The notes: generated from the letters alone by a model not told the origin. 64,000 nucleotides of DNA from an uncultured delta proteobacterium (GCA_963789265.1 CAWBKB010000001.1:1664001-1728000); one strand, 5' to 3'; shown: positions 1 to 64,000, numbered from the stretch's first letter. Made by a program: numbers and translations.

Positions 1-1
1 A

Positions 2-244
2 GGTCTTTCCATTTATTGGCCCAGGTACAAGGTTCTTGTGACCGGTGATGTGGTTTTCGCCCAGGGCGTGGGAAGGGTGGACTTTCCGGGCGGAGATGCC
101 AAAGCCTTGGAACAAAGCGTGGAACGACTGGAGAAGTTGCCGGTGGAGCTTCTGATTCCGGGACACGGCCCTGCGCTTCAAGGCGCTGATCGGGTGCGGC
201 AGAATTTCGAGTATATAAAGAAGGTTTTTCTCGGGGTACGTTGA
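2..244 (+). CDS. MBL-fold metallo-hydrolase, C-terminal part (5' truncated by window edge)
   Basis: Frame open from position 2; TGD..F..GVGR.D and IPGHG motifs of the metallo-beta-lactamase fold. Confidence 0.85.
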   Translation, partial: GLSIYWPRYKVLVTGDVVFAQGVGRVDFPGGDAKALEQSVERLEKLPVELLIPGHGPALQGADRVRQNFEYIKKVFLGVR

Positions 245-462
245 GACACGTTCAAAAATTCGGCAGGTGGAGGTAGAATTTTTGTACATCAAAACGTTAG
301 GCATATCGGCATGATAGTTCGCCGTCATCATGGTGTCCAAAAATTTTGACAAAAAGAAGCACTTCTTTGCCTGACTGTAATTCGAGATCTCGAAAGGGAT
401 AAGTAGCGTAACGTGTTGCTATGACTTGATAAATAGTGACAGAGATGGTTGCTCTTCATATC

Positions 463-478
463 TGGCACAGAGGTTGCA
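463..478 (+). promoter_or_regulatory. sigma54 (-24/-12) promoter
   Basis: TGGCAC-AGAGG-TTGCA matches TGGCAC-N5-TTGC; a TGTC-N10-GACA possible enhancer site lies at 334-351. Confidence 0.7.
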
Positions 479-561
479 TCATTGACGGACAAGAAAAGAA
501 TCTATTCCTCCTACGCCAACTGCATTACGACAGTTGGTTTTTTTTTGAAGGATGACGAGTT

Positions 562-2148
562 GTGCAAGGCCTCTTCATGATTCTTTCCTCGGGCAGAATT
601 GCCTCCAGTTTTCTCACTGCCGTCATTGGCTTTTCTTTATTGCTCGCGTTCGTCGCAGAAGCTTCCGCGCCGGCTGCAGAATCCCGAAAGATTTTTGTCC
701 TACCATTCTATGTGGGGCCGGGGTCGAGTGAGAAAGAACTTCAGAGTTTCAGCGAATATGCCAACGAGAGAATCCGGGCAATGCTCGCTGGTCTCGATTC
801 AAGTTACAGCATAGAATCGGAGAAAGCCACGACAGAGCTTCTCAAGGGGCGCCAGGCACCGACAAATGATGAAGAGGCCCGCTCTTTGGCTTCGAAATCG
901 GGAGCGGACCTGGTCATTTGTGGATTCCTGACCCGAGATGATTCTCGCTATCAGATGAGAGGATACATGTGGGACACGCGGAGCAACCACGCTGTGGTCC
1001 GAATAGAAATGAAGGTGGCAAATATTTACGCTTTGCGAGGGGTCTTGCAAATATTTGTCAATAGTGTCAATACACGACTTCACGGCAGACCGAAACTCTC
1101 CTTTTACAGAAGCGAGCCGGCGGGTGCGGACGCTATGTCCCGTTCGGATAGGCTCCATACCCTGGTGGACCTGCCTAAAAACACCGCGCCGTGGAGAAGC
1201 CCCGATCTCGAGTCCGCACTATGGGCCGTGGACATCGGAGACCTGGACGGAGACAAGAAGAACGAAACAGTTTTGCTGGAACCGGGCCGCATCACCATAA
1301 GCCGTTTTGAAAACGGTAGCCTGGTACCGCTCACTCAGTTCTCCCAGCCGCCCGCCGCTTATATCAGCGCTGAAGCTAAGGATCTGGACGGCGACGGAGT
1401 GGCCGAGCTTATACTCTGTTACCGGACACCCAGCGGCATGGAATCCGCTATCATCAAATACGAAAATAGAAACATCAGGGTACTTGAAAAATTCCCGAAT
1501 ATGATCCTGAGGGCGGTCAGAGAATCTGCACAGGACGACAAGACGTTGCTGGTAGGACAGCGAACCGATGGCGATGACATGTTCAGCGGTGATATGATCC
1601 GCTTCACGTATCAAAACGGTGAGTTTGTCCCGGCGGGCAAGCTCACGCTTCCTCCGGGGACGTTACTGCTGAGCTACGATTCGGGCTCGTTGGGCAAACA
1701 TGGAGAATTTGTGCGAGTCATCTTGAATCAAGATCAGCGTCTCATGGTCTACGACCGGCAAAATAGGCTGTTGTCACAGATACCTGACCGCCTATACGGC
1801 CTGGATAGGCGAATTCGCATTCCTTCCAGGAGCGGGACCAAGGAGCTCAGTCTGCCCGGAAGGATTCTCATCGCCAGTACCACCGGGGCTTCGGGCGGAG
1901 AAAATGAGTTGCTGGTCACCAAGCAGGTCGAAGGGGGCAGTGTGATTCAAGCTCTGGAATGGGACGGAAAAGACCTCAAGGAAAAATGGAAAACCGTCAG
2001 GAGCCCTGGGATCATCACCGATTTCAGAATAGGCGATTTTAAGAACGAAGGGCTTCGATCTCTAGTTCTCGTCCTCATCAAACAGAACCCGTTCGCCGCA
2101 TTAACGGGCCCACGCAGTATCATTTTCGCATACGATCTGATCCCGTAG
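562..2148 (+). CDS. Secreted FG-GAP/VCBS repeat protein with TolB-N/CsgG-like N-terminal domain
   Basis: Signal peptide; repeats GDLDGDKKNE, DLDGDGVAEL, GDFKNEG. Confidence 0.75.
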   Translation: MQGLFMILSSGRIASSFLTAVIGFSLLLAFVAEASAPAAESRKIFVLPFYVGPGSSEKELQSFSEYANERIRAMLAGLDSSYSIESEKATTELLKGRQAPTNDEEARSLASKSGADLVICGFLTRDDSRYQMRGYMWDTRSNHAVVRIEMKVANIYALRGVLQIFVNSVNTRLHGRPKLSFYRSEPAGADAMSRSDRLHTLVDLPKNTAPWRSPDLESALWAVDIGDLDGDKKNETVLLEPGRITISRFENGSLVPLTQFSQPPAAYISAEAKDLDGDGVAELILCYRTPSGMESAIIKYENRNIRVLEKFPNMILRAVRESAQDDKTLLVGQRTDGDDMFSGDMIRFTYQNGEFVPAGKLTLPPGTLLLSYDSGSLGKHGEFVRVILNQDQRLMVYDRQNRLLSQIPDRLYGLDRRIRIPSRSGTKELSLPGRILIASTTGASGGENELLVTKQVEGGSVIQALEWDGKDLKEKWKTVRSPGIITDFRIGDFKNEGLRSLVLVLIKQNPFAALTGPRSIIFAYDLIP

Positions 2149-2234
2149 GGTGCGTTCCCATGCAAAAATACCCCGGCGCCACGCAGGGTCACCGGGGTAT
2201 GTGCATCGGCAACAGAGTTACCGGAACGGTAATG

Positions 2235-4325
2235 CTATCTCACTAAAAACGGCACGATCAACAGGGCTACCATGTTTACGACCTTGATAACGGGGTTCAA
2301 AGCGGGCCCCGCAGTGTCTTTGTAAGGATCACCCACAGTATCGCCGGTTACCGCAGCTTTGTGGGCCTCGCTCCCTTTGCCGCCGAGGTTTCCATCTTCG
2401 ATGTACTTCTTGGCGTTGTCCCAGGTCGCACCACCGGTTGTCATGGCAATGGCCAGGAAAAGACCGACTACGATGCTCCCGATTAACATGCCGCCCAGAG
2501 CTTCCTTACCCAAACCAGGCGTGAAGGCCACAATAAGAGGTATCACGACGGGAAGCAGCGACGGTATAATCATCTCTCTCTGTGCAGCCGCAGTCACGAG
2601 GTCCACGCACTTGCCATATTCGGCCTTAACGCCCGGAAGACCTTCCTTAAGGCCCTTGATCTCACGGAATTGGCGTCGAACCTCATCCACGATCGCGCCG
2701 GCAGCCTTTCCAACCGCAAGCATACAAAGCGCAGCAAAGAAATAGGGGATGATCCCGCCGATCAGCAAGCCAATCAGGATCTTGGGGTTGGACAGGTCAA
2801 AGTGCATGGCCTTGCCGGTTAGTGCTTCAATAGCCCGAGTATACTCGGCAAAGAGCACCAGGGCTGCCAGAGCCGCGGAACCGATTGCGTATCCCTTGGT
2901 AACCGCTTTGGTGGTGTTGCCGACTGCGTCCAGCGGGTCGGTCCTATTGCGAACCTCTTCCGACAGCTCAGCCATTTCAGCAATACCGCCGGCGTTGTCC
3001 GTGATGGGGCCGTACGAGTCAATGGCAACGACCATTCCTGTCATCGAGAGCATAGAGACGACAGTGACCGCAATGCCAAAGAGGCCGGTGCCGGGGTTAC
3101 CCGAGAAGCCTCCGCCAAGCGCGTACCCGATCATGATCGCTACAGCGAGTGCGATGACGGGCAGGACTGTTGAAATCATACTGATGGCCAGCCCGGCGAT
3201 GATGTTTGTCCCATGACCGGTGGTACTTGCTTGGGCCACGTACTTGACCGGGCCGTACATGCCGGTGAACCACTCGGTAATGATGACGATCAGTCCCGTG
3301 AGAACCAAACCGAGGACCGCCATCCAGAAGATATTGAGAGGGGGAATCACAAAGGGCATTCCTTTAAGTGGTGCACCGAGAGGCAAAATCCGGGCCACCA
3401 CGTAAAAGAAAATGGCTGCAAGAATCCCGGCCAAAGCCAATCCTCGATACAGGGAACCCATTATGTAAAGATCTTTTTCGGCTTTGGTCCTGCTTAACCT
3501 TACGGCAAAGGTGCCGATAATGGATGCGATTATCGCCACGCCACCGATGAGTAAGGGCATGAAGAACGCTGTGGATTTACCGTAAATCGTCATGGCCAGG
3601 AGCATGGCTGCAACGATTGTGACGGTGTAGGTCTCGTACAAGTCCGCGGCCATGCCCGCACAGTCGCCGACGTTGTCGCCGACGTTGTCCGCTATGACTC
3701 CCGCATTACGGGGATCGTCTTCAGGGAGATCCGCTTCCACTTTACCAACCAAGTCCGCGCCTACGTCGGCTGCCTTGGTATAAATACCGCCACCCACGCG
3801 GGCAAAGACGCTCATGAGGGAGCTGCCGAACCCCAAACCGACTAGGGCGCTGAAGAGTTGGTGCGGATCCGAAATATGCCGGCTGGCAGCCCAATAGAAT
3901 CCGGCCACACCGAATAGCGCCAAACCGGTAACCACAATGCCGGTAACCGACCCGCCCTTGAAGGCAACATCCATAGCATCGGGCAGGCTCTTACCCGCTG
4001 CTGCAGCTACCCGCACATTGGCCTTGGTGGAAACCTTCATCCCAATGAAGCCGGCGAGACCGGAGCCTACGAGACCGATAACGAACCCGATTGCCGGCCA
4101 AATCCCCAAGGTCAAGGCCAGGATGATGACAAGGATGACGGCTATTATCGCCACCACTTTGTACTGGCGGGTAAGGTACGCCATCGCACCCTCCGCCACG
4201 TAGCTGGAGATGTCCTGCATACGCTGATTGCCGGCGTCCTGTTTAAAGACCCACCCGGCGGTGATCAGGCTATAAGCCACACCCAGGGCCCCGCAGATGA
4301 GGGCCGCATACACAACCCATTCCAT
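2235..4325 (-). CDS. hppA: Membrane H+-translocating pyrophosphatase, K+-independent type
   Basis: [29 protein letters not shown] and [11 protein letters not shown] motifs; GNTTKA (Lys) marks the K+-independent class. Confidence 0.95.
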
Positions 4326-4435
4326 GCACCTACCTCCTTACCTAAAATGATCACATTCTAAAGGGAAAAAACGATGGTATCAACGCAGATTATCGACATT
4401 TACGCTATTATGTCAAGGACAATCAGGAGCAGTGA

Positions 4436-4568
4436 GTATGCATTCAGTTACAGCCGGAATTTGCGGGTGGCTTCGTGGGGTGGGCTTTCTAGCCCGCCAT
4501 TGAACAGGGGTTTTCCCGGCAGGCAGTCCCGCGCCTCGCGGGACGGCCCCACAAGACTGAATGGTTAC
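4436..4568. mobile_element. MITE-like element, family A copy 1
   Basis: Ends GTATGCATTCAG / CTGAATGGTTAC are imperfect inverted repeats; near-identical copy at 38744-38877; internal REP-like palindromes. Confidence 0.75.
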
Positions 4569-4635
4569 AGCAGAGAGCAACCACTCAGATACGAGTGAAA
4601 AAGAGAACTCGTCGTCCCGGCCTTCCGAGACACTG

Positions 4636-5328
4636 CTATTTCCCGATCGCGCAAATCATGATCGGCTTAATGTCAGCCGGCAGTTTCAAAGCTGCGGCCA
4701 CCTGAGCGTCCACGAAGGCCCCCACGCCGGCCACGTGAAGGCCAAGCGATTCGGCCTGCAGGAACACGTTTTGATTTGCCGCTCCGGCATCCATATATAC
4801 GTACTGCACTCCGCGGTCACCGTACTTGACCATGGTTCTCTGAAACACCGCTCCGATCACCATCAGCGCCGGTGCTTGAGCAAGAAAGAGCTGGTGGTGG
4901 GCCGCGTAAGCTACCAAGTTGCGCTTGTCGCCTGCTGCAATGGATTGGAGGGAATTCCCCCGGGAATTGTATCTGTACACACCCGCGGGAAGTCTCCCCA
5001 CTGTGTTTTGACCACACACGAGAAAGACCTCAAGCGGATAAAGTCCGCCGGCCGAAGGAATCACTTTCGTCGTGGCGCTTGTGACTGCATCCGCGGGCAG
5101 GTTGCCGTTGGCCGCCCACAGCATCTGGGAGGCTTGGGCTAAAGTCAATGGAGTTCGGCTGAAGTCACGCACCGAGTGTTTACGCACTACAGCGGCTTCA
5201 AACGAAAGTTTCCCCGAAAAAGTAGGCTTAGGTAACTTGACTTCGTTTCCCGCGGCCGCAGAGGTCAACGGCATCAAGGCCAGCAGCGTCACACCGACAG
5301 CAAGAGACATTCGGCAAGAAATTCTCAT
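4636..5328 (-). CDS. SagB/ThcOx-family nitroreductase-like dehydrogenase with signal peptide
   Basis: SVRDF, PSAGGLYPLE, DAG...QN.FLQA.SLGL motifs; start taken at ATG 5328. Confidence 0.88.
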   Translation of the reverse strand: MRISCRMSLAVGVTLLALMPLTSAAAGNEVKLPKPTFSGKLSFEAAVVRKHSVRDFSRTPLTLAQASQMLWAANGNLPADAVTSATTKVIPSAGGLYPLEVFLVCGQNTVGRLPAGVYRYNSRGNSLQSIAAGDKRNLVAYAAHHQLFLAQAPALMVIGAVFQRTMVKYGDRGVQYVYMDAGAANQNVFLQAESLGLHVAGVGAFVDAQVAAALKLPADIKPIMICAIGK

Positions 5329-5554
5329 CCGTGCCCCCGTGTATTGTAATTTCACGTCAAAGCTATAGCTCAAGGATCAGGGAATTTCAATCTCTTGATC
5401 TTCTGACGTCTGACGGCGAAGTTGCCGTGGAGTAGAAGAGATTTCAAGGATTACCCCTGTTCGCGCTCATAGTACGAACTTCTATTCGTGTGTGCGCCAC
5501 TGGGGCTGTTTGCCGACGACAGACATTACTGTACGGCTCTAGTAAAGAAAGAGC

Positions 5555-5583
5555 TTGACAAGGTTTGTAGGAACCCCTAGGCT
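5555..5583 (+). promoter_or_regulatory. sigma70-like promoter of leader ORF 1
   Basis: TTGACA-N17-TAGGCT about 45 bp upstream of the ATG at 5629. Confidence 0.5.
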
Positions 5584-5628
5584 GAAACCAGTGGCAACCT
5601 AGTTATCTCCTGGCGTAGAGTCTCGCTC

Positions 5629-6072
5629 ATGACACGACTGAGGAAATTGAGGCCGACGATTCGAATCACGCTTGTGGTCTATCTATTTGTCGTCGGCTCG
5701 GGTGCGGCCATGGCTAGGAGATGCTGTTATCTTCATTGCGGTCAAGGGATGCACCACGCGGACGTATGTGCCCGTTTGCATGCGCATGGTAGTGATTGCG
5801 CAGTTCACGATCACAATCCTACCTCAAAGTACTCAGCAGCCATGGACCGGCAATGCCACTGCTTAATCCTGCCAACGGGTACGGTTAACTCTTCCATAAA
5901 CCCCTTTGAGGCTGCGGAATTCTCCAGGTGTATTCATGGTGCTGCTTATGCTCCATGTTTGACAGGCTTAACGCTTGATTCGCAGGCCACTAATGGAGGT
6001 CGTCACCCACCCCGACTTTCTGACTTCAAACCTGTCTCTGAATCCCTTCAGACTGTCTCTCTGCTCATTTGA
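5629..6072 (+). CDS. Cys/His-rich secreted small protein (DUF2946/HYC_CC_PP-like leader ORF 1)
   Basis: Signal peptide, RRCCYLHC, CHC, late RHPP, C-terminus SESLQTVSLLI. Confidence 0.65.
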   Translation: MTRLRKLRPTIRITLVVYLFVVGSGAAMARRCCYLHCGQGMHHADVCARLHAHGSDCAVHDHNPTSKYSAAMDRQCHCLILPTGTVNSSINPFEAAEFSRCIHGAAYAPCLTGLTLDSQATNGGRHPPRLSDFKPVSESLQTVSLLI

Positions 6073-6196
6073 CCGTCTCGGAAGAATAGCCACAGAATCC
6101 GCTCGCCTTGGTTTCTAGTTAGAAGCCCGGGAGTTCTGTTCAGAAGTTCGCGTGCTTCCGCTTAACGGGGGTCGCGGCAAGAAGGGAGATACGAAT

Positions 6197-7048
6197 ATGC
6201 CCCAGAGAATCGGGATTGGGAGCGTTGGTGCCAAAGACTGCCTGTTTGCCCAAGATGCAGAAGGGCTTAAGGAATTGGTCGAAGCCGCCGTGGCGAAGGG
6301 GGTTGACCTGACCTTGGCCAAACTCGAAAGAGAAGATTTGTCTTTTGCTGACTTGTCGCACGCCAGGCTGAACGCTGCGGATTTGTCAGGGACGATCCTT
6401 GCGGGAGCCAGATTAGATGGAGCCCGTCTTTCCGTCGCGAAGCTGGATAAGGCTGACTTGTCCAACGCGGATCTCTCGAATGCCGGTTTGCTCGGAACCA
6501 CGCTGACGGGTGCCAAACTCGTCGAGGCCACTCTCAAGGGGGCTGTCTTGTGCGGCGCGAATTTATGCGGCGCAAATCTGTGTAAAACAGATTTGTCGCA
6601 GGCTGATCTGTCCAGGGCGAATCTGTCAGGAGCAAATCTTTCCCAAGCGATACTCTCCTTTGCCACTATTGCAGGTGCTTTCCTCTTGGGAACGAAACTC
6701 GACAAGGCAGCGCTGGCCGCTGTCGAGCTGTCCCGAGCCGATCTATCAGGGGCCAATCTCGCGAGTGCGGACATGACTGGAGCAGTTTTGGCGGGGGCCA
6801 GATTGAACGGTACCAATCTTGTAAATGCAGACCTGTCTTATGCCGATTTCACTGGAGCTCAACTCATGGGAGCAGATTTGTCAGGGGCCGATCTCACCGG
6901 AGCTGATTTACGCGGAGCCGACTTATCGGGCGCGAACCTTTCGGGTGCGCAGATGATGGGAGCCGATCTGACCGATGCCGATCTATCCGGAACCGATTTG
7001 AACGGCGCAGATTTGAACGGTGCGAACCTCGATGGAGCACGAAGATGA
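6197..7048 (+). CDS. Pentapeptide repeat protein
   Basis: Long run of A(D/N)Lxx repeats; SD AAGGGAG before ATG 6197. Confidence 0.92.
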   Translation: MPQRIGIGSVGAKDCLFAQDAEGLKELVEAAVAKGVDLTLAKLEREDLSFADLSHARLNAADLSGTILAGARLDGARLSVAKLDKADLSNADLSNAGLLGTTLTGAKLVEATLKGAVLCGANLCGANLCKTDLSQADLSRANLSGANLSQAILSFATIAGAFLLGTKLDKAALAAVELSRADLSGANLASADMTGAVLAGARLNGTNLVNADLSYADFTGAQLMGADLSGADLTGADLRGADLSGANLSGAQMMGADLTDADLSGTDLNGADLNGANLDGARR

Positions 7049-7177
7049 AGGCTTCTCTCTCATTGCGCGGCACAGTAAAACAGGGGGGATGGCGGGAATG
7101 CTCGTAAAAGAAACAAGTCTGGACCTTCCTTGCGGCTTAATCATATTGATATATACTGTTGTTAGAGGGAAATAGCG

Positions 7178-9139
7178 GTGAGCCCAACTACCAAGACGCC
7201 ATTACTGGAAAATGGGACTATCCTCAACGGCAAATGGGAGATTTTGGAACACATTGCTACGGGAGGGAAAGGGGAAGTTTACTGCGCTCGCCAGACGAAT
7301 CTCAATCGAGAAGTGGTCGTCAAGACAGTATCTACCGAGTATCTCGCGGAATTTGGAGACGACTTGGCGGAGGTGGAGACTGAAATTCAGCGTTTCCATC
7401 GAGAGGCTTCGGCAATGGCCCAGATACGGCACCCATACGTGGTTCAGGTCTACGACCAGGACGCGGCTACTATCGTAAAGAACGGAGAAGAGATTACGGT
7501 CCAATACGTTGTCATGGAATACGTTCCCGGCAACCGGACACTGCGGCAGACAATGCCGCTGGAGGGATTCAAGGCAAGGGAAAGAGATTTGAGGCAGTGG
7601 ATTAGAACCTATTTTCTTCCCATGTTTGACGGACTGGCGACAGTTCATGCCCTTGGCATAGTCCATCGCGACATGAAACCCGAGAACGTTCTCTTGGATG
7701 GCGCCACTCCGAAGATCACCGACTTTGGAATTGCAGGAGGGCCTCTGTGGTCGCACCTTACCAAAAGCCACCATGTTGAAGGCACAATCACCTATATGGC
7801 CCCGGAACAATTCATGGACTTGGGTGAAGCTGACGGCCGAGCCGATGTATATGCCCTGGGCAAGATGTTGTACGAGGCAGTCGAGGGAAAGATGGTGGAC
7901 AGCAAAACCGCATGTCCCCTTAGGGGTGTATGCCTCTCAAATCCCTCCACCCCCTTCCTGAAAGAATTGGACCTCATCATACAACAGGCCACCGCGGAGG
8001 ATAAGGAAGCAAGAATTCCTTCCGTCAAAGCCATGCGGGAGGATTTGGAAAAGCTGCTGTACAAAGCTGATGTTGCGGACCGTCCACTGCTCAAAGGTCT
8101 TTCTCGCAAAGAAAAGATGCTTATCGTCGTCCTGATTGCGATTTTAATGGGACTCATCGTCTTCTCCAATATAGTTCACCACTACTTCATGCTGCATGAA
8201 GAGGCAGCCTCAATGCACCATTCGGCAACGGTTTCCGTGCACGGCCCCGCCATGAAGAAGAACAGCGGCAAGGGAGCTTCAACCCTCGAACAGAAATCTT
8301 CTGGTTCCGTGCTACTCGGTAAAGACGGCTCCACGATGCGCCTCGTCCCCGGAGGAGAGGTGACCGTTTCAGACCTTCAGGGGCGAAAGCAAGGGCCGCC
8401 CCTTAAAGTGAGCCCGTTTTATATGGACGAAACTAAGGTTACCAATGCCGATTTCGTCGAGTTTTTGAATCAGGTTCTACCGAAACTCGCTGTAAAAGAC
8501 GGCGTGGTTTCGAACGACGGCCACATCTGGTTCTTTCTCGGTCACGTTTACGGCGGATATGAACCCATTATATTTCGTGACGGCAGATTTTCGTTGAAAG
8601 ATGATTCGTTTGCTTCTTACCCGGTAGTTCGAGTAACGGGATATGGGGCCGCGGCCTACGCACGGTTCTACAGCAAAGTGCTGCCCACAGAATCGCAGTG
8701 GCTTCAGGCAATAATACAGGGCAAAGACGATTCCGGCCACGGTACGAAACCCGGTTCTACTCCGGAAACTTCTCAACTCGAGAAAGATATGAAGTCTTGG
8801 GTGGAAGCTTATGGTTCACAGGATCAGATACCGGAAAATATCTCCAGATCGACCGCGTCACAAATCCCGTATCCTGTTTCAAAGTTTGGCCCTGACAAAC
8901 TTGGAATCCGAGGGTTGGAAGAAAACGTTAGCCAATGGGGCCTACGAGCTATAGGCCGGTCTAAGAAAGCCGGGTCAAGAAATGAATACGTTGTCTTGGG
9001 CGGGTTGAGAGGGGATCTGGTACTAGACTCCACTCTTGTCCCCGGTGTCCCACAGGACCCCTCGCATGCGTTTCAGGATGTGGGCTTCAGATGCGTGATT
9101 GCCGCGGACATCAAGACCCTGCGCAGTGCGGCCCCTTGA
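7178..9139 (+). CDS. Hanks-type Ser/Thr kinase - TM - FGE/SUMF1-like domain fusion
   Basis: GGKGEVY, HRDMKPEN, DFG, APE motifs; TM near aa 315-335; PFYMDETKVTN, YPVVRV, VGFRC. Confidence 0.92.
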   Translation: MSPTTKTPLLENGTILNGKWEILEHIATGGKGEVYCARQTNLNREVVVKTVSTEYLAEFGDDLAEVETEIQRFHREASAMAQIRHPYVVQVYDQDAATIVKNGEEITVQYVVMEYVPGNRTLRQTMPLEGFKARERDLRQWIRTYFLPMFDGLATVHALGIVHRDMKPENVLLDGATPKITDFGIAGGPLWSHLTKSHHVEGTITYMAPEQFMDLGEADGRADVYALGKMLYEAVEGKMVDSKTACPLRGVCLSNPSTPFLKELDLIIQQATAEDKEARIPSVKAMREDLEKLLYKADVADRPLLKGLSRKEKMLIVVLIAILMGLIVFSNIVHHYFMLHEEAASMHHSATVSVHGPAMKKNSGKGASTLEQKSSGSVLLGKDGSTMRLVPGGEVTVSDLQGRKQGPPLKVSPFYMDETKVTNADFVEFLNQVLPKLAVKDGVVSNDGHIWFFLGHVYGGYEPIIFRDGRFSLKDDSFASYPVVRVTGYGAAAYARFYSKVLPTESQWLQAIIQGKDDSGHGTKPGSTPETSQLEKDMKSWVEAYGSQDQIPENISRSTASQIPYPVSKFGPDKLGIRGLEENVSQWGLRAIGRSKKAGSRNEYVVLGGLRGDLVLDSTLVPGVPQDPSHAFQDVGFRCVIAADIKTLRSAAP

Positions 9140-9156
9140 TCTGAAGGTACTAAGAA

Positions 9157-9936
9157 TTAGTTGCAAATCATTATCACTGTTATGTTGTCTTCGCCGCCCT
9201 TGATGTTAGCTGCGGTCACGAGATCGTTGCAGGCCTGCTGGGGCTCGGGTGCTGATCCCACAATGGCAAGAATTTCCTCATCTTCAAGCATATCCGTAAG
9301 TCCGTCTGTGCACAGAAGTAGACAGGCGCTCCTTTCCCACGGCCGGACCACCACTTCCGTTTCCACGTCGTCGGCCACACCCAAAGCCTCAGTCAACCCA
9401 TGACGCGCACGGTGGGAGCGGGCCTGCTCTTTGGTGATGAGCCCTTCTTTCATCCACTCAAATACAAACGTATCATCGTCGGTGAGCTGCTTTATTTCGC
9501 CTTTTAGTATGGAGTAGGCCCGGCTGTCTCCCACATGGCCGATAATGACCTGTGGGGGAACCGCGAGGGCAATCAGCAACGTAGTACCCATTTCCTCCCA
9601 CGCGGGATTGTTCAAGGCGTTTTCGAAGATTGATCTGTTGGCCTGTGCAATAGCCTCACGAACAACCCGATCTGCCTCCTTTCCCGCTTCGAGGCCTTCC
9701 CGAACCGATTTTGCAGTGACCTGGACGGCCATTCGACTCGCCACTTCACCAGCGTTGTGACCTCCCATGCCGTCGGCCACGATGAATAGCCCCAGGTTCT
9801 CGTCAACGTACAAGCTATCTTCGTTGATTTCTCTCTGCTTTCCCGGATCTGTAAGCCATCCGACTTTCAAGGTGCTCTCCTCGGAGATTGTGCCCCTAGA
9901 TACTATTTTTTGTAGTCTGATTCGATAGAAGCTCAT
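9157..9936 (-). CDS. PP2C-family Ser/Thr phosphatase (Stp1/PrpC)
   Basis: NED, VADGMGGH, GTT, HVGDSR, CTDGL, DNIT motifs. Confidence 0.93.
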   Translation of the reverse strand: MSFYRIRLQKIVSRGTISEESTLKVGWLTDPGKQREINEDSLYVDENLGLFIVADGMGGHNAGEVASRMAVQVTAKSVREGLEAGKEADRVVREAIAQANRSIFENALNNPAWEEMGTTLLIALAVPPQVIIGHVGDSRAYSILKGEIKQLTDDDTFVFEWMKEGLITKEQARSHRARHGLTEALGVADDVETEVVVRPWERSACLLLCTDGLTDMLEDEEILAIVGSAPEPQQACNDLVTAANIKGGEDNITVIMICN

Positions 9937-10019
9937 TCATATATAGGCATGTTCGATTGAACGGGCAAGTAATAATACCTCTTATACCAATGCGCCATCA
10001 AACAAGTGACAATCCCGGA

Positions 10020-10176
10020 GGATATGGTGGGGCGATCCGCGGGGTCACCCCGGACGCCGATCCCGGCTATGTCGGGGCGGACCCGCGTGTCCACCCGGGG
10101 CAGACACATGGGTCTGCCCCTACAATTGATGCCCGCGTACGCGGGCATGACGCCATGTAAGGGCGGGTTTGAAACC
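10020..10176. repeat. Cluster of REP-like GC-rich palindromes
   Basis: GTGGGGCGATCCGCGGGGTCACCCC; GTCGGGGCGGACCCGCGTGTCCACCC...GGGCAGACACATGGGTCTGCCCCTAC; GATGCCCGCGTACGCGGGCAT. Confidence 0.7.
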
Positions 10177-10352
10177 CAATGCTGTTGACTCAAGAGATCT
10201 CCGTCTAGCAGCACCGTCACCCCGGCGAAGGCCGGGGTCCAGAGAAGATTAGGAAAACCTGGATTCCGGCCTCCGCCGGAATGACGAGGCCAGGGCCTCG
10301 TGGAAAGCAAGACTCCTGGGCAAGAGACATCCAGCTTAAGTCAACAGCATTG
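10177..10352. mobile_element. IS4-like MITE, family B copy 1, with 11-bp target duplication
   Basis: TIR CAATGCTGTTGACTCAAG / CTTAAGTCAACAGCATTG (17/18 match); direct repeat GGTTTGAAACC at 10166-10176 and 10353-10363. Confidence 0.85.
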
Positions 10353-10461
10353 GGTTTGAAACCCGCCCCTACCAAACTGTCCCACTAAAAACACGGTGTC
10401 TCTCGTTTGAAAGCGAATCGGTATTAGAAGTCCAGTCGAAGATATTGTTATTTCTCGTTCA

Positions 10462-10582
10462 TAGTCCCGCGTCTCGCGGGGACTGCCTGGGAATACCTGC
10501 CCCAGAGGCTCTGCCTCGACTGTCATAGTGAAATAATGGCTGTTTGAGGGCAGAGCCCACGAGACGCGGGATTGGGAACCAG
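10462..10582. repeat. Degenerate GAGGCTCTGCCTC/GCAGAGCC-type palindromic repeat with CCCGCGTCTCGCGGG inserts
   Basis: TCCCGCGTCTCGCGGGG at the left and CCCACGAGACGCGGGA at the right are inverted. Confidence 0.55.
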
Positions 10583-10671
10583 AACTATTTTACTTGATAA
10601 AGCAACTAGTCAATGAGGAGAGACTTGACTTTTCAAAGAACTAGGATAATCATAGACAACAGAGAGCGATC

Positions 10672-11073
10672 ATGAAACGGGCATCCGCAATAATACTCAG
10701 TTTACTGCTCTTTTGGGCCGGTGTTGCCTACGGGTTCCCCGGTGCGTGTTGCTGCGCAACAGCGTGTGGGCGCTTGATGAAGTTCGCGGACGACGGTTGT
10801 GGACCCGAGCAAGACCATTCGTGCAATCACAACGGATTTGGTTGCCACTGTAAGGGCGGCTGTCTTTCTCTGCAATGCGCCGGAGAACTCGATGCAATGG
10901 CTCTGCCGCAAGCCTATTCCGTACGCGCTGAGCATCAAGTTTTTGCGTTGCCCGCGCCAATTGTGATTGTCGAGGCGGGCCTGCGTTCCGCCCGGTCGAT
11001 ATCGCGCCAATTTCATTCCTTCCACTGGAACACCACAAATCTTCTCCTACAAACTTGTTCCTTCCTTTCCTGA
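10672..11073 (+). CDS. Cys/His-rich secreted small protein (leader ORF 2)
   Basis: Signal peptide; CCC..AC, CHCKGGC; C-terminus TNLLLQTCSFLS. Confidence 0.7.
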   Translation: MKRASAIILSLLLFWAGVAYGFPGACCCATACGRLMKFADDGCGPEQDHSCNHNGFGCHCKGGCLSLQCAGELDAMALPQAYSVRAEHQVFALPAPIVIVEAGLRSARSISRQFHSFHWNTTNLLLQTCSFLS

Positions 11074-11269
11074 CTAAAAGGACATCTGCTTGCACTTCGG
11101 GGGAAACCGATGCTTGTCGAATTTGCGCTGTTTCTCCTCGACAGCGCAAGTCGGCCTCTGTGCGGCTGCAATGGCGGTGATTACTGAAGCAGCCGGAGGT
11201 TTATAGAATAGAAGATCTGAAGCCTTCTGTTCGTAATGGACTCTGTGGGGTCCGGAGAGAGAGGTAAAC

Positions 11270-13054
11270 ATGCCCGCCGCAAATCGTGCCATGCGGTTGC
11301 AAAAGTCCATTATTTTGTGCTCGGCCTGCGGCATTCTGATGGTGGGGGTTATAGTTGCTGCTGCCAGCATACTGCCTCTTTATGACCATCTGAAAAAGGT
11401 GGAGGAGAGCCATCTCAGGTGGGCACTGAATACCAAAATCCAAAGCCTCGAAACGTACCTGGCAAGATCCGTCAATGCAGCCTCGAGAATTGCCTGGATT
11501 GCTAAGGCTGCGGAAAGCCTTGAAGATTACGACAATAGCCTCATCGGTCACGACAAGGTGACGGCGACAACGGGGAAGGCGCTGTCCAATGCGATGCGCT
11601 ATTCCAATGGCGTAGCTGGCGTCACTCGCTTTGATAGGAAGGGTCAACTACTGGTGCAGGTTGGTCAGGAATTGCCCGAATTAGCGAGTCTCGCGAAATT
11701 GCCGGCACGAGGAGACTCCCGTTCCGCTGGCCCTTTAGTCGTGGCCACTTCGACCTTGTGGGGCTTGATGATTGCGATACACGGCAGAGAAGGGGCCCGA
11801 ATCGGGACAGACTTTGTAACCTTCAGGACATCTGATCTGGAACAAGCTCTGGGATACAACACCGACGATCTTCGGGGAATGAGTAAGACGGTTTTGGCAG
11901 CCACCGACCGCAACCGGATAACACCAATCTTTCCCCCCCACGACCCGGAAAACATACGGACTACTTCTTCCGCCCTCGGGTTGGCTTTGAAGCGCGCAGC
12001 CTTGAAACAGACAGGTCTCTTGTTTCCGGGCAAAGATCATACCGGAAATGAGGTCGTCGCGTATGGACCTGTGCCCGGGACCCCTTGGGTCGTCGCGGTC
12101 ACGACGGACAAAAAGGCGCTGTATGCCCCGGTGTATCCTCATATTATCTCGACGTCGGCGGTCATTGGAATGCTCATACTAGTGGGCACGTTCGGCATGA
12201 TCTTGCTGGTTCGTCCGCTAACCGGAAAAATGGTTATCCACGCGGATGAACTGGAGCAGCAAGTTCGGGAAAAGCTGAAAATCATTGACAATCTCTACGA
12301 ACATATCGTCCAGTCTGAAAAATCCAAAGCCATTGCCGAACACACAGCCGAGGTGGCTCATGAGTTGAGACAGCCGCTGGCTATTATTGGTGGCTTTGCC
12401 AACAGAATGGCTCAGCACTTCGAATCTCAGGGCACTTGGGGGCCGGAGCAAAAGGAATCCTGCGGGATCATAATTTCGGAGATTCGGAGGCTGGAAAAAA
12501 TCCTGGGTGGTCTTATCGACTTCACGAAAAGGCGAAGCCTTAGCGCGGAGAAGGTCCAGCCCAATGACGTGATCCAAAATGTTATAGTAGCGTATGCCGG
12601 TAAGTTGACGGAGAGAGGCATAAAGCTAGAAACTGATCTTGGCAGCGAGGTCGGCGAGGTCGTCTTGGATCCGAACCGTTTTGAGCAGGTCATCCGGAAC
12701 CTTCTGTCCAATGCTATGGACGCATCTCCTGCGGGCGAGTCGATATCCATTCAAACTAGAATATTAGTTCCCGGAGATAAAGCAAGAGAGATCGGGGAGC
12801 TTGAGTCAAAAAGCTATTTCGAAATGAGAGTTCATAATTACGGTCCTGTAATCTCCCCGGAACATTTGCAGAAAATTTTCAGCCCCTTCTTTACTACGAA
12901 GGATGGTGGAAACGGCTTGGGTTTAACCGTGACCAAGAAAGTTGTGGAGGACCACAATGGTTCCATTTCTGTCAAATCCGATGAGGAGGGGACGGCGTTC
13001 ACCGTGTGGCTTCCTATTGGTCAAGATCCTTTAGACCGGGGCATCGGAAAATGA
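11270..13054 (+). CDS. Membrane sensor histidine kinase (periplasmic Cache-like domain, HisKA, HATPase)
   Basis: Two TMs; [26 protein letters not shown] motifs. Confidence 0.92.
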
Positions 13055-13281
13055 AGGTCGGAGATGTCGGAGCGGGTTTTGTGGGATCGACGTCAGCGGA
13101 CGCGTTGGTTATGACGGGTGTGGGAAGCGAAATTGTGCTCGCGGATAAGAATCGTAGCCGGGCTGAAGCCGAAGACATTTTTCATGCCGTGCCTTTTGCC
13201 CACAGCGTTCGGATCACTGCGGCCTGCTGCGACCTGTATAAAAAACAGTCGCTACGCTCAAGAAATGGGAGAGAGCAATGA
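13051..13281 (+). pseudogene. ldh: L-lactate dehydrogenase N-terminal relic (~58 codons of similarity)
   Basis: [37 protein letters not shown] is the LDH Rossmann start with substitutions; similarity ends near 13225. Confidence 0.75.
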
Positions 13282-14838
13282 ATGACACGGTTTCTATACC
13301 CAAGAAGACGTTGAAAAGAATTCTCTTGGGATCCCTGATCCTCGCCGTACTGGCGGTGGGCCTCCTGCTGATCAGAGGTTCAAAAACGGAACAACCGTCT
13401 GCTGAATCCCAGAACTCTAAACCTGCTCCAATGGCATCCATGGGAAAGGAGAAAAGTCCGGCAAGTCCGGCAATGAAGGGCCACACGCAAGGCGCGCCCG
13501 CTGCAACGTCGCAAGCGCCCGGTAAAGGCCCTGTCCGATACACTATGTCGCCGGAAGCTAAGATGCTCGCGGAAGTGCAGACGGCAAAGGTGAAACGAGA
13601 GCGGGCGGTAAAGCACTTGCGAATGGTTGGGATGGTTTTCGATGCCGAGACCAGGATCGCGACCCTGACAGCGAGAATTCCCGGGCGTCTCGACGCGGTC
13701 TACATAGATTATACCGGGGTGAAGGTCAATGTGGGAGATCCGATGGTGATGATCTGGAGCCCGACTCTGATCACGAGTGAAGTCGAATTGTTTACGAGCA
13801 TTAAAAAGCCCGATATCAACCTCGATACCAAAGGGATCATCCGCGGGGCAGAAGAAAAGCTCAAACAGTACGGGATGACCAAAGAGCAGATCAAAAAAAT
13901 CCGGGAAACCGGAAAGCCGGACGAGGTACATAACTCTCAAGGCCCCCATCAGTGGAATTGTCATGCAGAAGAACGCTATTGTCGGCCAGTTCGTGAAGGA
14001 AGGCACAGAGATGTTCGTAATCAACGACTTGTCCCATGTATGGGTCAAGCTCGATGCCTACGAACCTGACCTGCCCTGGATCAGGTACGGTCAGGAAGTC
14101 ACTTTCACGACGCCGTCTTTTCCCGGGAAGACCTACAAGGGTAAGGTCATCTTCATCGATCCTGTCCTGGACATGCCGACTCGGACCGTGAAGGTAAGAG
14201 TCGATGTGGCAAACCCGAATTACGAATTGAAACCCCACATGTTCGTCAACGGGGACCTGGAAGCCGAAGTAGACGATCACGGCCGTGTCGTGAAGCCGGA
14301 GTGGGTCGGAAAGTACATCTGTCCCTTTGATCCTCGAGAAGTAAGCTCGACTCCCGGGACATGTTCAAAGACCAAGCAGCCTTTGCAGCCCGCGACTGCG
14401 TATGGGTATTCCGGCGTGACAAATCCAGTCCCGCCTCTGGTCATACCCGAGACAGCCGTGCTGTTCACAGGCAAGCGATCCATTGTTTACGTTGAAGTCC
14501 CCAATCAGCCTGATCCCACTTACGAGCAACGGGATGTGACCCTGGGGCCCGAGGTTGGGAACTATTACGTGGTCCGCGACGGCCTGAAAGAAGGCGAGCA
14601 GGTAGTTGTCAAAGGCAATTTCCAGATCGACAGTTCGATCCAGATTCTCGGCGAGCCTAGTATGATGAATCCGGTTGAGTCTCAGGCGCCGCCAACAGTG
14701 GAAATGCCAAGCTCTCACACGACCCCCGAGAAGGATTCCCATCAAGGCACGAAAGAGCAAGGGACGGGTTCAATGTCGAACATGCCTATGAACACGGCTC
14801 CGAGTCCTCATCCCTCTCATGGGAAGGAGGGACGATGA
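13278..14838 (+). CDS. cusB: Cu/Ag efflux RND periplasmic adaptor (CusB-like), frameshift at ~13926
   Basis: [41 protein letters not shown] motifs; removing one G at 13925-13926 joins ORFs 13278 and 13963. Confidence 0.85.
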
Positions 14839-17800
14839 TGTCAACTCATAATAGTGAAACAGAAGTTGCAACGCCCACACTTTTCTCGAAAATGATGCGC
14901 TTCTGGATGACCCAGAAGCTGCTGGTGTTCATAGGTTTGATCGGCCTTATCGCAGTGGGTTTGGTAGTCGCTCCTTTTGATTGGAATGTACCGCTTCTGC
15001 CGCGAGACCCAGTGCCCGTGGATGCAATTCCCGACATTGGCGAAAATCAGCAGATCGTATTTACCAACTGGATAGGGCGATCTCCTAAGGATGTGGAGGA
15101 CCAGATTACGTATCCTCTGACCATAGCACTCCTGGGAATCCCTGGAGTGAAGGCCATCAGAAGTTATTCATACTTTTCATTCTCCAGCATATACGTCGTT
15201 TTTGAAGACAAGATCGATTTCTATTGGTCCCGAACCCGTATCCTGGAAAGGCTCAGTTCTCTCCAGCCCGGGACACTGCCGGCAGGAGTTCAACCTGTGC
15301 TTGGTCCGGACGCTACGGCGGTGGGGCAGGTCTTCTGGTACACAGTTGAAGGCAAAGGCTTTAGCCTGGACGAACTTAGAACTATTCAGGATTGGTACGT
15401 CCGATACTACTTGGAGTCGGCCAAAGGCGTAAGCGAAGTTGCCTCCGTGGGAGGATACGTCAAGGAATACCAGGTAGACGTGAACCCCAATGCAATGAGA
15501 GCGGCCGGGGTAGTGCTGCAAGATGTTTACACGGCAGTACAACGGTCCAATCTCGATGTCGGGGCCCGTACGATCGAATTGAACAACGTGGACTACATAA
15601 TACGAGGTTTAGGATGGATCGGCTCTACGAAGGACCTTGAAAATGCCGTCGTAAAAATGACTCGGAATATCCCAATCCGGGTGAAGGATGTGGCCAAAGT
15701 ATCGCTCGGGCCTGCATTCAGGGAAGGGGCGCTCAATAAGGGGGGAGCTGAAGCCGCTGGCGGCGTGGTAGTCGTTCGTTTCGCGGAAAATCCGTTGCAG
15801 GTGATCAAGAATGTCAAAGCCAAGATCAAAGAGATTGCTCCTTTCCTCCCCAAAAAGACCCTGCCGGACGGCACGGTTTCTCAGGTCAAGATTGTGCCGT
15901 TCTATGACCGCACGCAACTTATCCATGAAACCCTTGGGACATTAAAAAACGCTCTGTCTGATGAAACCCTGGTTGCGATCATCGTCGTGATCGTGATGGT
16001 CAACAATCTGATCAGTTCGGCCCTCATTTCACTTGTTCTGCCCTTGGCCGTGCTCATGACCTTCATAATAATGAAGGCATTCGGCGTGGACGCCAACCTT
16101 ATGGCGCTTTCCGGAATTGCTATTGCCATCGGAGTCATGGTGGACATGGGAATTATTCTCTGTGAGAATATCTTGCGTCATATAGAACATGATCCACCGG
16201 GAAAGAGTAGTTTCCAGATTATTCATGAGGCAGCGACCGAGGTGGGAGGCGCTGTGATCACCTCCGCCTCCACGACGATCATAGCCTTTCTGCCGGTATT
16301 CACGTTGACCGGTCCTGAAGGAAAACTGTTCAAACCCGTGGCGTTCACCAAGACGTTCGCCATAGCAGCTTCGCTCGGTACTGGCCCTTTCCGTTATACC
16401 TCCCCTGGCCCACATCTTGTTCACCAAGAGGAACCTGAGAGCGAAAACGCTGACCATCGCGTACGGAGTGGTGACAATCGCGGGTTTGGTAATAGGGTAC
16501 TGGGTATCGTGGCCCATTGGCTTCGCGGTGATGCTCATGGGAGTCGTGAAGCTGGTTTCGCTCTTTTTACCGCCGGCGATACGAAGCAGGGTCTCGATGG
16601 CCATGAACCTGATCGCCTTAGTTTTGGTCGTGTTCCTGCTCACGGAACACTGGATGCCTCTCGGCTTGGAAAAAGGACTGTTCAGGAACATGGTTTTCGC
16701 CGCGGGAATCATTTTCCTGCTTTTGGGGTTCAACAAGCTCGTCACCATCTACTACCCTCGTGCCTTGGCCTGGGCTTTGGGACATAAGGCGACTTTCTTG
16801 GCCATCCCGATTTCTCTCGTGATTCTGGGAGTTACGATGTGGCTCGGATTTGATCGCGTTTTCTCATTTATCCCCGGGGCCGCTGAGTGGACAGGGCTGG
16901 TGCGCCCCGTGTCAATGGAGCAAATGAAAGAAACGCCTAAAACCAAGGCTCCTCAAACCAGTATGCCCGGCATGAGCATGCCCGGCATGAGTATGGGCAA
17001 GCCTGGCGAGGCAGAAATCCCAAAAGGCCCGATACGCTCCACCTGGGTTTGGCGGAAACTCGCGCAGGTTTTTCCCGGCTTCGGCCAGGAGTTTATGCCT
17101 CCTATGGAGGAGGGCACATTCCTTTATATGCCTACGCTCATGCCCCATGCATCGATCGGGACTGCGCTTGATGTCATTCGCCAGCAAAACCTTGCAATCC
17201 AGGCGATTCCTGAAGTGCAGTCCGCGGTAGGAAAGATCGGCCGCGTTGAAAGCGCACTCGATCCGGCACCCCTTTCAATGATTGAGACTATCATCAACGT
17301 GAAACCGGAATACAAGACCGATCCCAAAACGGGCGAGCACGTGCTCGACCCGAAGACGGGCCTTCCCATCCGGTATTGGCGGCCGCAGATCAAATCTATG
17401 AACGATGTCTGGAATGAGATTGTCAAAGCAGCCGACGTTCCGGGCACAACAGTGGCCCCCAGGTTGGAGCCCATAGCAGGCAGAGTAGAGATGCTCTCAA
17501 CCGGCATGAGATCGGCCATGGGAGTAAAAATCAGGGGGAACAGCCTGGAGGATGTCAACAAGGTCGGCCTTGAAATCGAAAAGTATCTCAGGGAAGTGCC
17601 GAGCATTGAGCCGACCTCAGTCATCGCGGACCGCTTGATCGGAACGCCATACCTGGAAATCAATATCGATAGGCAAGCTATAGCCAGGTATGGGGTCAAT
17701 ATTCAGGATGTTGATGATGTTATCGAAATAGCGATCGGAGGCAAGCAAATCACGACTACGGTGGAAGGCCGGGAGCGCTACCCGGTGAGAGTTCGCTACG

Positions 17801-18702
17801 AGAGAGAACTACGCGACTCGGTTGAAGCACTGAAGAACATATTGGTACCCGCGTCCAACGGTGCGCACATTCCAATGCGTCTGGTGGCAGACATAAAATA
17901 TGTTCGCGGTCCAATGGTCATCAAGAGTGAGAACACTTTTCTGGTCGGCTACGTGCTCTTCGACAAGAAACCCGGTTTTGCCGAAGTAAGCGTGGTTCAG
18001 AACGCGGATAAGTTTTTGAAACACAAGATCAGCATGGGAGAGCTGAAACTGCCCCCGAATGTCTCGTACTGGTTCGCCGGCTCATACGAAGATGCGGTTC
18101 GGTCGCAAAAGACCATGATGATCGTGATTCCGGCGACCCTGTTGGTGGTGTTTCTGATCCTGTACTTTCAGTTCCAGTCGGTGCCGACTTCTCTGAACGT
18201 CTTTTCCGGAATTTTCGTGGCATGGTTTGGAGGCTTTTTGCTGATATGGTTGTATTCCCAACCGTGGTTCCTTGATTTCAGCATTTTCGGCGTCAATATG
18301 AGGCATCTGTTTCAAGTAAGGACGTACAATCTCAGCGTGGCTGTGTGGGTAGGATTCCTCGCCTTATTCGGTATCGCCACGAATGATGGGGTGATCTATT
18401 CTACGTACTTGGATCAGGTATTCGAGAAACACGCGTTCCATTCCGCATCCGAAATCAGACAAGCAACCGTCGAAGCCGGCATGAAGAGGATCAGGCCCGC
18501 TCTTATGACCGCCTCTACCGCCATCCTTGCCCTTATCCCAGTGCTTACGTCGACGGGACGCGGCTCGGACGTCATGGTGCCTATGGCTCTGCCGATTTTT
18601 GGAGGTATGCTCGTGGCCACGATTACTATCTTCGTGGTTCCTACTATCTATTGCCTGGAGAAAGAAATCTTGTTCAAGCGGCGAAAGGAATCGGCAAGCT
18701 GA
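14835..18702 (+). CDS. cusA: Cu/Ag efflux RND permease (CusA-like), frameshift at ~16377
   Basis: DAIPDIGENQQIVFT, GPDATAVGQVFWY; Met ligands FMPP, LSMIET, EMLSTG; RIRPALMT; removing one G at 16377-16378 joins the ORFs. Confidence 0.9.
16960..16995 (+). repeat. 15-bp tandem repeat encoding SMPGM within cusA
   Basis: AGTATGCCCGGCATG AGCATGCCCGGCATG AGTATG. Confidence 0.8.
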
Positions 18703-18793
18703 GATAATGTTAGAGGAAACGTAAAATAATTGGAAATTCGGTTTGTGTCATACAGTTTTCAGTTTCCATTCGAAGGAACTTTGGAGGCAAGAG

Positions 18794-19648
18794 ATGAAAA
18801 CAGGTTGTCGATCCGTGTTGTTCGTGGCGGGAATCCTTCTGATGCTCGTCTCGGTCACATCGCAAGTAGGTGCAGACGAGAACGCCGTCAGAGTCTATGG
18901 AGCAACCACGTTTGCCGAGCCGATGCGAATCCTTGGAAAGGGATTCATGAAAGAACACCCTGCTGTTCGGGTGGGAGTCCTCGGCAAGACTTCCGAATTT
19001 GGATTCTTATCATTATTGAACAAAGAAACGGATCTCGTCATGGCCGCACGTAAGCCCACGGTAGTGGAGAGACGTTTAGCCGAACAAAAAGGTATCCAGT
19101 GGGCGGGAGCACGCGTGGCTTGGGAGAGGGTGGCTGTGATTTCCCACCCCGGCCTTGGAGTGACCGAACTAACCGTGGATCAACTTCGGAAGATTTATAC
19201 GGGCGAGTACAAAAACTGGAGGGACTTGGGCGGAATAGACCAGCCTATCATGTTGCACAGCCTGCCTTATCCGCAAGATGATATCGCGGTTCGGTTTGCG
19301 CACAATGTTCTCAGCAAAGCTGAGTTCACTTCAGGCATAATCTGGGTCGAGACGCCGGATTTCCTTGTTCAGCATGTGAGCGTCCACAATGGGGCAATAG
19401 CGTATTTGGGCAACCTCCAGTTCACGGGCATCGTCAAGCGTCACCCCCTGCGGAAGGTCCAGGTCATCAGCATGCGTGCAAATAGCGAGTCGCCGGCGAT
19501 CAGTCCTTCTGCCGAGATTTCTATAAAGGGACAATATCCGCTGACCGTTCCGCTCTTCCTTTTCTGGAAGAAAAAGGAGCCGAATAAATGGACCGAGCAA
19601 TTTGTACGCTATTGCATCGAAAAGTTTCAGGAGGCGGTCAGAAAATGA
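18794..19648 (+). CDS. PstS-like periplasmic substrate-binding protein
   Basis: Signal peptide; VYGATT, LTVDQLRKIYTGEYKNWRDLGG, YPL motifs; SD GGAGG. Confidence 0.8.
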   Translation: MKTGCRSVLFVAGILLMLVSVTSQVGADENAVRVYGATTFAEPMRILGKGFMKEHPAVRVGVLGKTSEFGFLSLLNKETDLVMAARKPTVVERRLAEQKGIQWAGARVAWERVAVISHPGLGVTELTVDQLRKIYTGEYKNWRDLGGIDQPIMLHSLPYPQDDIAVRFAHNVLSKAEFTSGIIWVETPDFLVQHVSVHNGAIAYLGNLQFTGIVKRHPLRKVQVISMRANSESPAISPSAEISIKGQYPLTVPLFLFWKKKEPNKWTEQFVRYCIEKFQEAVRK

Positions 19649-19659
19649 GGTACCGAATC

Positions 19660-19865
19660 GGCAAGGCGACCGGCGCGGAGGCCGGTGCTACCAAATAGGG
19701 TTCCGGCCACAGGCATCAGGCACATCAGAATGCGTGATCGAATTTATGAAATAGGGCCTAAGCACTCGTTTAACAAGTTCGGCGACATATTCCGGGTTGT
19801 AGTGGGACAGGCATCTTGCCTGTCTATTTCATGATCGACGGGCAAGATGCCCGTCGCCACCAGGT
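19660..19865. repeat. REP-like palindrome cluster
   Basis: ACCGGCGCGGAGGCCGGTGCTAC; GTGGGACAGGCATCTTGCCTGTC...GACGGGCAAGATGCCCGTCGCCAC. Confidence 0.65.
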
Positions 19866-19927
19866 CATTTGCCAAATCGGTCATCATATTTGAGAACCGC
19901 CATAGCTGTCAAAAAGGAGAAAAACAA

Positions 19928-20695
19928 ATGCAGGCAAAGCACAGAAGTGCTTTAGCGAAAACACTAGGTATATTGGTTGCGGCCGCGGTCGCGATGCTTG
20001 TTCCGTTGGCTTCTGGCGCCGTGGATCTCTTGCAGTTGCCGGACGGGTCGAAGATAGACCTTGCCCAGAAGTGTCCGGTTTGTGGCATGGTAATCGGTGG
20101 AACGGCCAGGCAGGCCGTCACCGTCACCTTCAAGGACGGACATGTAACGGGTTTTCATGGTGTGGCGGCAGCAGTCTTCAAGGATGGCCAAGTGGTGGGA
20201 TTTGAAGGGGCTCGCTGTCTCTTCATTTACAATTCCGTTCCCCAGAAGTACCACGTCAATGTTGCGGATATCGCTCACCAGTATGTCACGGATTACACGA
20301 GCAAAAAGATGATTGATCTGGCCAAGGCTTTTCTTGTTCTCGGCAGCAATGTAAAGGGTCCAATGGGTTACGATCTTGTGCCCTTCAGTAGCAAAGAGGA
20401 AGCAGCAAAATTCGCATCCGAGAATGATGGCAAGTGGATTGTGCAGCTCCACGAAGTATGCAAGGCAGCGCAAGAAGGAACCGATAGGTCCGGACCAACT
20501 CCAGCCTCCGTGACTCCGAGTGTGACTGAAAAGAGCTCACCGGTTCCCGCGGCAATCGCCGGGTCAGATCAAGCCGGAACATCGCGTTCCCGAGAAGCCT
20601 GTAACGCCCCCGGTGCGCCCACAACCACAAGGCCGAAAATCCATTCCGCCGGCCTCCAGGAAAGGCGGCTGTTAAGCCGAGTTGACAATAAGTAA
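19928..20695 (+). CDS. NosL-family copper-binding protein with low-complexity tail
   Basis: Signal peptide; KCPVCGM, VTDY, GS.V.GPMG.DLVPF...EEA..F motifs. Confidence 0.85.
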   Translation: MQAKHRSALAKTLGILVAAAVAMLVPLASGAVDLLQLPDGSKIDLAQKCPVCGMVIGGTARQAVTVTFKDGHVTGFHGVAAAVFKDGQVVGFEGARCLFIYNSVPQKYHVNVADIAHQYVTDYTSKKMIDLAKAFLVLGSNVKGPMGYDLVPFSSKEEAAKFASENDGKWIVQLHEVCKAAQEGTDRSGPTPASVTPSVTEKSSPVPAAIAGSDQAGTSRSREACNAPGAPTTTRPKIHSAGLQERRLLSRVDNK

Positions 20696-20916
20696 ACGGC
20701 AATAGTTCGCCGTGGAGAACACAGAGACCGCGGAGAATTCGGTTTCGCGTGTACGTCTATCCGCTTAAACACTGCAAGTTCTGGCGTGCAACAGCGAGGG
20801 CAATTCCGGCATGACTGTCCGCGTGGGTGACTCACCTGGCGTTGAATAAGCTACCTTTTTTCTCTGCGTTCTCTGCGCACTCCGCGGTGAATCCTGAATA
20901 CCGGGTGAACGGTTAG
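20694..20916. repeat. CACCGCGGAG/CTCCGCGGTG-type inverted repeat element, family D copy 1
   Basis: ACGGCAATAGTTCGCCGTGGAGAACACAGAGACCGCGGAG ... CTCTGCGTTCTCTGCGCACTCCGCGGTGAA; similar element at ~48355-48545. Confidence 0.6.
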
Positions 20917-21058
20917 GGAAAACGGCTTATTATTACATTGCCCTTGCCTGCTCCCAAACGATCGGCTTTGTCAAGGAATTGCATTACCGCTGATTGACAT
21001 AGCGATTGTGCGTGCTTACATAAATTATGTAGAGGCTTTGGAAAGGAGAAGCCGGGCA

Positions 21059-21459
21059 ATGATGCGGCTAATGCTCCCCAGGATACGTCAACTACTGGTA
21101 CTAGGTCTTGGGCTTCCCGTGGCTCGATGGCTCTTGCAATTCCATTGCATTGCTACTGTGACATCGGTCACGAGAATTACGGGTGTTCGCTTGGGGGTTA
21201 TCATTCCTCACGTGGGCTCATCTTGGAGGCCGCTTGTGCCGGCTGTGATTGTGAAGCATGTCCGCAGCGGCCCGTTTGGCTGAATAACTCCAATGTCAAA
21301 CAGGACTTCTCTGAGGCGACGTCGTCTCAGACTTCTGCTCTGTCGCTGCCGGGATCTTCGTTCGCTGCTTCTTCAAGCCTACCTGTTTTGTCATCTTACC
21401 CGTTTCTGAAATTCAGCTCCACTGTTGATTCTCTCCTTACAATCGTACTACTGATCTGA
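21059..21459 (+). CDS. Cys/His-rich secreted small protein (leader ORF 3), probable 1-nt deletion at ~21120
   Basis: SD AAGGAG and TTGACA at 20994; adding one G at ~21120 gives MMRLMLPRIRQLLVLGLGLPVGSMALA-IPLHCYC..CAGCDCEAC; C-terminus VDSLLTIVLLI. Confidence 0.6.
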
Positions 21460-21624
21460 AAACCATCTTCATCCAGAGCCCGTTGTAGCGGATATTCACA
21501 GAGCCCCGCGTATGCGTGATTAGACGTGATGAGATCCCGTGAAACCTCGTAAGAACCTTGGCATGGGATCCTCGATGCGCATGTCGACGGAGCGAGAATG
21601 GTTCGAGAAAAGAGGAGAAAGACA

Positions 21625-21858
21625 ATGAAAAGGATTATCGCTCTATGCGCCGTACTGGCCTTGCTGACACCCGCGTATGCCTTCGCGCATGGTGACACCA
21701 TGTATAGGTTGCAAAAGAAGTGGCAGCTTGAGCAAGCTCAGGAACAGCGAGAGTTGCCCTCCATCAAAGGCATCAAAGCTGATGTAGCGAAGGCAATGAA
21801 GTCTTTCCAGACTTGCAAGATTTGCTCAATCCAACAGGAACCGATCAATTCGAAGTGA
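21625..21858 (+). CDS. Small secreted protein with mature N-terminal His (AFA-HG) and CxxC
   Basis: SD GAGGAG; clear signal peptide; W..EQ...QREL motif; CKIC. Confidence 0.7.
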   Translation: MKRIIALCAVLALLTPAYAFAHGDTMYRLQKKWQLEQAQEQRELPSIKGIKADVAKAMKSFQTCKICSIQQEPINSK

Positions 21859-21930
21859 TCTAGAACCGGATCTGAACAGTGGTCTTAGCCTGCAAGGGTG
21901 GGCCATTGTTCAATCCGGAGGTGCTTTGTC

Positions 21931-22164
21931 ATGAGAAACGTCATTATGGCATTAACTCTCGTCGGGTCTTTGGTCTTAGTTTCCGCTGCTTGGGCACGCG
22001 GAGGGGAAGGAAGAGGAGAGCTGGACCGGATTTGGCATGAACAACGGCTCCAGCAGAGGGAATTGGCCTGTGCACTGAACAAAACCTGTCCGGCCAAGGC
22101 TAAGGCCCTCAGAAACTACATAAACAATCTGCCGAGAATCTGGAAGGCCGACGAAGATGGATGA
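21931..22164 (+). CDS. Small secreted protein, likely paralog of 21625
   Basis: SD GGAGG; signal peptide ending AWA; WHEQRLQQREL; two Cys. Confidence 0.7.
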   Translation: MRNVIMALTLVGSLVLVSAAWARGGEGRGELDRIWHEQRLQQRELACALNKTCPAKAKALRNYINNLPRIWKADEDG

Positions 22165-22246
22165 CTAAAGACCGGGCTACTGGAATGTCTTGGCGGACTA
22201 TGACTACGGTGGCCGGTGTTCCCGCAGTTATGGGCGGCAAGAGATT

Positions 22247-22533
22247 GTCATTGCGAGTCCCGCGGGACGCGCATTCGCGTTAAGTTAAGGCAATTTCGTT
22301 CCTTTTCAGGAGGTCCATGCAGGCGGAGGGCGTTCAAAGTCCCCCTTTTCTAAAGGGGGATTTAGGGGGATTTTCAAATAGTTATCCAAAAATCCCCCCT
22401 GGCCCCCCTTACGAAAGGGGGGGAACCCCGCGTTTCGCGGGGCGTTAACTTAACGCCTATGCGCGGGACGCGGGAAAGCAATCTCTTCCTCTAATGGCGT
22501 AGATTGCTTCGTCGTTTCACTCCTCGCAATGAC
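22247..22533. repeat. GTCATTGCGAG...CTCGCAATGAC palindromic repeat (host of a MITE)
   Basis: GTCATTGCGAG at 22247; GAAGCAATCT / AGATTGCTTC arms; CTCGCAATGAC ending at 22533. Confidence 0.75.
22272..22461. mobile_element. MITE, family C, with 11-bp target duplication
   Basis: TIR CATTCGCGTTAAGTTAAGGC vs reverse complement of the right end CATAGGCGTTAAGTTAACGC; direct repeat CGCGGGACGCG at 22261-22271 and 22462-22472; internal CCCCCTTT..AAAGGGGG palindromes. Confidence 0.85.
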
Positions 22534-22687
22534 GGAGAACCGCGAACTCCCCCGTGTGACCGAATGCTTGCGGTCACGGCTGGAAAGGGCTTTACAATGC
22601 TCGCTGCCTACTATAAAAATTGAGGGTAAGCATACGTCTTGCAGATAATGCCCGGACTTGATCAGGCCGGTCTTAAAGGAGGAAAAT

Positions 22688-23101
22688 ATGCAGAGGACCT
22701 TGTCCATAATAAAACCCGACGGCGTCTCAAAGAAACTCATCGGAGAGGTTATCGAGATCTTTGAGAACGCCGGCTTCAAGATAGCTGCTGTAAAGATGAA
22801 GATGTTGAGCCGCGCGGAGGCGGAAGGTTTCTATTACGTGCATAAGGAACGGGCGTTTTTTCAAGAATTAGTGGAATTTATGATATCCGGACCGGTTGTC
22901 GTCATGGTCCTGGAAGGCGACGATGTAATAAAACGGAACCGAGAAATCATGGGCGCCACTGATCCTGCCGAAGCCGAGCCCGGGACCATTCGGGCCAAAT
23001 GGGCAGACAACAAGCAAAATAATATAGTCCACGGCTCCGATTCGGAAGAGAGCGCAAGATTCGAGATTGGTTATTTTTTCAGTGGGATTGAAATCTTTTG
23101 A
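22688..23101 (+). CDS. ndk: Nucleoside diphosphate kinase
   Basis: [24 protein letters not shown]. Confidence 0.97.
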
Positions 23102-24165
23102 TGTCCTTCAATACAAATACGCATTTTCAATCAAACAGTCCCGATCTGGTGGGGATGTCTAGCCCTGAACTGGAGACTTTTCTCTCCGATCTAGGAAAGG
23201 AACGGTACAGGGCGGCTCAAGTCATGAAGTGGATCCACCAGGAGCTGGAGGAATCTTTTGAAGGGATGACCAACCTTTCCAAGGCTCTGCGCGAGGAACT
23301 TTCCTTCAGGGCCCACATCGGTCGCCCGCAAATTATCAAAGCCTTCCAATCGGATGACGGGACTAGCAAATTCCTCCTGCGCCTTGAAGACGGGCTCTGC
23401 ATCGAGACCGTATTGATTCCGGGAGACGATCACGACACCCTTTGTCTTTCCACCCAGGTGGGATGCGCAATGGGATGTCGAATGTGCCGGACGGCCAAGA
23501 TGGGTCTGATACGTAATCTCACGGCAGGTGAAATCGTCTCTCAGTTGTTGGCCGTGCGCAAAGCTATGCCCGAAAGCCGTGTCACCAATGTGGTTCTCAT
23601 GGGCATGGGAGAGCCATTGGCAAACTTCACAGAGACCGTCAAGGCCATCCGCATCCTTACTCATCCGAACGGGCCGCAGATTTCGTGGAGACATCTGACG
23701 GTATCCACAGCGGGACTGGTTCCCCGGATTCGCGACCTTGGGAACGAAGTCAGGGTAAAATTGGCTGTAAGTCTAAATGCGGTGACCGACGATCAGAGAA
23801 GTGCAATCATGCCCATTAGCCGGACGTACCCGCTGTCTGATCTACTCGATGCACTAAAGACGTATCCGTTGGCCAGGCGTGATCGCATTACCATCGAGTA
23901 TGTCCTGATACGCAAGTTCAACGATTCCGATGCAGACGTGCGGCAGCTTGTGCGGCTGCTCGATCCGATCCGGGCAAAGGTCAATCTTATCCCTTTGAAT
24001 GACGAAGCGGCACCTGACCTTCAACAGCCTACACCACAACGTGTCCAACGGTTTCAGGAAATTCTCATGTCTCGGTCTGTAATGGCGATAGTTCGAAAGT
24101 CCCGGGGGAGGGACATCCTTGCCGCGTGCGGTCAGCTTGCCTCCGAGACGAGGAGCCCCCAGTGA
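23101..24165 (+). CDS. rlmN: 23S rRNA m2A2503 / tRNA radical SAM methyltransferase
   Basis: CLSTQVGCAMGCRMC, MGMGEP, AACGQL. Confidence 0.96.
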   Translation: MSFNTNTHFQSNSPDLVGMSSPELETFLSDLGKERYRAAQVMKWIHQELEESFEGMTNLSKALREELSFRAHIGRPQIIKAFQSDDGTSKFLLRLEDGLCIETVLIPGDDHDTLCLSTQVGCAMGCRMCRTAKMGLIRNLTAGEIVSQLLAVRKAMPESRVTNVVLMGMGEPLANFTETVKAIRILTHPNGPQISWRHLTVSTAGLVPRIRDLGNEVRVKLAVSLNAVTDDQRSAIMPISRTYPLSDLLDALKTYPLARRDRITIEYVLIRKFNDSDADVRQLVRLLDPIRAKVNLIPLNDEAAPDLQQPTPQRVQRFQEILMSRSVMAIVRKSRGRDILAACGQLASETRSPQ

Positions 24166-25739
24166 CCGGCAGGCTCGATGACCTGATTCCGGCTCTTTCC
24201 GATCCTTCCATATATCCTCACCACCCTGATTCCGTTCAAGTTGTTCAGACCCACATTTCAGTCGTCTTCATCGCCGGAGACCTGGTTTACAAGATCAAGA
24301 AGCCTGTGGATTTGGGGTTTCTCGACTTCACCACTTTGGAGAAACGCAAGTACTTTTGTCGGCAGGAAGTGCGCCTCAATTCGCGCTTCTCTGAAGGAAT
24401 CTACCTCGGTGTTGCCGCAATCCACGAGGGCACGTCAGGGATCAACCTGAAAGGAGAGGGGGCCGAGGTGGAATCTGCCGTGCTGATGCGCAGAATACCT
24501 CACGATCGACTATTGATCAGTATGCTGGAGAATGACCGGGTTACTCCGCAGCTACTCGAGCGCCTTGCCGACCGGCTTGCCTATTTTCATTCGCACGCAG
24601 CCAAAGGACCGCAGATCGCCAGCTTCGGCTCGTCCCAGGTCATCCATCAGAATCTGACAGAGAACTTCGAGCAGACACAGCCTTACATCGGGCGCACTAT
24701 CGACGCGCAGACGCATGAGGCCATTGCGATCCGCTCCCTTGAGTTCCTCGAGAAGCATCAAAGTCTATTTCAGCAGCGGATCGCCGACGGGTTCATCCGC
24801 GACTGCCACGGCGACCTTCATCTGGAGCACGTGGTAATACTGGATGGGATCATGCTCTACGACTGTATCGAGTTTAACGATCGTTTACGTTACGGCGATA
24901 CGGCTGCGGATTTGGCATTTCTACTTATGGACCTTGATTTCCAAGGGTATCCGGCTTACGCGGATCAAATCGGCCTCCGATACGCGGGCACGTCCGAAGA
25001 CGGAGAAATCCTCGGTTTGTTGGGCTTTTACAAATCATACCGCGCCTTTGTTAGAGGGAAGGTGGAAGGATTTATTCTGGACGATCCAGAGATCTCAAAC
25101 ACTGAAAAGGAGGCTGCCAGACAAGTCGCCAAAGATTATTTTCAGCTCTCCTTGGCTTATCTGAATCCACCTCCGCCCCCTGTGCTGGTGATCACCGTGG
25201 GGCTCATGGGAACAGGCAAGAGTTGGCTGGCTTACCGCTTGGGAAAAAGGCTGGGCATCGAGCCGCTTCGCTCTGATGTTATCCGAAAGGAGATTCACGG
25301 GCTATCCCCGCTTGAACGTCGATGGGAGCAGTATGGCACTGGAATTTATTCGGCACAGGCCACAGAGCAAACCTATGAATCTCTCTTGAAAAAAGCTGCC
25401 GAAGCTTTGGAGCGCGGAGAATCCGCCATAATCGACGCGTCTTTCAGCCGGTTTCGTTATCGAGAGAGCGCCCACGATTTGGCCGTCAGGACCGGGGCGA
25501 GGTTCAGACTGATCGAATGCACAGCCCCCGATACGTTAGCAAGGAAAAGGCTGGAAAAGCGAAGCATCAAGGCCGACGAGCCTTCGGATGGAAGGTGGGA
25601 GGTCTTTAAAATCCAAGAGGCCGACTTTGAACATTTAAGAGACAGCGAGCGCCCACACGTCCGACGGCGGGATTCTACGACGGATCAGAACAATTTTCCT
25701 GGAAGCTTTGTGCGGGAACTCTTGTGTGCTTCACAATAG
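24162..25739 (+). CDS. Aminoglycoside-phosphotransferase-like domain fused to AAA_33 P-loop kinase
   Basis: QTHIS, YKIKKPV..GFLDF, CHGDLH, DCIEFN, GLMGTGKS. Confidence 0.9.
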   Translation: MTGRLDDLIPALSDPSIYPHHPDSVQVVQTHISVVFIAGDLVYKIKKPVDLGFLDFTTLEKRKYFCRQEVRLNSRFSEGIYLGVAAIHEGTSGINLKGEGAEVESAVLMRRIPHDRLLISMLENDRVTPQLLERLADRLAYFHSHAAKGPQIASFGSSQVIHQNLTENFEQTQPYIGRTIDAQTHEAIAIRSLEFLEKHQSLFQQRIADGFIRDCHGDLHLEHVVILDGIMLYDCIEFNDRLRYGDTAADLAFLLMDLDFQGYPAYADQIGLRYAGTSEDGEILGLLGFYKSYRAFVRGKVEGFILDDPEISNTEKEAARQVAKDYFQLSLAYLNPPPPPVLVITVGLMGTGKSWLAYRLGKRLGIEPLRSDVIRKEIHGLSPLERRWEQYGTGIYSAQATEQTYESLLKKAAEALERGESAIIDASFSRFRYRESAHDLAVRTGARFRLIECTAPDTLARKRLEKRSIKADEPSDGRWEVFKIQEADFEHLRDSERPHVRRRDSTTDQNNFPGSFVRELLCASQ

Positions 25740-25902
25740 CCTAATGAATCTATTATGTAATAAAAGACATATTAAATTAGTATGTTAATATGGTTAATTA
25801 ATGCGTAAATTTAATGAAATATTGTAACTACCATGTAATTCTGATATAGACCTGAGCACATGGATGAGCCGGTCATCCAATCTCTCCTGGAGTCGGAGAC
25901 AA

Positions 25903-26805
25903 ATGAAGAATCTGGTGACGCTGTGCTGGTGCGTGGCTGCAACTGCGGTTGGGATGTGGGGCTGTGTGCCTCTAATGAATAGCTCTAGGGGGGACGTGAA
26001 GAAGGACGTGCAACTGCACTATCAACTGGGCATAAGCTATCTGAGCGAGGGGAAGACTCCCCAAGCCGTCAAGGAACTGCTCGCAGCCGAGGCATTGGCG
26101 CACTCAAATGGAGATATCGAACACGCGCTCGGCCTGGCTTATCAGCAGAAAGGGCTGTACGACAAGGCTATAGAGCAATACAAAAAAGCTCTTAAACTCG
26201 AGCCGAAATTGACCGAGGCGCGCAATAATCTTGGCACGGCATATTTAGCTAAAGGTCAATACGACGAGGCGATCAGTAAGTTTCAGGAGTGTTTGAAGGA
26301 CCCACTTTATTCGACTCCGGACAAAGCGGCCTACAATATAGGGGTTGCTTATTTCAAGAAGAAGGATCTGGACAAAGCCATCGAGAATTACGAAAAGGCC
26401 GTGAGATTAAAAGAAGATAATACCAGTGCCCTCTACAATCTTGCATTCTGCCTCCAGGAAAAGAAAAACTATGCCAAGGCATTGGAATGCTACAAGAAGG
26501 TGGCAAATCTGGACCCTACATTCAAAGAAGCGTATTATAGGATGGGCCTGATCTACGAAGACCAACAAGATTACCCCAAGGCATTAAGGTCATTAAATAA
26601 AGCCACTGCGACCGACCCGGACTATATGGTTGCGTATTTCCATGCCGGTAGTATACTGGCCAAGACCGGTGAAGTGGACAAGGCGCTGAAAAAATTACAG
26701 ATGGTGGCAAAGGCTGAGCCGGAAAGCGCCATCGGTAAGAAGGCCAGAGAAATTATCGGCCACTTGAATGTCAAACGGCTTTCTGCCAGACGCTCCGGCG
26801 GTTGA
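25903..26805 (+). CDS. TPR lipoprotein, PilF/PilW/Tgl-like type IV pilus pilotin
   Basis: Lipobox MWGC; multiple TPRs; ARNNLG, PLYSTP motifs; position near ndk-rlmN is typical. Confidence 0.75.
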   Translation: MKNLVTLCWCVAATAVGMWGCVPLMNSSRGDVKKDVQLHYQLGISYLSEGKTPQAVKELLAAEALAHSNGDIEHALGLAYQQKGLYDKAIEQYKKALKLEPKLTEARNNLGTAYLAKGQYDEAISKFQECLKDPLYSTPDKAAYNIGVAYFKKKDLDKAIENYEKAVRLKEDNTSALYNLAFCLQEKKNYAKALECYKKVANLDPTFKEAYYRMGLIYEDQQDYPKALRSLNKATATDPDYMVAYFHAGSILAKTGEVDKALKKLQMVAKAEPESAIGKKAREIIGHLNVKRLSARRSGG

Positions 26806-26884
26806 ACTCCACCTCACTTCACAGGATCCGCGATGGGCGAGGGCAGGGCCGAGATTTGGCCCCGGCACATAAAGGGAGTTTCGT

Positions 26885-27490
26885 ATGCCGAAAATTGAGA
26901 GAGCGCTGATAAGTGTGACTGACAAGGCCGGCATTGATGATCTGGGGAAAGCCCTGGTCGAATTCGGCGTAGAAATCCTTTCCACGGGCGGAACGGCCCG
27001 CGCCCTGTCTAATGCGGGAATCAAAATCCGAGAGGTCTCAGACTTCACCGGCTTTCCGGAAATGCTCGACGGTAGAGTCAAAACTTTGCATCCCAGGATA
27101 CACGGCGGCATACTGGGCATTCGATCCTTGCCTGAACATGTCCGAGCGATGGAAGAGCATAAGATACTGCCCATCGATCTGGTGGCTGTCAATCTTTACG
27201 CTTTTGAGAAGGCTGTCGCGTGGCCTGACTGCACCCTTGCGCAAGCCATCGAAAACATCGACATAGGCGGTCCGACTCTGCTCCGCGCTGCTGCGAAGAA
27301 CTATCCGTTTGTGACGGTCATAACCGACCCCGCTGACTATGCACTGATAACAAGTGAAATGAGACAATCCGGCGGGTCCGTGTCGGAGGCGACAAACTTC
27401 AAACTCGCCAAGAAGGTTTTCCGCAACACGCAGGCGTATGATGCTGCAATCACGCGGTATTTAGATACAGTGGCCGGCACGGGAAACTGA
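26885..27490 (+). CDS. purH: Stand-alone IMP cyclohydrolase (PurH N-terminal MGS-like domain)
   Basis: [34 protein letters not shown]; clean stop at 201 aa. Confidence 0.9.
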
Positions 27491-27517
27491 GTGCGCCGGG
27501 CTGCTTTCGCGAAAATC

Positions 27518-28039
27518 ATGTCAATTCAAGTCGGTATAGTAATGGGCAGCGACTCGGATCTCCCCGTGATGAGGAAGGCTGCGGAGATTCTCGAACGATT
27601 CGATATTCCTCATTGCATGACCGTGGCCTCGGCACATCGGACTCCGGAAAAGGTTGCCGCGCTTGCCCTAAGGGCGGAAAAAGAGGGCTGGAAGGTCATT
27701 ATAGCCGGCGCGGGCATGGCAGCGCACCTTGCAGGTTTTCTGGCGGCTCATACCATTGTGCCGATCCTCGGAGTCCCCCTGGCGTCGTCAACTCTGGGGG
27801 GCTTGGATGCCCTTCTGTCTACAGTGCAAATGCCGAGCGGTGTGCCCGTGGGAGCCATGGCCCTCGGGGCTGCGGGAGCTAAGAATGCCGGACTCTTTGC
27901 CGTCCAGATCCTGGCCGCGTCAGATCGTTCCTTGCAAGAGAAATTGCGTCAATATCGTCGAGAGCAACGAGAATCCATAGAAGAGAAAGCGGCACAAGTG
28001 GAAGCGGGAAGGGAAGGAGAACAGAGAGAATCGGAATAA
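27518..28039 (+). CDS. purE: N5-CAIR mutase
   Basis: MGSDSD, SAHRTP, AGAG.AAHL.G, VQMP.GVPV. Confidence 0.96.
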   Translation: MSIQVGIVMGSDSDLPVMRKAAEILERFDIPHCMTVASAHRTPEKVAALALRAEKEGWKVIIAGAGMAAHLAGFLAAHTIVPILGVPLASSTLGGLDALLSTVQMPSGVPVGAMALGAAGAKNAGLFAVQILAASDRSLQEKLRQYRREQRESIEEKAAQVEAGREGEQRESE

Positions 28040-28094
28040 GCGCTCCTTTAATCTTGCCGCTACACTTCGCGTGTGCGCAGGGAATGACGAACAT

Positions 28095-28170
28095 TGAATC
28101 GGCGGGTAAGATGCCCACCCTACTGTCAGGTGTGGGATGTGGTGAACCCGCCAACGACGGGAGAACCGCA
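28095..28170. repeat. REP-like half element plus short dispersed repeat
   Basis: GGCGGGTAAGATGCCCACCCTAC; GGATGTGGTGAACCCGCCAAC recurs at ~48201 as GGATGTGGTGAGCCCGCCAAC. Confidence 0.5.
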
Positions 28171-28225
28171 TCTGTAACGGCTTTGCCCCTGTCTCTTACT
28201 TCATCGGTACGTCAGCCTCTTCTTC

Positions 28226-29524
28226 TCAGTCCTCGAAATTTCCCTCGGGTCTTCTGTCCCTGCCCAACGATGCCCCTCTCTCCCTGATCTTCTCCTCAGT
28301 CCATTGGGCTGAGTCCTCTATCATCCGGGATGCTTTGGGCCCTAAATGGTACGAACCTGCCTTCAGTATGGCCTCAACAGCCAACGGTGCCGTATCATTC
28401 CCATTAAAAACCGCGGTGATAAGGCGATAAACGAAGTCTTCCACCGCTTGGACCATTCTTTCCCGCTCTTCACGGGCGAGCCCTAGCAGCTTGTTCTCAA
28501 AGGGACGGTTTAATTTCTTGAAGTCACCGCCCTTCCAGCCCTTCTCTTTGGCGTATGAGGTCATCTTCGCCCACATGGGGACAGAAGGCCCTGTGTCCGG
28601 CATTTTGATAAAGTCTCCGTCCTGATCCTGTAAAGCGTTGCCGTACTCATTTACCTTGAGACCCCATGAAACCATCTGGAGCGCTGTCGCAACATTTGCT
28701 TTGGTGGTATGAGTTTCACGGGCGATTGCACGCAGCCGCTCGAAACTGTTTCCGGAGGTGCCGTGCTGGGCTCCCGAGATGTGGAACTTCTCCAGAGCCC
28801 TGTGAATATTGGCCGTCAATTCCACTTGTATACCCGCATCGCTGGCCTCAATCCCGTGCGTAGTGCCGTTGTTAAGTGCGATCCAGTCAGGAAATATGTC
28901 GTGCGCGGTCAAGCCCTGAATCAGAAACAGCGCCTCCTCAGCAGTAGAGAGCCCTTCTTTTCCCTTGATCTCCCCCACTTCAGTTTCGTAGCCCGCCCAA
29001 GCAGGGAAATATTTGTTCAATTCGATATTTGCAAGGAGGTTGTCCGCGTCGGGAAGATGGGAGGCGTCAATGGCGATGGACGTGATCCCTGCGTCGAACA
29101 TGCTGGGAATCTCCACCTTAGCGGTTTCTTTGTCTTTATAGCTCTTAATCCCGTAATGGTCTGCGTGAATCGCGACAGGGACTGTGATGCCCAATTCGTT
29201 ACAGATGGCATCCACCAGTCTGGCCATATTCCAGAGGCTGACGTCACAATAGGCTTCCGCTCCGCCTTCGGACTTGGCGATTTCTATAAGGATGGCCGAA
29301 TTAGCCTTCTCTGCGGCCCTCAATGCACCGCGCGCGACAAAGGAACTCCGTACGCTCGCGGCAATGGCTATTGCATGCCCCTTGGCGATCATGGCTCGGT
29401 CGATTACCTTGCCACTGACAATGAGCGCCCTGGAATTCGGAAACAATTTCTTTACATTGGGCGGCCGCCCGATTTCCAAAGCCTTGTTAAAGTCGCTTGT
29501 CGAAGTGCCTGTATGTGCTTGCAT
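28226..29524 (-). CDS. fba: Class II fructose-bisphosphate aldolase
   Basis: HADH, DASH, ETEVGEI, NGTTHG, QHGTSG, KANVAT; SD GGAGG. Confidence 0.9.
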   Translation of the reverse strand: MQAHTGTSTSDFNKALEIGRPPNVKKLFPNSRALIVSGKVIDRAMIAKGHAIAIAASVRSSFVARGALRAAEKANSAILIEIAKSEGGAEAYCDVSLWNMARLVDAICNELGITVPVAIHADHYGIKSYKDKETAKVEIPSMFDAGITSIAIDASHLPDADNLLANIELNKYFPAWAGYETEVGEIKGKEGLSTAEEALFLIQGLTAHDIFPDWIALNNGTTHGIEASDAGIQVELTANIHRALEKFHISGAQHGTSGNSFERLRAIARETHTTKANVATALQMVSWGLKVNEYGNALQDQDGDFIKMPDTGPSVPMWAKMTSYAKEKGWKGGDFKKLNRPFENKLLGLAREERERMVQAVEDFVYRLITAVFNGNDTAPLAVEAILKAGSYHLGPKASRMIEDSAQWTEEKIRERGASLGRDRRPEGNFED

Positions 29525-29919
29525 GGTTTCCTCCATTGACTTTCTTTTCAGAGCTGCAAAGGTTCAAAAAAGACGGCCAACTGTTTCTCGCGGCTCACCG
29601 ATCCGAGACTCAGCCTCCGTCTGGTCGCAACGGTATCACATCAAATATCGCAACAATGTAATCTGTCAGCATTGAGAAATTAAGTTTCCACGTGTAGGGC
29701 TGCCCTCCGATCGGTCGGTAATCGTTGCCATCCCCGCGTCTAGAGTATAATAGCAGAGCGCTCCTCACACAACACTTAGATAACTTCTGTGGATTATCTC
29801 TTTGCGAGAGGGGAGAGGGGCCGTGATCCGCCGACCCGGGGAAAGAAGCGTCCGGTTCTATCGCCGCTTTTTCAGCTATGACGCAATGCAAGCCACCACG
29901 GCCTGCAACAGGAAGACAA

Positions 29920-30414
29920 CTAATTCCTCGTACCAGTGCTTCTTGATTTGACTGCAACTTTCTTGGCGCTGCGCTCCCACTGGATTTGGGCGGGGGGATA
30001 ACCGGAGGCATTAAGTATCTTGAGGTCGTAGTCGATCCGCCTAGGGCCCGATGGTGCCTTCTTCAGGATGCATCTGACCGCCCCAAAATGCAGGGGACGG
30101 AAGGCGTCGGAATCGCGCAGAAGGTACCGGGTACCGTCAAAATTGAACTCAGCGTTCTTAATCCACCACAAAGTCCCGTTATGGAGTTCGACTTTCAAAT
30201 AAGGAGTCCCGTCATCTTCGCGGAATCGGAGATACCCGGTTGCGAAGACTTTACTTAGATCGGACTCGCCGAGTGCTTCGTACGGAGGGGTAGAAATGGA
30301 GCCTTGAAGCATCCACGCGACAATACCCATTGCTGCCATAAAGACCACACCGATTACGGCAGCAACAAGGTATATCTCGTTTCGCCTGAATGTCGCCAGT
30401 AACCGTTTTCTCAT
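29920..30414 (-). CDS. Hypothetical single-TM protein, coupled to the pilin gene
   Basis: ATGA overlap with the upstream prepilin ORF; N-terminal TM. Confidence 0.7.
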   Translation of the reverse strand: MRKRLLATFRRNEIYLVAAVIGVVFMAAMGIVAWMLQGSISTPPYEALGESDLSKVFATGYLRFREDDGTPYLKVELHNGTLWWIKNAEFNFDGTRYLLRDSDAFRPLHFGAVRCILKKAPSGPRRIDYDLKILNASGYPPAQIQWERSAKKVAVKSRSTGTRN

Positions 30415-30860
30415 CCAGTCCCGTCCTGGACTCGCGATACCGTGGTCATCTTTCCCGCTTCAGAGTCATAACGGTGCAACACCTTGCTCGCACTGTAAAA
30501 AGACTGGCCGGTAAACGCTGTCTTGTCTTTTCCGCGTGCCTTCAGGCTCAAGGTTACCTTCGGCGGTATCTGGACTTTAGTTTGCTTCCCGTCAGGTGTG
30601 GAGAGAAAGACATCGTCGCCATTACCCGACAATTCCGCATCAAAGTAGTGATGCTGTTTGGCGAAGAAATCCTCTTCGGCCTTAGCTGCCAACATCAGGA
30701 CCCGCGCGGCCTGCTCACTCATCCTGCGCTCCCGGTAGGAGTCGATAAGAGAAAAATAGATTACCGACAATACCGCAATAATTGCAATCGCACACACCAT
30801 CTCGAGAATCGTAAATCCAGCCTCGGATCTTGAAACGTTCATTGCAGAAAATCTCCTCAT
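30411..30860 (-). CDS. Type IV pilin / pseudopilin (PilE-like)
   Basis: Prepilin motif AG-FTILE followed by a hydrophobic helix. Confidence 0.88.
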   Translation of the reverse strand: MRRFSAMNVSRSEAGFTILEMVCAIAIIAVLSVIYFSLIDSYRERRMSEQAARVLMLAAKAEEDFFAKQHHYFDAELSGNGDDVFLSTPDGKQTKVQIPPKVTLSLKARGKDKTAFTGQSFYSASKVLHRYDSEAGKMTTVSRVQDGTG

Positions 30861-31024
30861 CGCTCAGCCGTTTTTCCCGAATCTCAAACAGGCCAAGTAA
30901 CCTGCCTCTCGGTCATTTCGCCACACATCACCATGGACTCCGGTGCGGAACCGGCAGGCAGTCTACTTCGAACACGGTTACTAATTCATATTGAGCTGAT
31001 TGTCAAGATATATAAGCTGTAGAT

Positions 31025-31873
31025 TCAAATGGTTATAGAGCCTTCAAAAACAGATACGGCATTTCCCGTCATAACAACGGTAAATCCAAGGCCTTTCCAC
31101 TCTATTATCAATTCGCCACCTCGAAGCTGCACCGTGGCTGTGGAATTTACCAGCCCCTTGAGACCTGCCGCGACCGCGGCCGCGCACGCGCCGGTGCCGC
31201 AGGAGAATGTTTCCCCGCTGCCCCGTTCCCAGACCCTCATCACAATGCTGGTACGATCGACCACTCGGATGAACTCGACATTGGTCTTAGCCGGGAATAG
31301 CGGGTGATTTTCGATTGCCGGCCCGTATCGTTGGGGCAGGGGCCCCGGATCATCCTCGACCACAATAACGCAGTGAGGATTGCCCATAGAGAGAACCGAA
31401 GCTGAGAAAGTCCGGCCTTCAATTTCCACTGGATAATTCAGGACAGGGGTAGCGGCCGAGTGAATTTTGGCGGGAACTCTTTCCGGCTCAAAAATCGGTT
31501 CGCCCATGTCAACTCGCACTGCATTCGTTTTCCCGTCGGGGCCGAGAATCAGTTCAAGGGTCTTTATACCGGCCCTGGTTTGCACCTGGAGAGTTGTTTT
31601 GTGGGTCAGGCTCTTGTCGTATGCATACTTGGCAAGACAACGAATTCCGTTGCCGCACATTTCTGCCAAAGAGCCATCCGCGTTAATATAATCCATGAAG
31701 AAGTCGGCTGCTGAGGAATTCCTGACTATTATTATCCCATCGGCCCCCACTCCGGCGCGGCGATCGCAGACATGGGCGACCTGCTCGGGAGAAAGTGTCA
31801 CACAGTCCTCAAGATCGTGGAACAGGACAAAGTCGTTAAGTGTTCCGTGCATTTTCTGGAAATTGATTCTCAT
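31025..31873 (-). CDS. dapF: Diaminopimelate epimerase
   Basis: KMHG..NDF, GADG, EMCGNG, GNPH, NVEF, ERG.GET.SCGTG. Confidence 0.96.
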   Translation of the reverse strand: MRINFQKMHGTLNDFVLFHDLEDCVTLSPEQVAHVCDRRAGVGADGIIIVRNSSAADFFMDYINADGSLAEMCGNGIRCLAKYAYDKSLTHKTTLQVQTRAGIKTLELILGPDGKTNAVRVDMGEPIFEPERVPAKIHSAATPVLNYPVEIEGRTFSASVLSMGNPHCVIVVEDDPGPLPQRYGPAIENHPLFPAKTNVEFIRVVDRTSIVMRVWERGSGETFSCGTGACAAAVAAGLKGLVNSTATVQLRGGELIIEWKGLGFTVVMTGNAVSVFEGSITI

Positions 31874-32042
31874 AGGAGAAGAATATTCGATTTTCAACCT
31901 CCGGACAACCTCCAGTCCATAAGCAGGCTGCTCCGCGCCCACCACTCGCTTGCCACTCCGGTCTAGGGCGTGGGATAATCACACCTACGCCCGAGCGCCG
32001 AGATGCGGCACAATTTCAGACCGTCCCCATTTTCGAGAAGCG

Positions 32043-32258
32043 ATGCGATATTTTCTAACTTTTTTGTTACTTCTGGCTGTATGGCTGATGCTCGACGCCT
32101 TCCTTCTAAAAGATCGGAGGGCGGAAGGGCTCAATACTCTCACGGAAAAGATAAAAGACTTCGGCCGCCGCCTTCACTGGTCCGTCGGCGTTCTCGCGGT
32201 GCTCCTCATTTTGATTTATGTGTTGAGGTTCCTCCTGCGGCTCCTCGGGTTCCTCTGA
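32043..32258 (+). CDS. Small two-TM membrane protein
   Basis: Two hydrophobic helices; start at ATG 32043. Confidence 0.6.
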   Translation: MRYFLTFLLLLAVWLMLDAFLLKDRRAEGLNTLTEKIKDFGRRLHWSVGVLAVLLILIYVLRFLLRLLGFL

Positions 32259-32344
32259 GTTGCACTTCGTTATCTCTTGGTTCAGGAACGGACCAGCCGC
32301 AGTTTCATCGAGAACAGGCCGGTGACTGCCCAGGAACAAGGCAT

Positions 32345-32773
32345 TTATTCAAACGACCCTGTAAGAATCTTAGTCAACTCCACCGTATCGAGCCAATCGT
32401 CAACGTCATTGTGGCAACGGGGGCATCTCTTGAAGGAGTTGGCGGAGGAAAAACCGCAGTATGGGCAGGTGCGCGCAGTGTCCGGCTTGTTAAGAAGCCC
32501 GATCTGTTTGCCGGCTCTCTTGTCGAAGTACGCGCGTGTAGCAAGCTTGGCCTCGATGAGCTTCCCGAAGAGATCTTGCAAGCCCTGAAAGGAAATCTCA
32601 TACTTTTCCATAAGTTGGGTATCCGACATCTCCGCCTTGAGGTCGATCATAATAGCCTTTGCGCTTATCTTTTTCGTGGTTTTCTTGTCAGACACCTTTT
32701 TCTCACTCGGAGCTTTTCGACACTTCACCCCCCTTCCACTGCCGGGACAATTGTCCTCCGCGATATGCGTCAA
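32345..32773 (-). CDS. Hypothetical protein: small helical domain plus CPYC/CPRC zinc ribbon (true start possibly GTG 32695)
   Basis: ISAK....D....MSD..LMEKY.IS..GL..LF.KL segment followed by two CxxC. Confidence 0.7.
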   Translation of the reverse strand: MTHIAEDNCPGSGRGVKCRKAPSEKKVSDKKTTKKISAKAIMIDLKAEMSDTQLMEKYEISFQGLQDLFGKLIEAKLATRAYFDKRAGKQIGLLNKPDTARTCPYCGFSSANSFKRCPRCHNDVDDWLDTVELTKILTGSFE

Positions 32774-32871
32774 GAACCGCGCTTAAAAGCTTGTTGACCG
32801 CCAATTACGCGGTCTCAGACTTTGGAATCCGGCACATGACTCGGCCCCCGCCTTCTGCGCCGGGGCAGATG

Positions 32872-34101
32872 CTAAACCATCTCCAGCGCGCAGGCCATGG
32901 AGACCCCACCGCCCCCGCACAGTGTCGCCAGTCCCATGCTCTTTTGCCGCTTCTTCATCGCATAGATAAGGCTGACTATGAGTCTGGCGCCGGTGCATCC
33001 CACAGGATGTCCCAACCCTATACCGGAGCCATTAACATTTGTGACGTCGCGGTTGAGATTCAGCTCCCTCTCACAACCGATGTACTGGGCCGCGAATGCT
33101 TCATTTACTTCAATGAGGTCAAAATCATTGAGGTCCATACCGGACCGGCTCAGGAGATTACGAACCGCAGGAACCGGACTCAGCCCCATGAGGGTGGGGT
33201 CACATCCACCCAGTCCCACTGCCTTGATGCGGGCCATTGGCAAGAAGCCTCCGGCCTTGGCGCGTTCCTCGGACATGATGATCAGACCGGCCGCTCCGTC
33301 GTTAATCCCGCTGGAGTTTCCGGCCGTAACTGTGCCTGTCTTGGGGATGAAAGCGGGGGCAAGTTTGGACAGGGCTTCCATGGTGAGACCGGGCCTGTAA
33401 TGCTCGTCCTTGTCAAAGATCTTTGAGTCACTCTTCTTTTGGGGAACGCTGATGGGGACTATCTCTTCGGCAAAAGATCCGTCGTTCGTAGCCCGTTCGA
33501 CATTGTTGTGGCTGCGAAGGGCCACTTCATCCTGTTCTTGGCGTGTTATACCACATTTGAGCGCAACGAACTCTGCTGTGTGCCCCATTATGTACGGCTT
33601 ACCTCTGAAGAATTCTACCGGACCGTTCTGAGGGTAGGGCAAGATGTGGGACCCGCAATGCAATCCCATGGTCATGGCATCCGTAACCGTGTCATTACCC
33701 ATTCGGACGCCCCAGCGAGCCCTCTCAAGGGTGTAAGGAACGCCGGACATGTGTTCCACGCCCCCTGCTAAAATGACCTCGGCCACCCCGGCCTTGATCA
33801 TTGCGGCACCGGATAGAACCGCTTCCATTCCGGATATACAGACGCGGTTGATTGTCACGGCAGGCACACTATCCGGGATTCCGGCCATAAGCGCGCCGAT
33901 GCGAGTAACGTTCATTGCGTCAGTTGGATTCAAGCAGCATCCAAAGCGAACATCGTCTATCATCGCGGGGGAGATACCCGCTCGCTCAATAGCGGCCTTT
34001 ATCGGCACGCTGGAAATGGTTGCCGCGTGCATGTCCCGTAATGATCCCCCGAACGAACCAATTGCTGTGCGGCAAGCTGAAACGATCACTGCTTCGGTCA
34101 T
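32872..34101 (-). CDS. Acetyl-CoA C-acyltransferase (thiolase)
   Basis: NRVCISG, NEAF, GHPVG, CGGGG motifs. Confidence 0.95.
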   Translation of the reverse strand: MTEAVIVSACRTAIGSFGGSLRDMHAATISSVPIKAAIERAGISPAMIDDVRFGCCLNPTDAMNVTRIGALMAGIPDSVPAVTINRVCISGMEAVLSGAAMIKAGVAEVILAGGVEHMSGVPYTLERARWGVRMGNDTVTDAMTMGLHCGSHILPYPQNGPVEFFRGKPYIMGHTAEFVALKCGITRQEQDEVALRSHNNVERATNDGSFAEEIVPISVPQKKSDSKIFDKDEHYRPGLTMEALSKLAPAFIPKTGTVTAGNSSGINDGAAGLIIMSEERAKAGGFLPMARIKAVGLGGCDPTLMGLSPVPAVRNLLSRSGMDLNDFDLIEVNEAFAAQYIGCERELNLNRDVTNVNGSGIGLGHPVGCTGARLIVSLIYAMKKRQKSMGLATLCGGGGVSMACALEMV

Positions 34102-34278
34102 ACAGGCACTCCTTCCGATACTACGCGCATTATTTCGGTTTCAAGGGGAAAGATGGCGATTATAATCCGACCGTTTTCCCACGGGCGGAAGGGATTCGGC
34201 GAAGCAATACATGATAGTTTACCGGGAGGAACGGATCCTGCAACGGATCCACTCATCCCGGTTTTCATGATAGGAACG

Positions 34279-34806
34279 TCACTTGATGATGGCCGCTTCA
34301 TCCACTGTCAGCTTCTTTTCGAACTCGTTCCAGAATTCCTGCTGCGATTTTCGCCAATCCGAACCGAATTTCTTGTTGAACAGTGTGCCCACTTGGTCAA
34401 GGGCCTTCTTCCAAGCGGACTGATAATTGAGGCGCAGCACGTCCTCGAGGAATGGCACGAGGGAACCGAGCTTCTCTTTCGGCAAGTAAGCCCTGGCTCC
34501 AAGTTCGATGGACTTCTTAAGCGCTTCCGGGGTGAAGGCATGCGCGGTGAGCATCACCACTGGAAAATTGGCATTTGTCGCGATTTGCAAGAGATCGAAG
34601 CCTCGAACACCCATAATGTCCAGAATGACCAGGTCGTATGTGTACGAAACCAGGTACTGCTGGGCTTTCTCAAAAGTGGTAGCCCTGTGCAACGTGCAAT
34701 TAGCGGACTCTGAGAGTTCCTCCTCGATTATATCCAGGACGTCCTCTTCGTCATCCACCGCCAAAATCAGCTTGTCTTGCAAGATTTCAGAACTGGACAT
34801 CGGCAA
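34279..34806 (-). CDS. Response regulator (REC domain with short tail)
   Basis: VDDE, LDIM, LTAH, YLPK. Confidence 0.88.
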   Translation of the reverse strand: MPMSSSEILQDKLILAVDDEEDVLDIIEEELSESANCTLHRATTFEKAQQYLVSYTYDLVILDIMGVRGFDLLQIATNANFPVVMLTAHAFTPEALKKSIELGARAYLPKEKLGSLVPFLEDVLRLNYQSAWKKALDQVGTLFNKKFGSDWRKSQQEFWNEFEKKLTVDEAAIIK

Positions 34807-34850
34807 TCCTTTTCTTTTGGGATTTGCTGAATCCCAAATCCCTCGTAATT

Positions 34851-34961
34851 AGTTTCTATGAAAGAGCAAGAATCACCTTTCCTAAACATTGGACGCCTGA
34901 CAGAGATGTAAAGATCCCATTATCAGCCGGCCAGACATGATGCGACCGCTTCATAGAAACT
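34851..34961. repeat. 111-bp element bounded by a perfect 12-bp inverted repeat
   Basis: AGTTTCTATGAA (34851-34862) / TTCATAGAAACT (34950-34961). Confidence 0.55.
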
Positions 34962-35260
34962 CGGATAAACCGCTAGTTACCCCTATTATGCTTAACTCTT
35001 CCGAGGGGTACAAGTCAACAATTTCAGAGACCCAAAACGATATGGATTCTGAAGGTTCTTGTTGACCTTAACAATTCTGGTAGGATACGTTTTAGAAAAA
35101 TGAAGCGCGAACAGCTCGCGTGAGCCTTGCGAGACATGAGCACAGAGCCGGTGAGAAGCAAGGCTCTTCCCCGTATTGTGCTTTGAGTTCCAGTGGGCCG
35201 TCCGCGAATCCGGCCCAAGCCGCGGCGCGCGGTTAATCACGATCAGATGACGAGGTCGCC

Positions 35261-37820
35261 ATGCCTTTGAGAAAATACGTGGTGGTCCCCCCGATGGGGG
35301 GTACTCTCGAGAGCCTGAGAGAGATAGCTCAAAATTTCTGGTTTTCATGGAACCATGAAGCAGTGGAGCTTTTCGATCATCTCGATGAGCAGTTGTGGAG
35401 AGAAACAAATCACAATCCGCTTCAGACCCTGATCCGCTTATCAAGCCACAGACTTCATGAGATACGCGAGGACGAGGGATATCTGGCTCATGCTGAACGA
35501 GTACGGCAGCGGTTTCGTTCGTACATGAAACGGACACGCACGTATGAGTATCGCCTTGAGCGACCCGTGGATTTCGTGACGGCATATTTCTCTTTGGAGT
35601 TCGGCGTGACTGAGTGTCTCCCCATATACTCAGGCGGGCTGGGGCTTTTGGCCGGAGACCATCTGAAATCAGCGAGCGATCTCAACTTACCGCTCGTCGG
35701 TGTCGGTTTGATGTATGGCGAGGGATACTTTCATCAGCAACTCACTAATGCCGGATGGCAACAGGAATATTATCCCCGAACGGAATTGGACGTACTCCCG
35801 CTTGAAAAACAGATGGACCAATCGGGCAACCCACTTCTTGTAGCGGTAGATTTGGCGGGAGAAATGGTCTGGTGCCGAGTCCTAAGGGCGAATGTGGGGC
35901 GAGTTCCTCTTTATCTCTTGGACGCGGACATTCCTGAGAATGCGCCTCGACTTAGGAACACCACGGCACGGCTTTATGGGGGCGACATTGAAATGCGCAT
36001 TCGTCAGGAAATGCTTCTCGGCATAGGCGGATGCCGCGCGTTGCAAGCCTTGAATATAAAACCTGCGGTATACCACCTCAATGAAGGACACGCCGCGTTC
36101 ACACTTGTTGAGAGGATGCGATACCTGGTGGAAAAAGAGGGATTAAATCGCGAAGAGGCAATGGAAATTGTCACCAGCCAGAGCGTCCTGACCATCCACA
36201 CTCCGGTAGCTGCGGGAAACGACGTGTTTGAGCCGCGGTTGATGGAAAAGTATTTCGGAGATTTTGCCAGGCAGGTGGGTATGGACTTCGAAACCTTTCT
36301 CGGCCTTGGCAGGAGGCAGCCCGTGGACAGGTCGGAAGGTTTTTGGATGCCGGTGCTGGGCCTTAGGATGACCTCCAGGACCAATGGGGTCAGCAAGCTT
36401 CATGCAGGGACTACCAAGAACATGTGGCGCCAGGTCTGGCCTAACGCGGACCCGGAAGACGTGCCTATCGCTCCCGTTACCAATGGGGTACACATCCCGT
36501 CATATATTTCTCGTGAAGTGGCAAGGTTATACGATCGGTACCTCGGCCCGGGGTGGACCGAAGACCCCGACAATGAAAAGATATGGCAACGAGCGGAAAA
36601 AATCCCTGACACAGAACTGTGGCGGACGCACGAGCGTTGCCGGACAAGACTGGTGTACGCCGCCAGAAGGCGGCTCCTTGAACAGCTCAAAACAAGGAAC
36701 GTCCCGGGCCGACAGCTAGACGCGGCTGAAAAGGCCCTTGACCCGGAGGCGCTCACTATATGTTTCGCCAGGCGCTTTGCCACATACAAAAGGGCCACTC
36801 TACTTTTCAGGGAACCTGATCGCCTCGCACGAATTCTCGGACATCCGGAGCCCGGCGTACAGTTAATCTTTGCCGGGAAGGCTCATCCCGCGGATAATGA
36901 GGGCAAGGAAATGATCAGGACGATTATAGACCTGTCCAGAGAAGAGCCCTTCCGCAGCAAGATAGTATTCTTGGAAGATTATGACATCAATATTGCGAGA
37001 TATATGGTTCAAGGTGCGGACGTCTGGTTGAACACCCCTCGCCGTCCCATGGAGGCATGCGGGACCTCGGGCATGAAGGCCTCTGCCAACGGAGCACTGA
37101 ACCTGAGCATCCTGGACGGATGGTGGGATGAAGGTTTCCGTGGAGACAGCGGATGGGCCATCGGGTCCGGGGAAGAGTACGAAAATCCCGTTTATCAAGA
37201 TGACATCGAGAGCAGGTTGCTATACGACCTACTGGAAGAGAGCGTCAAACCGCTTTTCTACGAGAGAGGCGTGGACGAGCTGCCAAGAGAGTGGATCAGG
37301 ATGATGAAGCGGTCGATTCAGACCATTTGTCCGGTTTTCAATTCTCACCGGATGGTATCTCAATACATTGAGTCCGCGTACGTACCGGCTGCCACTTCAT
37401 CTTCACACTTGCAAGCCGACAACTATGCTCTTCTTAGAGAAATGGTGGCCTGGAAAAGAAGAATCAGCCGCGATTGGGACAAGATAGCCGTTAAGAATGT
37501 GCAAGTGCTCGACGCCGGCGAAGCCCTCAAGGGAAAGACTGTGGCAGTGGAAGTGACAGTAGATACAGTGGGCCACGGTCATGAGGAATTGAAGGTTGAG
37601 TTGCTCCACGGTCCGATAGATCTATGGGAGAACTTCAAAGTCCGCCATATAATGCGGCTCAACGCCAGCGCTAACCAACCTCGGTACGAACGGGGACGTC
37701 CTCTTCACGGGTTCAATTCCCCTAAGCCATACAGGCCTTTATGGTTATGTGGTCCGGATTACTCCGGCCCATCCGGACCTCCCTTTTTCTCAGAGCTTCG
37801 ATCTTGTCCTTAGAGGTTAA
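35261..37820 (+). CDS. glgP: Alpha-glucan (glycogen) phosphorylase, frameshift at ~37683
   Basis: YSGGLG, NEGH, RRFATYKR, EACGTSGMK; the family tail FTGSIP...GLYGYVVRITPAHPDL lies in a shifted frame ending at TAA 37820. Confidence 0.93.
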
Positions 37821-37934
37821 AAGAGCATGGGCGATAAAGCAGAGGGGAATTGTGGAATAGTTCACCTAAGAGAACGTTAAAAATTTTGTTTTGCCGCGCG
37901 GTTGCCCGTTGAAGTACCCAAGTCTTGGTCGGCG

Positions 37935-38090
37935 ACAGTGACGGCAGTTCCAACCCGGATTCCCGATGACGCGGGAATTAGAACGATTTCTGTGGGGCGG
38001 ACTTTCCAGTCCGGCATTACGCGTATTCCCACGGATGCCGGAATTACTACATGTAGGCGCGGGTTCGAAACCCGCTCCCGCGCCAACTCT
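37935..38090. repeat. REP-like palindrome cluster
   Basis: ATTCCCGATGACGCGGGAAT, GTGGGGCGGACTTTCCAGTCCG, GTAGGCGCGGGTTCGAAACCCGC. Confidence 0.6.
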
Positions 38091-38151
38091 GCAAATCAGT
38101 GTGCATCGGATCAACAAAAGTACATCATTGAGGGCAACTAATCTAACAGGC

Positions 38152-38535
38152 TCAGCGAGACACTTTTCTCACCGGCGGGTCCGGCGGCAACATCGGTCCG
38201 TTTGCTGGGTATATCAGCCCGATGGGCAACTGGCACATTCCAGGGTCCGGGCAAGGAACTTGGGGACCGAGGTAATAACCATTTACGTCCCAGCCCCATA
38301 AGGGATGCGACCAGCAACCGATGTATTCGGGTGACGGTCGAAAACCATGAAGTCCTTTTTGGTTGGCACAAGTCGTATTGTAAACGGTCATGTTCCCGCC
38401 ATACCCGTGGGGGAGCCAAGAAACGTTTGCAGGTGCCTGAGGGAAGGGCTGGTCGGCCCGACAAATATCACTTGGCTCGAAATTCAGGAGTATGATTGCA
38501 GCCAACAAAGCGGTGAGTGTCAGTTCGCGGACCAT
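38152..38535 (-). CDS. Secreted Pro/Cys/aromatic-rich hypothetical protein
   Basis: SD GAGGAGG; signal-peptide-like N-terminus. Confidence 0.6.
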   Translation of the reverse strand: MVRELTLTALLAAIILLNFEPSDICRADQPFPQAPANVSWLPHGYGGNMTVYNTTCANQKGLHGFRPSPEYIGCWSHPLWGWDVNGYYLGPQVPCPDPGMCQLPIGLIYPANGPMLPPDPPVRKVSR

Positions 38536-38743
38536 GGGGCCTCCTCGATTTCCCTGCTGGAGAGATTGCTATAATTTGTCTAATTATACCGCATTAATAT
38601 GCAGAATGTCAATCTGTCACTTTAGCTTATTTTGATATATGGCCAGAGTGCGCCAAGATCGGAGAAAAACGAGGGTGACAACTCTCTGGGAAAAATTGTA
38701 GAAAGGTGCGATGCAAAGCAGCTTTGCGCCCGAGACAATGCCC

Positions 38744-38877
38744 GTATGCCATTCAGTTACAGCCGGAATTTGCGGATAGCTTCGTGGGGTGGGCTTTCTA
38801 GCCCGCCATTGAACGGGGGGATCCCCGGCAGGCTGTCCCGCGCCTCGTGGGACTGCCCCACAAGGCTGAATGGATGT
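38744..38877. mobile_element. MITE-like element, family A copy 2
   Basis: Near-identical to 4436-4568; CCATTCAG/CTGAATGG ends. Confidence 0.75.
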
Positions 38878-38896
38878 CAATGCCCCAAGATTCCCG

Positions 38897-38926
38897 TTGA
38901 CAAGAACAATCATTCCCCTGTATGTT
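38897..38926 (+). promoter_or_regulatory. sigma70-like promoter of the coo operon
   Basis: TTGACA-N18-TATGTT. Confidence 0.45.
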
Positions 38927-39009
38927 ACTGTCGCGTTGTTAAATCAATATATTCCGGTCACCTAACCCAACTAACCCAAGCAACAACTCAAAAAGCAAAG
39001 GAGTGGGAA

Positions 39010-40905
39010 ATGGAGCGAACCATTGACCAGGCCACCAAGGCGGTTCTGCGCGAAAATGACAAGAACGCGGTTAGCACGGTGTGGGAACGCTTTGAGAAGC
39101 AGGCTCCGCAGTGTGGATTCGGTGAACTCGGAGTGTGCTGCCGGAACTGCATGCAGGGCCCTTGCAGAATTGACCCCTTCGGAGAAGGAGCGAGGCAGGG
39201 CGCTTGTGGAGCTACGGCAGATACAATCGTGGCTCGTAATCTTGCACGTTCTATCGCAGCCGGTGCCGCGGCTCACGCGGGTCACGCGAAGCACCTGGCT
39301 TACACCCTACTCGAATGGTCTCAAGGCCATGCCCCTGATTACCCGGTGAGAGATGAAGCCAAACTCAAAGCAGTAGCGGCAAAACTGGGAATTGAGTGCG
39401 AAGCAAAGAGCACTCAGGAGCTGGCCGGAGCGGTTGCTCGGGCGGCTCTGGCAGATTTCTCGGAAAAGAAAACCCCTGTTGCTTGGGCTGCTGCCAATGT
39501 TACTCAGGGCCGCGTAGAGACCTTTCTGAAATACGGAGTTGTTCCCACAGGAATTGATTCCGTAATTTCCGAGATCATGCATCGTACCCACTACGGGGTT
39601 GACGCGGACCCTCTTAACTTGCTCCTTGGCGGAATAAAATGTTCTCTAGCGGACTTTGCGGGTTGTCACATGGGAACGGACTTGGCCGATGTGCTCTTTG
39701 GAACTCCCAAACCGGTGGTATCCCGTGCAAATCTCGGCGTCCTGAGAGAGGATGCGGTCAACATCGCACTGCATGGGCATAACCCTGTGCTGTCAGATGT
39801 TATCGTCCAGGTAACGAAACAAATGGACGATGAGGCCAAGGCCGCCGGAGCCCCTGGCGGGTTGAACGTGGTGGGGGTCTGCTGCACCGGAAACGAGATT
39901 CTTGCCAGACACGGCATTCCGTCGGCCACTCACTCGGTTTCTCAGGAAGCTGCCATACTCACTGGGGCAATAGACGCGATGGTGGTGGATTATCAGTGCA
40001 TCATGCCGAGCCTGGGACCATTAGCGGAGTGCTACCACACTCGGCTTTTTACTACAATGCCGATCGCCAAAATCCCCGGTGCCCGGCATATCGAGTTTAA
40101 TGAGTCCAATGCCGGGGAAACCGCGCGAGAAATTGTTCGAAATGCAATTGAAGCGTTTAAAGCGCGTCAAACGAAGAAGGTAAACATCCCGCAATATGAA
40201 TCTGTTGCAATTGCCGGATTCTCTACGGAAGCCGTGCTCGACGCGTTGGCCCTGCTGGACAAGGAGGATCCTCTCAAGCCCCTCATCGACAATATCGTTA
40301 ACGGCAATATACAGGGAGTGTGCCTGTTTGCCGGGTGCAATAATGTCCGCGTCACCCAGGACCTGAATTTCATAACCATGGCCAAAGAACTGGCGAAGCA
40401 GAATGTCCTCCTGCTGGCTACAGGATGCGGGGCCGGCGCATTTGCTCGACACGGCCTGATGACTTCTGAGGCGACCAACCAAATCGCGGGTGACGGCCTT
40501 AAGGCGGTGTTAACGGCTGTAGGGCAAGCTGCCGGTTTGGGTGGGCCGCTGCCTCCTGTGCTGCACATGGGATCCTGTGTGGACAACAGTCGTGCCGCAG
40601 ACGTGGCCGTGGCTGTAGCCAACAAATTGGGAGTGGATCTCGACAAGTTGCCGGTCGTCGCGAGCGCCCCGGAAGCTACTACGGAAAAGGCGATATCCAT
40701 CGGAACGTGGGCCGTTGCAGCCGGTTTGCCAACACATCTTGGGGTGGTTCCGCCGGTGCTCGGCAGCGCTGCTGTTGTGAAAGCCTTGACCGAGGACGTC
40801 AAAGGACTCTTCGGCGGGTACTTCATTGTGGAAACCGATCCGATAAGCGCTGCCGCTAAACTGATGGAAGCGATTAAGACCAGAAGGGAGGGTTTGGGGA
40901 TATGA
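39010..40905 (+). CDS. cooS: Anaerobic Ni,Fe carbon monoxide dehydrogenase
   Basis: CGFGELGVCCRNCMQGPC (D/B clusters); HGHNP, CCTG, DYQC, GCNN, TGCG, GSCVDN (C cluster); EKA. Confidence 0.96.
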   Translation: MERTIDQATKAVLRENDKNAVSTVWERFEKQAPQCGFGELGVCCRNCMQGPCRIDPFGEGARQGACGATADTIVARNLARSIAAGAAAHAGHAKHLAYTLLEWSQGHAPDYPVRDEAKLKAVAAKLGIECEAKSTQELAGAVARAALADFSEKKTPVAWAAANVTQGRVETFLKYGVVPTGIDSVISEIMHRTHYGVDADPLNLLLGGIKCSLADFAGCHMGTDLADVLFGTPKPVVSRANLGVLREDAVNIALHGHNPVLSDVIVQVTKQMDDEAKAAGAPGGLNVVGVCCTGNEILARHGIPSATHSVSQEAAILTGAIDAMVVDYQCIMPSLGPLAECYHTRLFTTMPIAKIPGARHIEFNESNAGETAREIVRNAIEAFKARQTKKVNIPQYESVAIAGFSTEAVLDALALLDKEDPLKPLIDNIVNGNIQGVCLFAGCNNVRVTQDLNFITMAKELAKQNVLLLATGCGAGAFARHGLMTSEATNQIAGDGLKAVLTAVGQAAGLGGPLPPVLHMGSCVDNSRAADVAVAVANKLGVDLDKLPVVASAPEATTEKAISIGTWAVAAGLPTHLGVVPPVLGSAAVVKALTEDVKGLFGGYFIVETDPISAAAKLMEAIKTRREGLGI

Positions 40906-41396
40906 AAGAGATCTTTGTCAATCTGGACCGGTGTCTGGGGTGTCGCAGTTGCCAGATCGCCTGTGCGGTAGAGCACTCCACCGGAAAGAGTCTCTTTGCT
41001 GCCGTGGCCGAAACCCCTGGTCCGCGATACCGGCTCTTCGTAGAGAGATCGGAATCTCTGAACATACCTCTCACGTGCAGGCACTGCGACCCGGCGCCAT
41101 GCCTCGATGCTTGTATTTCGGGGGCCATCAAGAGAGACAGTCGGGGAGTGGTGGTCCAGCAGGAAGATCGTTGCGTAGGATGTTGGACGTGCCTCATGAT
41201 GTGCCCTTACGGGGTCGTCACCCAAAAACCGGAACAAAAGGTTGCACTGAAATGCGACCGTTGCCCTGACCGTGAAGCACCCGCATGTGTGAGTGCGTGC
41301 CCCACAAGGGCGTTAGTGTACACTGAACCGGACAATTTCGCAGCGGGAGTGCGCAAGATCGAGGCCGGGGTCGTTGCCGGAGCTGTCAAAGGCTGA
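40902..41396 (+). CDS. cooF: 4x[4Fe-4S] electron-transfer subunit
   Basis: CLGCRSCQIAC, CRHC..APC..AC, CVGCWTC..MCP, KCDRC..PAC..ACP. Confidence 0.92.
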   Translation: MKEIFVNLDRCLGCRSCQIACAVEHSTGKSLFAAVAETPGPRYRLFVERSESLNIPLTCRHCDPAPCLDACISGAIKRDSRGVVVQQEDRCVGCWTCLMMCPYGVVTQKPEQKVALKCDRCPDREAPACVSACPTRALVYTEPDNFAAGVRKIEAGVVAGAVKG

Positions 41397-41430
41397 ACGA
41401 GGACAGCCTCTCTCACGAAAGGGGGCAAAC

Positions 41431-42711
41431 GTGCGCTACGTTATTATTGGAAACTCCGCGGCGGGGCATGCAGCCGCGGCATCGATCCGGAGGTACGATC
41501 CTTCGGGTAAAGTGCTTATTTTGTCGGATGAGCCGTATGCGTCCTACTATAGACCACTTATTCCGTTCTTTATTGACAACCGAGTGGCGTTCTCGGGGCT
41601 CTTCCGGGAACCGGAAACCGTGCCCCAGGGAGTAGAGATCCGGCTCGGCGTACGGGTGGAGAGCATTTCTCCGGAAAAGAAGCTGCTGTTTACGAACGAT
41701 GGTGAGACGTTGCCCTACGACCGGCTGCTAATTGCCACCGGAGGGTCACCCGCTCGCCTTTCGGTCCCTGGAATGGAAGGTCCTGAGGCTTACGTCTTCA
41801 GATCCATGGCCGACGCTGTGGGACTGAGGAAGGCCGCGGGGGAGGGGCGGCGCGCGGTAATCATAGGCGGCGGCAGGGTGGGCACAAAGGCGGCTATGGC
41901 GCTGAGTCGGCGCGGGGTGCAGCTAACCGTGGTCGAGCAAGGCGACCGGATAGTGCCCTTTCAGTTCGACCAAGCTGCTGCCGTCATACTGACCAGGGCC
42001 CTGGAATCTCAGGGGATCCGGGTCCTGTTGAACCAATCGGTTTCTCATCTGGAAAGACGGAAAGATACCCTGGAAGGTGTCGTCCTGAATAACGGCTCAA
42101 CGGTTCAAGCGGATTTCGTGGTGGTTGCCGTGGGCGTACAGCCCAATGCCCAACCTGCACGCAATGCGGGAATCGCTATCGACCTCGGGATCGTCGTGGA
42201 CAAACGTTTGCAGACAAGCGCTTCCGACGTCTATGCGGCTGGAGACGTCGCTCAGACTACGGATCTTGTGACGGGAAAACATGTAGTCCCCGCCTCCTGG
42301 ACCAGTGCAGCGGAGATGGGCCGTGTAGCAGGGCACAACATGACCGGGGGTGACCACCAGTATCTAGGAACTCTGGCGGTCATGAATTCCTTTGTACTTG
42401 CCGGTATGCCAACCGTATCGGTGGGTATGATTCAGCCGACTGATTCTGAGGATTATCACGTGTCTACCGTGACGGAAGGCAACTGCTATCGGAAGTTCGT
42501 GCTAAGGGACGATCGCCTGTTAGGAGCTTTGTTGGTCGGGAACATAGGCGCTGCGGGACTTTGCACCTGGCTAATAAAAAGAGGAGACAAGATAAGCACC
42601 TCGTCTCTGAGAGGATTAATGGCCGGCCGAGCAGATCACGCCGCGTGGTTGATGCGGGCTTCGCCGACTCATGCCGGACGCCATATCATAAAGGGTTCCG
42701 GTCAGGTCTGA
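41431..42711 (+). CDS. FAD/NAD(P)-dependent oxidoreductase (FNOR)
   Basis: IIGNSAAG, LIATG, IGGG.VG, VYAAGD; GTG start at 41431. Confidence 0.9.
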   Translation: MRYVIIGNSAAGHAAAASIRRYDPSGKVLILSDEPYASYYRPLIPFFIDNRVAFSGLFREPETVPQGVEIRLGVRVESISPEKKLLFTNDGETLPYDRLLIATGGSPARLSVPGMEGPEAYVFRSMADAVGLRKAAGEGRRAVIIGGGRVGTKAAMALSRRGVQLTVVEQGDRIVPFQFDQAAAVILTRALESQGIRVLLNQSVSHLERRKDTLEGVVLNNGSTVQADFVVVAVGVQPNAQPARNAGIAIDLGIVVDKRLQTSASDVYAAGDVAQTTDLVTGKHVVPASWTSAAEMGRVAGHNMTGGDHQYLGTLAVMNSFVLAGMPTVSVGMIQPTDSEDYHVSTVTEGNCYRKFVLRDDRLLGALLVGNIGAAGLCTWLIKRGDKISTSSLRGLMAGRADHAAWLMRASPTHAGRHIIKGSGQV

Positions 42712-45700
42712 GAGCCGGAAGATAGATGCTGAAGGTCGTGCCGGCCTGAGCCTGACTTTCACAGGTGATGTGCCCTCCGTGTTGCCTAACAATGCCGTAG
42801 ACCATGGCGAGCCCTAATCCGGTTCCTCTTCCCAGTTCCTTCGTGGTGTAAAAAGGCTCAAATACGTGTTCCATGATGTCTTTGTCTATTCCGTGCCCCG
42901 TGTCGGAGACCGTGAGTACCACGTATTCACCGGGATCGGCTCCAACATGCACTTTGCAGTATTCCTCATCTAGAGTAGTGTTTCCGGTGGCTATCGTGAG
43001 CCTGCCTCTGTCCGGCATAGCGTCACGAGCATTAACAGCCAAGTTCATCAATACCTGTTCGATTTGAGTCGGATCGGCATTCACTTCTGCCAGGTCATCT
43101 GCCAAATTCATTTCAATGTCGATCATTTTGGGAATGGTCCGCCGCAGTAGTTTCTCCACTTGAACTATTTGCCTGTTAAGATTCAAGGAGATCGGCTGGG
43201 GCTCAACTTTTCTGCTGAATGTGAGCAACCGCTGGACCAGTTCGGCTCCGTTCCTGGCCGCATGGAATATTTTTTGGAGATCGGCATATTCCGCATCGAC
43301 TTCCCTCTTTTGGGTCAATAGCCATTCTGAAAAACCCAAGATGACCTGAAGGAGATTGTTGAAATCGTGTGCAATCCCCCCGGCGAGGGTCCCAACGGCC
43401 TCCATCTTCTGGGCATGGAGAAGTTGCTGAGAAAGTTGGAAATGTTCGGTTATGTCACGCTTCACGGCAACAAAGTTTATGATCTTGCCTCCGGAGTCTC
43501 GAACTGGAGAAATCGTGGACTCCTCGTGGTAGAGACTTCCGTCCTTTTTCCTGTTTATCAAGCGGCCTGTCCAGACCTCTCCTCGCGAAACGGTTTCCCA
43601 CAGATCCTTGTAGAACACTTCGTCGTGTTTGCCGCTCTTCAGAAATCTCGGATTCCGGCCGATGACTTCTTTTCGCGTATATCCGGTAATCCTCTCGAAC
43701 GCGGGATTCATGTACTGGATGTTTCCTGAAGTATCAGTGACGACAATTGCTTCTGCAGCCTGTTCTACGGCAGTAGCCAAACGCCTTTGCACTTTCTCGG
43801 ACCGCTTTCGTTGCGACACGTCTCTCACCCACACCTGCACACCTTGCTTACTCTCGACTTTCACGGCTTTTGCGATGATTTCGCCGTCGAAGGACGATCC
43901 ATCTTTGCGCCGCAACTTGACCTCATACTGTGAGACGACCTCTTCGCTTCGCATTCGAGCCGCGGCCCTCTCGCGAACAATCTGATGGTAATCCGGATCA
44001 TAAATATCAAAGACATCCACACCTTCCAGTTCGGTCAACGAGTATCCGAGCATTTCGCACAGACGGGAATTGGCAAATATGATCTGAAAGCCTTTCAGCA
44101 GCATCAGGCCACTAAAACTGTTTTCTACAAGTGTTCGGTACCTTTGTTCGCTTTGTCTAACAGCTTCCTCTGCCAGCAGTCGGTCCGTTATATCTACCAT
44201 GACGCCGATCAAACCGGCCAAGGTGCCGTCAGGATCGAAAAACGGGGCTTTATGATTGACGAATGCACGCTCAGACCCATCAGCTTGCGGCACACTAAAT
44301 TCGTAGATCTGCACTTGCTGATGGTCAAATAGTTGGAGATCCTTTTTGCGCCATACGTCGGCCACCTCCTTGGGAACCACATCGTAAACGGTTTTTCCCA
44401 CCACTTCATCCTTGGGTAACCCCAGCAGGGAAGCGAACGCTTCATTGCAGCCCAGATATTTGTGGTTGATATCTTTATAGAAGACGGGACTGGGAATGGA
44501 ATCGATCAACGTTCGACGGAAATCCAGCAGTGCTTTCAAAGAATCTTCGGCTTGTTTTTGCTTGGTGATGTCAATAACATTGGCAAGAATCGCAGGGTTC
44601 CCGTTATGCTCTATCACTGAGGCCCGCACTTCCCGCCATTTCACGCTCCCGTCCTTTCTTAGGGCTCTGAATTGGTATTGGCTGGGAATCTCCTTTCCTG
44701 CAAGCCTACCGAGCCGCATTTCCTTAACCATTTCACAGTCCTGGGGAGCCACAACTTGCTCCACCGATTTGCCGATCAGCTCGTCGGCTGAATAACCCAG
44801 GTCTTTGGCGTACCGCTCATTCACATAGACGTGTCTCCCTTGTTGGTGTACGCAAATGCCGGTAAGTGAATTCTCGGCCAGAGCACGGTACCGCTGTTCA
44901 CTTTCTGTTAGGGCCCGTTCGATCCGCTTTCTTTCCGATATGTCGGTAATTGCCGCTATCGTGCCTGTACTTAGGTCACTGAGGCTCAGAGCCTTCATTC
45001 TTATGTGCGCGTCAAAAAGGAAACCGTCTTTTCGCCGCAAAGTTGCGTCAATTGAGGTGACTCGTCCAGTTTGTAAGCTTTCATAAAGGATTTGCCCGAC
45101 ACGTTCATACTCCGCTTCGGATGGATAGATTTTGTCTGCACGCAGGCCAACAACGTCATCTTGATTTTCCAAGCCGAACATTTCCAACCAGGCTTCATTC
45201 GCCCACTTCATGATCCTGTTTTCACCCAGACCTATAGCAACGGGAGACGTTGACAGCACGCTCCTTAGCATCGCCTCACTTTCTCGCAAGCCGTCTTCTG
45301 CTTTTTTGCGTTCAATGATTTCCTGTCTCAGATGTTCGTTGGCAGCAGATAACTTGGCAGTTCTGTCGTGAACTTTTTGCTCAAGGTCATCGCGGGCTTT
45401 ACGCAGGTCAATCGATTGCCGACCACGCGTGATTTCAATAGCTGCCAGATTCCCCAATAGAAACAAGGTATCCAGGTCTGACTCGGAAAAGGAAGTCTTG
45501 GTGCGGTTAAAACCATAAAGTACACCCAGGTTCTTCCGGCCCATTTGGATTGGTACTGCAATTCCCGATATTAAGCCCTCGGCACGAACTATATCGTGGA
45601 AGGGTGATTCCACCTCTTTGAAATAGTCCCTGACCACGAGGCCCTTTTGAGTCGCGGCAACTTTGCCTCCAACGCCGGATCCGACGGGCAGCCGGACCCT

Positions 45701-46399
45701 CTTGAAGGCTTCGATGGTGATGCCGGACAGCGTATGCATATATAGTTCACCTGCCGTGTCGTCACGCAAGGCAATGTACGATGCGTCGAACCCAAGCAGC
45801 TTCCGGCTCTGTTCGACTACTATAGACAGGTTCTCATCAAGGTCATTGTCGGCTGTCATCGCAACCGCCAAGTCATACAACGCCCGGAATTTGTTTGCCT
45901 CCTTCTCCAGGTCCGCTTCGGACCTTACACGCCGTGTTATGTCCAGTATCGTACACAAAAGTGCCGAACCACCTTCGAAATCCATGGAGGAACCGTACAC
46001 CTCCACCTCCACGATCTCACCATCCTTCTTTATCCCTCTGAATTCGTACCCTACTAGTTTCTTCTGCCTTGAAGTTCGCAGTGAGATATTCTCCCGAACT
46101 CCGGGCCAGTCTTCCGGCAAAACGAGGGCTTCGGTGGGAACATTGTCCACAAGTTCATCAACCGCATATCCGAATATTTCCGCGGCCTTGGCATTGGCAT
46201 ACTTGAAATAGCTGTCCTTAATTATGCAAACACCGGCCACGAAATTCTCAGCAAAGTTTCTAATCTGAGCCTCGGATTGGCTGGAAGCGACCACAGCGCC
46301 TTCGTGTCGGCTTTTCCAGGTTTCCAATTCCGCAACTCGTTGGCGCAGTTGCCTGACTTCAGTTTTGAGTTGCTCTGCGGTCTCAGACCCGGCTGTCAT
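42686..46399 (-). CDS. Cytoplasmic multi-PAS/GAF histidine kinase without receiver domain
   Basis: About six PAS and one GAF; AGGIAHDFNN, NLAVNARDAM, FEPFYTTK, GTGLGL. Confidence 0.92.
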   Translation of the reverse strand: MTAGSETAEQLKTEVRQLRQRVAELETWKSRHEGAVVASSQSEAQIRNFAENFVAGVCIIKDSYFKYANAKAAEIFGYAVDELVDNVPTEALVLPEDWPGVRENISLRTSRQKKLVGYEFRGIKKDGEIVEVEVYGSSMDFEGGSALLCTILDITRRVRSEADLEKEANKFRALYDLAVAMTADNDLDENLSIVVEQSRKLLGFDASYIALRDDTAGELYMHTLSGITIEAFKRVRLPVGSGVGGKVAATQKGLVVRDYFKEVESPFHDIVRAEGLISGIAVPIQMGRKNLGVLYGFNRTKTSFSESDLDTLFLLGNLAAIEITRGRQSIDLRKARDDLEQKVHDRTAKLSAANEHLRQEIIERKKAEDGLRESEAMLRSVLSTSPVAIGLGENRIMKWANEAWLEMFGLENQDDVVGLRADKIYPSEAEYERVGQILYESLQTGRVTSIDATLRRKDGFLFDAHIRMKALSLSDLSTGTIAAITDISERKRIERALTESEQRYRALAENSLTGICVHQQGRHVYVNERYAKDLGYSADELIGKSVEQVVAPQDCEMVKEMRLGRLAGKEIPSQYQFRALRKDGSVKWREVRASVIEHNGNPAILANVIDITKQKQAEDSLKALLDFRRTLIDSIPSPVFYKDINHKYLGCNEAFASLLGLPKDEVVGKTVYDVVPKEVADVWRKKDLQLFDHQQVQIYEFSVPQADGSERAFVNHKAPFFDPDGTLAGLIGVMVDITDRLLAEEAVRQSEQRYRTLVENSFSGLMLLKGFQIIFANSRLCEMLGYSLTELEGVDVFDIYDPDYHQIVRERAAARMRSEEVVSQYEVKLRRKDGSSFDGEIIAKAVKVESKQGVQVWVRDVSQRKRSEKVQRRLATAVEQAAEAIVVTDTSGNIQYMNPAFERITGYTRKEVIGRNPRFLKSGKHDEVFYKDLWETVSRGEVWTGRLINRKKDGSLYHEESTISPVRDSGGKIINFVAVKRDITEHFQLSQQLLHAQKMEAVGTLAGGIAHDFNNLLQVILGFSEWLLTQKREVDAEYADLQKIFHAARNGAELVQRLLTFSRKVEPQPISLNLNRQIVQVEKLLRRTIPKMIDIEMNLADDLAEVNADPTQIEQVLMNLAVNARDAMPDRGRLTIATGNTTLDEEYCKVHVGADPGEYVVLTVSDTGHGIDKDIMEHVFEPFYTTKELGRGTGLGLAMVYGIVRQHGGHITCESQAQAGTTFSIYLPALRPDRNPL

Positions 46400-46449
46400 C
46401 TAGAGTACTCCCTACGCTGTCCTTTGTTGTCCTAACGCACTGCCGCCAC

Positions 46450-47616
46450 TCAATATTCATAAGGAAGGAACAGTTTCCTATGTTCGTCCAGAGCGAATCG
46501 ATCCGTCATCCCGGCAATGTAATCGCAGACGATTCGTTCAGCAGGGTCCCGGTTATCCAAGATTTTCCGGTGAACGCCGGGAGGAAGCTGGGACGGCCTC
46601 CGAACATATTCGTAGAACAGGTCTCGGAGCAGGCGATCTGCTTTGTATTGCATTCGAAGGATTTTGTGATGAGTGTAAAACCGTGAGTGGAGGAATCGAT
46701 TGAGCTGGTCTTTCCACTGTTGCATGCGAGGGGAAAACGCAACCACAGGAGTGTCCGACCGGGTTATCTCTTGCGGGCTGCTGAAATTGCCGCGTGAGAG
46801 TCGCTCCTCGGTTCCCTCGAGGAGGTCTCGGATGAACGTGTCTATCAACACGCGGATGCACTGGTACAGGAAGGTATCGCGGTCTAGCATTGGATGACGA
46901 TCTCGAATGATCCTGGTGACTTCGTTCCACAGATCCAGATCGCCAAGCTCGGCCTCATCGAAATATCCAGATCGAAGCCCGTCTTCTATGTCATGACAAT
47001 TATAGGCTATTTCATCTGCCAGATTAACTATCTGGGCTTCCAGGGTCGGTTGGGGCTCCGTCATGAACTCGCTGATCACGTGTTCCGGCGCTTGGTCGTA
47101 TACCGTTGAGTGCCGGATAATCCCGGCACGTGTCTCATAAGTCAGATTAAGGCCCGGAAAATCGGGATAGCGTGCTTCAAGAACATCTACCACCCTCAAA
47201 GACTGGCTATTGTGTTCGAATCCCCCGTTGTCGGCCATCAATTCCTGTAAGGAATGCTCTCCGGCATGCCCGAAAGGGGTGTGGCCCAGATCGTGGGCCA
47301 AGGCCACCGCATGGGTCAAGTCTTCATTGGCGCCAAGATACTGGGCCATGCTGCGTGCAATCTGGCCTACTTCCAGTGTGTGTGTCAGCCTGGTTCGGTA
47401 ATGGTCTCCTTCGTAATAAGCGAAAACTTGGGTTTTGTATTCGAGTCTGCGAAAGGCCTTTGAATGGATTATTCGGTCCCGGTCTCTCTGAAAAGAAGTC
47501 CTATAGGGACATTCCTGCTCCTGATATACCCGGCCGCGGCTGTTCTCGGAAAGAAGAGCGTACGGAGCCAGGAATGACCGTTCTCTCTGTTCTTGAACTG
47601 GACGTTGTATAATCAC
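46450..47616 (-). CDS. dgt: dGTP triphosphohydrolase
   Basis: RDRDRI.HS.AFRRL.YKTQVF, RLTH.LEV, HDLGH.PFGH, DYIAGMTD. Confidence 0.95.
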   Translation of the reverse strand: MIIQRPVQEQRERSFLAPYALLSENSRGRVYQEQECPYRTSFQRDRDRIIHSKAFRRLEYKTQVFAYYEGDHYRTRLTHTLEVGQIARSMAQYLGANEDLTHAVALAHDLGHTPFGHAGEHSLQELMADNGGFEHNSQSLRVVDVLEARYPDFPGLNLTYETRAGIIRHSTVYDQAPEHVISEFMTEPQPTLEAQIVNLADEIAYNCHDIEDGLRSGYFDEAELGDLDLWNEVTRIIRDRHPMLDRDTFLYQCIRVLIDTFIRDLLEGTEERLSRGNFSSPQEITRSDTPVVAFSPRMQQWKDQLNRFLHSRFYTHHKILRMQYKADRLLRDLFYEYVRRPSQLPPGVHRKILDNRDPAERIVCDYIAGMTDRFALDEHRKLFLPYEY

Positions 47617-47700
47617 GCTGTCTTATCCTGTCGATCGAGCGGTCGCACGTTGACTCGTGAAGACGCCGGTTCGGAGCAAGGGGTTCGCGTCAAGGGTTTC

Positions 47701-48117
47701 TCAGTTGGCAGACCCATGCAGAACTATATTCACCAACACTGCGAAGGCACCTACCACCCCCAGCGACACAAGTATCCAGACTAGAAGGCTGAGGCTCGCT
47801 CCTCTGGATGGTCGTTCCACCGAAGCCGCCTCTCGCTCCGAAGGAAAACGAAAGCTCTCAAAAGCATCCGACGGTAGGGTGTGTTCGGAAACTTCAGCCG
47901 CAGTGGTTTGCGAAGTAGGTGAGGTCCTTTCTTGAACGCCACGGAATTCCGCGCCGGGCGCAGGCCCGGATGCCGGAATTTGCTCCACTGGAGTTTGATC
48001 TTGAATGAACCCAATTCCTTGGCAATGAGGACATCTTATCTTCACTTTTTGCCTCTGGGCAATGCGGCTCTCGTCCACTCTCATTTTGCCGCCGCAATGG
48101 GAACAGTTCACAATCAT
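47701..48117 (-). CDS. MJ0042-type zinc-ribbon protein with C-terminal TM
   Basis: MIVNCSHC...IRCPHC; C-terminal hydrophobic helix. Confidence 0.8.
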   Translation of the reverse strand: MIVNCSHCGGKMRVDESRIAQRQKVKIRCPHCQGIGFIQDQTPVEQIPASGPAPGAEFRGVQERTSPTSQTTAAEVSEHTLPSDAFESFRFPSEREAASVERPSRGASLSLLVWILVSLGVVGAFAVLVNIVLHGSAN

Positions 48118-48354
48118 GACTGATGGTACCTTTCAAGCTGAGTATGTTGTTGCGGCATCTGAAACTGTCTCGAAGCTATTTGCCATGCACATCCGGCGCC
48201 GGATGTGGTGAGCCCGCCAACAGAGAAGGAACCGTCGAGCGAACTGCGGGATCAGCGTTTAGGTCACCCGAGAACTTCACGGCGAGATGTTCCGTGTTCG
48301 GTGCAGTTCCGCGCCTCTTGCAGATTTATCTCATCTTACCAGAACTATCGCTGT

Positions 48355-48545
48355 ACGGTAATAGTTCACAGCGCAGAACGCGAAACGCGCGGAGATTTCT
48401 GTTTATTCTACACGGCCATGTGAATGGGAGCTGCAAATTCCGGCCTGTGACAATCGGGGCAATGCCCGCCCGGCTGAACGCGGCAGCAACTCATGTGGAG
48501 CTGAACAGGCTATCCTGTCTCCTCTGCGCCCTCCGCGGTGATCCC
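48355..48545. repeat. Family D inverted repeat element, copy 2
   Basis: ACGGTAATAGTTCACAGCGCAGAACGCG...CTCTGCGCCCTCCGCGGTGA. Confidence 0.55.
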
Positions 48546-48595
48546 GCGTAGACTGCGAGACTGATTGCGCGCTGAACTGGTGCTCTCTACCAGAC

Positions 48596-49402
48596 CTATC
48601 TCTCCACCGTCTCCGCTTGGCCGGGTCGATTCTCCGTCACGCCGCTGAGGTCAAGAAAGAGGAGTGTTCCGCCGACCACGGCTGCGGGTATGAACAGCAG
48701 ATTTAATACGGGAACAGCAGCCATCAAGACGTTGCCCAATCCGAATCCCATTATCGACCAGAATCGACGGCGGAAGAAAGCCTGTTTCTCCTTCCACGTG
48801 AATCGCCGTCTGTCCATGGGATACCCAAGATATTCATAAGCAAACATGTAAGCAGACAAGAGCACTCCGGCAACCGCATACAAGACTTCGCCGACCCCCG
48901 GGATCAAAAGTAAAAACAAAGCTGCAATTAAAAGGGCTAGGTAGATGCCAAGCACCTTAAACAAGTGACAGATCGATCGTGCTGAATCTTTCAGGAGCTG
49001 CACAACGGAAAATGGCGTTTCATGAAAATTCCCTCTGACCAATTCCTCCGTCTTGTTGGAGACGAGATCGTTGAACGGCCAAGCCAGTGCGGAAGCGATC
49101 CGAGTGAGCACGAAGAAAAAGAGGACCGATAGCAGTGCGATATCGACGACCAGGAGCGAAAAATATAAGACCTGCTGGTACCAGGCACCGATCGAGTAAG
49201 TATACAGGACGCCGGATAAGAGGTGATATAGGAGCCAGTACGAGCCCCCAAGGATCAATATGCCGATGGCAGTAGGGGCCGCCGCATATTTCCAAAGCAC
49301 CTTATGGGTCCGAAGAAAAAGCGCGCCTCTGATCACGTACAAAGGCGCGAACCGGATTCCGCCTGATAACCCTCCGCAGGTATCCATTGATGGTCGCAAC
49401 AT
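48596..49402 (-). CDS. EI24/CysZ-like membrane protein
   Basis: A.PFND.VS...E, IPG.G, EY..YP..R, VP.LN...PAAVVG. Confidence 0.82.
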   Translation of the reverse strand: MLRPSMDTCGGLSGGIRFAPLYVIRGALFLRTHKVLWKYAAAPTAIGILILGGSYWLLYHLLSGVLYTYSIGAWYQQVLYFSLLVVDIALLSVLFFFVLTRIASALAWPFNDLVSNKTEELVRGNFHETPFSVVQLLKDSARSICHLFKVLGIYLALLIAALFLLLIPGVGEVLYAVAGVLLSAYMFAYEYLGYPMDRRRFTWKEKQAFFRRRFWSIMGFGLGNVLMAAVPVLNLLFIPAAVVGGTLLFLDLSGVTENRPGQAETVER

Positions 49403-49481
49403 AAAGCCTGTGGAGCCGCTCGCTCCGCACGGCCCGCGAACAATGCCGGCGTCAGGCCGGGCAACTCGCGACTCAAGGGGT

Positions 49482-49709
49482 TCAGGTGGGTTTTTTTATC
49501 AGCCCCAGGACTTCTCCCTCGTTGGGGAAGCGGCCGAGATTCTTTTTCGAGAAAACGAGATTCTCGCCGAACTCGACCTCAAACACGCCGCCTGCGGATT
49601 CAATCAGTTTCGGCTCAATGCCTAATTCCTTCTTCAATTCTTCCGCCAGACCGGCGGCCCGTGGTTTGTAATTTCATTGTCCGCAGTAAGTGATCTTGCA
49701 TACATCCAT
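49482..49709 (-). CDS. SelW/SelT/SelH (Rdx) family selenoprotein, 75 aa, in-frame UGA
   Basis: MDVCKITYCGQ-U-NYKPRAAGLAEELKKELGIEPKLIESAGGVFEVEFGENLVFSKKNLGRFPNEGEVLGLIKKPT; UGA at 49674-49676; SD AAGGAGG; hairpin CCGCC-GGTCT-GGCGG downstream of the UGA. Confidence 0.92.
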
Positions 49710-49859
49710 GTTGTCCAGCGACCTCCTTCCACACGAATCTGTTTATCTTCCACGTGAAATTATAGTCGGACCGGTTTGCGGTTACAAGTCCTTGGTGGTT
49801 CTTGCCCCTAATGCCAATGCCTCATGCTTCTCTCTAGCATTCTTGGGTCACGGACCGCG

Positions 49860-51363
49860 TTACTGGTACTCCAACACCTCCAGCTTCACCTTGCCTACCA
49901 TTTTGAGAAGGGAACGCGTGTTGTCGGCCGAGTCCCCGGAGGATATTTTGATATGAGTGGCATCAGCAGGGAGTTGCTTCAACGTCGGATCAACGGCCAA
50001 CCAACCATTGAGGTAAGATTCGCACCATGCATGATACAGAAATCCTCCTTGATTGGAATATACTATGCCGGTGACGATCCGAGTCGGGATCCCCTGAGAT
50101 CTGGCCAGAGCGGTGTAGAGGGACGCGTGCGATTGGCATTCGCCCTCTTTTCTATGTAATACCGACAGGGCTGAAAAGTTGTCCGTCATCTTGCTCTTGA
50201 TGTTATCAGCGGTCCAACGAGTCAGCTTGAGCACTTTTTCCAGCGGGGAATCATCAGGCGAAACAATTTTCTTGGCCTGATCGACAATTTCCTTGTTATT
50301 AGACTGAATTGATATGGTGGGAGCCAGGTACGCGTCGGAGACCGCTTCAGCAGGATTGTGTGCCGAAGCCTTGAAGCGCAAGGGATCCTCAACACGGACC
50401 GTGACATCGAATGAGCCTTTCGGTGCGTTGCCCGGAGGAACGGTAACCTTTTGTCGATGATCTTCAGGAATGTCAGATTTCTCTACCCCCTGCAGCCTCG
50501 ACTTCAGGTAATGCAGCTTTTCCGGATGGGGCAAGGGCTTTGAAATACGGATCAGGCTGACGTCAAGGACAAGGTCCTTTCCCTGGGCTTTTGCGTTAAC
50601 GAACTTTTCGGCGGTGCTTTCGTCTTCGAGTATCGTAATCAAAGATCCTTGCAAGGCCTTTTCGATCACGGTCAGCCCCTTCTTGTCCAGCCACGAGTCA
50701 ACTAAAGACTCCCCGCAAGTGTTCTTCACCTTCCAGACAGCCTCATTTGGCCCGGCCGGGCCTTTGACTGTGAACATCTGCTGATTGACTTTTTGCATCC
50801 CCAGCTTTTCTGCGTTGAAGACTTCGAAAGTGTAGGCTTGATTATTTTTGAGTCCGCGTAATGCGGGCATTAGTGAAATCGCGCTTGACGGATATATTTT
50901 TTCATCTATGGGGTACTGGCGGCTCTCCTTTTCTCCCTCGACCGTTATATCTACAAGGAATCGTTTCCCTTCCGTCCTACCATTCATGGACATATCTTTA
51001 CCGTTCATGTGGACTACAGACTGGAACGACACCAAAGTCAGGTTCGGGCCGTACCACGACCCTCTCGCGCATCTTGACTTCGTTCACCTTCCTTAATGCT
51101 TTGAGCCTCATGAAAGAGTCGGTGTTTATGCTAAAATTGTGACTTGCAGGTTCGATTTTGAAGTGGCTGTATCCCACCTTCTGGGTCTGAAAGTACATCC
51201 CGTACCATGCCTCGTGAAAGGGCAATTTGCCCAAAGTAACATAGCCGTTGGCGGGGATGACAGGATCGGAGGTGCTTGGCAAAAAAGAATGCAGAGCGCA
51301 AGAACTTTGCACAAGAACGAGGATGAGAACAAAGAAGCCGGTGCAATGCCTTACTCGACGCAT
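49860..51363 (-). CDS. Transglutaminase-like lipoprotein, frameshift at ~51050
   Basis: Lipobox-like QSSC; GECQSHA, GIPTR, YHAW.E, VDPT triad motifs; two ORFs joined by removing 1 nt. Confidence 0.85.
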
Positions 51364-51924
51364 TTTGTCAATGTATACGCCTGGCATTACGCATGCAATC
51401 CGCCCTTGTCCTCTCTCTATAAGTAGGGGGCTGGCGGATTCTGCAAAAAAATCATCGCAAGTCCTGGTCTTGCCACGAAATGAGAAATGCATAATTCCAG
51501 TAGGTTATGCGCGCCAGATTGATCGCGGCCACACGGGCCGGAGGGCCGAAAATCAATATACTCCTTGCAGAAGCGGGTTGCAATGAACGCGGCGGCCGCT
51601 CGCACGGCGTCTGTGAAGATACTGTTTTGTGGGGTCGCGGATTACTTCTATAAATCGCAGCTTGTGACTTTTATAGCCTAGTGGAGAAAAATCCCCTTTT
51701 CGCCGAGAAGAAACAGTCTTGAAAGTTTGGTTGCAGTTTGTACAGCCGGCTTAACAAATTTCCCGATTTTCACCTTCAAAAAACCACGACGCCCTATCAT
51801 CATACGATAATTTTCCATTCGTCGATCACATTTTGCCAAAAGTCTTGTATCGCCTGCCTGCGATTTTGTGGTAAAACCGAAACATCAGTCATCTCCTGTA
51901 TGCTTTACGAGCGGAGATAATTTC

Positions 51925-51952
51925 TTGACACAGTGAGTTTATGTGATATATA
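51925..51952 (+). promoter_or_regulatory. sigma70-like promoter
   Basis: TTGACA followed 16 nt later by TATATA with an extended -10 TG. Confidence 0.45.
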
Positions 51953-52015
51953 TTCACTTGTAATCATATAGCGTTATGCGTGTTTGTTTTATTGCCTCGG
52001 AGAAAGAGGTATGGA

Positions 52016-52870
52016 TTGAAGTCGAAAACCAAATTCCCATGGACTGTTCTAGCCTCTGTTCTCTTCGTGCTCATGACGGCTCTCCTCTTGCCGGGTGAAT
52101 CTCCTGCGGGGGATGCGTCATGGTGGGGGTCGTCTGCCTGGTGGGACTGGTCTGATTTTAGAGGAGTCCTCGCAGGCAGAGTCTTTCTAGCGAGGTTGGC
52201 GTCCGCCACCATTACCAAGGGAGGGGTGGATTACGACTTGAAAGGGTCGGACTACGGGTTCGATGATGATCCTGAGCCTTTCAAGGAGTTCTGGGGAGAA
52301 CTTTACATCGACCGTCTGGGATTCCGCTTCCATGTCGAGGAAAACGAATGGCAGGGTATGCCGGCCGCTAACGTGAGCACAGGTGGACCGACATCTGATT
52401 TAAAATTCGGCATGTCCCGTCTTGGCGTGGACCTTGACCTCATCCGCTTTCCATTTCTAAGATTCGGAATCGATTACGATTACCAGGTCAACGAGGTCCA
52501 ATTTCGGGACCGGACTGAGGATCTTTATAGGTCGGTCACGCCGATGACGTTGGGGATCCACGGCCGTGCGATTCCCTTCCGATTCCGCGACATCCCTTTC
52601 ACGGTCCAGGCGCGTTTTCGCTTTCCGATGCCCTTCTTGAACAGACAAGCCGAAGCCAAGATCACCGATTGGGAAATATCGGGGGGCCTGCGTCCGGCGA
52701 TCTGGGAGACCAGCTTGTACGGGCACGCGACATTCTCCTTCGACGTCGAAGCTGGATTCCGATCTGTGAGCCTTGATTCAAATCTGGAAACAGACGCAGG
52801 GCCAGCAACGTCTATGAGCTTGAACGCCCGCTGGAACGGGGCGTTTGTCCAGGTGGGGTTGTTTTTCTAG
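52016..52870 (+). CDS. Putative outer-membrane beta-barrel protein
   Basis: Signal peptide, alternating amphipathic strands, C-terminal Phe; TTG start after GAGG. Confidence 0.65.
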   Translation: MKSKTKFPWTVLASVLFVLMTALLLPGESPAGDASWWGSSAWWDWSDFRGVLAGRVFLARLASATITKGGVDYDLKGSDYGFDDDPEPFKEFWGELYIDRLGFRFHVEENEWQGMPAANVSTGGPTSDLKFGMSRLGVDLDLIRFPFLRFGIDYDYQVNEVQFRDRTEDLYRSVTPMTLGIHGRAIPFRFRDIPFTVQARFRFPMPFLNRQAEAKITDWEISGGLRPAIWETSLYGHATFSFDVEAGFRSVSLDSNLETDAGPATSMSLNARWNGAFVQVGLFF

Positions 52871-52967
52871 GCAATGTGTCATCCGAGCGACCCGTAGGAT
52901 GTGCTGAGCGAAGCGAAGCGCATCTATCGCGGAGTCGGTCGTGAGGGTGGCTTGACCGTGACGCGAC

Positions 52968-53146
52968 CGATGCTACATGCTGAAGAGAACGCCGTATACC
53001 AACACCGTCACCCCGGCGAAGGCTTGGGTCCAGAGAAGATTACGAAAACCTGGATTCCGGCCTCCGCCGGAATGACGACGAGGCCAATGCCTAGCCGAAA
53101 GGAAAGCTCCTGAATAAGAGACATGAGGCTTAAGTCAACAGCATAG
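52968..53146. mobile_element. IS4-like MITE, family B copy 2 (degenerate left end)
   Basis: Aligns with 10177-10352; right end CTTAAGTCAACAGCATAG; no clear target duplication; flanked by other REP-like palindromes. Confidence 0.75.
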
Positions 53147-53237
53147 GATCGGCCCCCCGCGGGACGCGGGGTCGCTCCATCGCCGCCGGCAGAGACGCCG
53201 GCGCTACTCTGGGATTGGAGCCCACAGCGACCGTTTT

Positions 53238-54545
53238 CTAATCCGGTCCGGCGACCTCTTTGCTTCCACCCTCTTCAGTCCCAAAGATCCTATAGCCCAA
53301 GAGATGACGTCGCAGCAGATCCAGTGCTTGCATTGCCGCGAGTGTCTTCACCCACTCGCGAACTCCGGGTAGTAGAAAGCCCCTGCTTATAACTGCATCT
53401 TGCGTGGCCAGACCGAGGTAAAATGTCCCCACCGGTTTGTCCGGGGTGCCGCCGTCCGGGCCCGCGATGCCTGTGGCCGAAAGACCTATGTCGGCTTTAC
53501 CTACTCTGCGGGCTCCAAGAGCCATTTCCCTGGCGCAGCGATGAGACACGGCCCCATGTTCTCTCAGTGTTTCGGCCGACACCCCGAGGATGTCCATCTT
53601 CATATCGTTGGAATAGCTGACAACAGAGCCCATGAAGGTTTGCGAAGATCCCGACACGCGGGTCAACATTTCTCCCATCATTCCCCCGGTCAACGATTCA
53701 GCCAGAGCCAGAGTCAATCCTCTGTTCTGCATAAGTTGAAGCACAACCTCTTCCATAGACCGTCCATCGTTAGAAAGTACGTTTTCCTTGAGCCGCTCCA
53801 TCAGAACCCGCTCTTTTGCAGTCAGCCTTTGTTCGGCCTCTTGTTCGGTCAAGGCACGAACGTCCATTCGGAGCCTGATGATGGGAAACCTGGGCAAAAA
53901 GGCTAGATGGTAATCATCTTCATCACGGGAGACATCGGCAAGGATTTCCCCTAGCCTGGACTCGGTCATTCCGTACACATGAAGGGTACGGTTTCGGAAC
54001 ACTCGACCTGAAGAACCGAGACGCTCCGATATGGCTGGAATCCCTTTCAAACGAAGCATGTTCACCAATTCGCGCGGGACCCCAGGGAAGAACAATGCTA
54101 TGTGCCCCGCCTGTTCGATGATGAACCCCGGCGCGGTACCGTAGTCGTTGGGGATGGGAATGGCTCTTTCGGGGAAAAGAGCCTGCTTGGCATTGCTCGC
54201 TGCCATCGGACGACCCCAACGACGAAAGCGATCCTCGATGCGCGCTAACTGCTCGGGATCGGATTTGAGGGGAACTCCTAGAAAATCCGCCACCGCTGAG
54301 GCAGTTTTATCGTCTTCCGTGGGGCCTAAGCCACCAGACACGATCGTGATCAGTGCTCGTTCCATCGCGTGGCCCAGCGCGTCCCCGATGAGAAGGGGAT
54401 CATCGCCCACAGAGGACATCCCCTTTATGGCAATGCCGACGGCACTAAGCTCGCGAGAGATTGTCTCCCGATTGGTGTCTGTGATGACACCGTTCATAAT
54501 CTCGTTTCCGATCGTTAAGATCCAGGCTTCGAGGATGTTGTCCAT
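53238..54545 (-). CDS. cinA: Competence/damage-inducible protein CinA (MoCF domain + NMN deamidase)
   Basis: IGNEI..G...DTN, GGLGPT.DD, PGVP.E, AESLTGG, TGIAGP.GG..DKPVG. Confidence 0.95.
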   Translation of the reverse strand: MDNILEAWILTIGNEIMNGVITDTNRETISRELSAVGIAIKGMSSVGDDPLLIGDALGHAMERALITIVSGGLGPTEDDKTASAVADFLGVPLKSDPEQLARIEDRFRRWGRPMAASNAKQALFPERAIPIPNDYGTAPGFIIEQAGHIALFFPGVPRELVNMLRLKGIPAISERLGSSGRVFRNRTLHVYGMTESRLGEILADVSRDEDDYHLAFLPRFPIIRLRMDVRALTEQEAEQRLTAKERVLMERLKENVLSNDGRSMEEVVLQLMQNRGLTLALAESLTGGMMGEMLTRVSGSSQTFMGSVVSYSNDMKMDILGVSAETLREHGAVSHRCAREMALGARRVGKADIGLSATGIAGPDGGTPDKPVGTFYLGLATQDAVISRGFLLPGVREWVKTLAAMQALDLLRRHLLGYRIFGTEEGGSKEVAGPD

Positions 54546-57212
54546 TTAATGCGCCTCGTCCCAATTATTCCCCATGGCTGAATCCACCACGAGGGGTACC
54601 GAAAGCGGGTACACCCCTTCCATCTCCTTCTTCAGCAGGGCTGTCGCGTCTTTCGCTGATTCTTTCTCGACTTCCAGTATAAGCTCGTCGTGAACCTGAA
54701 GGATCATTTTCGCAGGCATGCGGCTTTCTTTGAGTGCTCTGTGAACCTTGATCATGGCCAACTTCATCAAGTCGGCAGCGCTGCCTTGCATAGCGGTGTT
54801 AATCGCGACCCTCCGCGCCGCCTGTTGGGCTATCCGGTTCGGATTTTTCAGGTCCGGCAGAAAGCGTTTCCGGCCCAGGATGGTAGTTACGAAGCCGTCT
54901 TCCGTAGCCTTTTTCGGCAATTCCTCCATGAATCTTCTTACGCCCGCGTAAGTTTTGTAATAATCCTCCAGATACTGCCGTGCCATCTTCATGCCCACGC
55001 CGATTTGCCCCGCCAACTTATACGGTCCCATCCCGTACATGATTCCAAAATTAATCGCCTTGGCCTTGCGTCTCATTTCCGGAGTGACGTGAGCGGGAGA
55101 ACACTCGAAAACGCTGGCTGCCGTAATTGCGTGTATGTCTTCGCCCGCGGCAAAAGCGGTCGTGAGTCGCTCATCCCCAGACACGTGAGCCATGATTCGC
55201 AACTCTATCTGAGAATAGTCGGCAGCCACAAAGACATAGCCGTCCTCAGGAATAAAGGCCTTGCGGATCTTGCGTCCTTCTTCAGTCCGAGCCGGTATGT
55301 TTTGCAGATTAGGATCGGATGACGAAAGCCGCCCAGTTGCGGCTACGGCCTGATTGTACGATGTGTGGATACGGCCGGTCCTGGGATTGACCAAATTTGT
55401 CAGAGAATCCACATAAGTTGACTTGAGTTTAAAGATCGAACGATAGTCCAGGATCTTGCGCGGTAATTCATGGTCAAGGGCAAGTTCTTCCAGCACTTCA
55501 AGTGAAGTTGAAGGTCCGCTCTTTGTTTTCTTGGACGCTTTCATGCCCATGCGCTCAAAGAGAATCTGCCCCAACTGTTTCGGTGAATTTATGTTGAATT
55601 GCCCGCCCGCAAGTTCATAGATCTCGGCTTCGGTCTTCTGGAGGATTTCACCGAACTCTTTTGAGAGCTGATTCAGATAAGCCGTGTCGATGCGAACTCC
55701 TGCAAGCTCCATGTCCGCCAGCACAGGGATGAGCGGCAATTCGATATCTCGGAAGAGGTCTCCAAGGCCCTCTTTATCAATGCGGGGGCACAAGATCGAG
55801 GCCACCCTGAACGTTGCTTCCGCGTCTTCACAGGAATATTCGGAAGCCCTGGGAATATCTACATCGGAGAAAAGAACCTGGCTTTTGCCCGTGCCGATGA
55901 GTTCCTTTATCGGAATCATGCGGTGTTCCAGAAAGATTTCGGCCAGGTCGTCCAGCGAATGCCCCCGGCGAGATGGATCGAGCAGGTAGGATGCGAGCAT
56001 GGTGTCACACTCGATACCGCGGATCTCGACCCCCTCCTTCTTGAGAACAATCAGATCGTATTTGATGTTCTGCCCCACCTTGGGGATCTCGTGATTCTCC
56101 AGAAGCGGCCGCAGCACCTCCAATACATCGTCCTTCTTCAACTGATTTCCTTGTTTGTGAGCCACAGGGATGTAGCAAGCTTTTCCGTCCTCAGCACACA
56201 TCGAAATGCCGACCAGATCAGCCCGCACGGGCTGTTCGGAGGTCGTCTCAAGGTCAACCGCAAACCTGCCTATTTTCTTGATCCCATTAGCGAAATTGCG
56301 AAGGTCTTCCATAGTGACAATTGTGCAATAACCCGAAAAATCCAGGGTCCTTTGTGCGGGCAGGTCCCCCATGAGCCGCTTGAATTCCAGTTCTTTGAAA
56401 AGCTCTCTGAGTCGGTCTAAATCCGGTTCTACGATCTTCAACTCTTCCAGACTCGAAGCCAGGTTTACCGCACTGTCCAGGTGAATCAACTTTCGGCTCA
56501 GAAATGCCAGATCCCTGTTTCCGGCCAATTTTTCTCTGACTTTTTTCTGGGTCACCTCTTCCAAGTGTGAATAAAGGTTCTCCAAAGTATCAAACTGCTC
56601 GATCAACTGAGCCGCGGTCTTTTGCCCCACACCGGGAACGCCGGGAACGTTGTCCGAACTGTCCCCCACAAGAGCCATAAAATCGAGAATATGATCCGGC
56701 GCCACACCGAACTTCTTTTTGACCGCTTCGGAATCATATATTATGTCCCTTTGAGGGTCCCACATCGAGACCCCTTCTTGGACGAGCTGCATCAGATCCT
56801 TGTCCCCGGATACTATTACTACTTGCCATCCTTTTTCCCTGGCCTGGTGAGTGAGCGTAGCTATAATGTCATCCGCCTCGAAGCCCTGTACGGATAGGGA
56901 AGGCAGTCGGTAAGCGTTTACTATCTCCTCGATTTTCGGGATCTGAAGCCTAAAGTCTTCCGGCATCTTCGGCCTATTTGCCTTGTAATCCGAATACATC
57001 TCGTGCCTGAAGGTGGGCCCCTTCGCGTCGAATACCATCGCGATTCGCTGAGGCGCCTTATCTTTCATGGTCTTCACGATCATATTTGTGAAGCCGAAAA
57101 CCGCCCCGGTTGGAAAGCCCTTGGAATTGGAAAGCCCACCCATGGCATGATAAGCCCGGTGGATATATGAACTTCCGTCAATGAGATAAATTTCTTCTTG
57201 TTTCTTAGCCAT
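54546..57212 (-). CDS. polA: DNA polymerase I
   Basis: LIDGSS, EADD, DLET, TGRLSS..PNLQNIP, DYSQIELR, KAINFG..YG, QVHDEL; start ATG 57212. Confidence 0.97.
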   Translation of the reverse strand: MAKKQEEIYLIDGSSYIHRAYHAMGGLSNSKGFPTGAVFGFTNMIVKTMKDKAPQRIAMVFDAKGPTFRHEMYSDYKANRPKMPEDFRLQIPKIEEIVNAYRLPSLSVQGFEADDIIATLTHQAREKGWQVVIVSGDKDLMQLVQEGVSMWDPQRDIIYDSEAVKKKFGVAPDHILDFMALVGDSSDNVPGVPGVGQKTAAQLIEQFDTLENLYSHLEEVTQKKVREKLAGNRDLAFLSRKLIHLDSAVNLASSLEELKIVEPDLDRLRELFKELEFKRLMGDLPAQRTLDFSGYCTIVTMEDLRNFANGIKKIGRFAVDLETTSEQPVRADLVGISMCAEDGKACYIPVAHKQGNQLKKDDVLEVLRPLLENHEIPKVGQNIKYDLIVLKKEGVEIRGIECDTMLASYLLDPSRRGHSLDDLAEIFLEHRMIPIKELIGTGKSQVLFSDVDIPRASEYSCEDAEATFRVASILCPRIDKEGLGDLFRDIELPLIPVLADMELAGVRIDTAYLNQLSKEFGEILQKTEAEIYELAGGQFNINSPKQLGQILFERMGMKASKKTKSGPSTSLEVLEELALDHELPRKILDYRSIFKLKSTYVDSLTNLVNPRTGRIHTSYNQAVAATGRLSSSDPNLQNIPARTEEGRKIRKAFIPEDGYVFVAADYSQIELRIMAHVSGDERLTTAFAAGEDIHAITAASVFECSPAHVTPEMRRKAKAINFGIMYGMGPYKLAGQIGVGMKMARQYLEDYYKTYAGVRRFMEELPKKATEDGFVTTILGRKRFLPDLKNPNRIAQQAARRVAINTAMQGSAADLMKLAMIKVHRALKESRMPAKMILQVHDELILEVEKESAKDATALLKKEMEGVYPLSVPLVVDSAMGNNWDEAH

Positions 57213-57279
57213 TATGCGCCTCGTATGGGAATACTTGGGCCAAAAAGAAGCGGGGCCACGGCAGCGGGCGAACGATACG

Positions 57280-60200
57280 CTATCGCGGCTCCGTGACAGT
57301 AATTCTCTCCGCACAGTCGAGAATGGACGAAAAGAGCGGGTGTTCCTCCAGCATGCGGCCATGTCCCAGGAGAATAAGTTTCGATCGTGCCCTGCTCAGA
57401 GAGACATTCAGCCGTTTCGGATCGGCGAGAAACGAGGTCACTGCATCTGAACGAGCCAGCGACAGTATTATAACTTCGCGCTCGCCTCCTTGGAAGCGAT
57501 CCACAGTATCGACTGACAGTGAATGCAAGTTGCCGCGTCCGTCCAAGAGTTGTCTGCGAATCAGGGCTTGCTGTGCCTTGTAAGGGGTGATGACACCTAT
57601 TTCGTGCGATGGTACGCCCCCGGCAAGGAGTCTCTCTACTATCTTGCAAACCACAGCCGCTTCTTCGGAACTGGCTTTCCCTGTGTCCGAGCTAAGGACG
57701 TCTGCAAATACCACCGGCCGCTCCGGAGCCACAATCTCCTCAATATTCGAGTCTCCGGACACTTGACGGTCAATCTTCAGGCGCCTGCCTACGGTTTCAG
57801 GCGATGGAAACAGGGTGCCGCCATAAAAGAGCTGAGAAGAAATCGCTTGCACCTCGCGATTCATCCTGTATTGCATGCGCAGGCACGAAACCCGCGACGG
57901 ATGCGAGGATAGAAAAAGACGCTCGAAGAGAGATTGCTCCAGTCCATTCTCCTCGCTAGCATCCCGATTTTGCTTCGGCGTCTTAACAACAGGTGGAAGC
58001 TGCAAATGATCGCCGCCGAGAATGAATTTGCGGCCGAACGTCAGCGGCCCCAGCGTTGCAGGCTCGTCGAGTTGACCCGCTTCATCCACTACGACACGGT
58101 CAAACCGCCTGCGCAAAAAGAACGGATGTGCCAAACACTGATACGCTGTTGCACCGATGAGCTTTGTCTCTTCCACTCGTTGCCGGAACCGTTTGAAATC
58201 TCTCTCTCGGGCGGCAAGCGTCCCCAGGAGGAAGGGGGGATTTCCGCCGAGTTCCATCGCGTCGAGAAACTCCTTCGAAAGAGATGGGCCGCTCCCGATA
58301 CGAAGAAAATCGCGCACCCCAAGGTTCATAACTGAAATAAGCAGTCGGTCGAGAGCCACGTTGGTAGGACATGCAACGAGCACGCTCTCTCCGCGATCCA
58401 AACATATTCGAATGAGTTGCGCGAGCACCCTGGTCTTGCCTGTGCCGGGCGGACCATGAATCAGATGGAAGGTTTCGCAGTCCAGTGCGGATTTAGTCGC
58501 AGCCTGCTGGTCCTCATTCAATTCATTTTGCGGAAGCTCTGATTGGTCAGGTGGCTGCGATGGGTCTATTGCTGTCGATTCTTTCGGTCTATCCCCGCCA
58601 TTGCGTGTGGCGTCTGACATCTCTAACCAAGGTCCCGCCATTGTAACAGAAGGTGCCTGTTGCTGCGGGGACACTATTGCTTCGATAACCGCGGGATCGG
58701 CCTTTTCGAAGAATCTGAAAAGAGCCTGTCGAGATACTTCACGGCCCCTTGAGAACGGAATCCGGTCCACAAACCAGGTGCGAGATGTCTCGAATGCCGG
58801 ATATTGGCTTGCAGTCGGTGGACTTGCGGAAAAAGGAGCAAACGGAACCTTGAGCCTCACAAGCGTTTGCCTCAGTTCGGAATCAATAACGCGACCGCGA
58901 ATGGCATCGGAACTGCAAGCGTCACCACTGTGAATGATGACTTCCTCACCCGGGCCGATATCCGCGGCCGAGTCTTCGAAAGACAATACAGCGACAACTT
59001 GGCCTGGCGTGGCCTTACCAGCTCGGGATGGGACAGCATCAGCCGGCCCTTCGGCCCCTGGCTCGCGGGGCGGTTCTTTGCCACGATTGCTTTTGGCTGT
59101 GGGCTCTTTGGAGCCGTCCAAAAGACTGATTTCCAGGACGGGGAACGTAATGCTTTCTTCCACGCGTTCTTTGAGTGTCCTCGCATCCAAAACTCTGGCG
59201 AACTCTCCTTCTTCGGCCCATGCATCACGGGACAAAAGACGCAGCCAACGATCGTAGTATTGCCGATTCGCTCCGTTCAAAAAAGGCTCATCATCGTGTG
59301 CGAGATCGCCGAAAAGCCGGGTACAGGCCGACCTGGAGAAACACCTCCCGTTCCTGGGGCAGTTGTATTCTACGGAGTCCGTGACTTCGAGTGTGTACGA
59401 GTATTTCAATGCAACAACCAGGTTACGCGCGTGCAGAAGTGTCCGTTCGATTCCATTATCCCGGCCGTTCAGTCCCTCGACCCTGCCGGAGGCTGAATAG
59501 AGTAGATAACCATCCGGTGCGCTATTGTCTGCATCCGAAGTGAAAAGAAGAGAATAAGCCTGGAGCTGAACGCGATGGTCCTTCGCCGGCATTTTCCCGG
59601 ACTTGAGCTCCAGAATCGCTGTGCGGTCACCATTATAAAAGATAGCGTCGGCCCGCCCCTTCAACCCCCACCTCGTGGACATCCGGTCCTTCTCGACTCC
59701 TACGAGAGAGAAGCCTTTACCCTCGGCTCTCAGCCACGATTTCAGATTGTTGAAGTGGGTCCTGGCCTCTTCCTCAAACTCTTTTTCATCGGGAAAGACT
59801 TTGGAGCCCGGGAGCACCGCCATAAGTGCCGGGAGAGCTTCCTGATACGCCTCTCGAAAGATGCTCTTGCAGGGGGCCCCTTGATTGTGCAACAGATGGT
59901 CGAAAAGTGTATGGACCAGGCGCCCCTTGGCCATCCAGAAAGGCTCCTCCGGCCCGACCCGATATCGCAAGTCGGCCGAACGAATACACGTAGCGGCCTC
60001 AACCGCTTCCGTGACGCTCACGAGGCGAAAGGGCTCCAATACGAGATGGCTTTCCGGTGTAACTGTATAAATGACGCTGCCGTCATCGAGTCTATTGTTA
60101 AGCTGAAGATTTAATGCAGCGATTCGGGCGCCGACCCAGCAAAGTAGGGGGAATTCATAGAGGTCTGCGCCTGCAAATTCAGGGAACATGAGAAACACAC

Positions 60201-60332
60201 GAGCAGAGTTGCCGTCGTGTGAAAGCTCAAGCCCTCGAAAGAGGTACCCCCGCGCGGGGCCTTCTTCGGTTCAGGAGAAATGCGGACAACCGCGCCCTGA
60301 ACGGATTCGTTATGTACTCCCTCGGCAGCCAT
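57280..60332 (-). CDS. Dna2-like Fe-S PD-(D/E)xK nuclease + SF1 (Upf1-like) helicase, frameshift at ~60247
   Basis: C..R, G.LVH, GRADA, ELKSG, Q..AY, C.....C.....C; GPPGTGKT, DEAGQ, GDH.QL.P, QYRM, VDRFQG.E, RLNV.LSRAR. Confidence 0.88.
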
Positions 60333-60614
60333 TGCAATAAGGTATCACAGCCGGTAGGTACCGACAACTGATGGCAGCGGGGCGGATATGCTTTAGTGAG
60401 GTGACATTATTGATGTTATTTTGGAGATTGCGACATCGCCGGCTGCGAAAAGTATTGCGGGGGGCGAACCCTCTCTGTCGCTTAGCCGGCGGACAGCTTG
60501 GTCCAGCGACGATTTCTTAGGGAAGCGGAAAAACTCTCGCTCACCCTGCCTGATGCCGCTTCAATCTTCTTGACCGAAGGTATCCTCAGAGCCACGGCCT
60601 CAAGATCATGATCA

Positions 60615-63600
60615 TCATCGAAAAAGAATGTAGCGTCTTGAATCACGCCAATCATCTGGTTTTTGATCGTGGATGGACTTGAAATAACCTCGCTTCTCAT
60701 GAATGTGGGTGCACACTATTCTGTTATAGCGATTACATATTTCGGCAAGTAATTCACACCGCACCCGTAGCCTAACTCCGAATGAGAGCTTTTCACGAGT
60801 GTAGCTCTCATCTTGGTAACCTTCCTGCCACACTTCATAGGCTGCAACCCTTTGCCCATTCTTCAGAAGGTCGAAAACCTCGAATGAGAGTTCCAAGTCA
60901 CGTAGGATGAAAGAGGCCAGTGAACAGATATTCCGATACCCCAGGAAAGTAAAGGGATTCTCGTGTTCCGCAATGAGCGGAATACTTTCATGTCTGTCTA
61001 CATCCAGATTGTCGGTTCTCGTTCTGAGCAAGGTCTCGCGTGCTTGCGCAAGGGTAATTGCGCTTTCGAAATCAGTAATTGCGAACCGCTCTGATACGAA
61101 AGCAATTTCGTCCAACACGTTTGCCTCATTGTAGACCCCCGATGGAATCAAGAACGATTCCAGGGATATCTCTTGTCTATACGGCACGTTGTACTGCTCT
61201 TCCTGCGCCAGTGTGCGTTTCTCGAAGATGGTTATCCAATCACCGCCATCTATTGGCGTTGTACGGTCCTCAACATGCATGGATTCAAGTTCACCGAGTT
61301 CGCTGAACCATGCATCCTTATCTGTTACACGAAGAGGGGGAATATCTTTGGGCCTAGGTATCACGCCACGGGTAATATATTCAGGGTCAACCGTTTGAAT
61401 AGTACGGCAAAGCTGACCAATCTGGCTTTCAGTCAGCCTGAGCTTCTCTGTTGCCTCATCGAGAATGGACCATAGAGCTTTGGACGCTCGTTTCTTGGAA
61501 ACGCGTCGTGATCCATACAACTGGCCAGCCCTGAGGATGGACATGCCCGTCCCAATCGTCTTTGACGCGATCTCGTTCTTCATCAATTGACCAACCTTGA
61601 GTTTTTAGCCTATCCTCAATGGCTGCGATAAGACTTCCGACAGGAACACGCAGAATCTTGTCCAATGCTAGAACCCGTCGAAAGAAACCAGTCAATGTGT
61701 TGCGCTTCATAAACGCCATGAATCCCACTGAAGGATTTTGAGGAAGCCGGTAAGTCGGATAGGAAATGATGTGCGAGTATGCTTTTTCCACTCGGTCGAT
61801 CGAGATGAGCACCGACTCATCCAGCGTCGAGAACTCGGCAACGAGCCTTAGGATCCGTAAAGTTTCCTGGCGGCAGAAGAAGTCATTTCGGTCAAGGAGG
61901 CGGGCAACAGATTGTTGGTAGGCGGCCAGTGATGCAGGAACTTCATGCGCGAGACAACTGAGCACCACTAGTAATCTACTCTTCGTCCGTCCTGAAGAAT
62001 CTAACGCTCTATTCACTATACGATAAATGGTACTTTCCCGGCGCTCAATCGCCAGCCGTGTTAATGCTCTGACCAGCCTCTCGCCGAGATCGATCTCCGG
62101 TGTCTCAAGTTGATCAATGATGAAGTCCAGAACTAGCTGATTCATTTCCTCCGATGGCTCTTCGTACTGCTTCAACCATGAGTATTCCTCGTCTTGCGGG
62201 AGTTGTGCGAACATGGTCTCGCAATGTTCAAGGAAATCGTCAAAAACATGTTCAAGCATGAGCGATTCATCGAACACATCAAGCCCCGTCGCCGCAAAAG
62301 GCGGTGTGTCATGGCCTCCACCGGATCTGCGCGCGGAGTCATAACATTGCTTCAGTAAGAGTGTTTCAGCGGCCTGTCTGTTTGCTGACGCTACAACTGC
62401 GAGGTATTTCCTGCTATCTCGCCAGGGAAACCAACTTCTAGAACATCCATACGCGACCCCGAAACCGGCAATGGCATTGTCACTATCGCCTAATTCCAGG
62501 AAGCGCTCGGCCAAGGCTTCAATGACGTCGGCATTCTGCGATGGTCCTTGGGATTCCGCGTATTCTTTGATTGGGAGAAGGTCTGTCGCCGCCGTCGCTG
62601 CTGCTATGTGGTGCCTCAAAACAATGTCGATGAGATGCGGCTCGTAGAAAACCTTATTTTGCTTCTTCAGCTTATCGATTGTCTCCAGAAACACGGGAAA
62701 CGAGACACGGCACTTGCTTACCACGTCGTCGTTCGTGATAGTCTCCCCATCAAACGCATAGCCGGGCCGCCTCTTTGCCTGTGCCTCATTGCTTTTCGGC
62801 GTTTCACCATTCTGCTCAGTTTGTCTGTCCAGTTCCGGTTTCAGGTCCTGCGGCCAATGTCGGGGAGAGACATCCGACAGCACAAAATGCCTGAAGCGAT
62901 TCTCGAAGTCCTGGAACACATCTTCACGATCTGACTGTTTCACCAAGTCAACCACATGCTGCCGGATCCCCATAATTTGTTTGCAGTGTCGGCCGTCACG
63001 GCTGTCATGATTGGAAAATATTTCCGCGAGGCACCAAAGGCACTCGGGATCTCCTTCCGTTGCACTCATAATGTATGACTCCAGGCAGTCCTGCATCTGC
63101 CATCTTGCGGTTGTGCGGCAGAAATGTCTGAGCAAGTCAAACGCTGCCCTCCGATTTACGGCAAGAACAGCTTCAAAAACCTCCTTGACCAAGTATTTGG
63201 TCTCCCTGCCATCAGTCAAGTGGGGCATCCAGCGCACCATTGACAATACACGGGCGCACCGTTCCAGGGCCGTTTCCGGCTGCCGCCGATTTACTAGCTT
63301 AAGGACATCGATTAAGTATAGGAGGGTGAGGTCTTTGTGATACCCGTGAATCAGCGAAGAGCGGATGCCGTAGCGTAGCCACTTCTTAGCATCTGCCCTC
63401 ATTCCGCACTTAGCCATAAGGGCCGCAAGCTGGAGAAAATGGTCCGATCGACTGCCCCCCTTCAAGAGGGTTGAACTCTCATAGGTAATTGCACAGCTCT
63501 TCAGGATCGGGACCAAGCCGGGCCGCACCCCAGGGCTCTTTGCAAGGATTTCCCATAGCCTTAATTCAAAGGTATAATCTTGAATTGATTCGTCTATACC

Positions 63601-64000
63601 GAAGTGCATAGTCCAGAGCAGTGAATTGCGCAGAGATTCGAGTTCCGTCACCCAGTGTATCAGTCGTTCTGGATAGCGCCTTTCAACGCATTCGGTCAGC
63701 AGCCCAACGCTTAAGAGCAGTACGTCCCTTATGAGTTCAATCGATTCAGGGATTCTTTCGCCGTCGCCTTGCTCAGCTCTAACGAGTATGGCAATGCTCT
63801 GGCGAGCCTCTTGATACCAGTCATTCTCGTCAGAGCGTAGCGACCTCCCTATGCATCGGCCTGCCTCGAGGAGATGATGGAGGGCAGAGGCCCAGAGAGT
63901 ATGGTTCTTACCAACTAGGGTGCTGCGAATCTCATGGAATATCGGGTTTTCCTCATACCCAATTGTGATGAATGAGTACGCATACCATCTGAGCGTAGGA
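60615..64000 (-). CDS. Large helical-repeat hypothetical protein (>1100 aa in window, 5' truncated), possibly the C-terminal part of a STAND/NACHT defence protein; frameshift at ~61497
   Basis: Frame of ORF 61456-63651 has no stop up to the window edge; removing one A in GAAA joins TTRFQE to RASKALWS; no catalytic motif visible in the window. Confidence 0.6.

Follow-up and report, generated by a model that had tools for sequence, protein, structure and literature searches.

Three small genes for Cys-rich, putatively exported proteins, here called leaders A, B and C, lie in the window, the whole 64,000-nucleotide stretch of DNA analysed (uncultured delta proteobacterium, GCA_963789265.1, CAWBKB010000001.1:1664001-1728000). 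Leader A (5629–6072; plus strand, as are all features below unless stated) encodes 147 aa and ends in TGA. Its residues 1–30 form a putative export signal with a Lys/Arg-rich start, a hydrophobic stretch and a terminal AMA; the N-terminus of B is also Lys/Arg-rich and ends in AYG, and both contain 15–17 hydrophobic residues. The first Cys motif of A follows at residues 32–37 (5722–5739; CCYLHC), a CxC motif at residues 76–78 (5854–5862; CHC), the sequence RHPP at residues 125–128 (6001–6012) and a tail nonapeptide at residues 139–147 (6043–6069), which closes SESLQTVSLLI. Downstream are genes for a pentapeptide-repeat protein (6197–7048), the first after A and 124 bases past its stop, and for a Ser/Thr protein kinase with a C-terminal FGE-sulfatase domain (7178–9139), a recurrent partner of A-type leaders. 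A PP2C phosphatase gene (9157–9936, minus strand) is convergent with the kinase gene, a pairing also kept in two other genomes, G026 (same genus) and G048.

Leader B (10672–11073; 133 aa, TGA stop) possesses a putative signal, CCC at residues 26–28 and further Cys up to residue 69 (clusters CCCATAC and CHCKGGC); its tail nonapeptide (11044–11070) closes NLLLQTCSFLS. Next come genes for a sensor histidine kinase (11270–13054), a cusB-type adaptor (HlyD_D23; 13278–14838), a cusA/czcA-type RND pump (14835–18702), a periplasmic binding protein (PBP_like_2; 18743–19648) and a NosL-family protein (19847–20695). Adaptor and pump each occupy two frames here (13278–14069 and 13963–14838; 14835–16787 and 16417–18702) and a single one in G026, of 523 and 1294 aa, respectively. 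The histidine kinase between B and cusB is absent from the B locus of G026 and G048, where cusB directly follows B.

Leader C (21059–21459) is split by a one-base frameshift at about position 21125 of this assembly. Its ATG at 21059, which has a GGAGA-type ribosome-binding site in front of it, starts a frame of 74 codons holding a signal-like N-terminus only; the Cys clusters (LHCYC, CAGCDCEAC) and the tail (21430–21456; closing VDSLLTIVLLI) belong to another frame (21127–21459, 110 aa counted from its own ATG). One contig from the independent metagenome run X1 carries an extra T behind 21125 (depth 4.5/4.5) that joins both frames, the ortholog in G026 has a single frame, and an intact fourth copy, paralog D, is found on contig C5 of the window's own genome; the frameshift is therefore not the natural state of C. 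Run X2 shows no insertion (0/2.7), the site being close to a contig end there. No database homologs of C were found. A segment conserved at the nucleotide level in the D locus and G026 (21460–21624) separates C from ds1 (21625–21858), encoding a small secreted protein with paralogs downstream of D, which is followed by a gene for a second such protein, ds2 (21898–22164).

The first-pass annotation had described three ORFs of one layout, each the first gene of a co-oriented unit. The layout holds exactly for A and B, whose Cys clusters and tails are present as quoted there; those quoted for C exist too, but outside the frame of ATG 21059, and C joins them to a putative export signal only in a reading that bridges the frameshift. 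A and B also head their units, whereas C has a co-oriented upstream neighbour, nosL, at a distance of 360 bases. In the survey of Desulfobacterota neighbourhoods, relatives do head co-oriented units.

The protein family and its anatomy

Judged from their sequences, A, B, C and D constitute a real, undescribed family for which neither Pfam nor NCBIfam holds a model. Among 61,248 stop-to-stop ORFs of at least 50 aa in the genome, a strict tail pattern matched only A, B and C, and a looser one added D only, both patterns having been composed after the tails of A, B and C were known. The shared tail proposed earlier extends to homologs, being near-invariant in 14 relatives of A (51–92% identity) and one of B (46%). 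The proposed paralogy is borne out in part: pairwise BLASTP between leaders gives nothing below E 0.027, and the A-profile matches the B-profile at E 0.13. Profiles trained with the subfamily under test kept out recovered the leaders among 45,338 genome ORFs, with E-values of 3e-22 for A, 6e-4 for B, 0.0097 for D and 0.056 or 1e-5 for truncated C. An exhaustive search yielded 69 tail-bearing clusters (69 of 75 matches have the tail), and the family is present in 25 of 401 sampled Desulfobacterota genomes.

The anatomy of this established family comprises three hallmarks: a putative export signal with a Cys motif immediately after it; a second Cys motif followed by about 69 unconserved residues; and a C-terminal nonapeptide, L-x-T/S-V-x-L-L-I, whose last residue adjoins the stop codon. 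C32 and C78 are nearly invariant in 74 sequences, and as their second Cys motif A-type proteins have CxC or CC, and C, D and many members across the phylum have CxxC. Spacing on the C-terminal side is fixed: the last Cys motif and the C-terminus are 69 residues apart in the median case (65–74 in 81 of 97 sequences), with no conserved residues between that motif and the tail, while spacing on the N-terminal side is more variable (sd 14); as far as sequence can tell, the spacer is a ruler from Cys motif to C-terminus. The AlphaFold2 model computed with 74 sequences has a mean pLDDT of 57 and is confident only for an N-terminal helix (residues 7–34). The spacer scores 42–53 and the mature part has no predicted fold; the fixed spacer length could reflect a fold invisible to AlphaFold.

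In 82 non-redundant sequences, the tail carries Ile at −1 (49), Leu at −2 (69), −3 (68) and −8 (68), and Thr (55) or Ser (21) at −6. Further back, Pro occupies −13 in 34 and −21 in 24, against a background of 6.2%, and PP begins at −21 in 14 sequences and falls within −30 to −15 in 23. Selection on the tail as a peptide is established by codon variation across 42 loci, both at Leu −8 (CTT 14, CTC 10, CTA 6, CTG 5, TTG 2) and at Thr −6, where all four codons are in use.

Among 18 sequences chosen by eye, 17 possess a PP motif, which ends 19 residues before the C-terminus in 14 of them, 20 or 21 residues before it in two and 2 residues before it in the RAPP-tailed P0073. The motif lies 45–48 residues after the Cys motif in 15 of the 18, A included. 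Leader A had been called a non-RAPP variant, a label that does not fit: its RHPP stands 46 residues past CxC, which is the DUF2946 spacing, with 19 residues beyond. PP is absent from B and C, and none of A, B and C has RAPP or PPP close to its C-terminal end. Two proteins bridge these types. P0069 consists of CxxC, 45 aa, RGPP and 21 aa ending in the tail; it aligns over its full length with the A profile (E 1e-4) and scores 16 bits against DUF2946 (E 0.02), under the cut-off. P0073 has its N-terminal 100 residues in common with A (hhalign E 5e-6, probability 86%) and ends with RAPP plus two residues, 67 residues past its CxC.

The HMM comparison recommended in the first-pass annotation gave no membership in DUF2946 (PF11162) or HYC_CC_PP. 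None of A, B, C and D matched PF11162 at E up to 10, a whole-genome PF11162 search missed all four loci, and the gathering score of 23.7 bits was reached by none of 74 family members. The NCBIfam family HYC_CC_PP was absent both from the matches of leaders A–D, with an E-value limit of 10, and from the four NCBIfam families matched by the 74 members at E up to 0.1.

Genes and RNA downstream of the leaders

Gene order around the family is likewise established. The gene after the leader encodes an RND-efflux component at 16 of 24 phylum loci (OEP at 14, CusB of the HlyD_D23 type at 2), and an ordinary RND efflux operon is the usual target across the phylum. At the family-level loci, the leader is followed by a kinase gene or by cusB and an RND pump gene. 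The kinase with Pkinase and FGE-sulfatase domains lies downstream of a leader in the window and in G026, G048, G041, G049 and G025; its copies are broken in G027 and G030, and a kinase is the next gene at phylum locus L064. Of the unusual targets emphasized earlier, kinases are a local speciality of one bacterial family and not the phylum norm. Tiny secreted proteins, also named as targets, do recur: ds1-like genes follow leaders in other genomes as second genes ahead of pumps. Altogether, the downstream genes encode kinases, CusBA, OEP, small secreted proteins, a redoxin with DsbD, ResB and an HMA protein. The constancy of the tail despite this variety suggests that its partner is universal, the ribosome or the translocon for instance.

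Gaps between leader and next gene range from 124 to 596 nt (12 loci measured). Folding the RNA past the leader stops, another suggested check, revealed no significant or covarying structure; compared with shuffles, A (z +0.33) and C (z +0.62) fold no better and B (z −1.64) mildly better. A predicted stem in the C intergenic segment takes in the stop codon and finds no covariation support in the C/D comparison (0 of 40 compensatory pairs). The region after B is not conserved across three genomes, which counts against a leader function. No intrinsic terminator was found past A, B or C. Stop codons differ between loci (TGA 28, TAA 9 and TAG 5 of 42), which rules out a release-factor-specific stall. 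At every one of 42 loci, the coding strand of the leader gene is rich in C and poor in G, with C minus G averaging +0.10 compared with −0.03 (sd 0.05) in 2,561 long ORFs of the genome, which fits Rho loading sites; amino-acid composition alone may explain this bias.

Possible functions

We tentatively favour, as the most likely reading, that A, B and C act in cis as leaders whose nascent chains sense metal, after the manner of CutF and CruR; that they are exported, bind metal, arrest ribosomes and have an effect in cis is what we infer. Each leader would head a transcription unit, and its N-terminus would be exported via the Sec pathway during its own translation. The two Cys/His motifs would then be in the periplasm while the last ~21 residues, with PP at −21/−20, P at −13 and L-x-T-V-x-L-L-I at the stop, still occupy the ribosome tunnel. 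If metal bound to the Cys motifs, or their thiols reacted, the pull on the nascent chain would change, and with it the ribosome dwell time at or near the stop, which would set the expression of downstream genes. Gaps of 124–600 nt exceed what simple hairpin melting can span, and they make transcription termination, as in CruR, likelier than the melting of a hairpin over the ribosome-binding site, as in CutF.

More speculatively, and with considerable doubt, the last 21 residues might be a new class of arrest or termination-stall peptide grafted onto the DUF2946 ruler, coupling periplasmic metal/thiol sensing to RND-pump and Ser/Thr-kinase expression in Desulfobacterota. To our knowledge, a hydrophobic L-L-I end is not among known arrest motifs. 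If the tail is an arrest element, the range of arrest sequences widens by a defined nine-residue motif; if it is not, it marks a conserved interaction of small metal-binding proteins.

The main rival, possible but rather unlikely in our estimation, is that these proteins are trans-acting periplasmic or membrane-associated metal-binding modulators resembling CzcI, which tune the neighbouring pump or kinase and use the tail as a docking or membrane-association element. Their genes are positioned as czcI is in czcICBA, with OEP next at 14 of the 24 phylum loci, and by this criterion CzcI is their nearest known counterpart. Its sequence includes a signal peptide, a region rich in His and, 49 residues short of the C-terminus, a CGVC motif. 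In PMC10127602, CzcI is reported as a periplasmic protein that quenches the CzcCBA pump. Two of the 74 members touch the NCBIfam CzcI-like model NF045615 (best E 0.032), and three touch the model of the copper-homeostasis lipoprotein LpqS (best 4.7e-4). However, hhalign of the family against pMOL30 CzcI gave a probability of 8% over 11 columns, and one and the same tail before unrelated genes is a misfit with an operon-specific docking partner. The mature part also lacks a predicted fold, and an unconserved spacer of fixed length would be unusual in a binding domain.

Tail-specific proteases prefer non-polar ends, and nearly all members have such an end; the hydrophobic C-terminus could be a degradation or quality-control signal, recognized for example by a periplasmic C-terminal-recognising protease, that keeps the sensor short-lived. 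This explanation, which could hold together with either the leader or the trans-modulator function, seems improbable to us. CutF and SecM are reported to be rapidly degraded after export (10.1101/2022.11.11.516240), but conservation here extends over the last 21 residues, with Pro, Thr and Arg/Gln at particular positions, which exceeds the usual need of a C-terminal degron, and no linked protease gene is present in the loci examined. In FGE enzymes, two cysteines serve to bind Cu(I), and the recurrence of the Pkinase and FGE-sulfatase kinase after leaders (broken copies and L064 included) raises the very unlikely alternative that A-type leaders are ligands, substrates or co-sensors of that kinase's extracytoplasmic FGE-sulfatase domain; at most loci the family precedes pumps with no kinase, and a CxPxR-type FGE target motif was not seen in A, B or C. 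Chance likeness among spurious ORFs, to which the insignificant pairwise BLASTP and the lack of database homologs of C might point, is already refuted by synonymous change in the conserved parts among orthologs and paralogs, the tail in 69 of the 75 search matches, recovery of members by leave-out profiles and conserved gene position.

Comparison with known systems

On our favoured but tentative reading, A, B and C represent a hitherto undescribed branch of small exported proteins that sense metal, of the CutF/CruR/CzcI-like type. The resemblance to the CruR/CutF layout noted in the first-pass annotation is borne out, with conserved architecture and tail in relatives: according to PMC9426467 and 10.1101/2022.11.11.516240, those proteins likewise combine an export signal, a Cys motif, a fixed spacer and a conserved C-terminus with first position in metal operons and long gaps. 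CruR (Bordetella pertussis Bp2923) and DUF2946 proteins share the length of ~130–150 aa, and the R-x-P-P of A-type leaders, 46–48 residues past the Cys motif, corresponds to a distance of 45 in CruR. Unlike them, A has CxC or CC in place of the CXXC of the CruR kind, its R-x-P-P lies 19 residues from the end rather than 3, and B and C lack any PP. The hydrophobic nonapeptide at the stop, the most conserved element of our family, is missing from DUF2946; the hosts are Desulfobacterota instead of Proteobacteria, and some targets are Ser/Thr kinases.

With CutF of Rhodobacter capsulatus, the family would share the concept of sensing metal in the periplasm by means of a nascent chain under export. 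CutF is reported to stall at its C-terminal PPP and so to open a stem-loop that covers the ribosome-binding site of the following gene, a short gap away, whereas the gaps here measure 124–600 nt and a stem-loop at the ribosome-binding site was looked for and not found. OEP is the commonest neighbour of CutF-like proteins in 10.1101/2022.11.11.516240, and the commonest downstream families given there by Ozturk et al., OEP, HlyD_D23 and ACR_tran of RND efflux, agree with ours. The published survey would miss the present family because it required PP within 15 residues of the C-terminus; 'Desulfo' is absent from its text, which places CzcI among members without a C-terminal proline motif. CzcI of Cupriavidus metallidurans pMOL30 is, similarly, a small exported His/Cys protein encoded directly upstream of pump genes (czcI lies 75 bases upstream of czcC). 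It differs in its length (115 aa), the placement of its CGVC motif, the lack of an L-L-I tail and its reported action in trans on pump activity.

SecM, VemP and MifM are secretion-monitor arrest peptides, and TnaC is a termination-stalling one. These four resemble the leaders in having conserved residues, Pro included, across ~17–25 C-terminal positions, an export signal upstream and first position in a regulated operon; they differ in showing no sequence similarity to the leaders, whose tail is hydrophobic. CruR and CutF demonstrate that a nascent exported peptide can signal periplasmic copper to the ribosome, a principle so far known from proline-rich ends and from Proteobacteria. The family described here has the same geometry with a different and more strongly conserved end, and its hosts, the Desulfobacterota, are anaerobes with a different thiol chemistry in the periplasm.

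Leader ORFs and the interrupted frame of C

The observation that the window contains three secreted, Cys-rich leader ORFs is real, the frameshift in the third excepted. Leader A (5629–6072; 147 aa) and leader B (10672–11073; 133 aa) possess the ORF, the Cys clusters and the C-terminal tail quoted in the first-pass annotation, both in the ORF list and in the raw sequence. The tail follows the pattern L-x-T/S-V-x-L-L-I and ends at the stop codon. Leader C, described as one ORF from 21059, occupies two frames in the assembly. An ATG at 21059, behind a good ribosome-binding site, opens a frame that encodes a signal-like N-terminus only and stops at 21283; the Cys clusters and the tail are present in the frame 21127–21459. 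A contig from metagenome run X1, spanning 21066–21441 with one further difference from the window, has one T more than the window behind 21125 (depth 4.5 of 4.5), an insertion that joins both parts in-frame. Run X2 has no insertion there (0 of 2.7), the site lying close to a contig end. The C ortholog of a same-genus genome (G026) is a single frame, and the genome under study encodes an intact paralog of C, leader D, on contig C5. Together with the extra T, these show that the break in C is not its natural state.

Compared with the window, X1 contigs contain single-base indels within 13798–14143, at 20749 and at 21125, and almost no substitutions. The window genes cusB (13278–14838) and cusA (14835–18702) each consist of two overlapping frames and are whole in G026 (523 and 1294 aa). 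The frameshifts in C and cusB are probable assembly errors; that in cusA may be another, its covered stretch showing no indel. The assembly is probably indel-prone, and other "pseudogenes" of this genome may therefore be artefacts.

Family membership and the C-terminal tail

The leaders had been called paralogous, a description that direct similarity does not bear out. BLASTP between pairs of the three leaders yielded nothing significant (best E 0.027; no match of A to C), comparison of the A-family and B-family profiles gave E 0.13, and when A or B alone served as query against the genome, the other was not retrieved at E up to 10. A database search with the C fragment returned no homolog. 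Relatedness was recovered by profiles from which the tested subfamily had been omitted in training: run on 45,338 genome ORFs, they retrieved A at 3e-22, B at 6e-4, D at 0.0097 and truncated C at 0.056 with one training set and 1e-5 with another, the leader ORFs outranking every unrelated ORF in each case. A strict tail pattern selects A, B and C alone among 61,248 stop-to-stop ORFs of at least 50 aa in the 6.06-Mb genome, and a looser one adds a single ORF, D, which is genuinely paralogous to C. Both patterns are post hoc. Chance resemblance among the leaders is excluded. The profile from which A-type sequences were omitted also picks out, at E 0.015, a 70-codon ORF (G000:C1:241572-241784, plus strand) that could be either a chance match or a piece of a fifth member.

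Leader A has 14 database homologs with 51–92% identity, all of 146–148 aa and one with the source label Desulfomonilaceae; conservation among them is concentrated in the signal region, at four Cys positions and over the last 17 residues. Leader B has one, with 46% identity and the last eight residues identical. An exhaustive search of 1.84 billion representative proteins with a 22-member profile gave 75 matches at E up to 0.001, and 69 of these end in the tail. The other six are two apparent frameshifted gene calls, two false matches to repeat proteins and two proteins that have RAPP or RGPP, followed by two residues, at the end. Counting the genome under study, the family occurs in 11 of 70 genomes of the same bacterial family and in 25 of 401 sampled genomes of the phylum (20 of 255 genera).

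Membership of DUF2946, the domain of the copper-sensing leaders that had served as the model, was not supported by HMM searches: none of 74 members passed any Pfam or NCBIfam cut-off, the best DUF2946 score being 16 bits in one member, below the cut-off. Weak matches were seen to the model of LpqS, a copper-homeostasis lipoprotein (three members), and to a CzcI-like model (two). A protein atlas places the family in unnamed clusters only, the nearest named clusters, DUF6769 and DUF8199, being leads only.

Members share a Lys/Arg-rich start, a hydrophobic helix followed at once by a Cys motif, a variable His-rich stretch and a second Cys motif. The distance from the last Cys of the second motif to the C-terminus has a median of 69 residues and is 65–74 in 81 of 97 sequences, with zero conserved residues between this motif and the C-terminal part. 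Lengths on the N-terminal side are more variable, and one member with a 16-residue insertion there still keeps 69.

Numbered from the stop in 82 non-redundant sequences, the tail has I at −1 (49 sequences), L at −2 (69), −3 (68) and −8 (68), V at −5 (39), T at −6 (55; S in 21) and R at −7 (37; Q in 20). Further upstream, P is found at −13 in 34 and at −21 in 24 (background Pro 6.2%), and 14 sequences have a PP that begins at −21. Across 42 loci the conserved tail positions show synonymous codon variation and all three stop codons are used (TGA 28, TAA 9, TAG 5), so that selection acts on the peptide rather than on an RNA or DNA motif. AlphaFold2, given a 74-sequence alignment, is confident for the N-terminal helix only (residues 7–34); the spacer has pLDDT 42–53, and the tail is modelled as a low-confidence short helix. 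The tail presumably differs from C-terminal sorting signals of the PEP-CTERM or LPXTG kind, as a transmembrane stretch is lacking and the motif is not followed by a basic end.

Gene neighbourhoods and intergenic RNA

In the window, A is followed by the genes of a pentapeptide-repeat protein and of a Ser/Thr kinase that carries an FGE-sulfatase domain; a PP2C phosphatase gene converges on that of the kinase. B precedes a histidine kinase, cusB, cusA, a binding protein and NosL; C precedes two small secreted proteins. G026 possesses the same island, yet its B adjoins cusB. In G048, from a different genus, the order is an A-like leader, kinase and PP2C, then a B-like leader, cusB and cusA. The FGE-sulfatase kinase follows a leader in the window and in G026, G048, G041, G049 and G025, and is broken in G027 and G030. 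The module of pentapeptide-repeat protein, kinase and PP2C (window 6197–9936) is kept behind A-type leaders in several genera, and in G041 it is followed by co-oriented cusB and cusA. The histidine kinase (11270–13054) between B and cusB is confined to this lineage, G030 seeming to have it too; past it, the cusB ribosome-binding region still matches the B-to-cusB junction of G026.

In the neighbourhood survey in Desulfobacterota, an outer-membrane efflux protein (OEP) or CusB is the next large gene in 16 of 24 phylum-level loci. The next co-oriented gene encodes an OEP in 14 and, after a small secreted protein, a CusB-type adaptor in two; a kinase, an HMA-domain protein, a redoxin with DsbD, ResB and a transposase account for one locus each, and three next genes have no Pfam family. 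D is located after glycosyltransferase genes; the C/D type is therefore not tied to metal genes. A radical SAM gene near D lies on the opposite strand and is absent at other loci, and a RiPP-precursor reading was rejected.

Small secreted proteins of about 80–88 aa recur directly after leaders (window 21625–21858 and 21898–22164; locus L005, 10514–11091). Pfam assigns them to no family; they may be accessory periplasmic components of the pumps. At loci L029 (6592–6843), L040, L044 and L061 such a protein separates the leader from the next large gene, which Pfam assigns to CusB-type adaptors in L029, L040 and L061 and which is without a Pfam match in L044. In the syntenic island of G026 (L026, 7538–7891 and 8655–9113) a D-like leader is present in truncated form together with its small secreted gene, and an IS200-like transposase separates PP2C from B; leader modules appear to be mobile or to undergo duplication. 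Palindromic repeats with arms of 34–39 nt (10157–10372, 10449–10587 and 22258–22475) bracket the B-to-C island, just before B and just after the second small secreted gene. Short-sided joints in metagenome contigs link both places, and contig depth peaks at the repeats (up to 351 and 427). They look like a dispersed REP- or MITE-like repeat.

Folding of the downstream RNA gave a divided result: it is mildly better than shuffles after the B stop and no better after the stops of A and C. A scan of 5300–23000 placed no terminator-like site after the leaders and found 17 such sites overall (18.3 in shuffles), not above expectation; the same holds for 18 promoter-like sites (11.9, sd 3.5, in shuffles), B being the only leader for which the consensus scan lists one. 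Rfam returned nothing at or near gathering scores. A TTGACC overlapping the A stop was rejected as a downstream promoter, being confined to A orthologs and missing from B and C. The intergenic region behind B is not conserved; its strong hairpin at 11120–11150, a stem of about 10 pairs with no U-run, is not conserved in G026 or G048. Gaps from leader to next gene span 124–596 nt (12 loci measured). Leader RNA is C-rich and G-poor in 42 of 42 loci (mean C minus G +0.10 vs. −0.03, sd 0.05, for 2,561 long ORFs), which may be a simple consequence of amino-acid composition.

At C/D-type loci the 165 bases between the leader and the first small secreted gene are conserved above the N-terminal coding part of the leader, at about 80–90% (window 21460–21624; L005, 10351–10513; L026, 17822–17974). 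Within one genome, two such loci are 76% identical over 575 bases of DNA, from the tail onwards. A predicted intergenic stem that uses the stop codon has 0 of 40 predicted pairs covarying.

Proposed mechanism and comparison with known leaders

The family resembles the copper-sensing leaders CruR and CutF: an export signal and a sensor motif are followed by a spacer that is fixed in length yet unconserved, and roughly 21 residues at the C-terminus are conserved. That the same tail stands before unrelated genes speaks for a universal partner, for which the ribosome tunnel and the translocon are candidates. On these two grounds we favour the reading of the proteins as cis-acting, metal-sensing nascent-chain leaders. 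The arrest-leader interpretation of the first-pass annotation is plausible and better grounded; arrest and cis control themselves we only infer. At the stop, the second Cys motif, 69 residues from the end, would lie some 20–30 residues beyond the translocon, a rough estimate based on approximate lengths of the tunnel and the channel. The weakest point of the proposal is how stalling would control the genes downstream; a Rho-dependent control, as in CruR, would suit the long gaps and the C-rich, G-poor leader RNA.

The main alternative is that the proteins act in trans as periplasmic modulators, similar to CzcI. CzcI of pMOL30 occupies the same gene position and is reported to be a periplasmic protein that quenches its pump (PMC10127602). 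However, it matches the family with an hhalign probability of 8%; it has a signal, a His-rich stretch and a CGVC 49 residues from its end, and no tail. The CutF authors place CzcI among CutF-like proteins without a proline motif. Alternatively, the tail could serve as a degradation signal, and the A-type members could be partners of the FGE-like domain of the neighbouring kinase.

CutF itself stalls at a C-terminal PPP, and this opens a stem-loop that covers the ribosome-binding site of the next gene (10.1101/2025.02.05.636593). The survey of CutF-like proteins lists OEP, CusB and RND pumps as their commonest neighbours, and its text does not mention Desulfobacterota (10.1101/2022.11.11.516240). 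Its filter demanded a PP within 15 residues of the C-terminus, so the present family would be missed.

The label of a non-RAPP variant had to be dropped for A, in which RHPP starts 46 residues past the CxC motif, at the DUF2946 spacing. Two proteins connect the present family with DUF2946. The first, P0069, has a CxxC, 45 residues, RGPP and 21 residues ending in the tail, and aligns over its full length with the A profile (E 1e-4). The second, P0073, has the first 100 residues of A in common (hhalign E 5e-6, probability 86%) and has RAPP and two further residues at its end, 67 residues past its CxC. Picked by eye, 14 further members have 45–48 residues from Cys motif to PP, and the PP ends 19 residues before the C-terminus in 14 of 17 PP-bearing sequences. 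Judged by sequence, A has the DUF2946 geometry with a 19-residue extension, which is better conserved than any other part of the family; B and C possess this extension and lack the PP.
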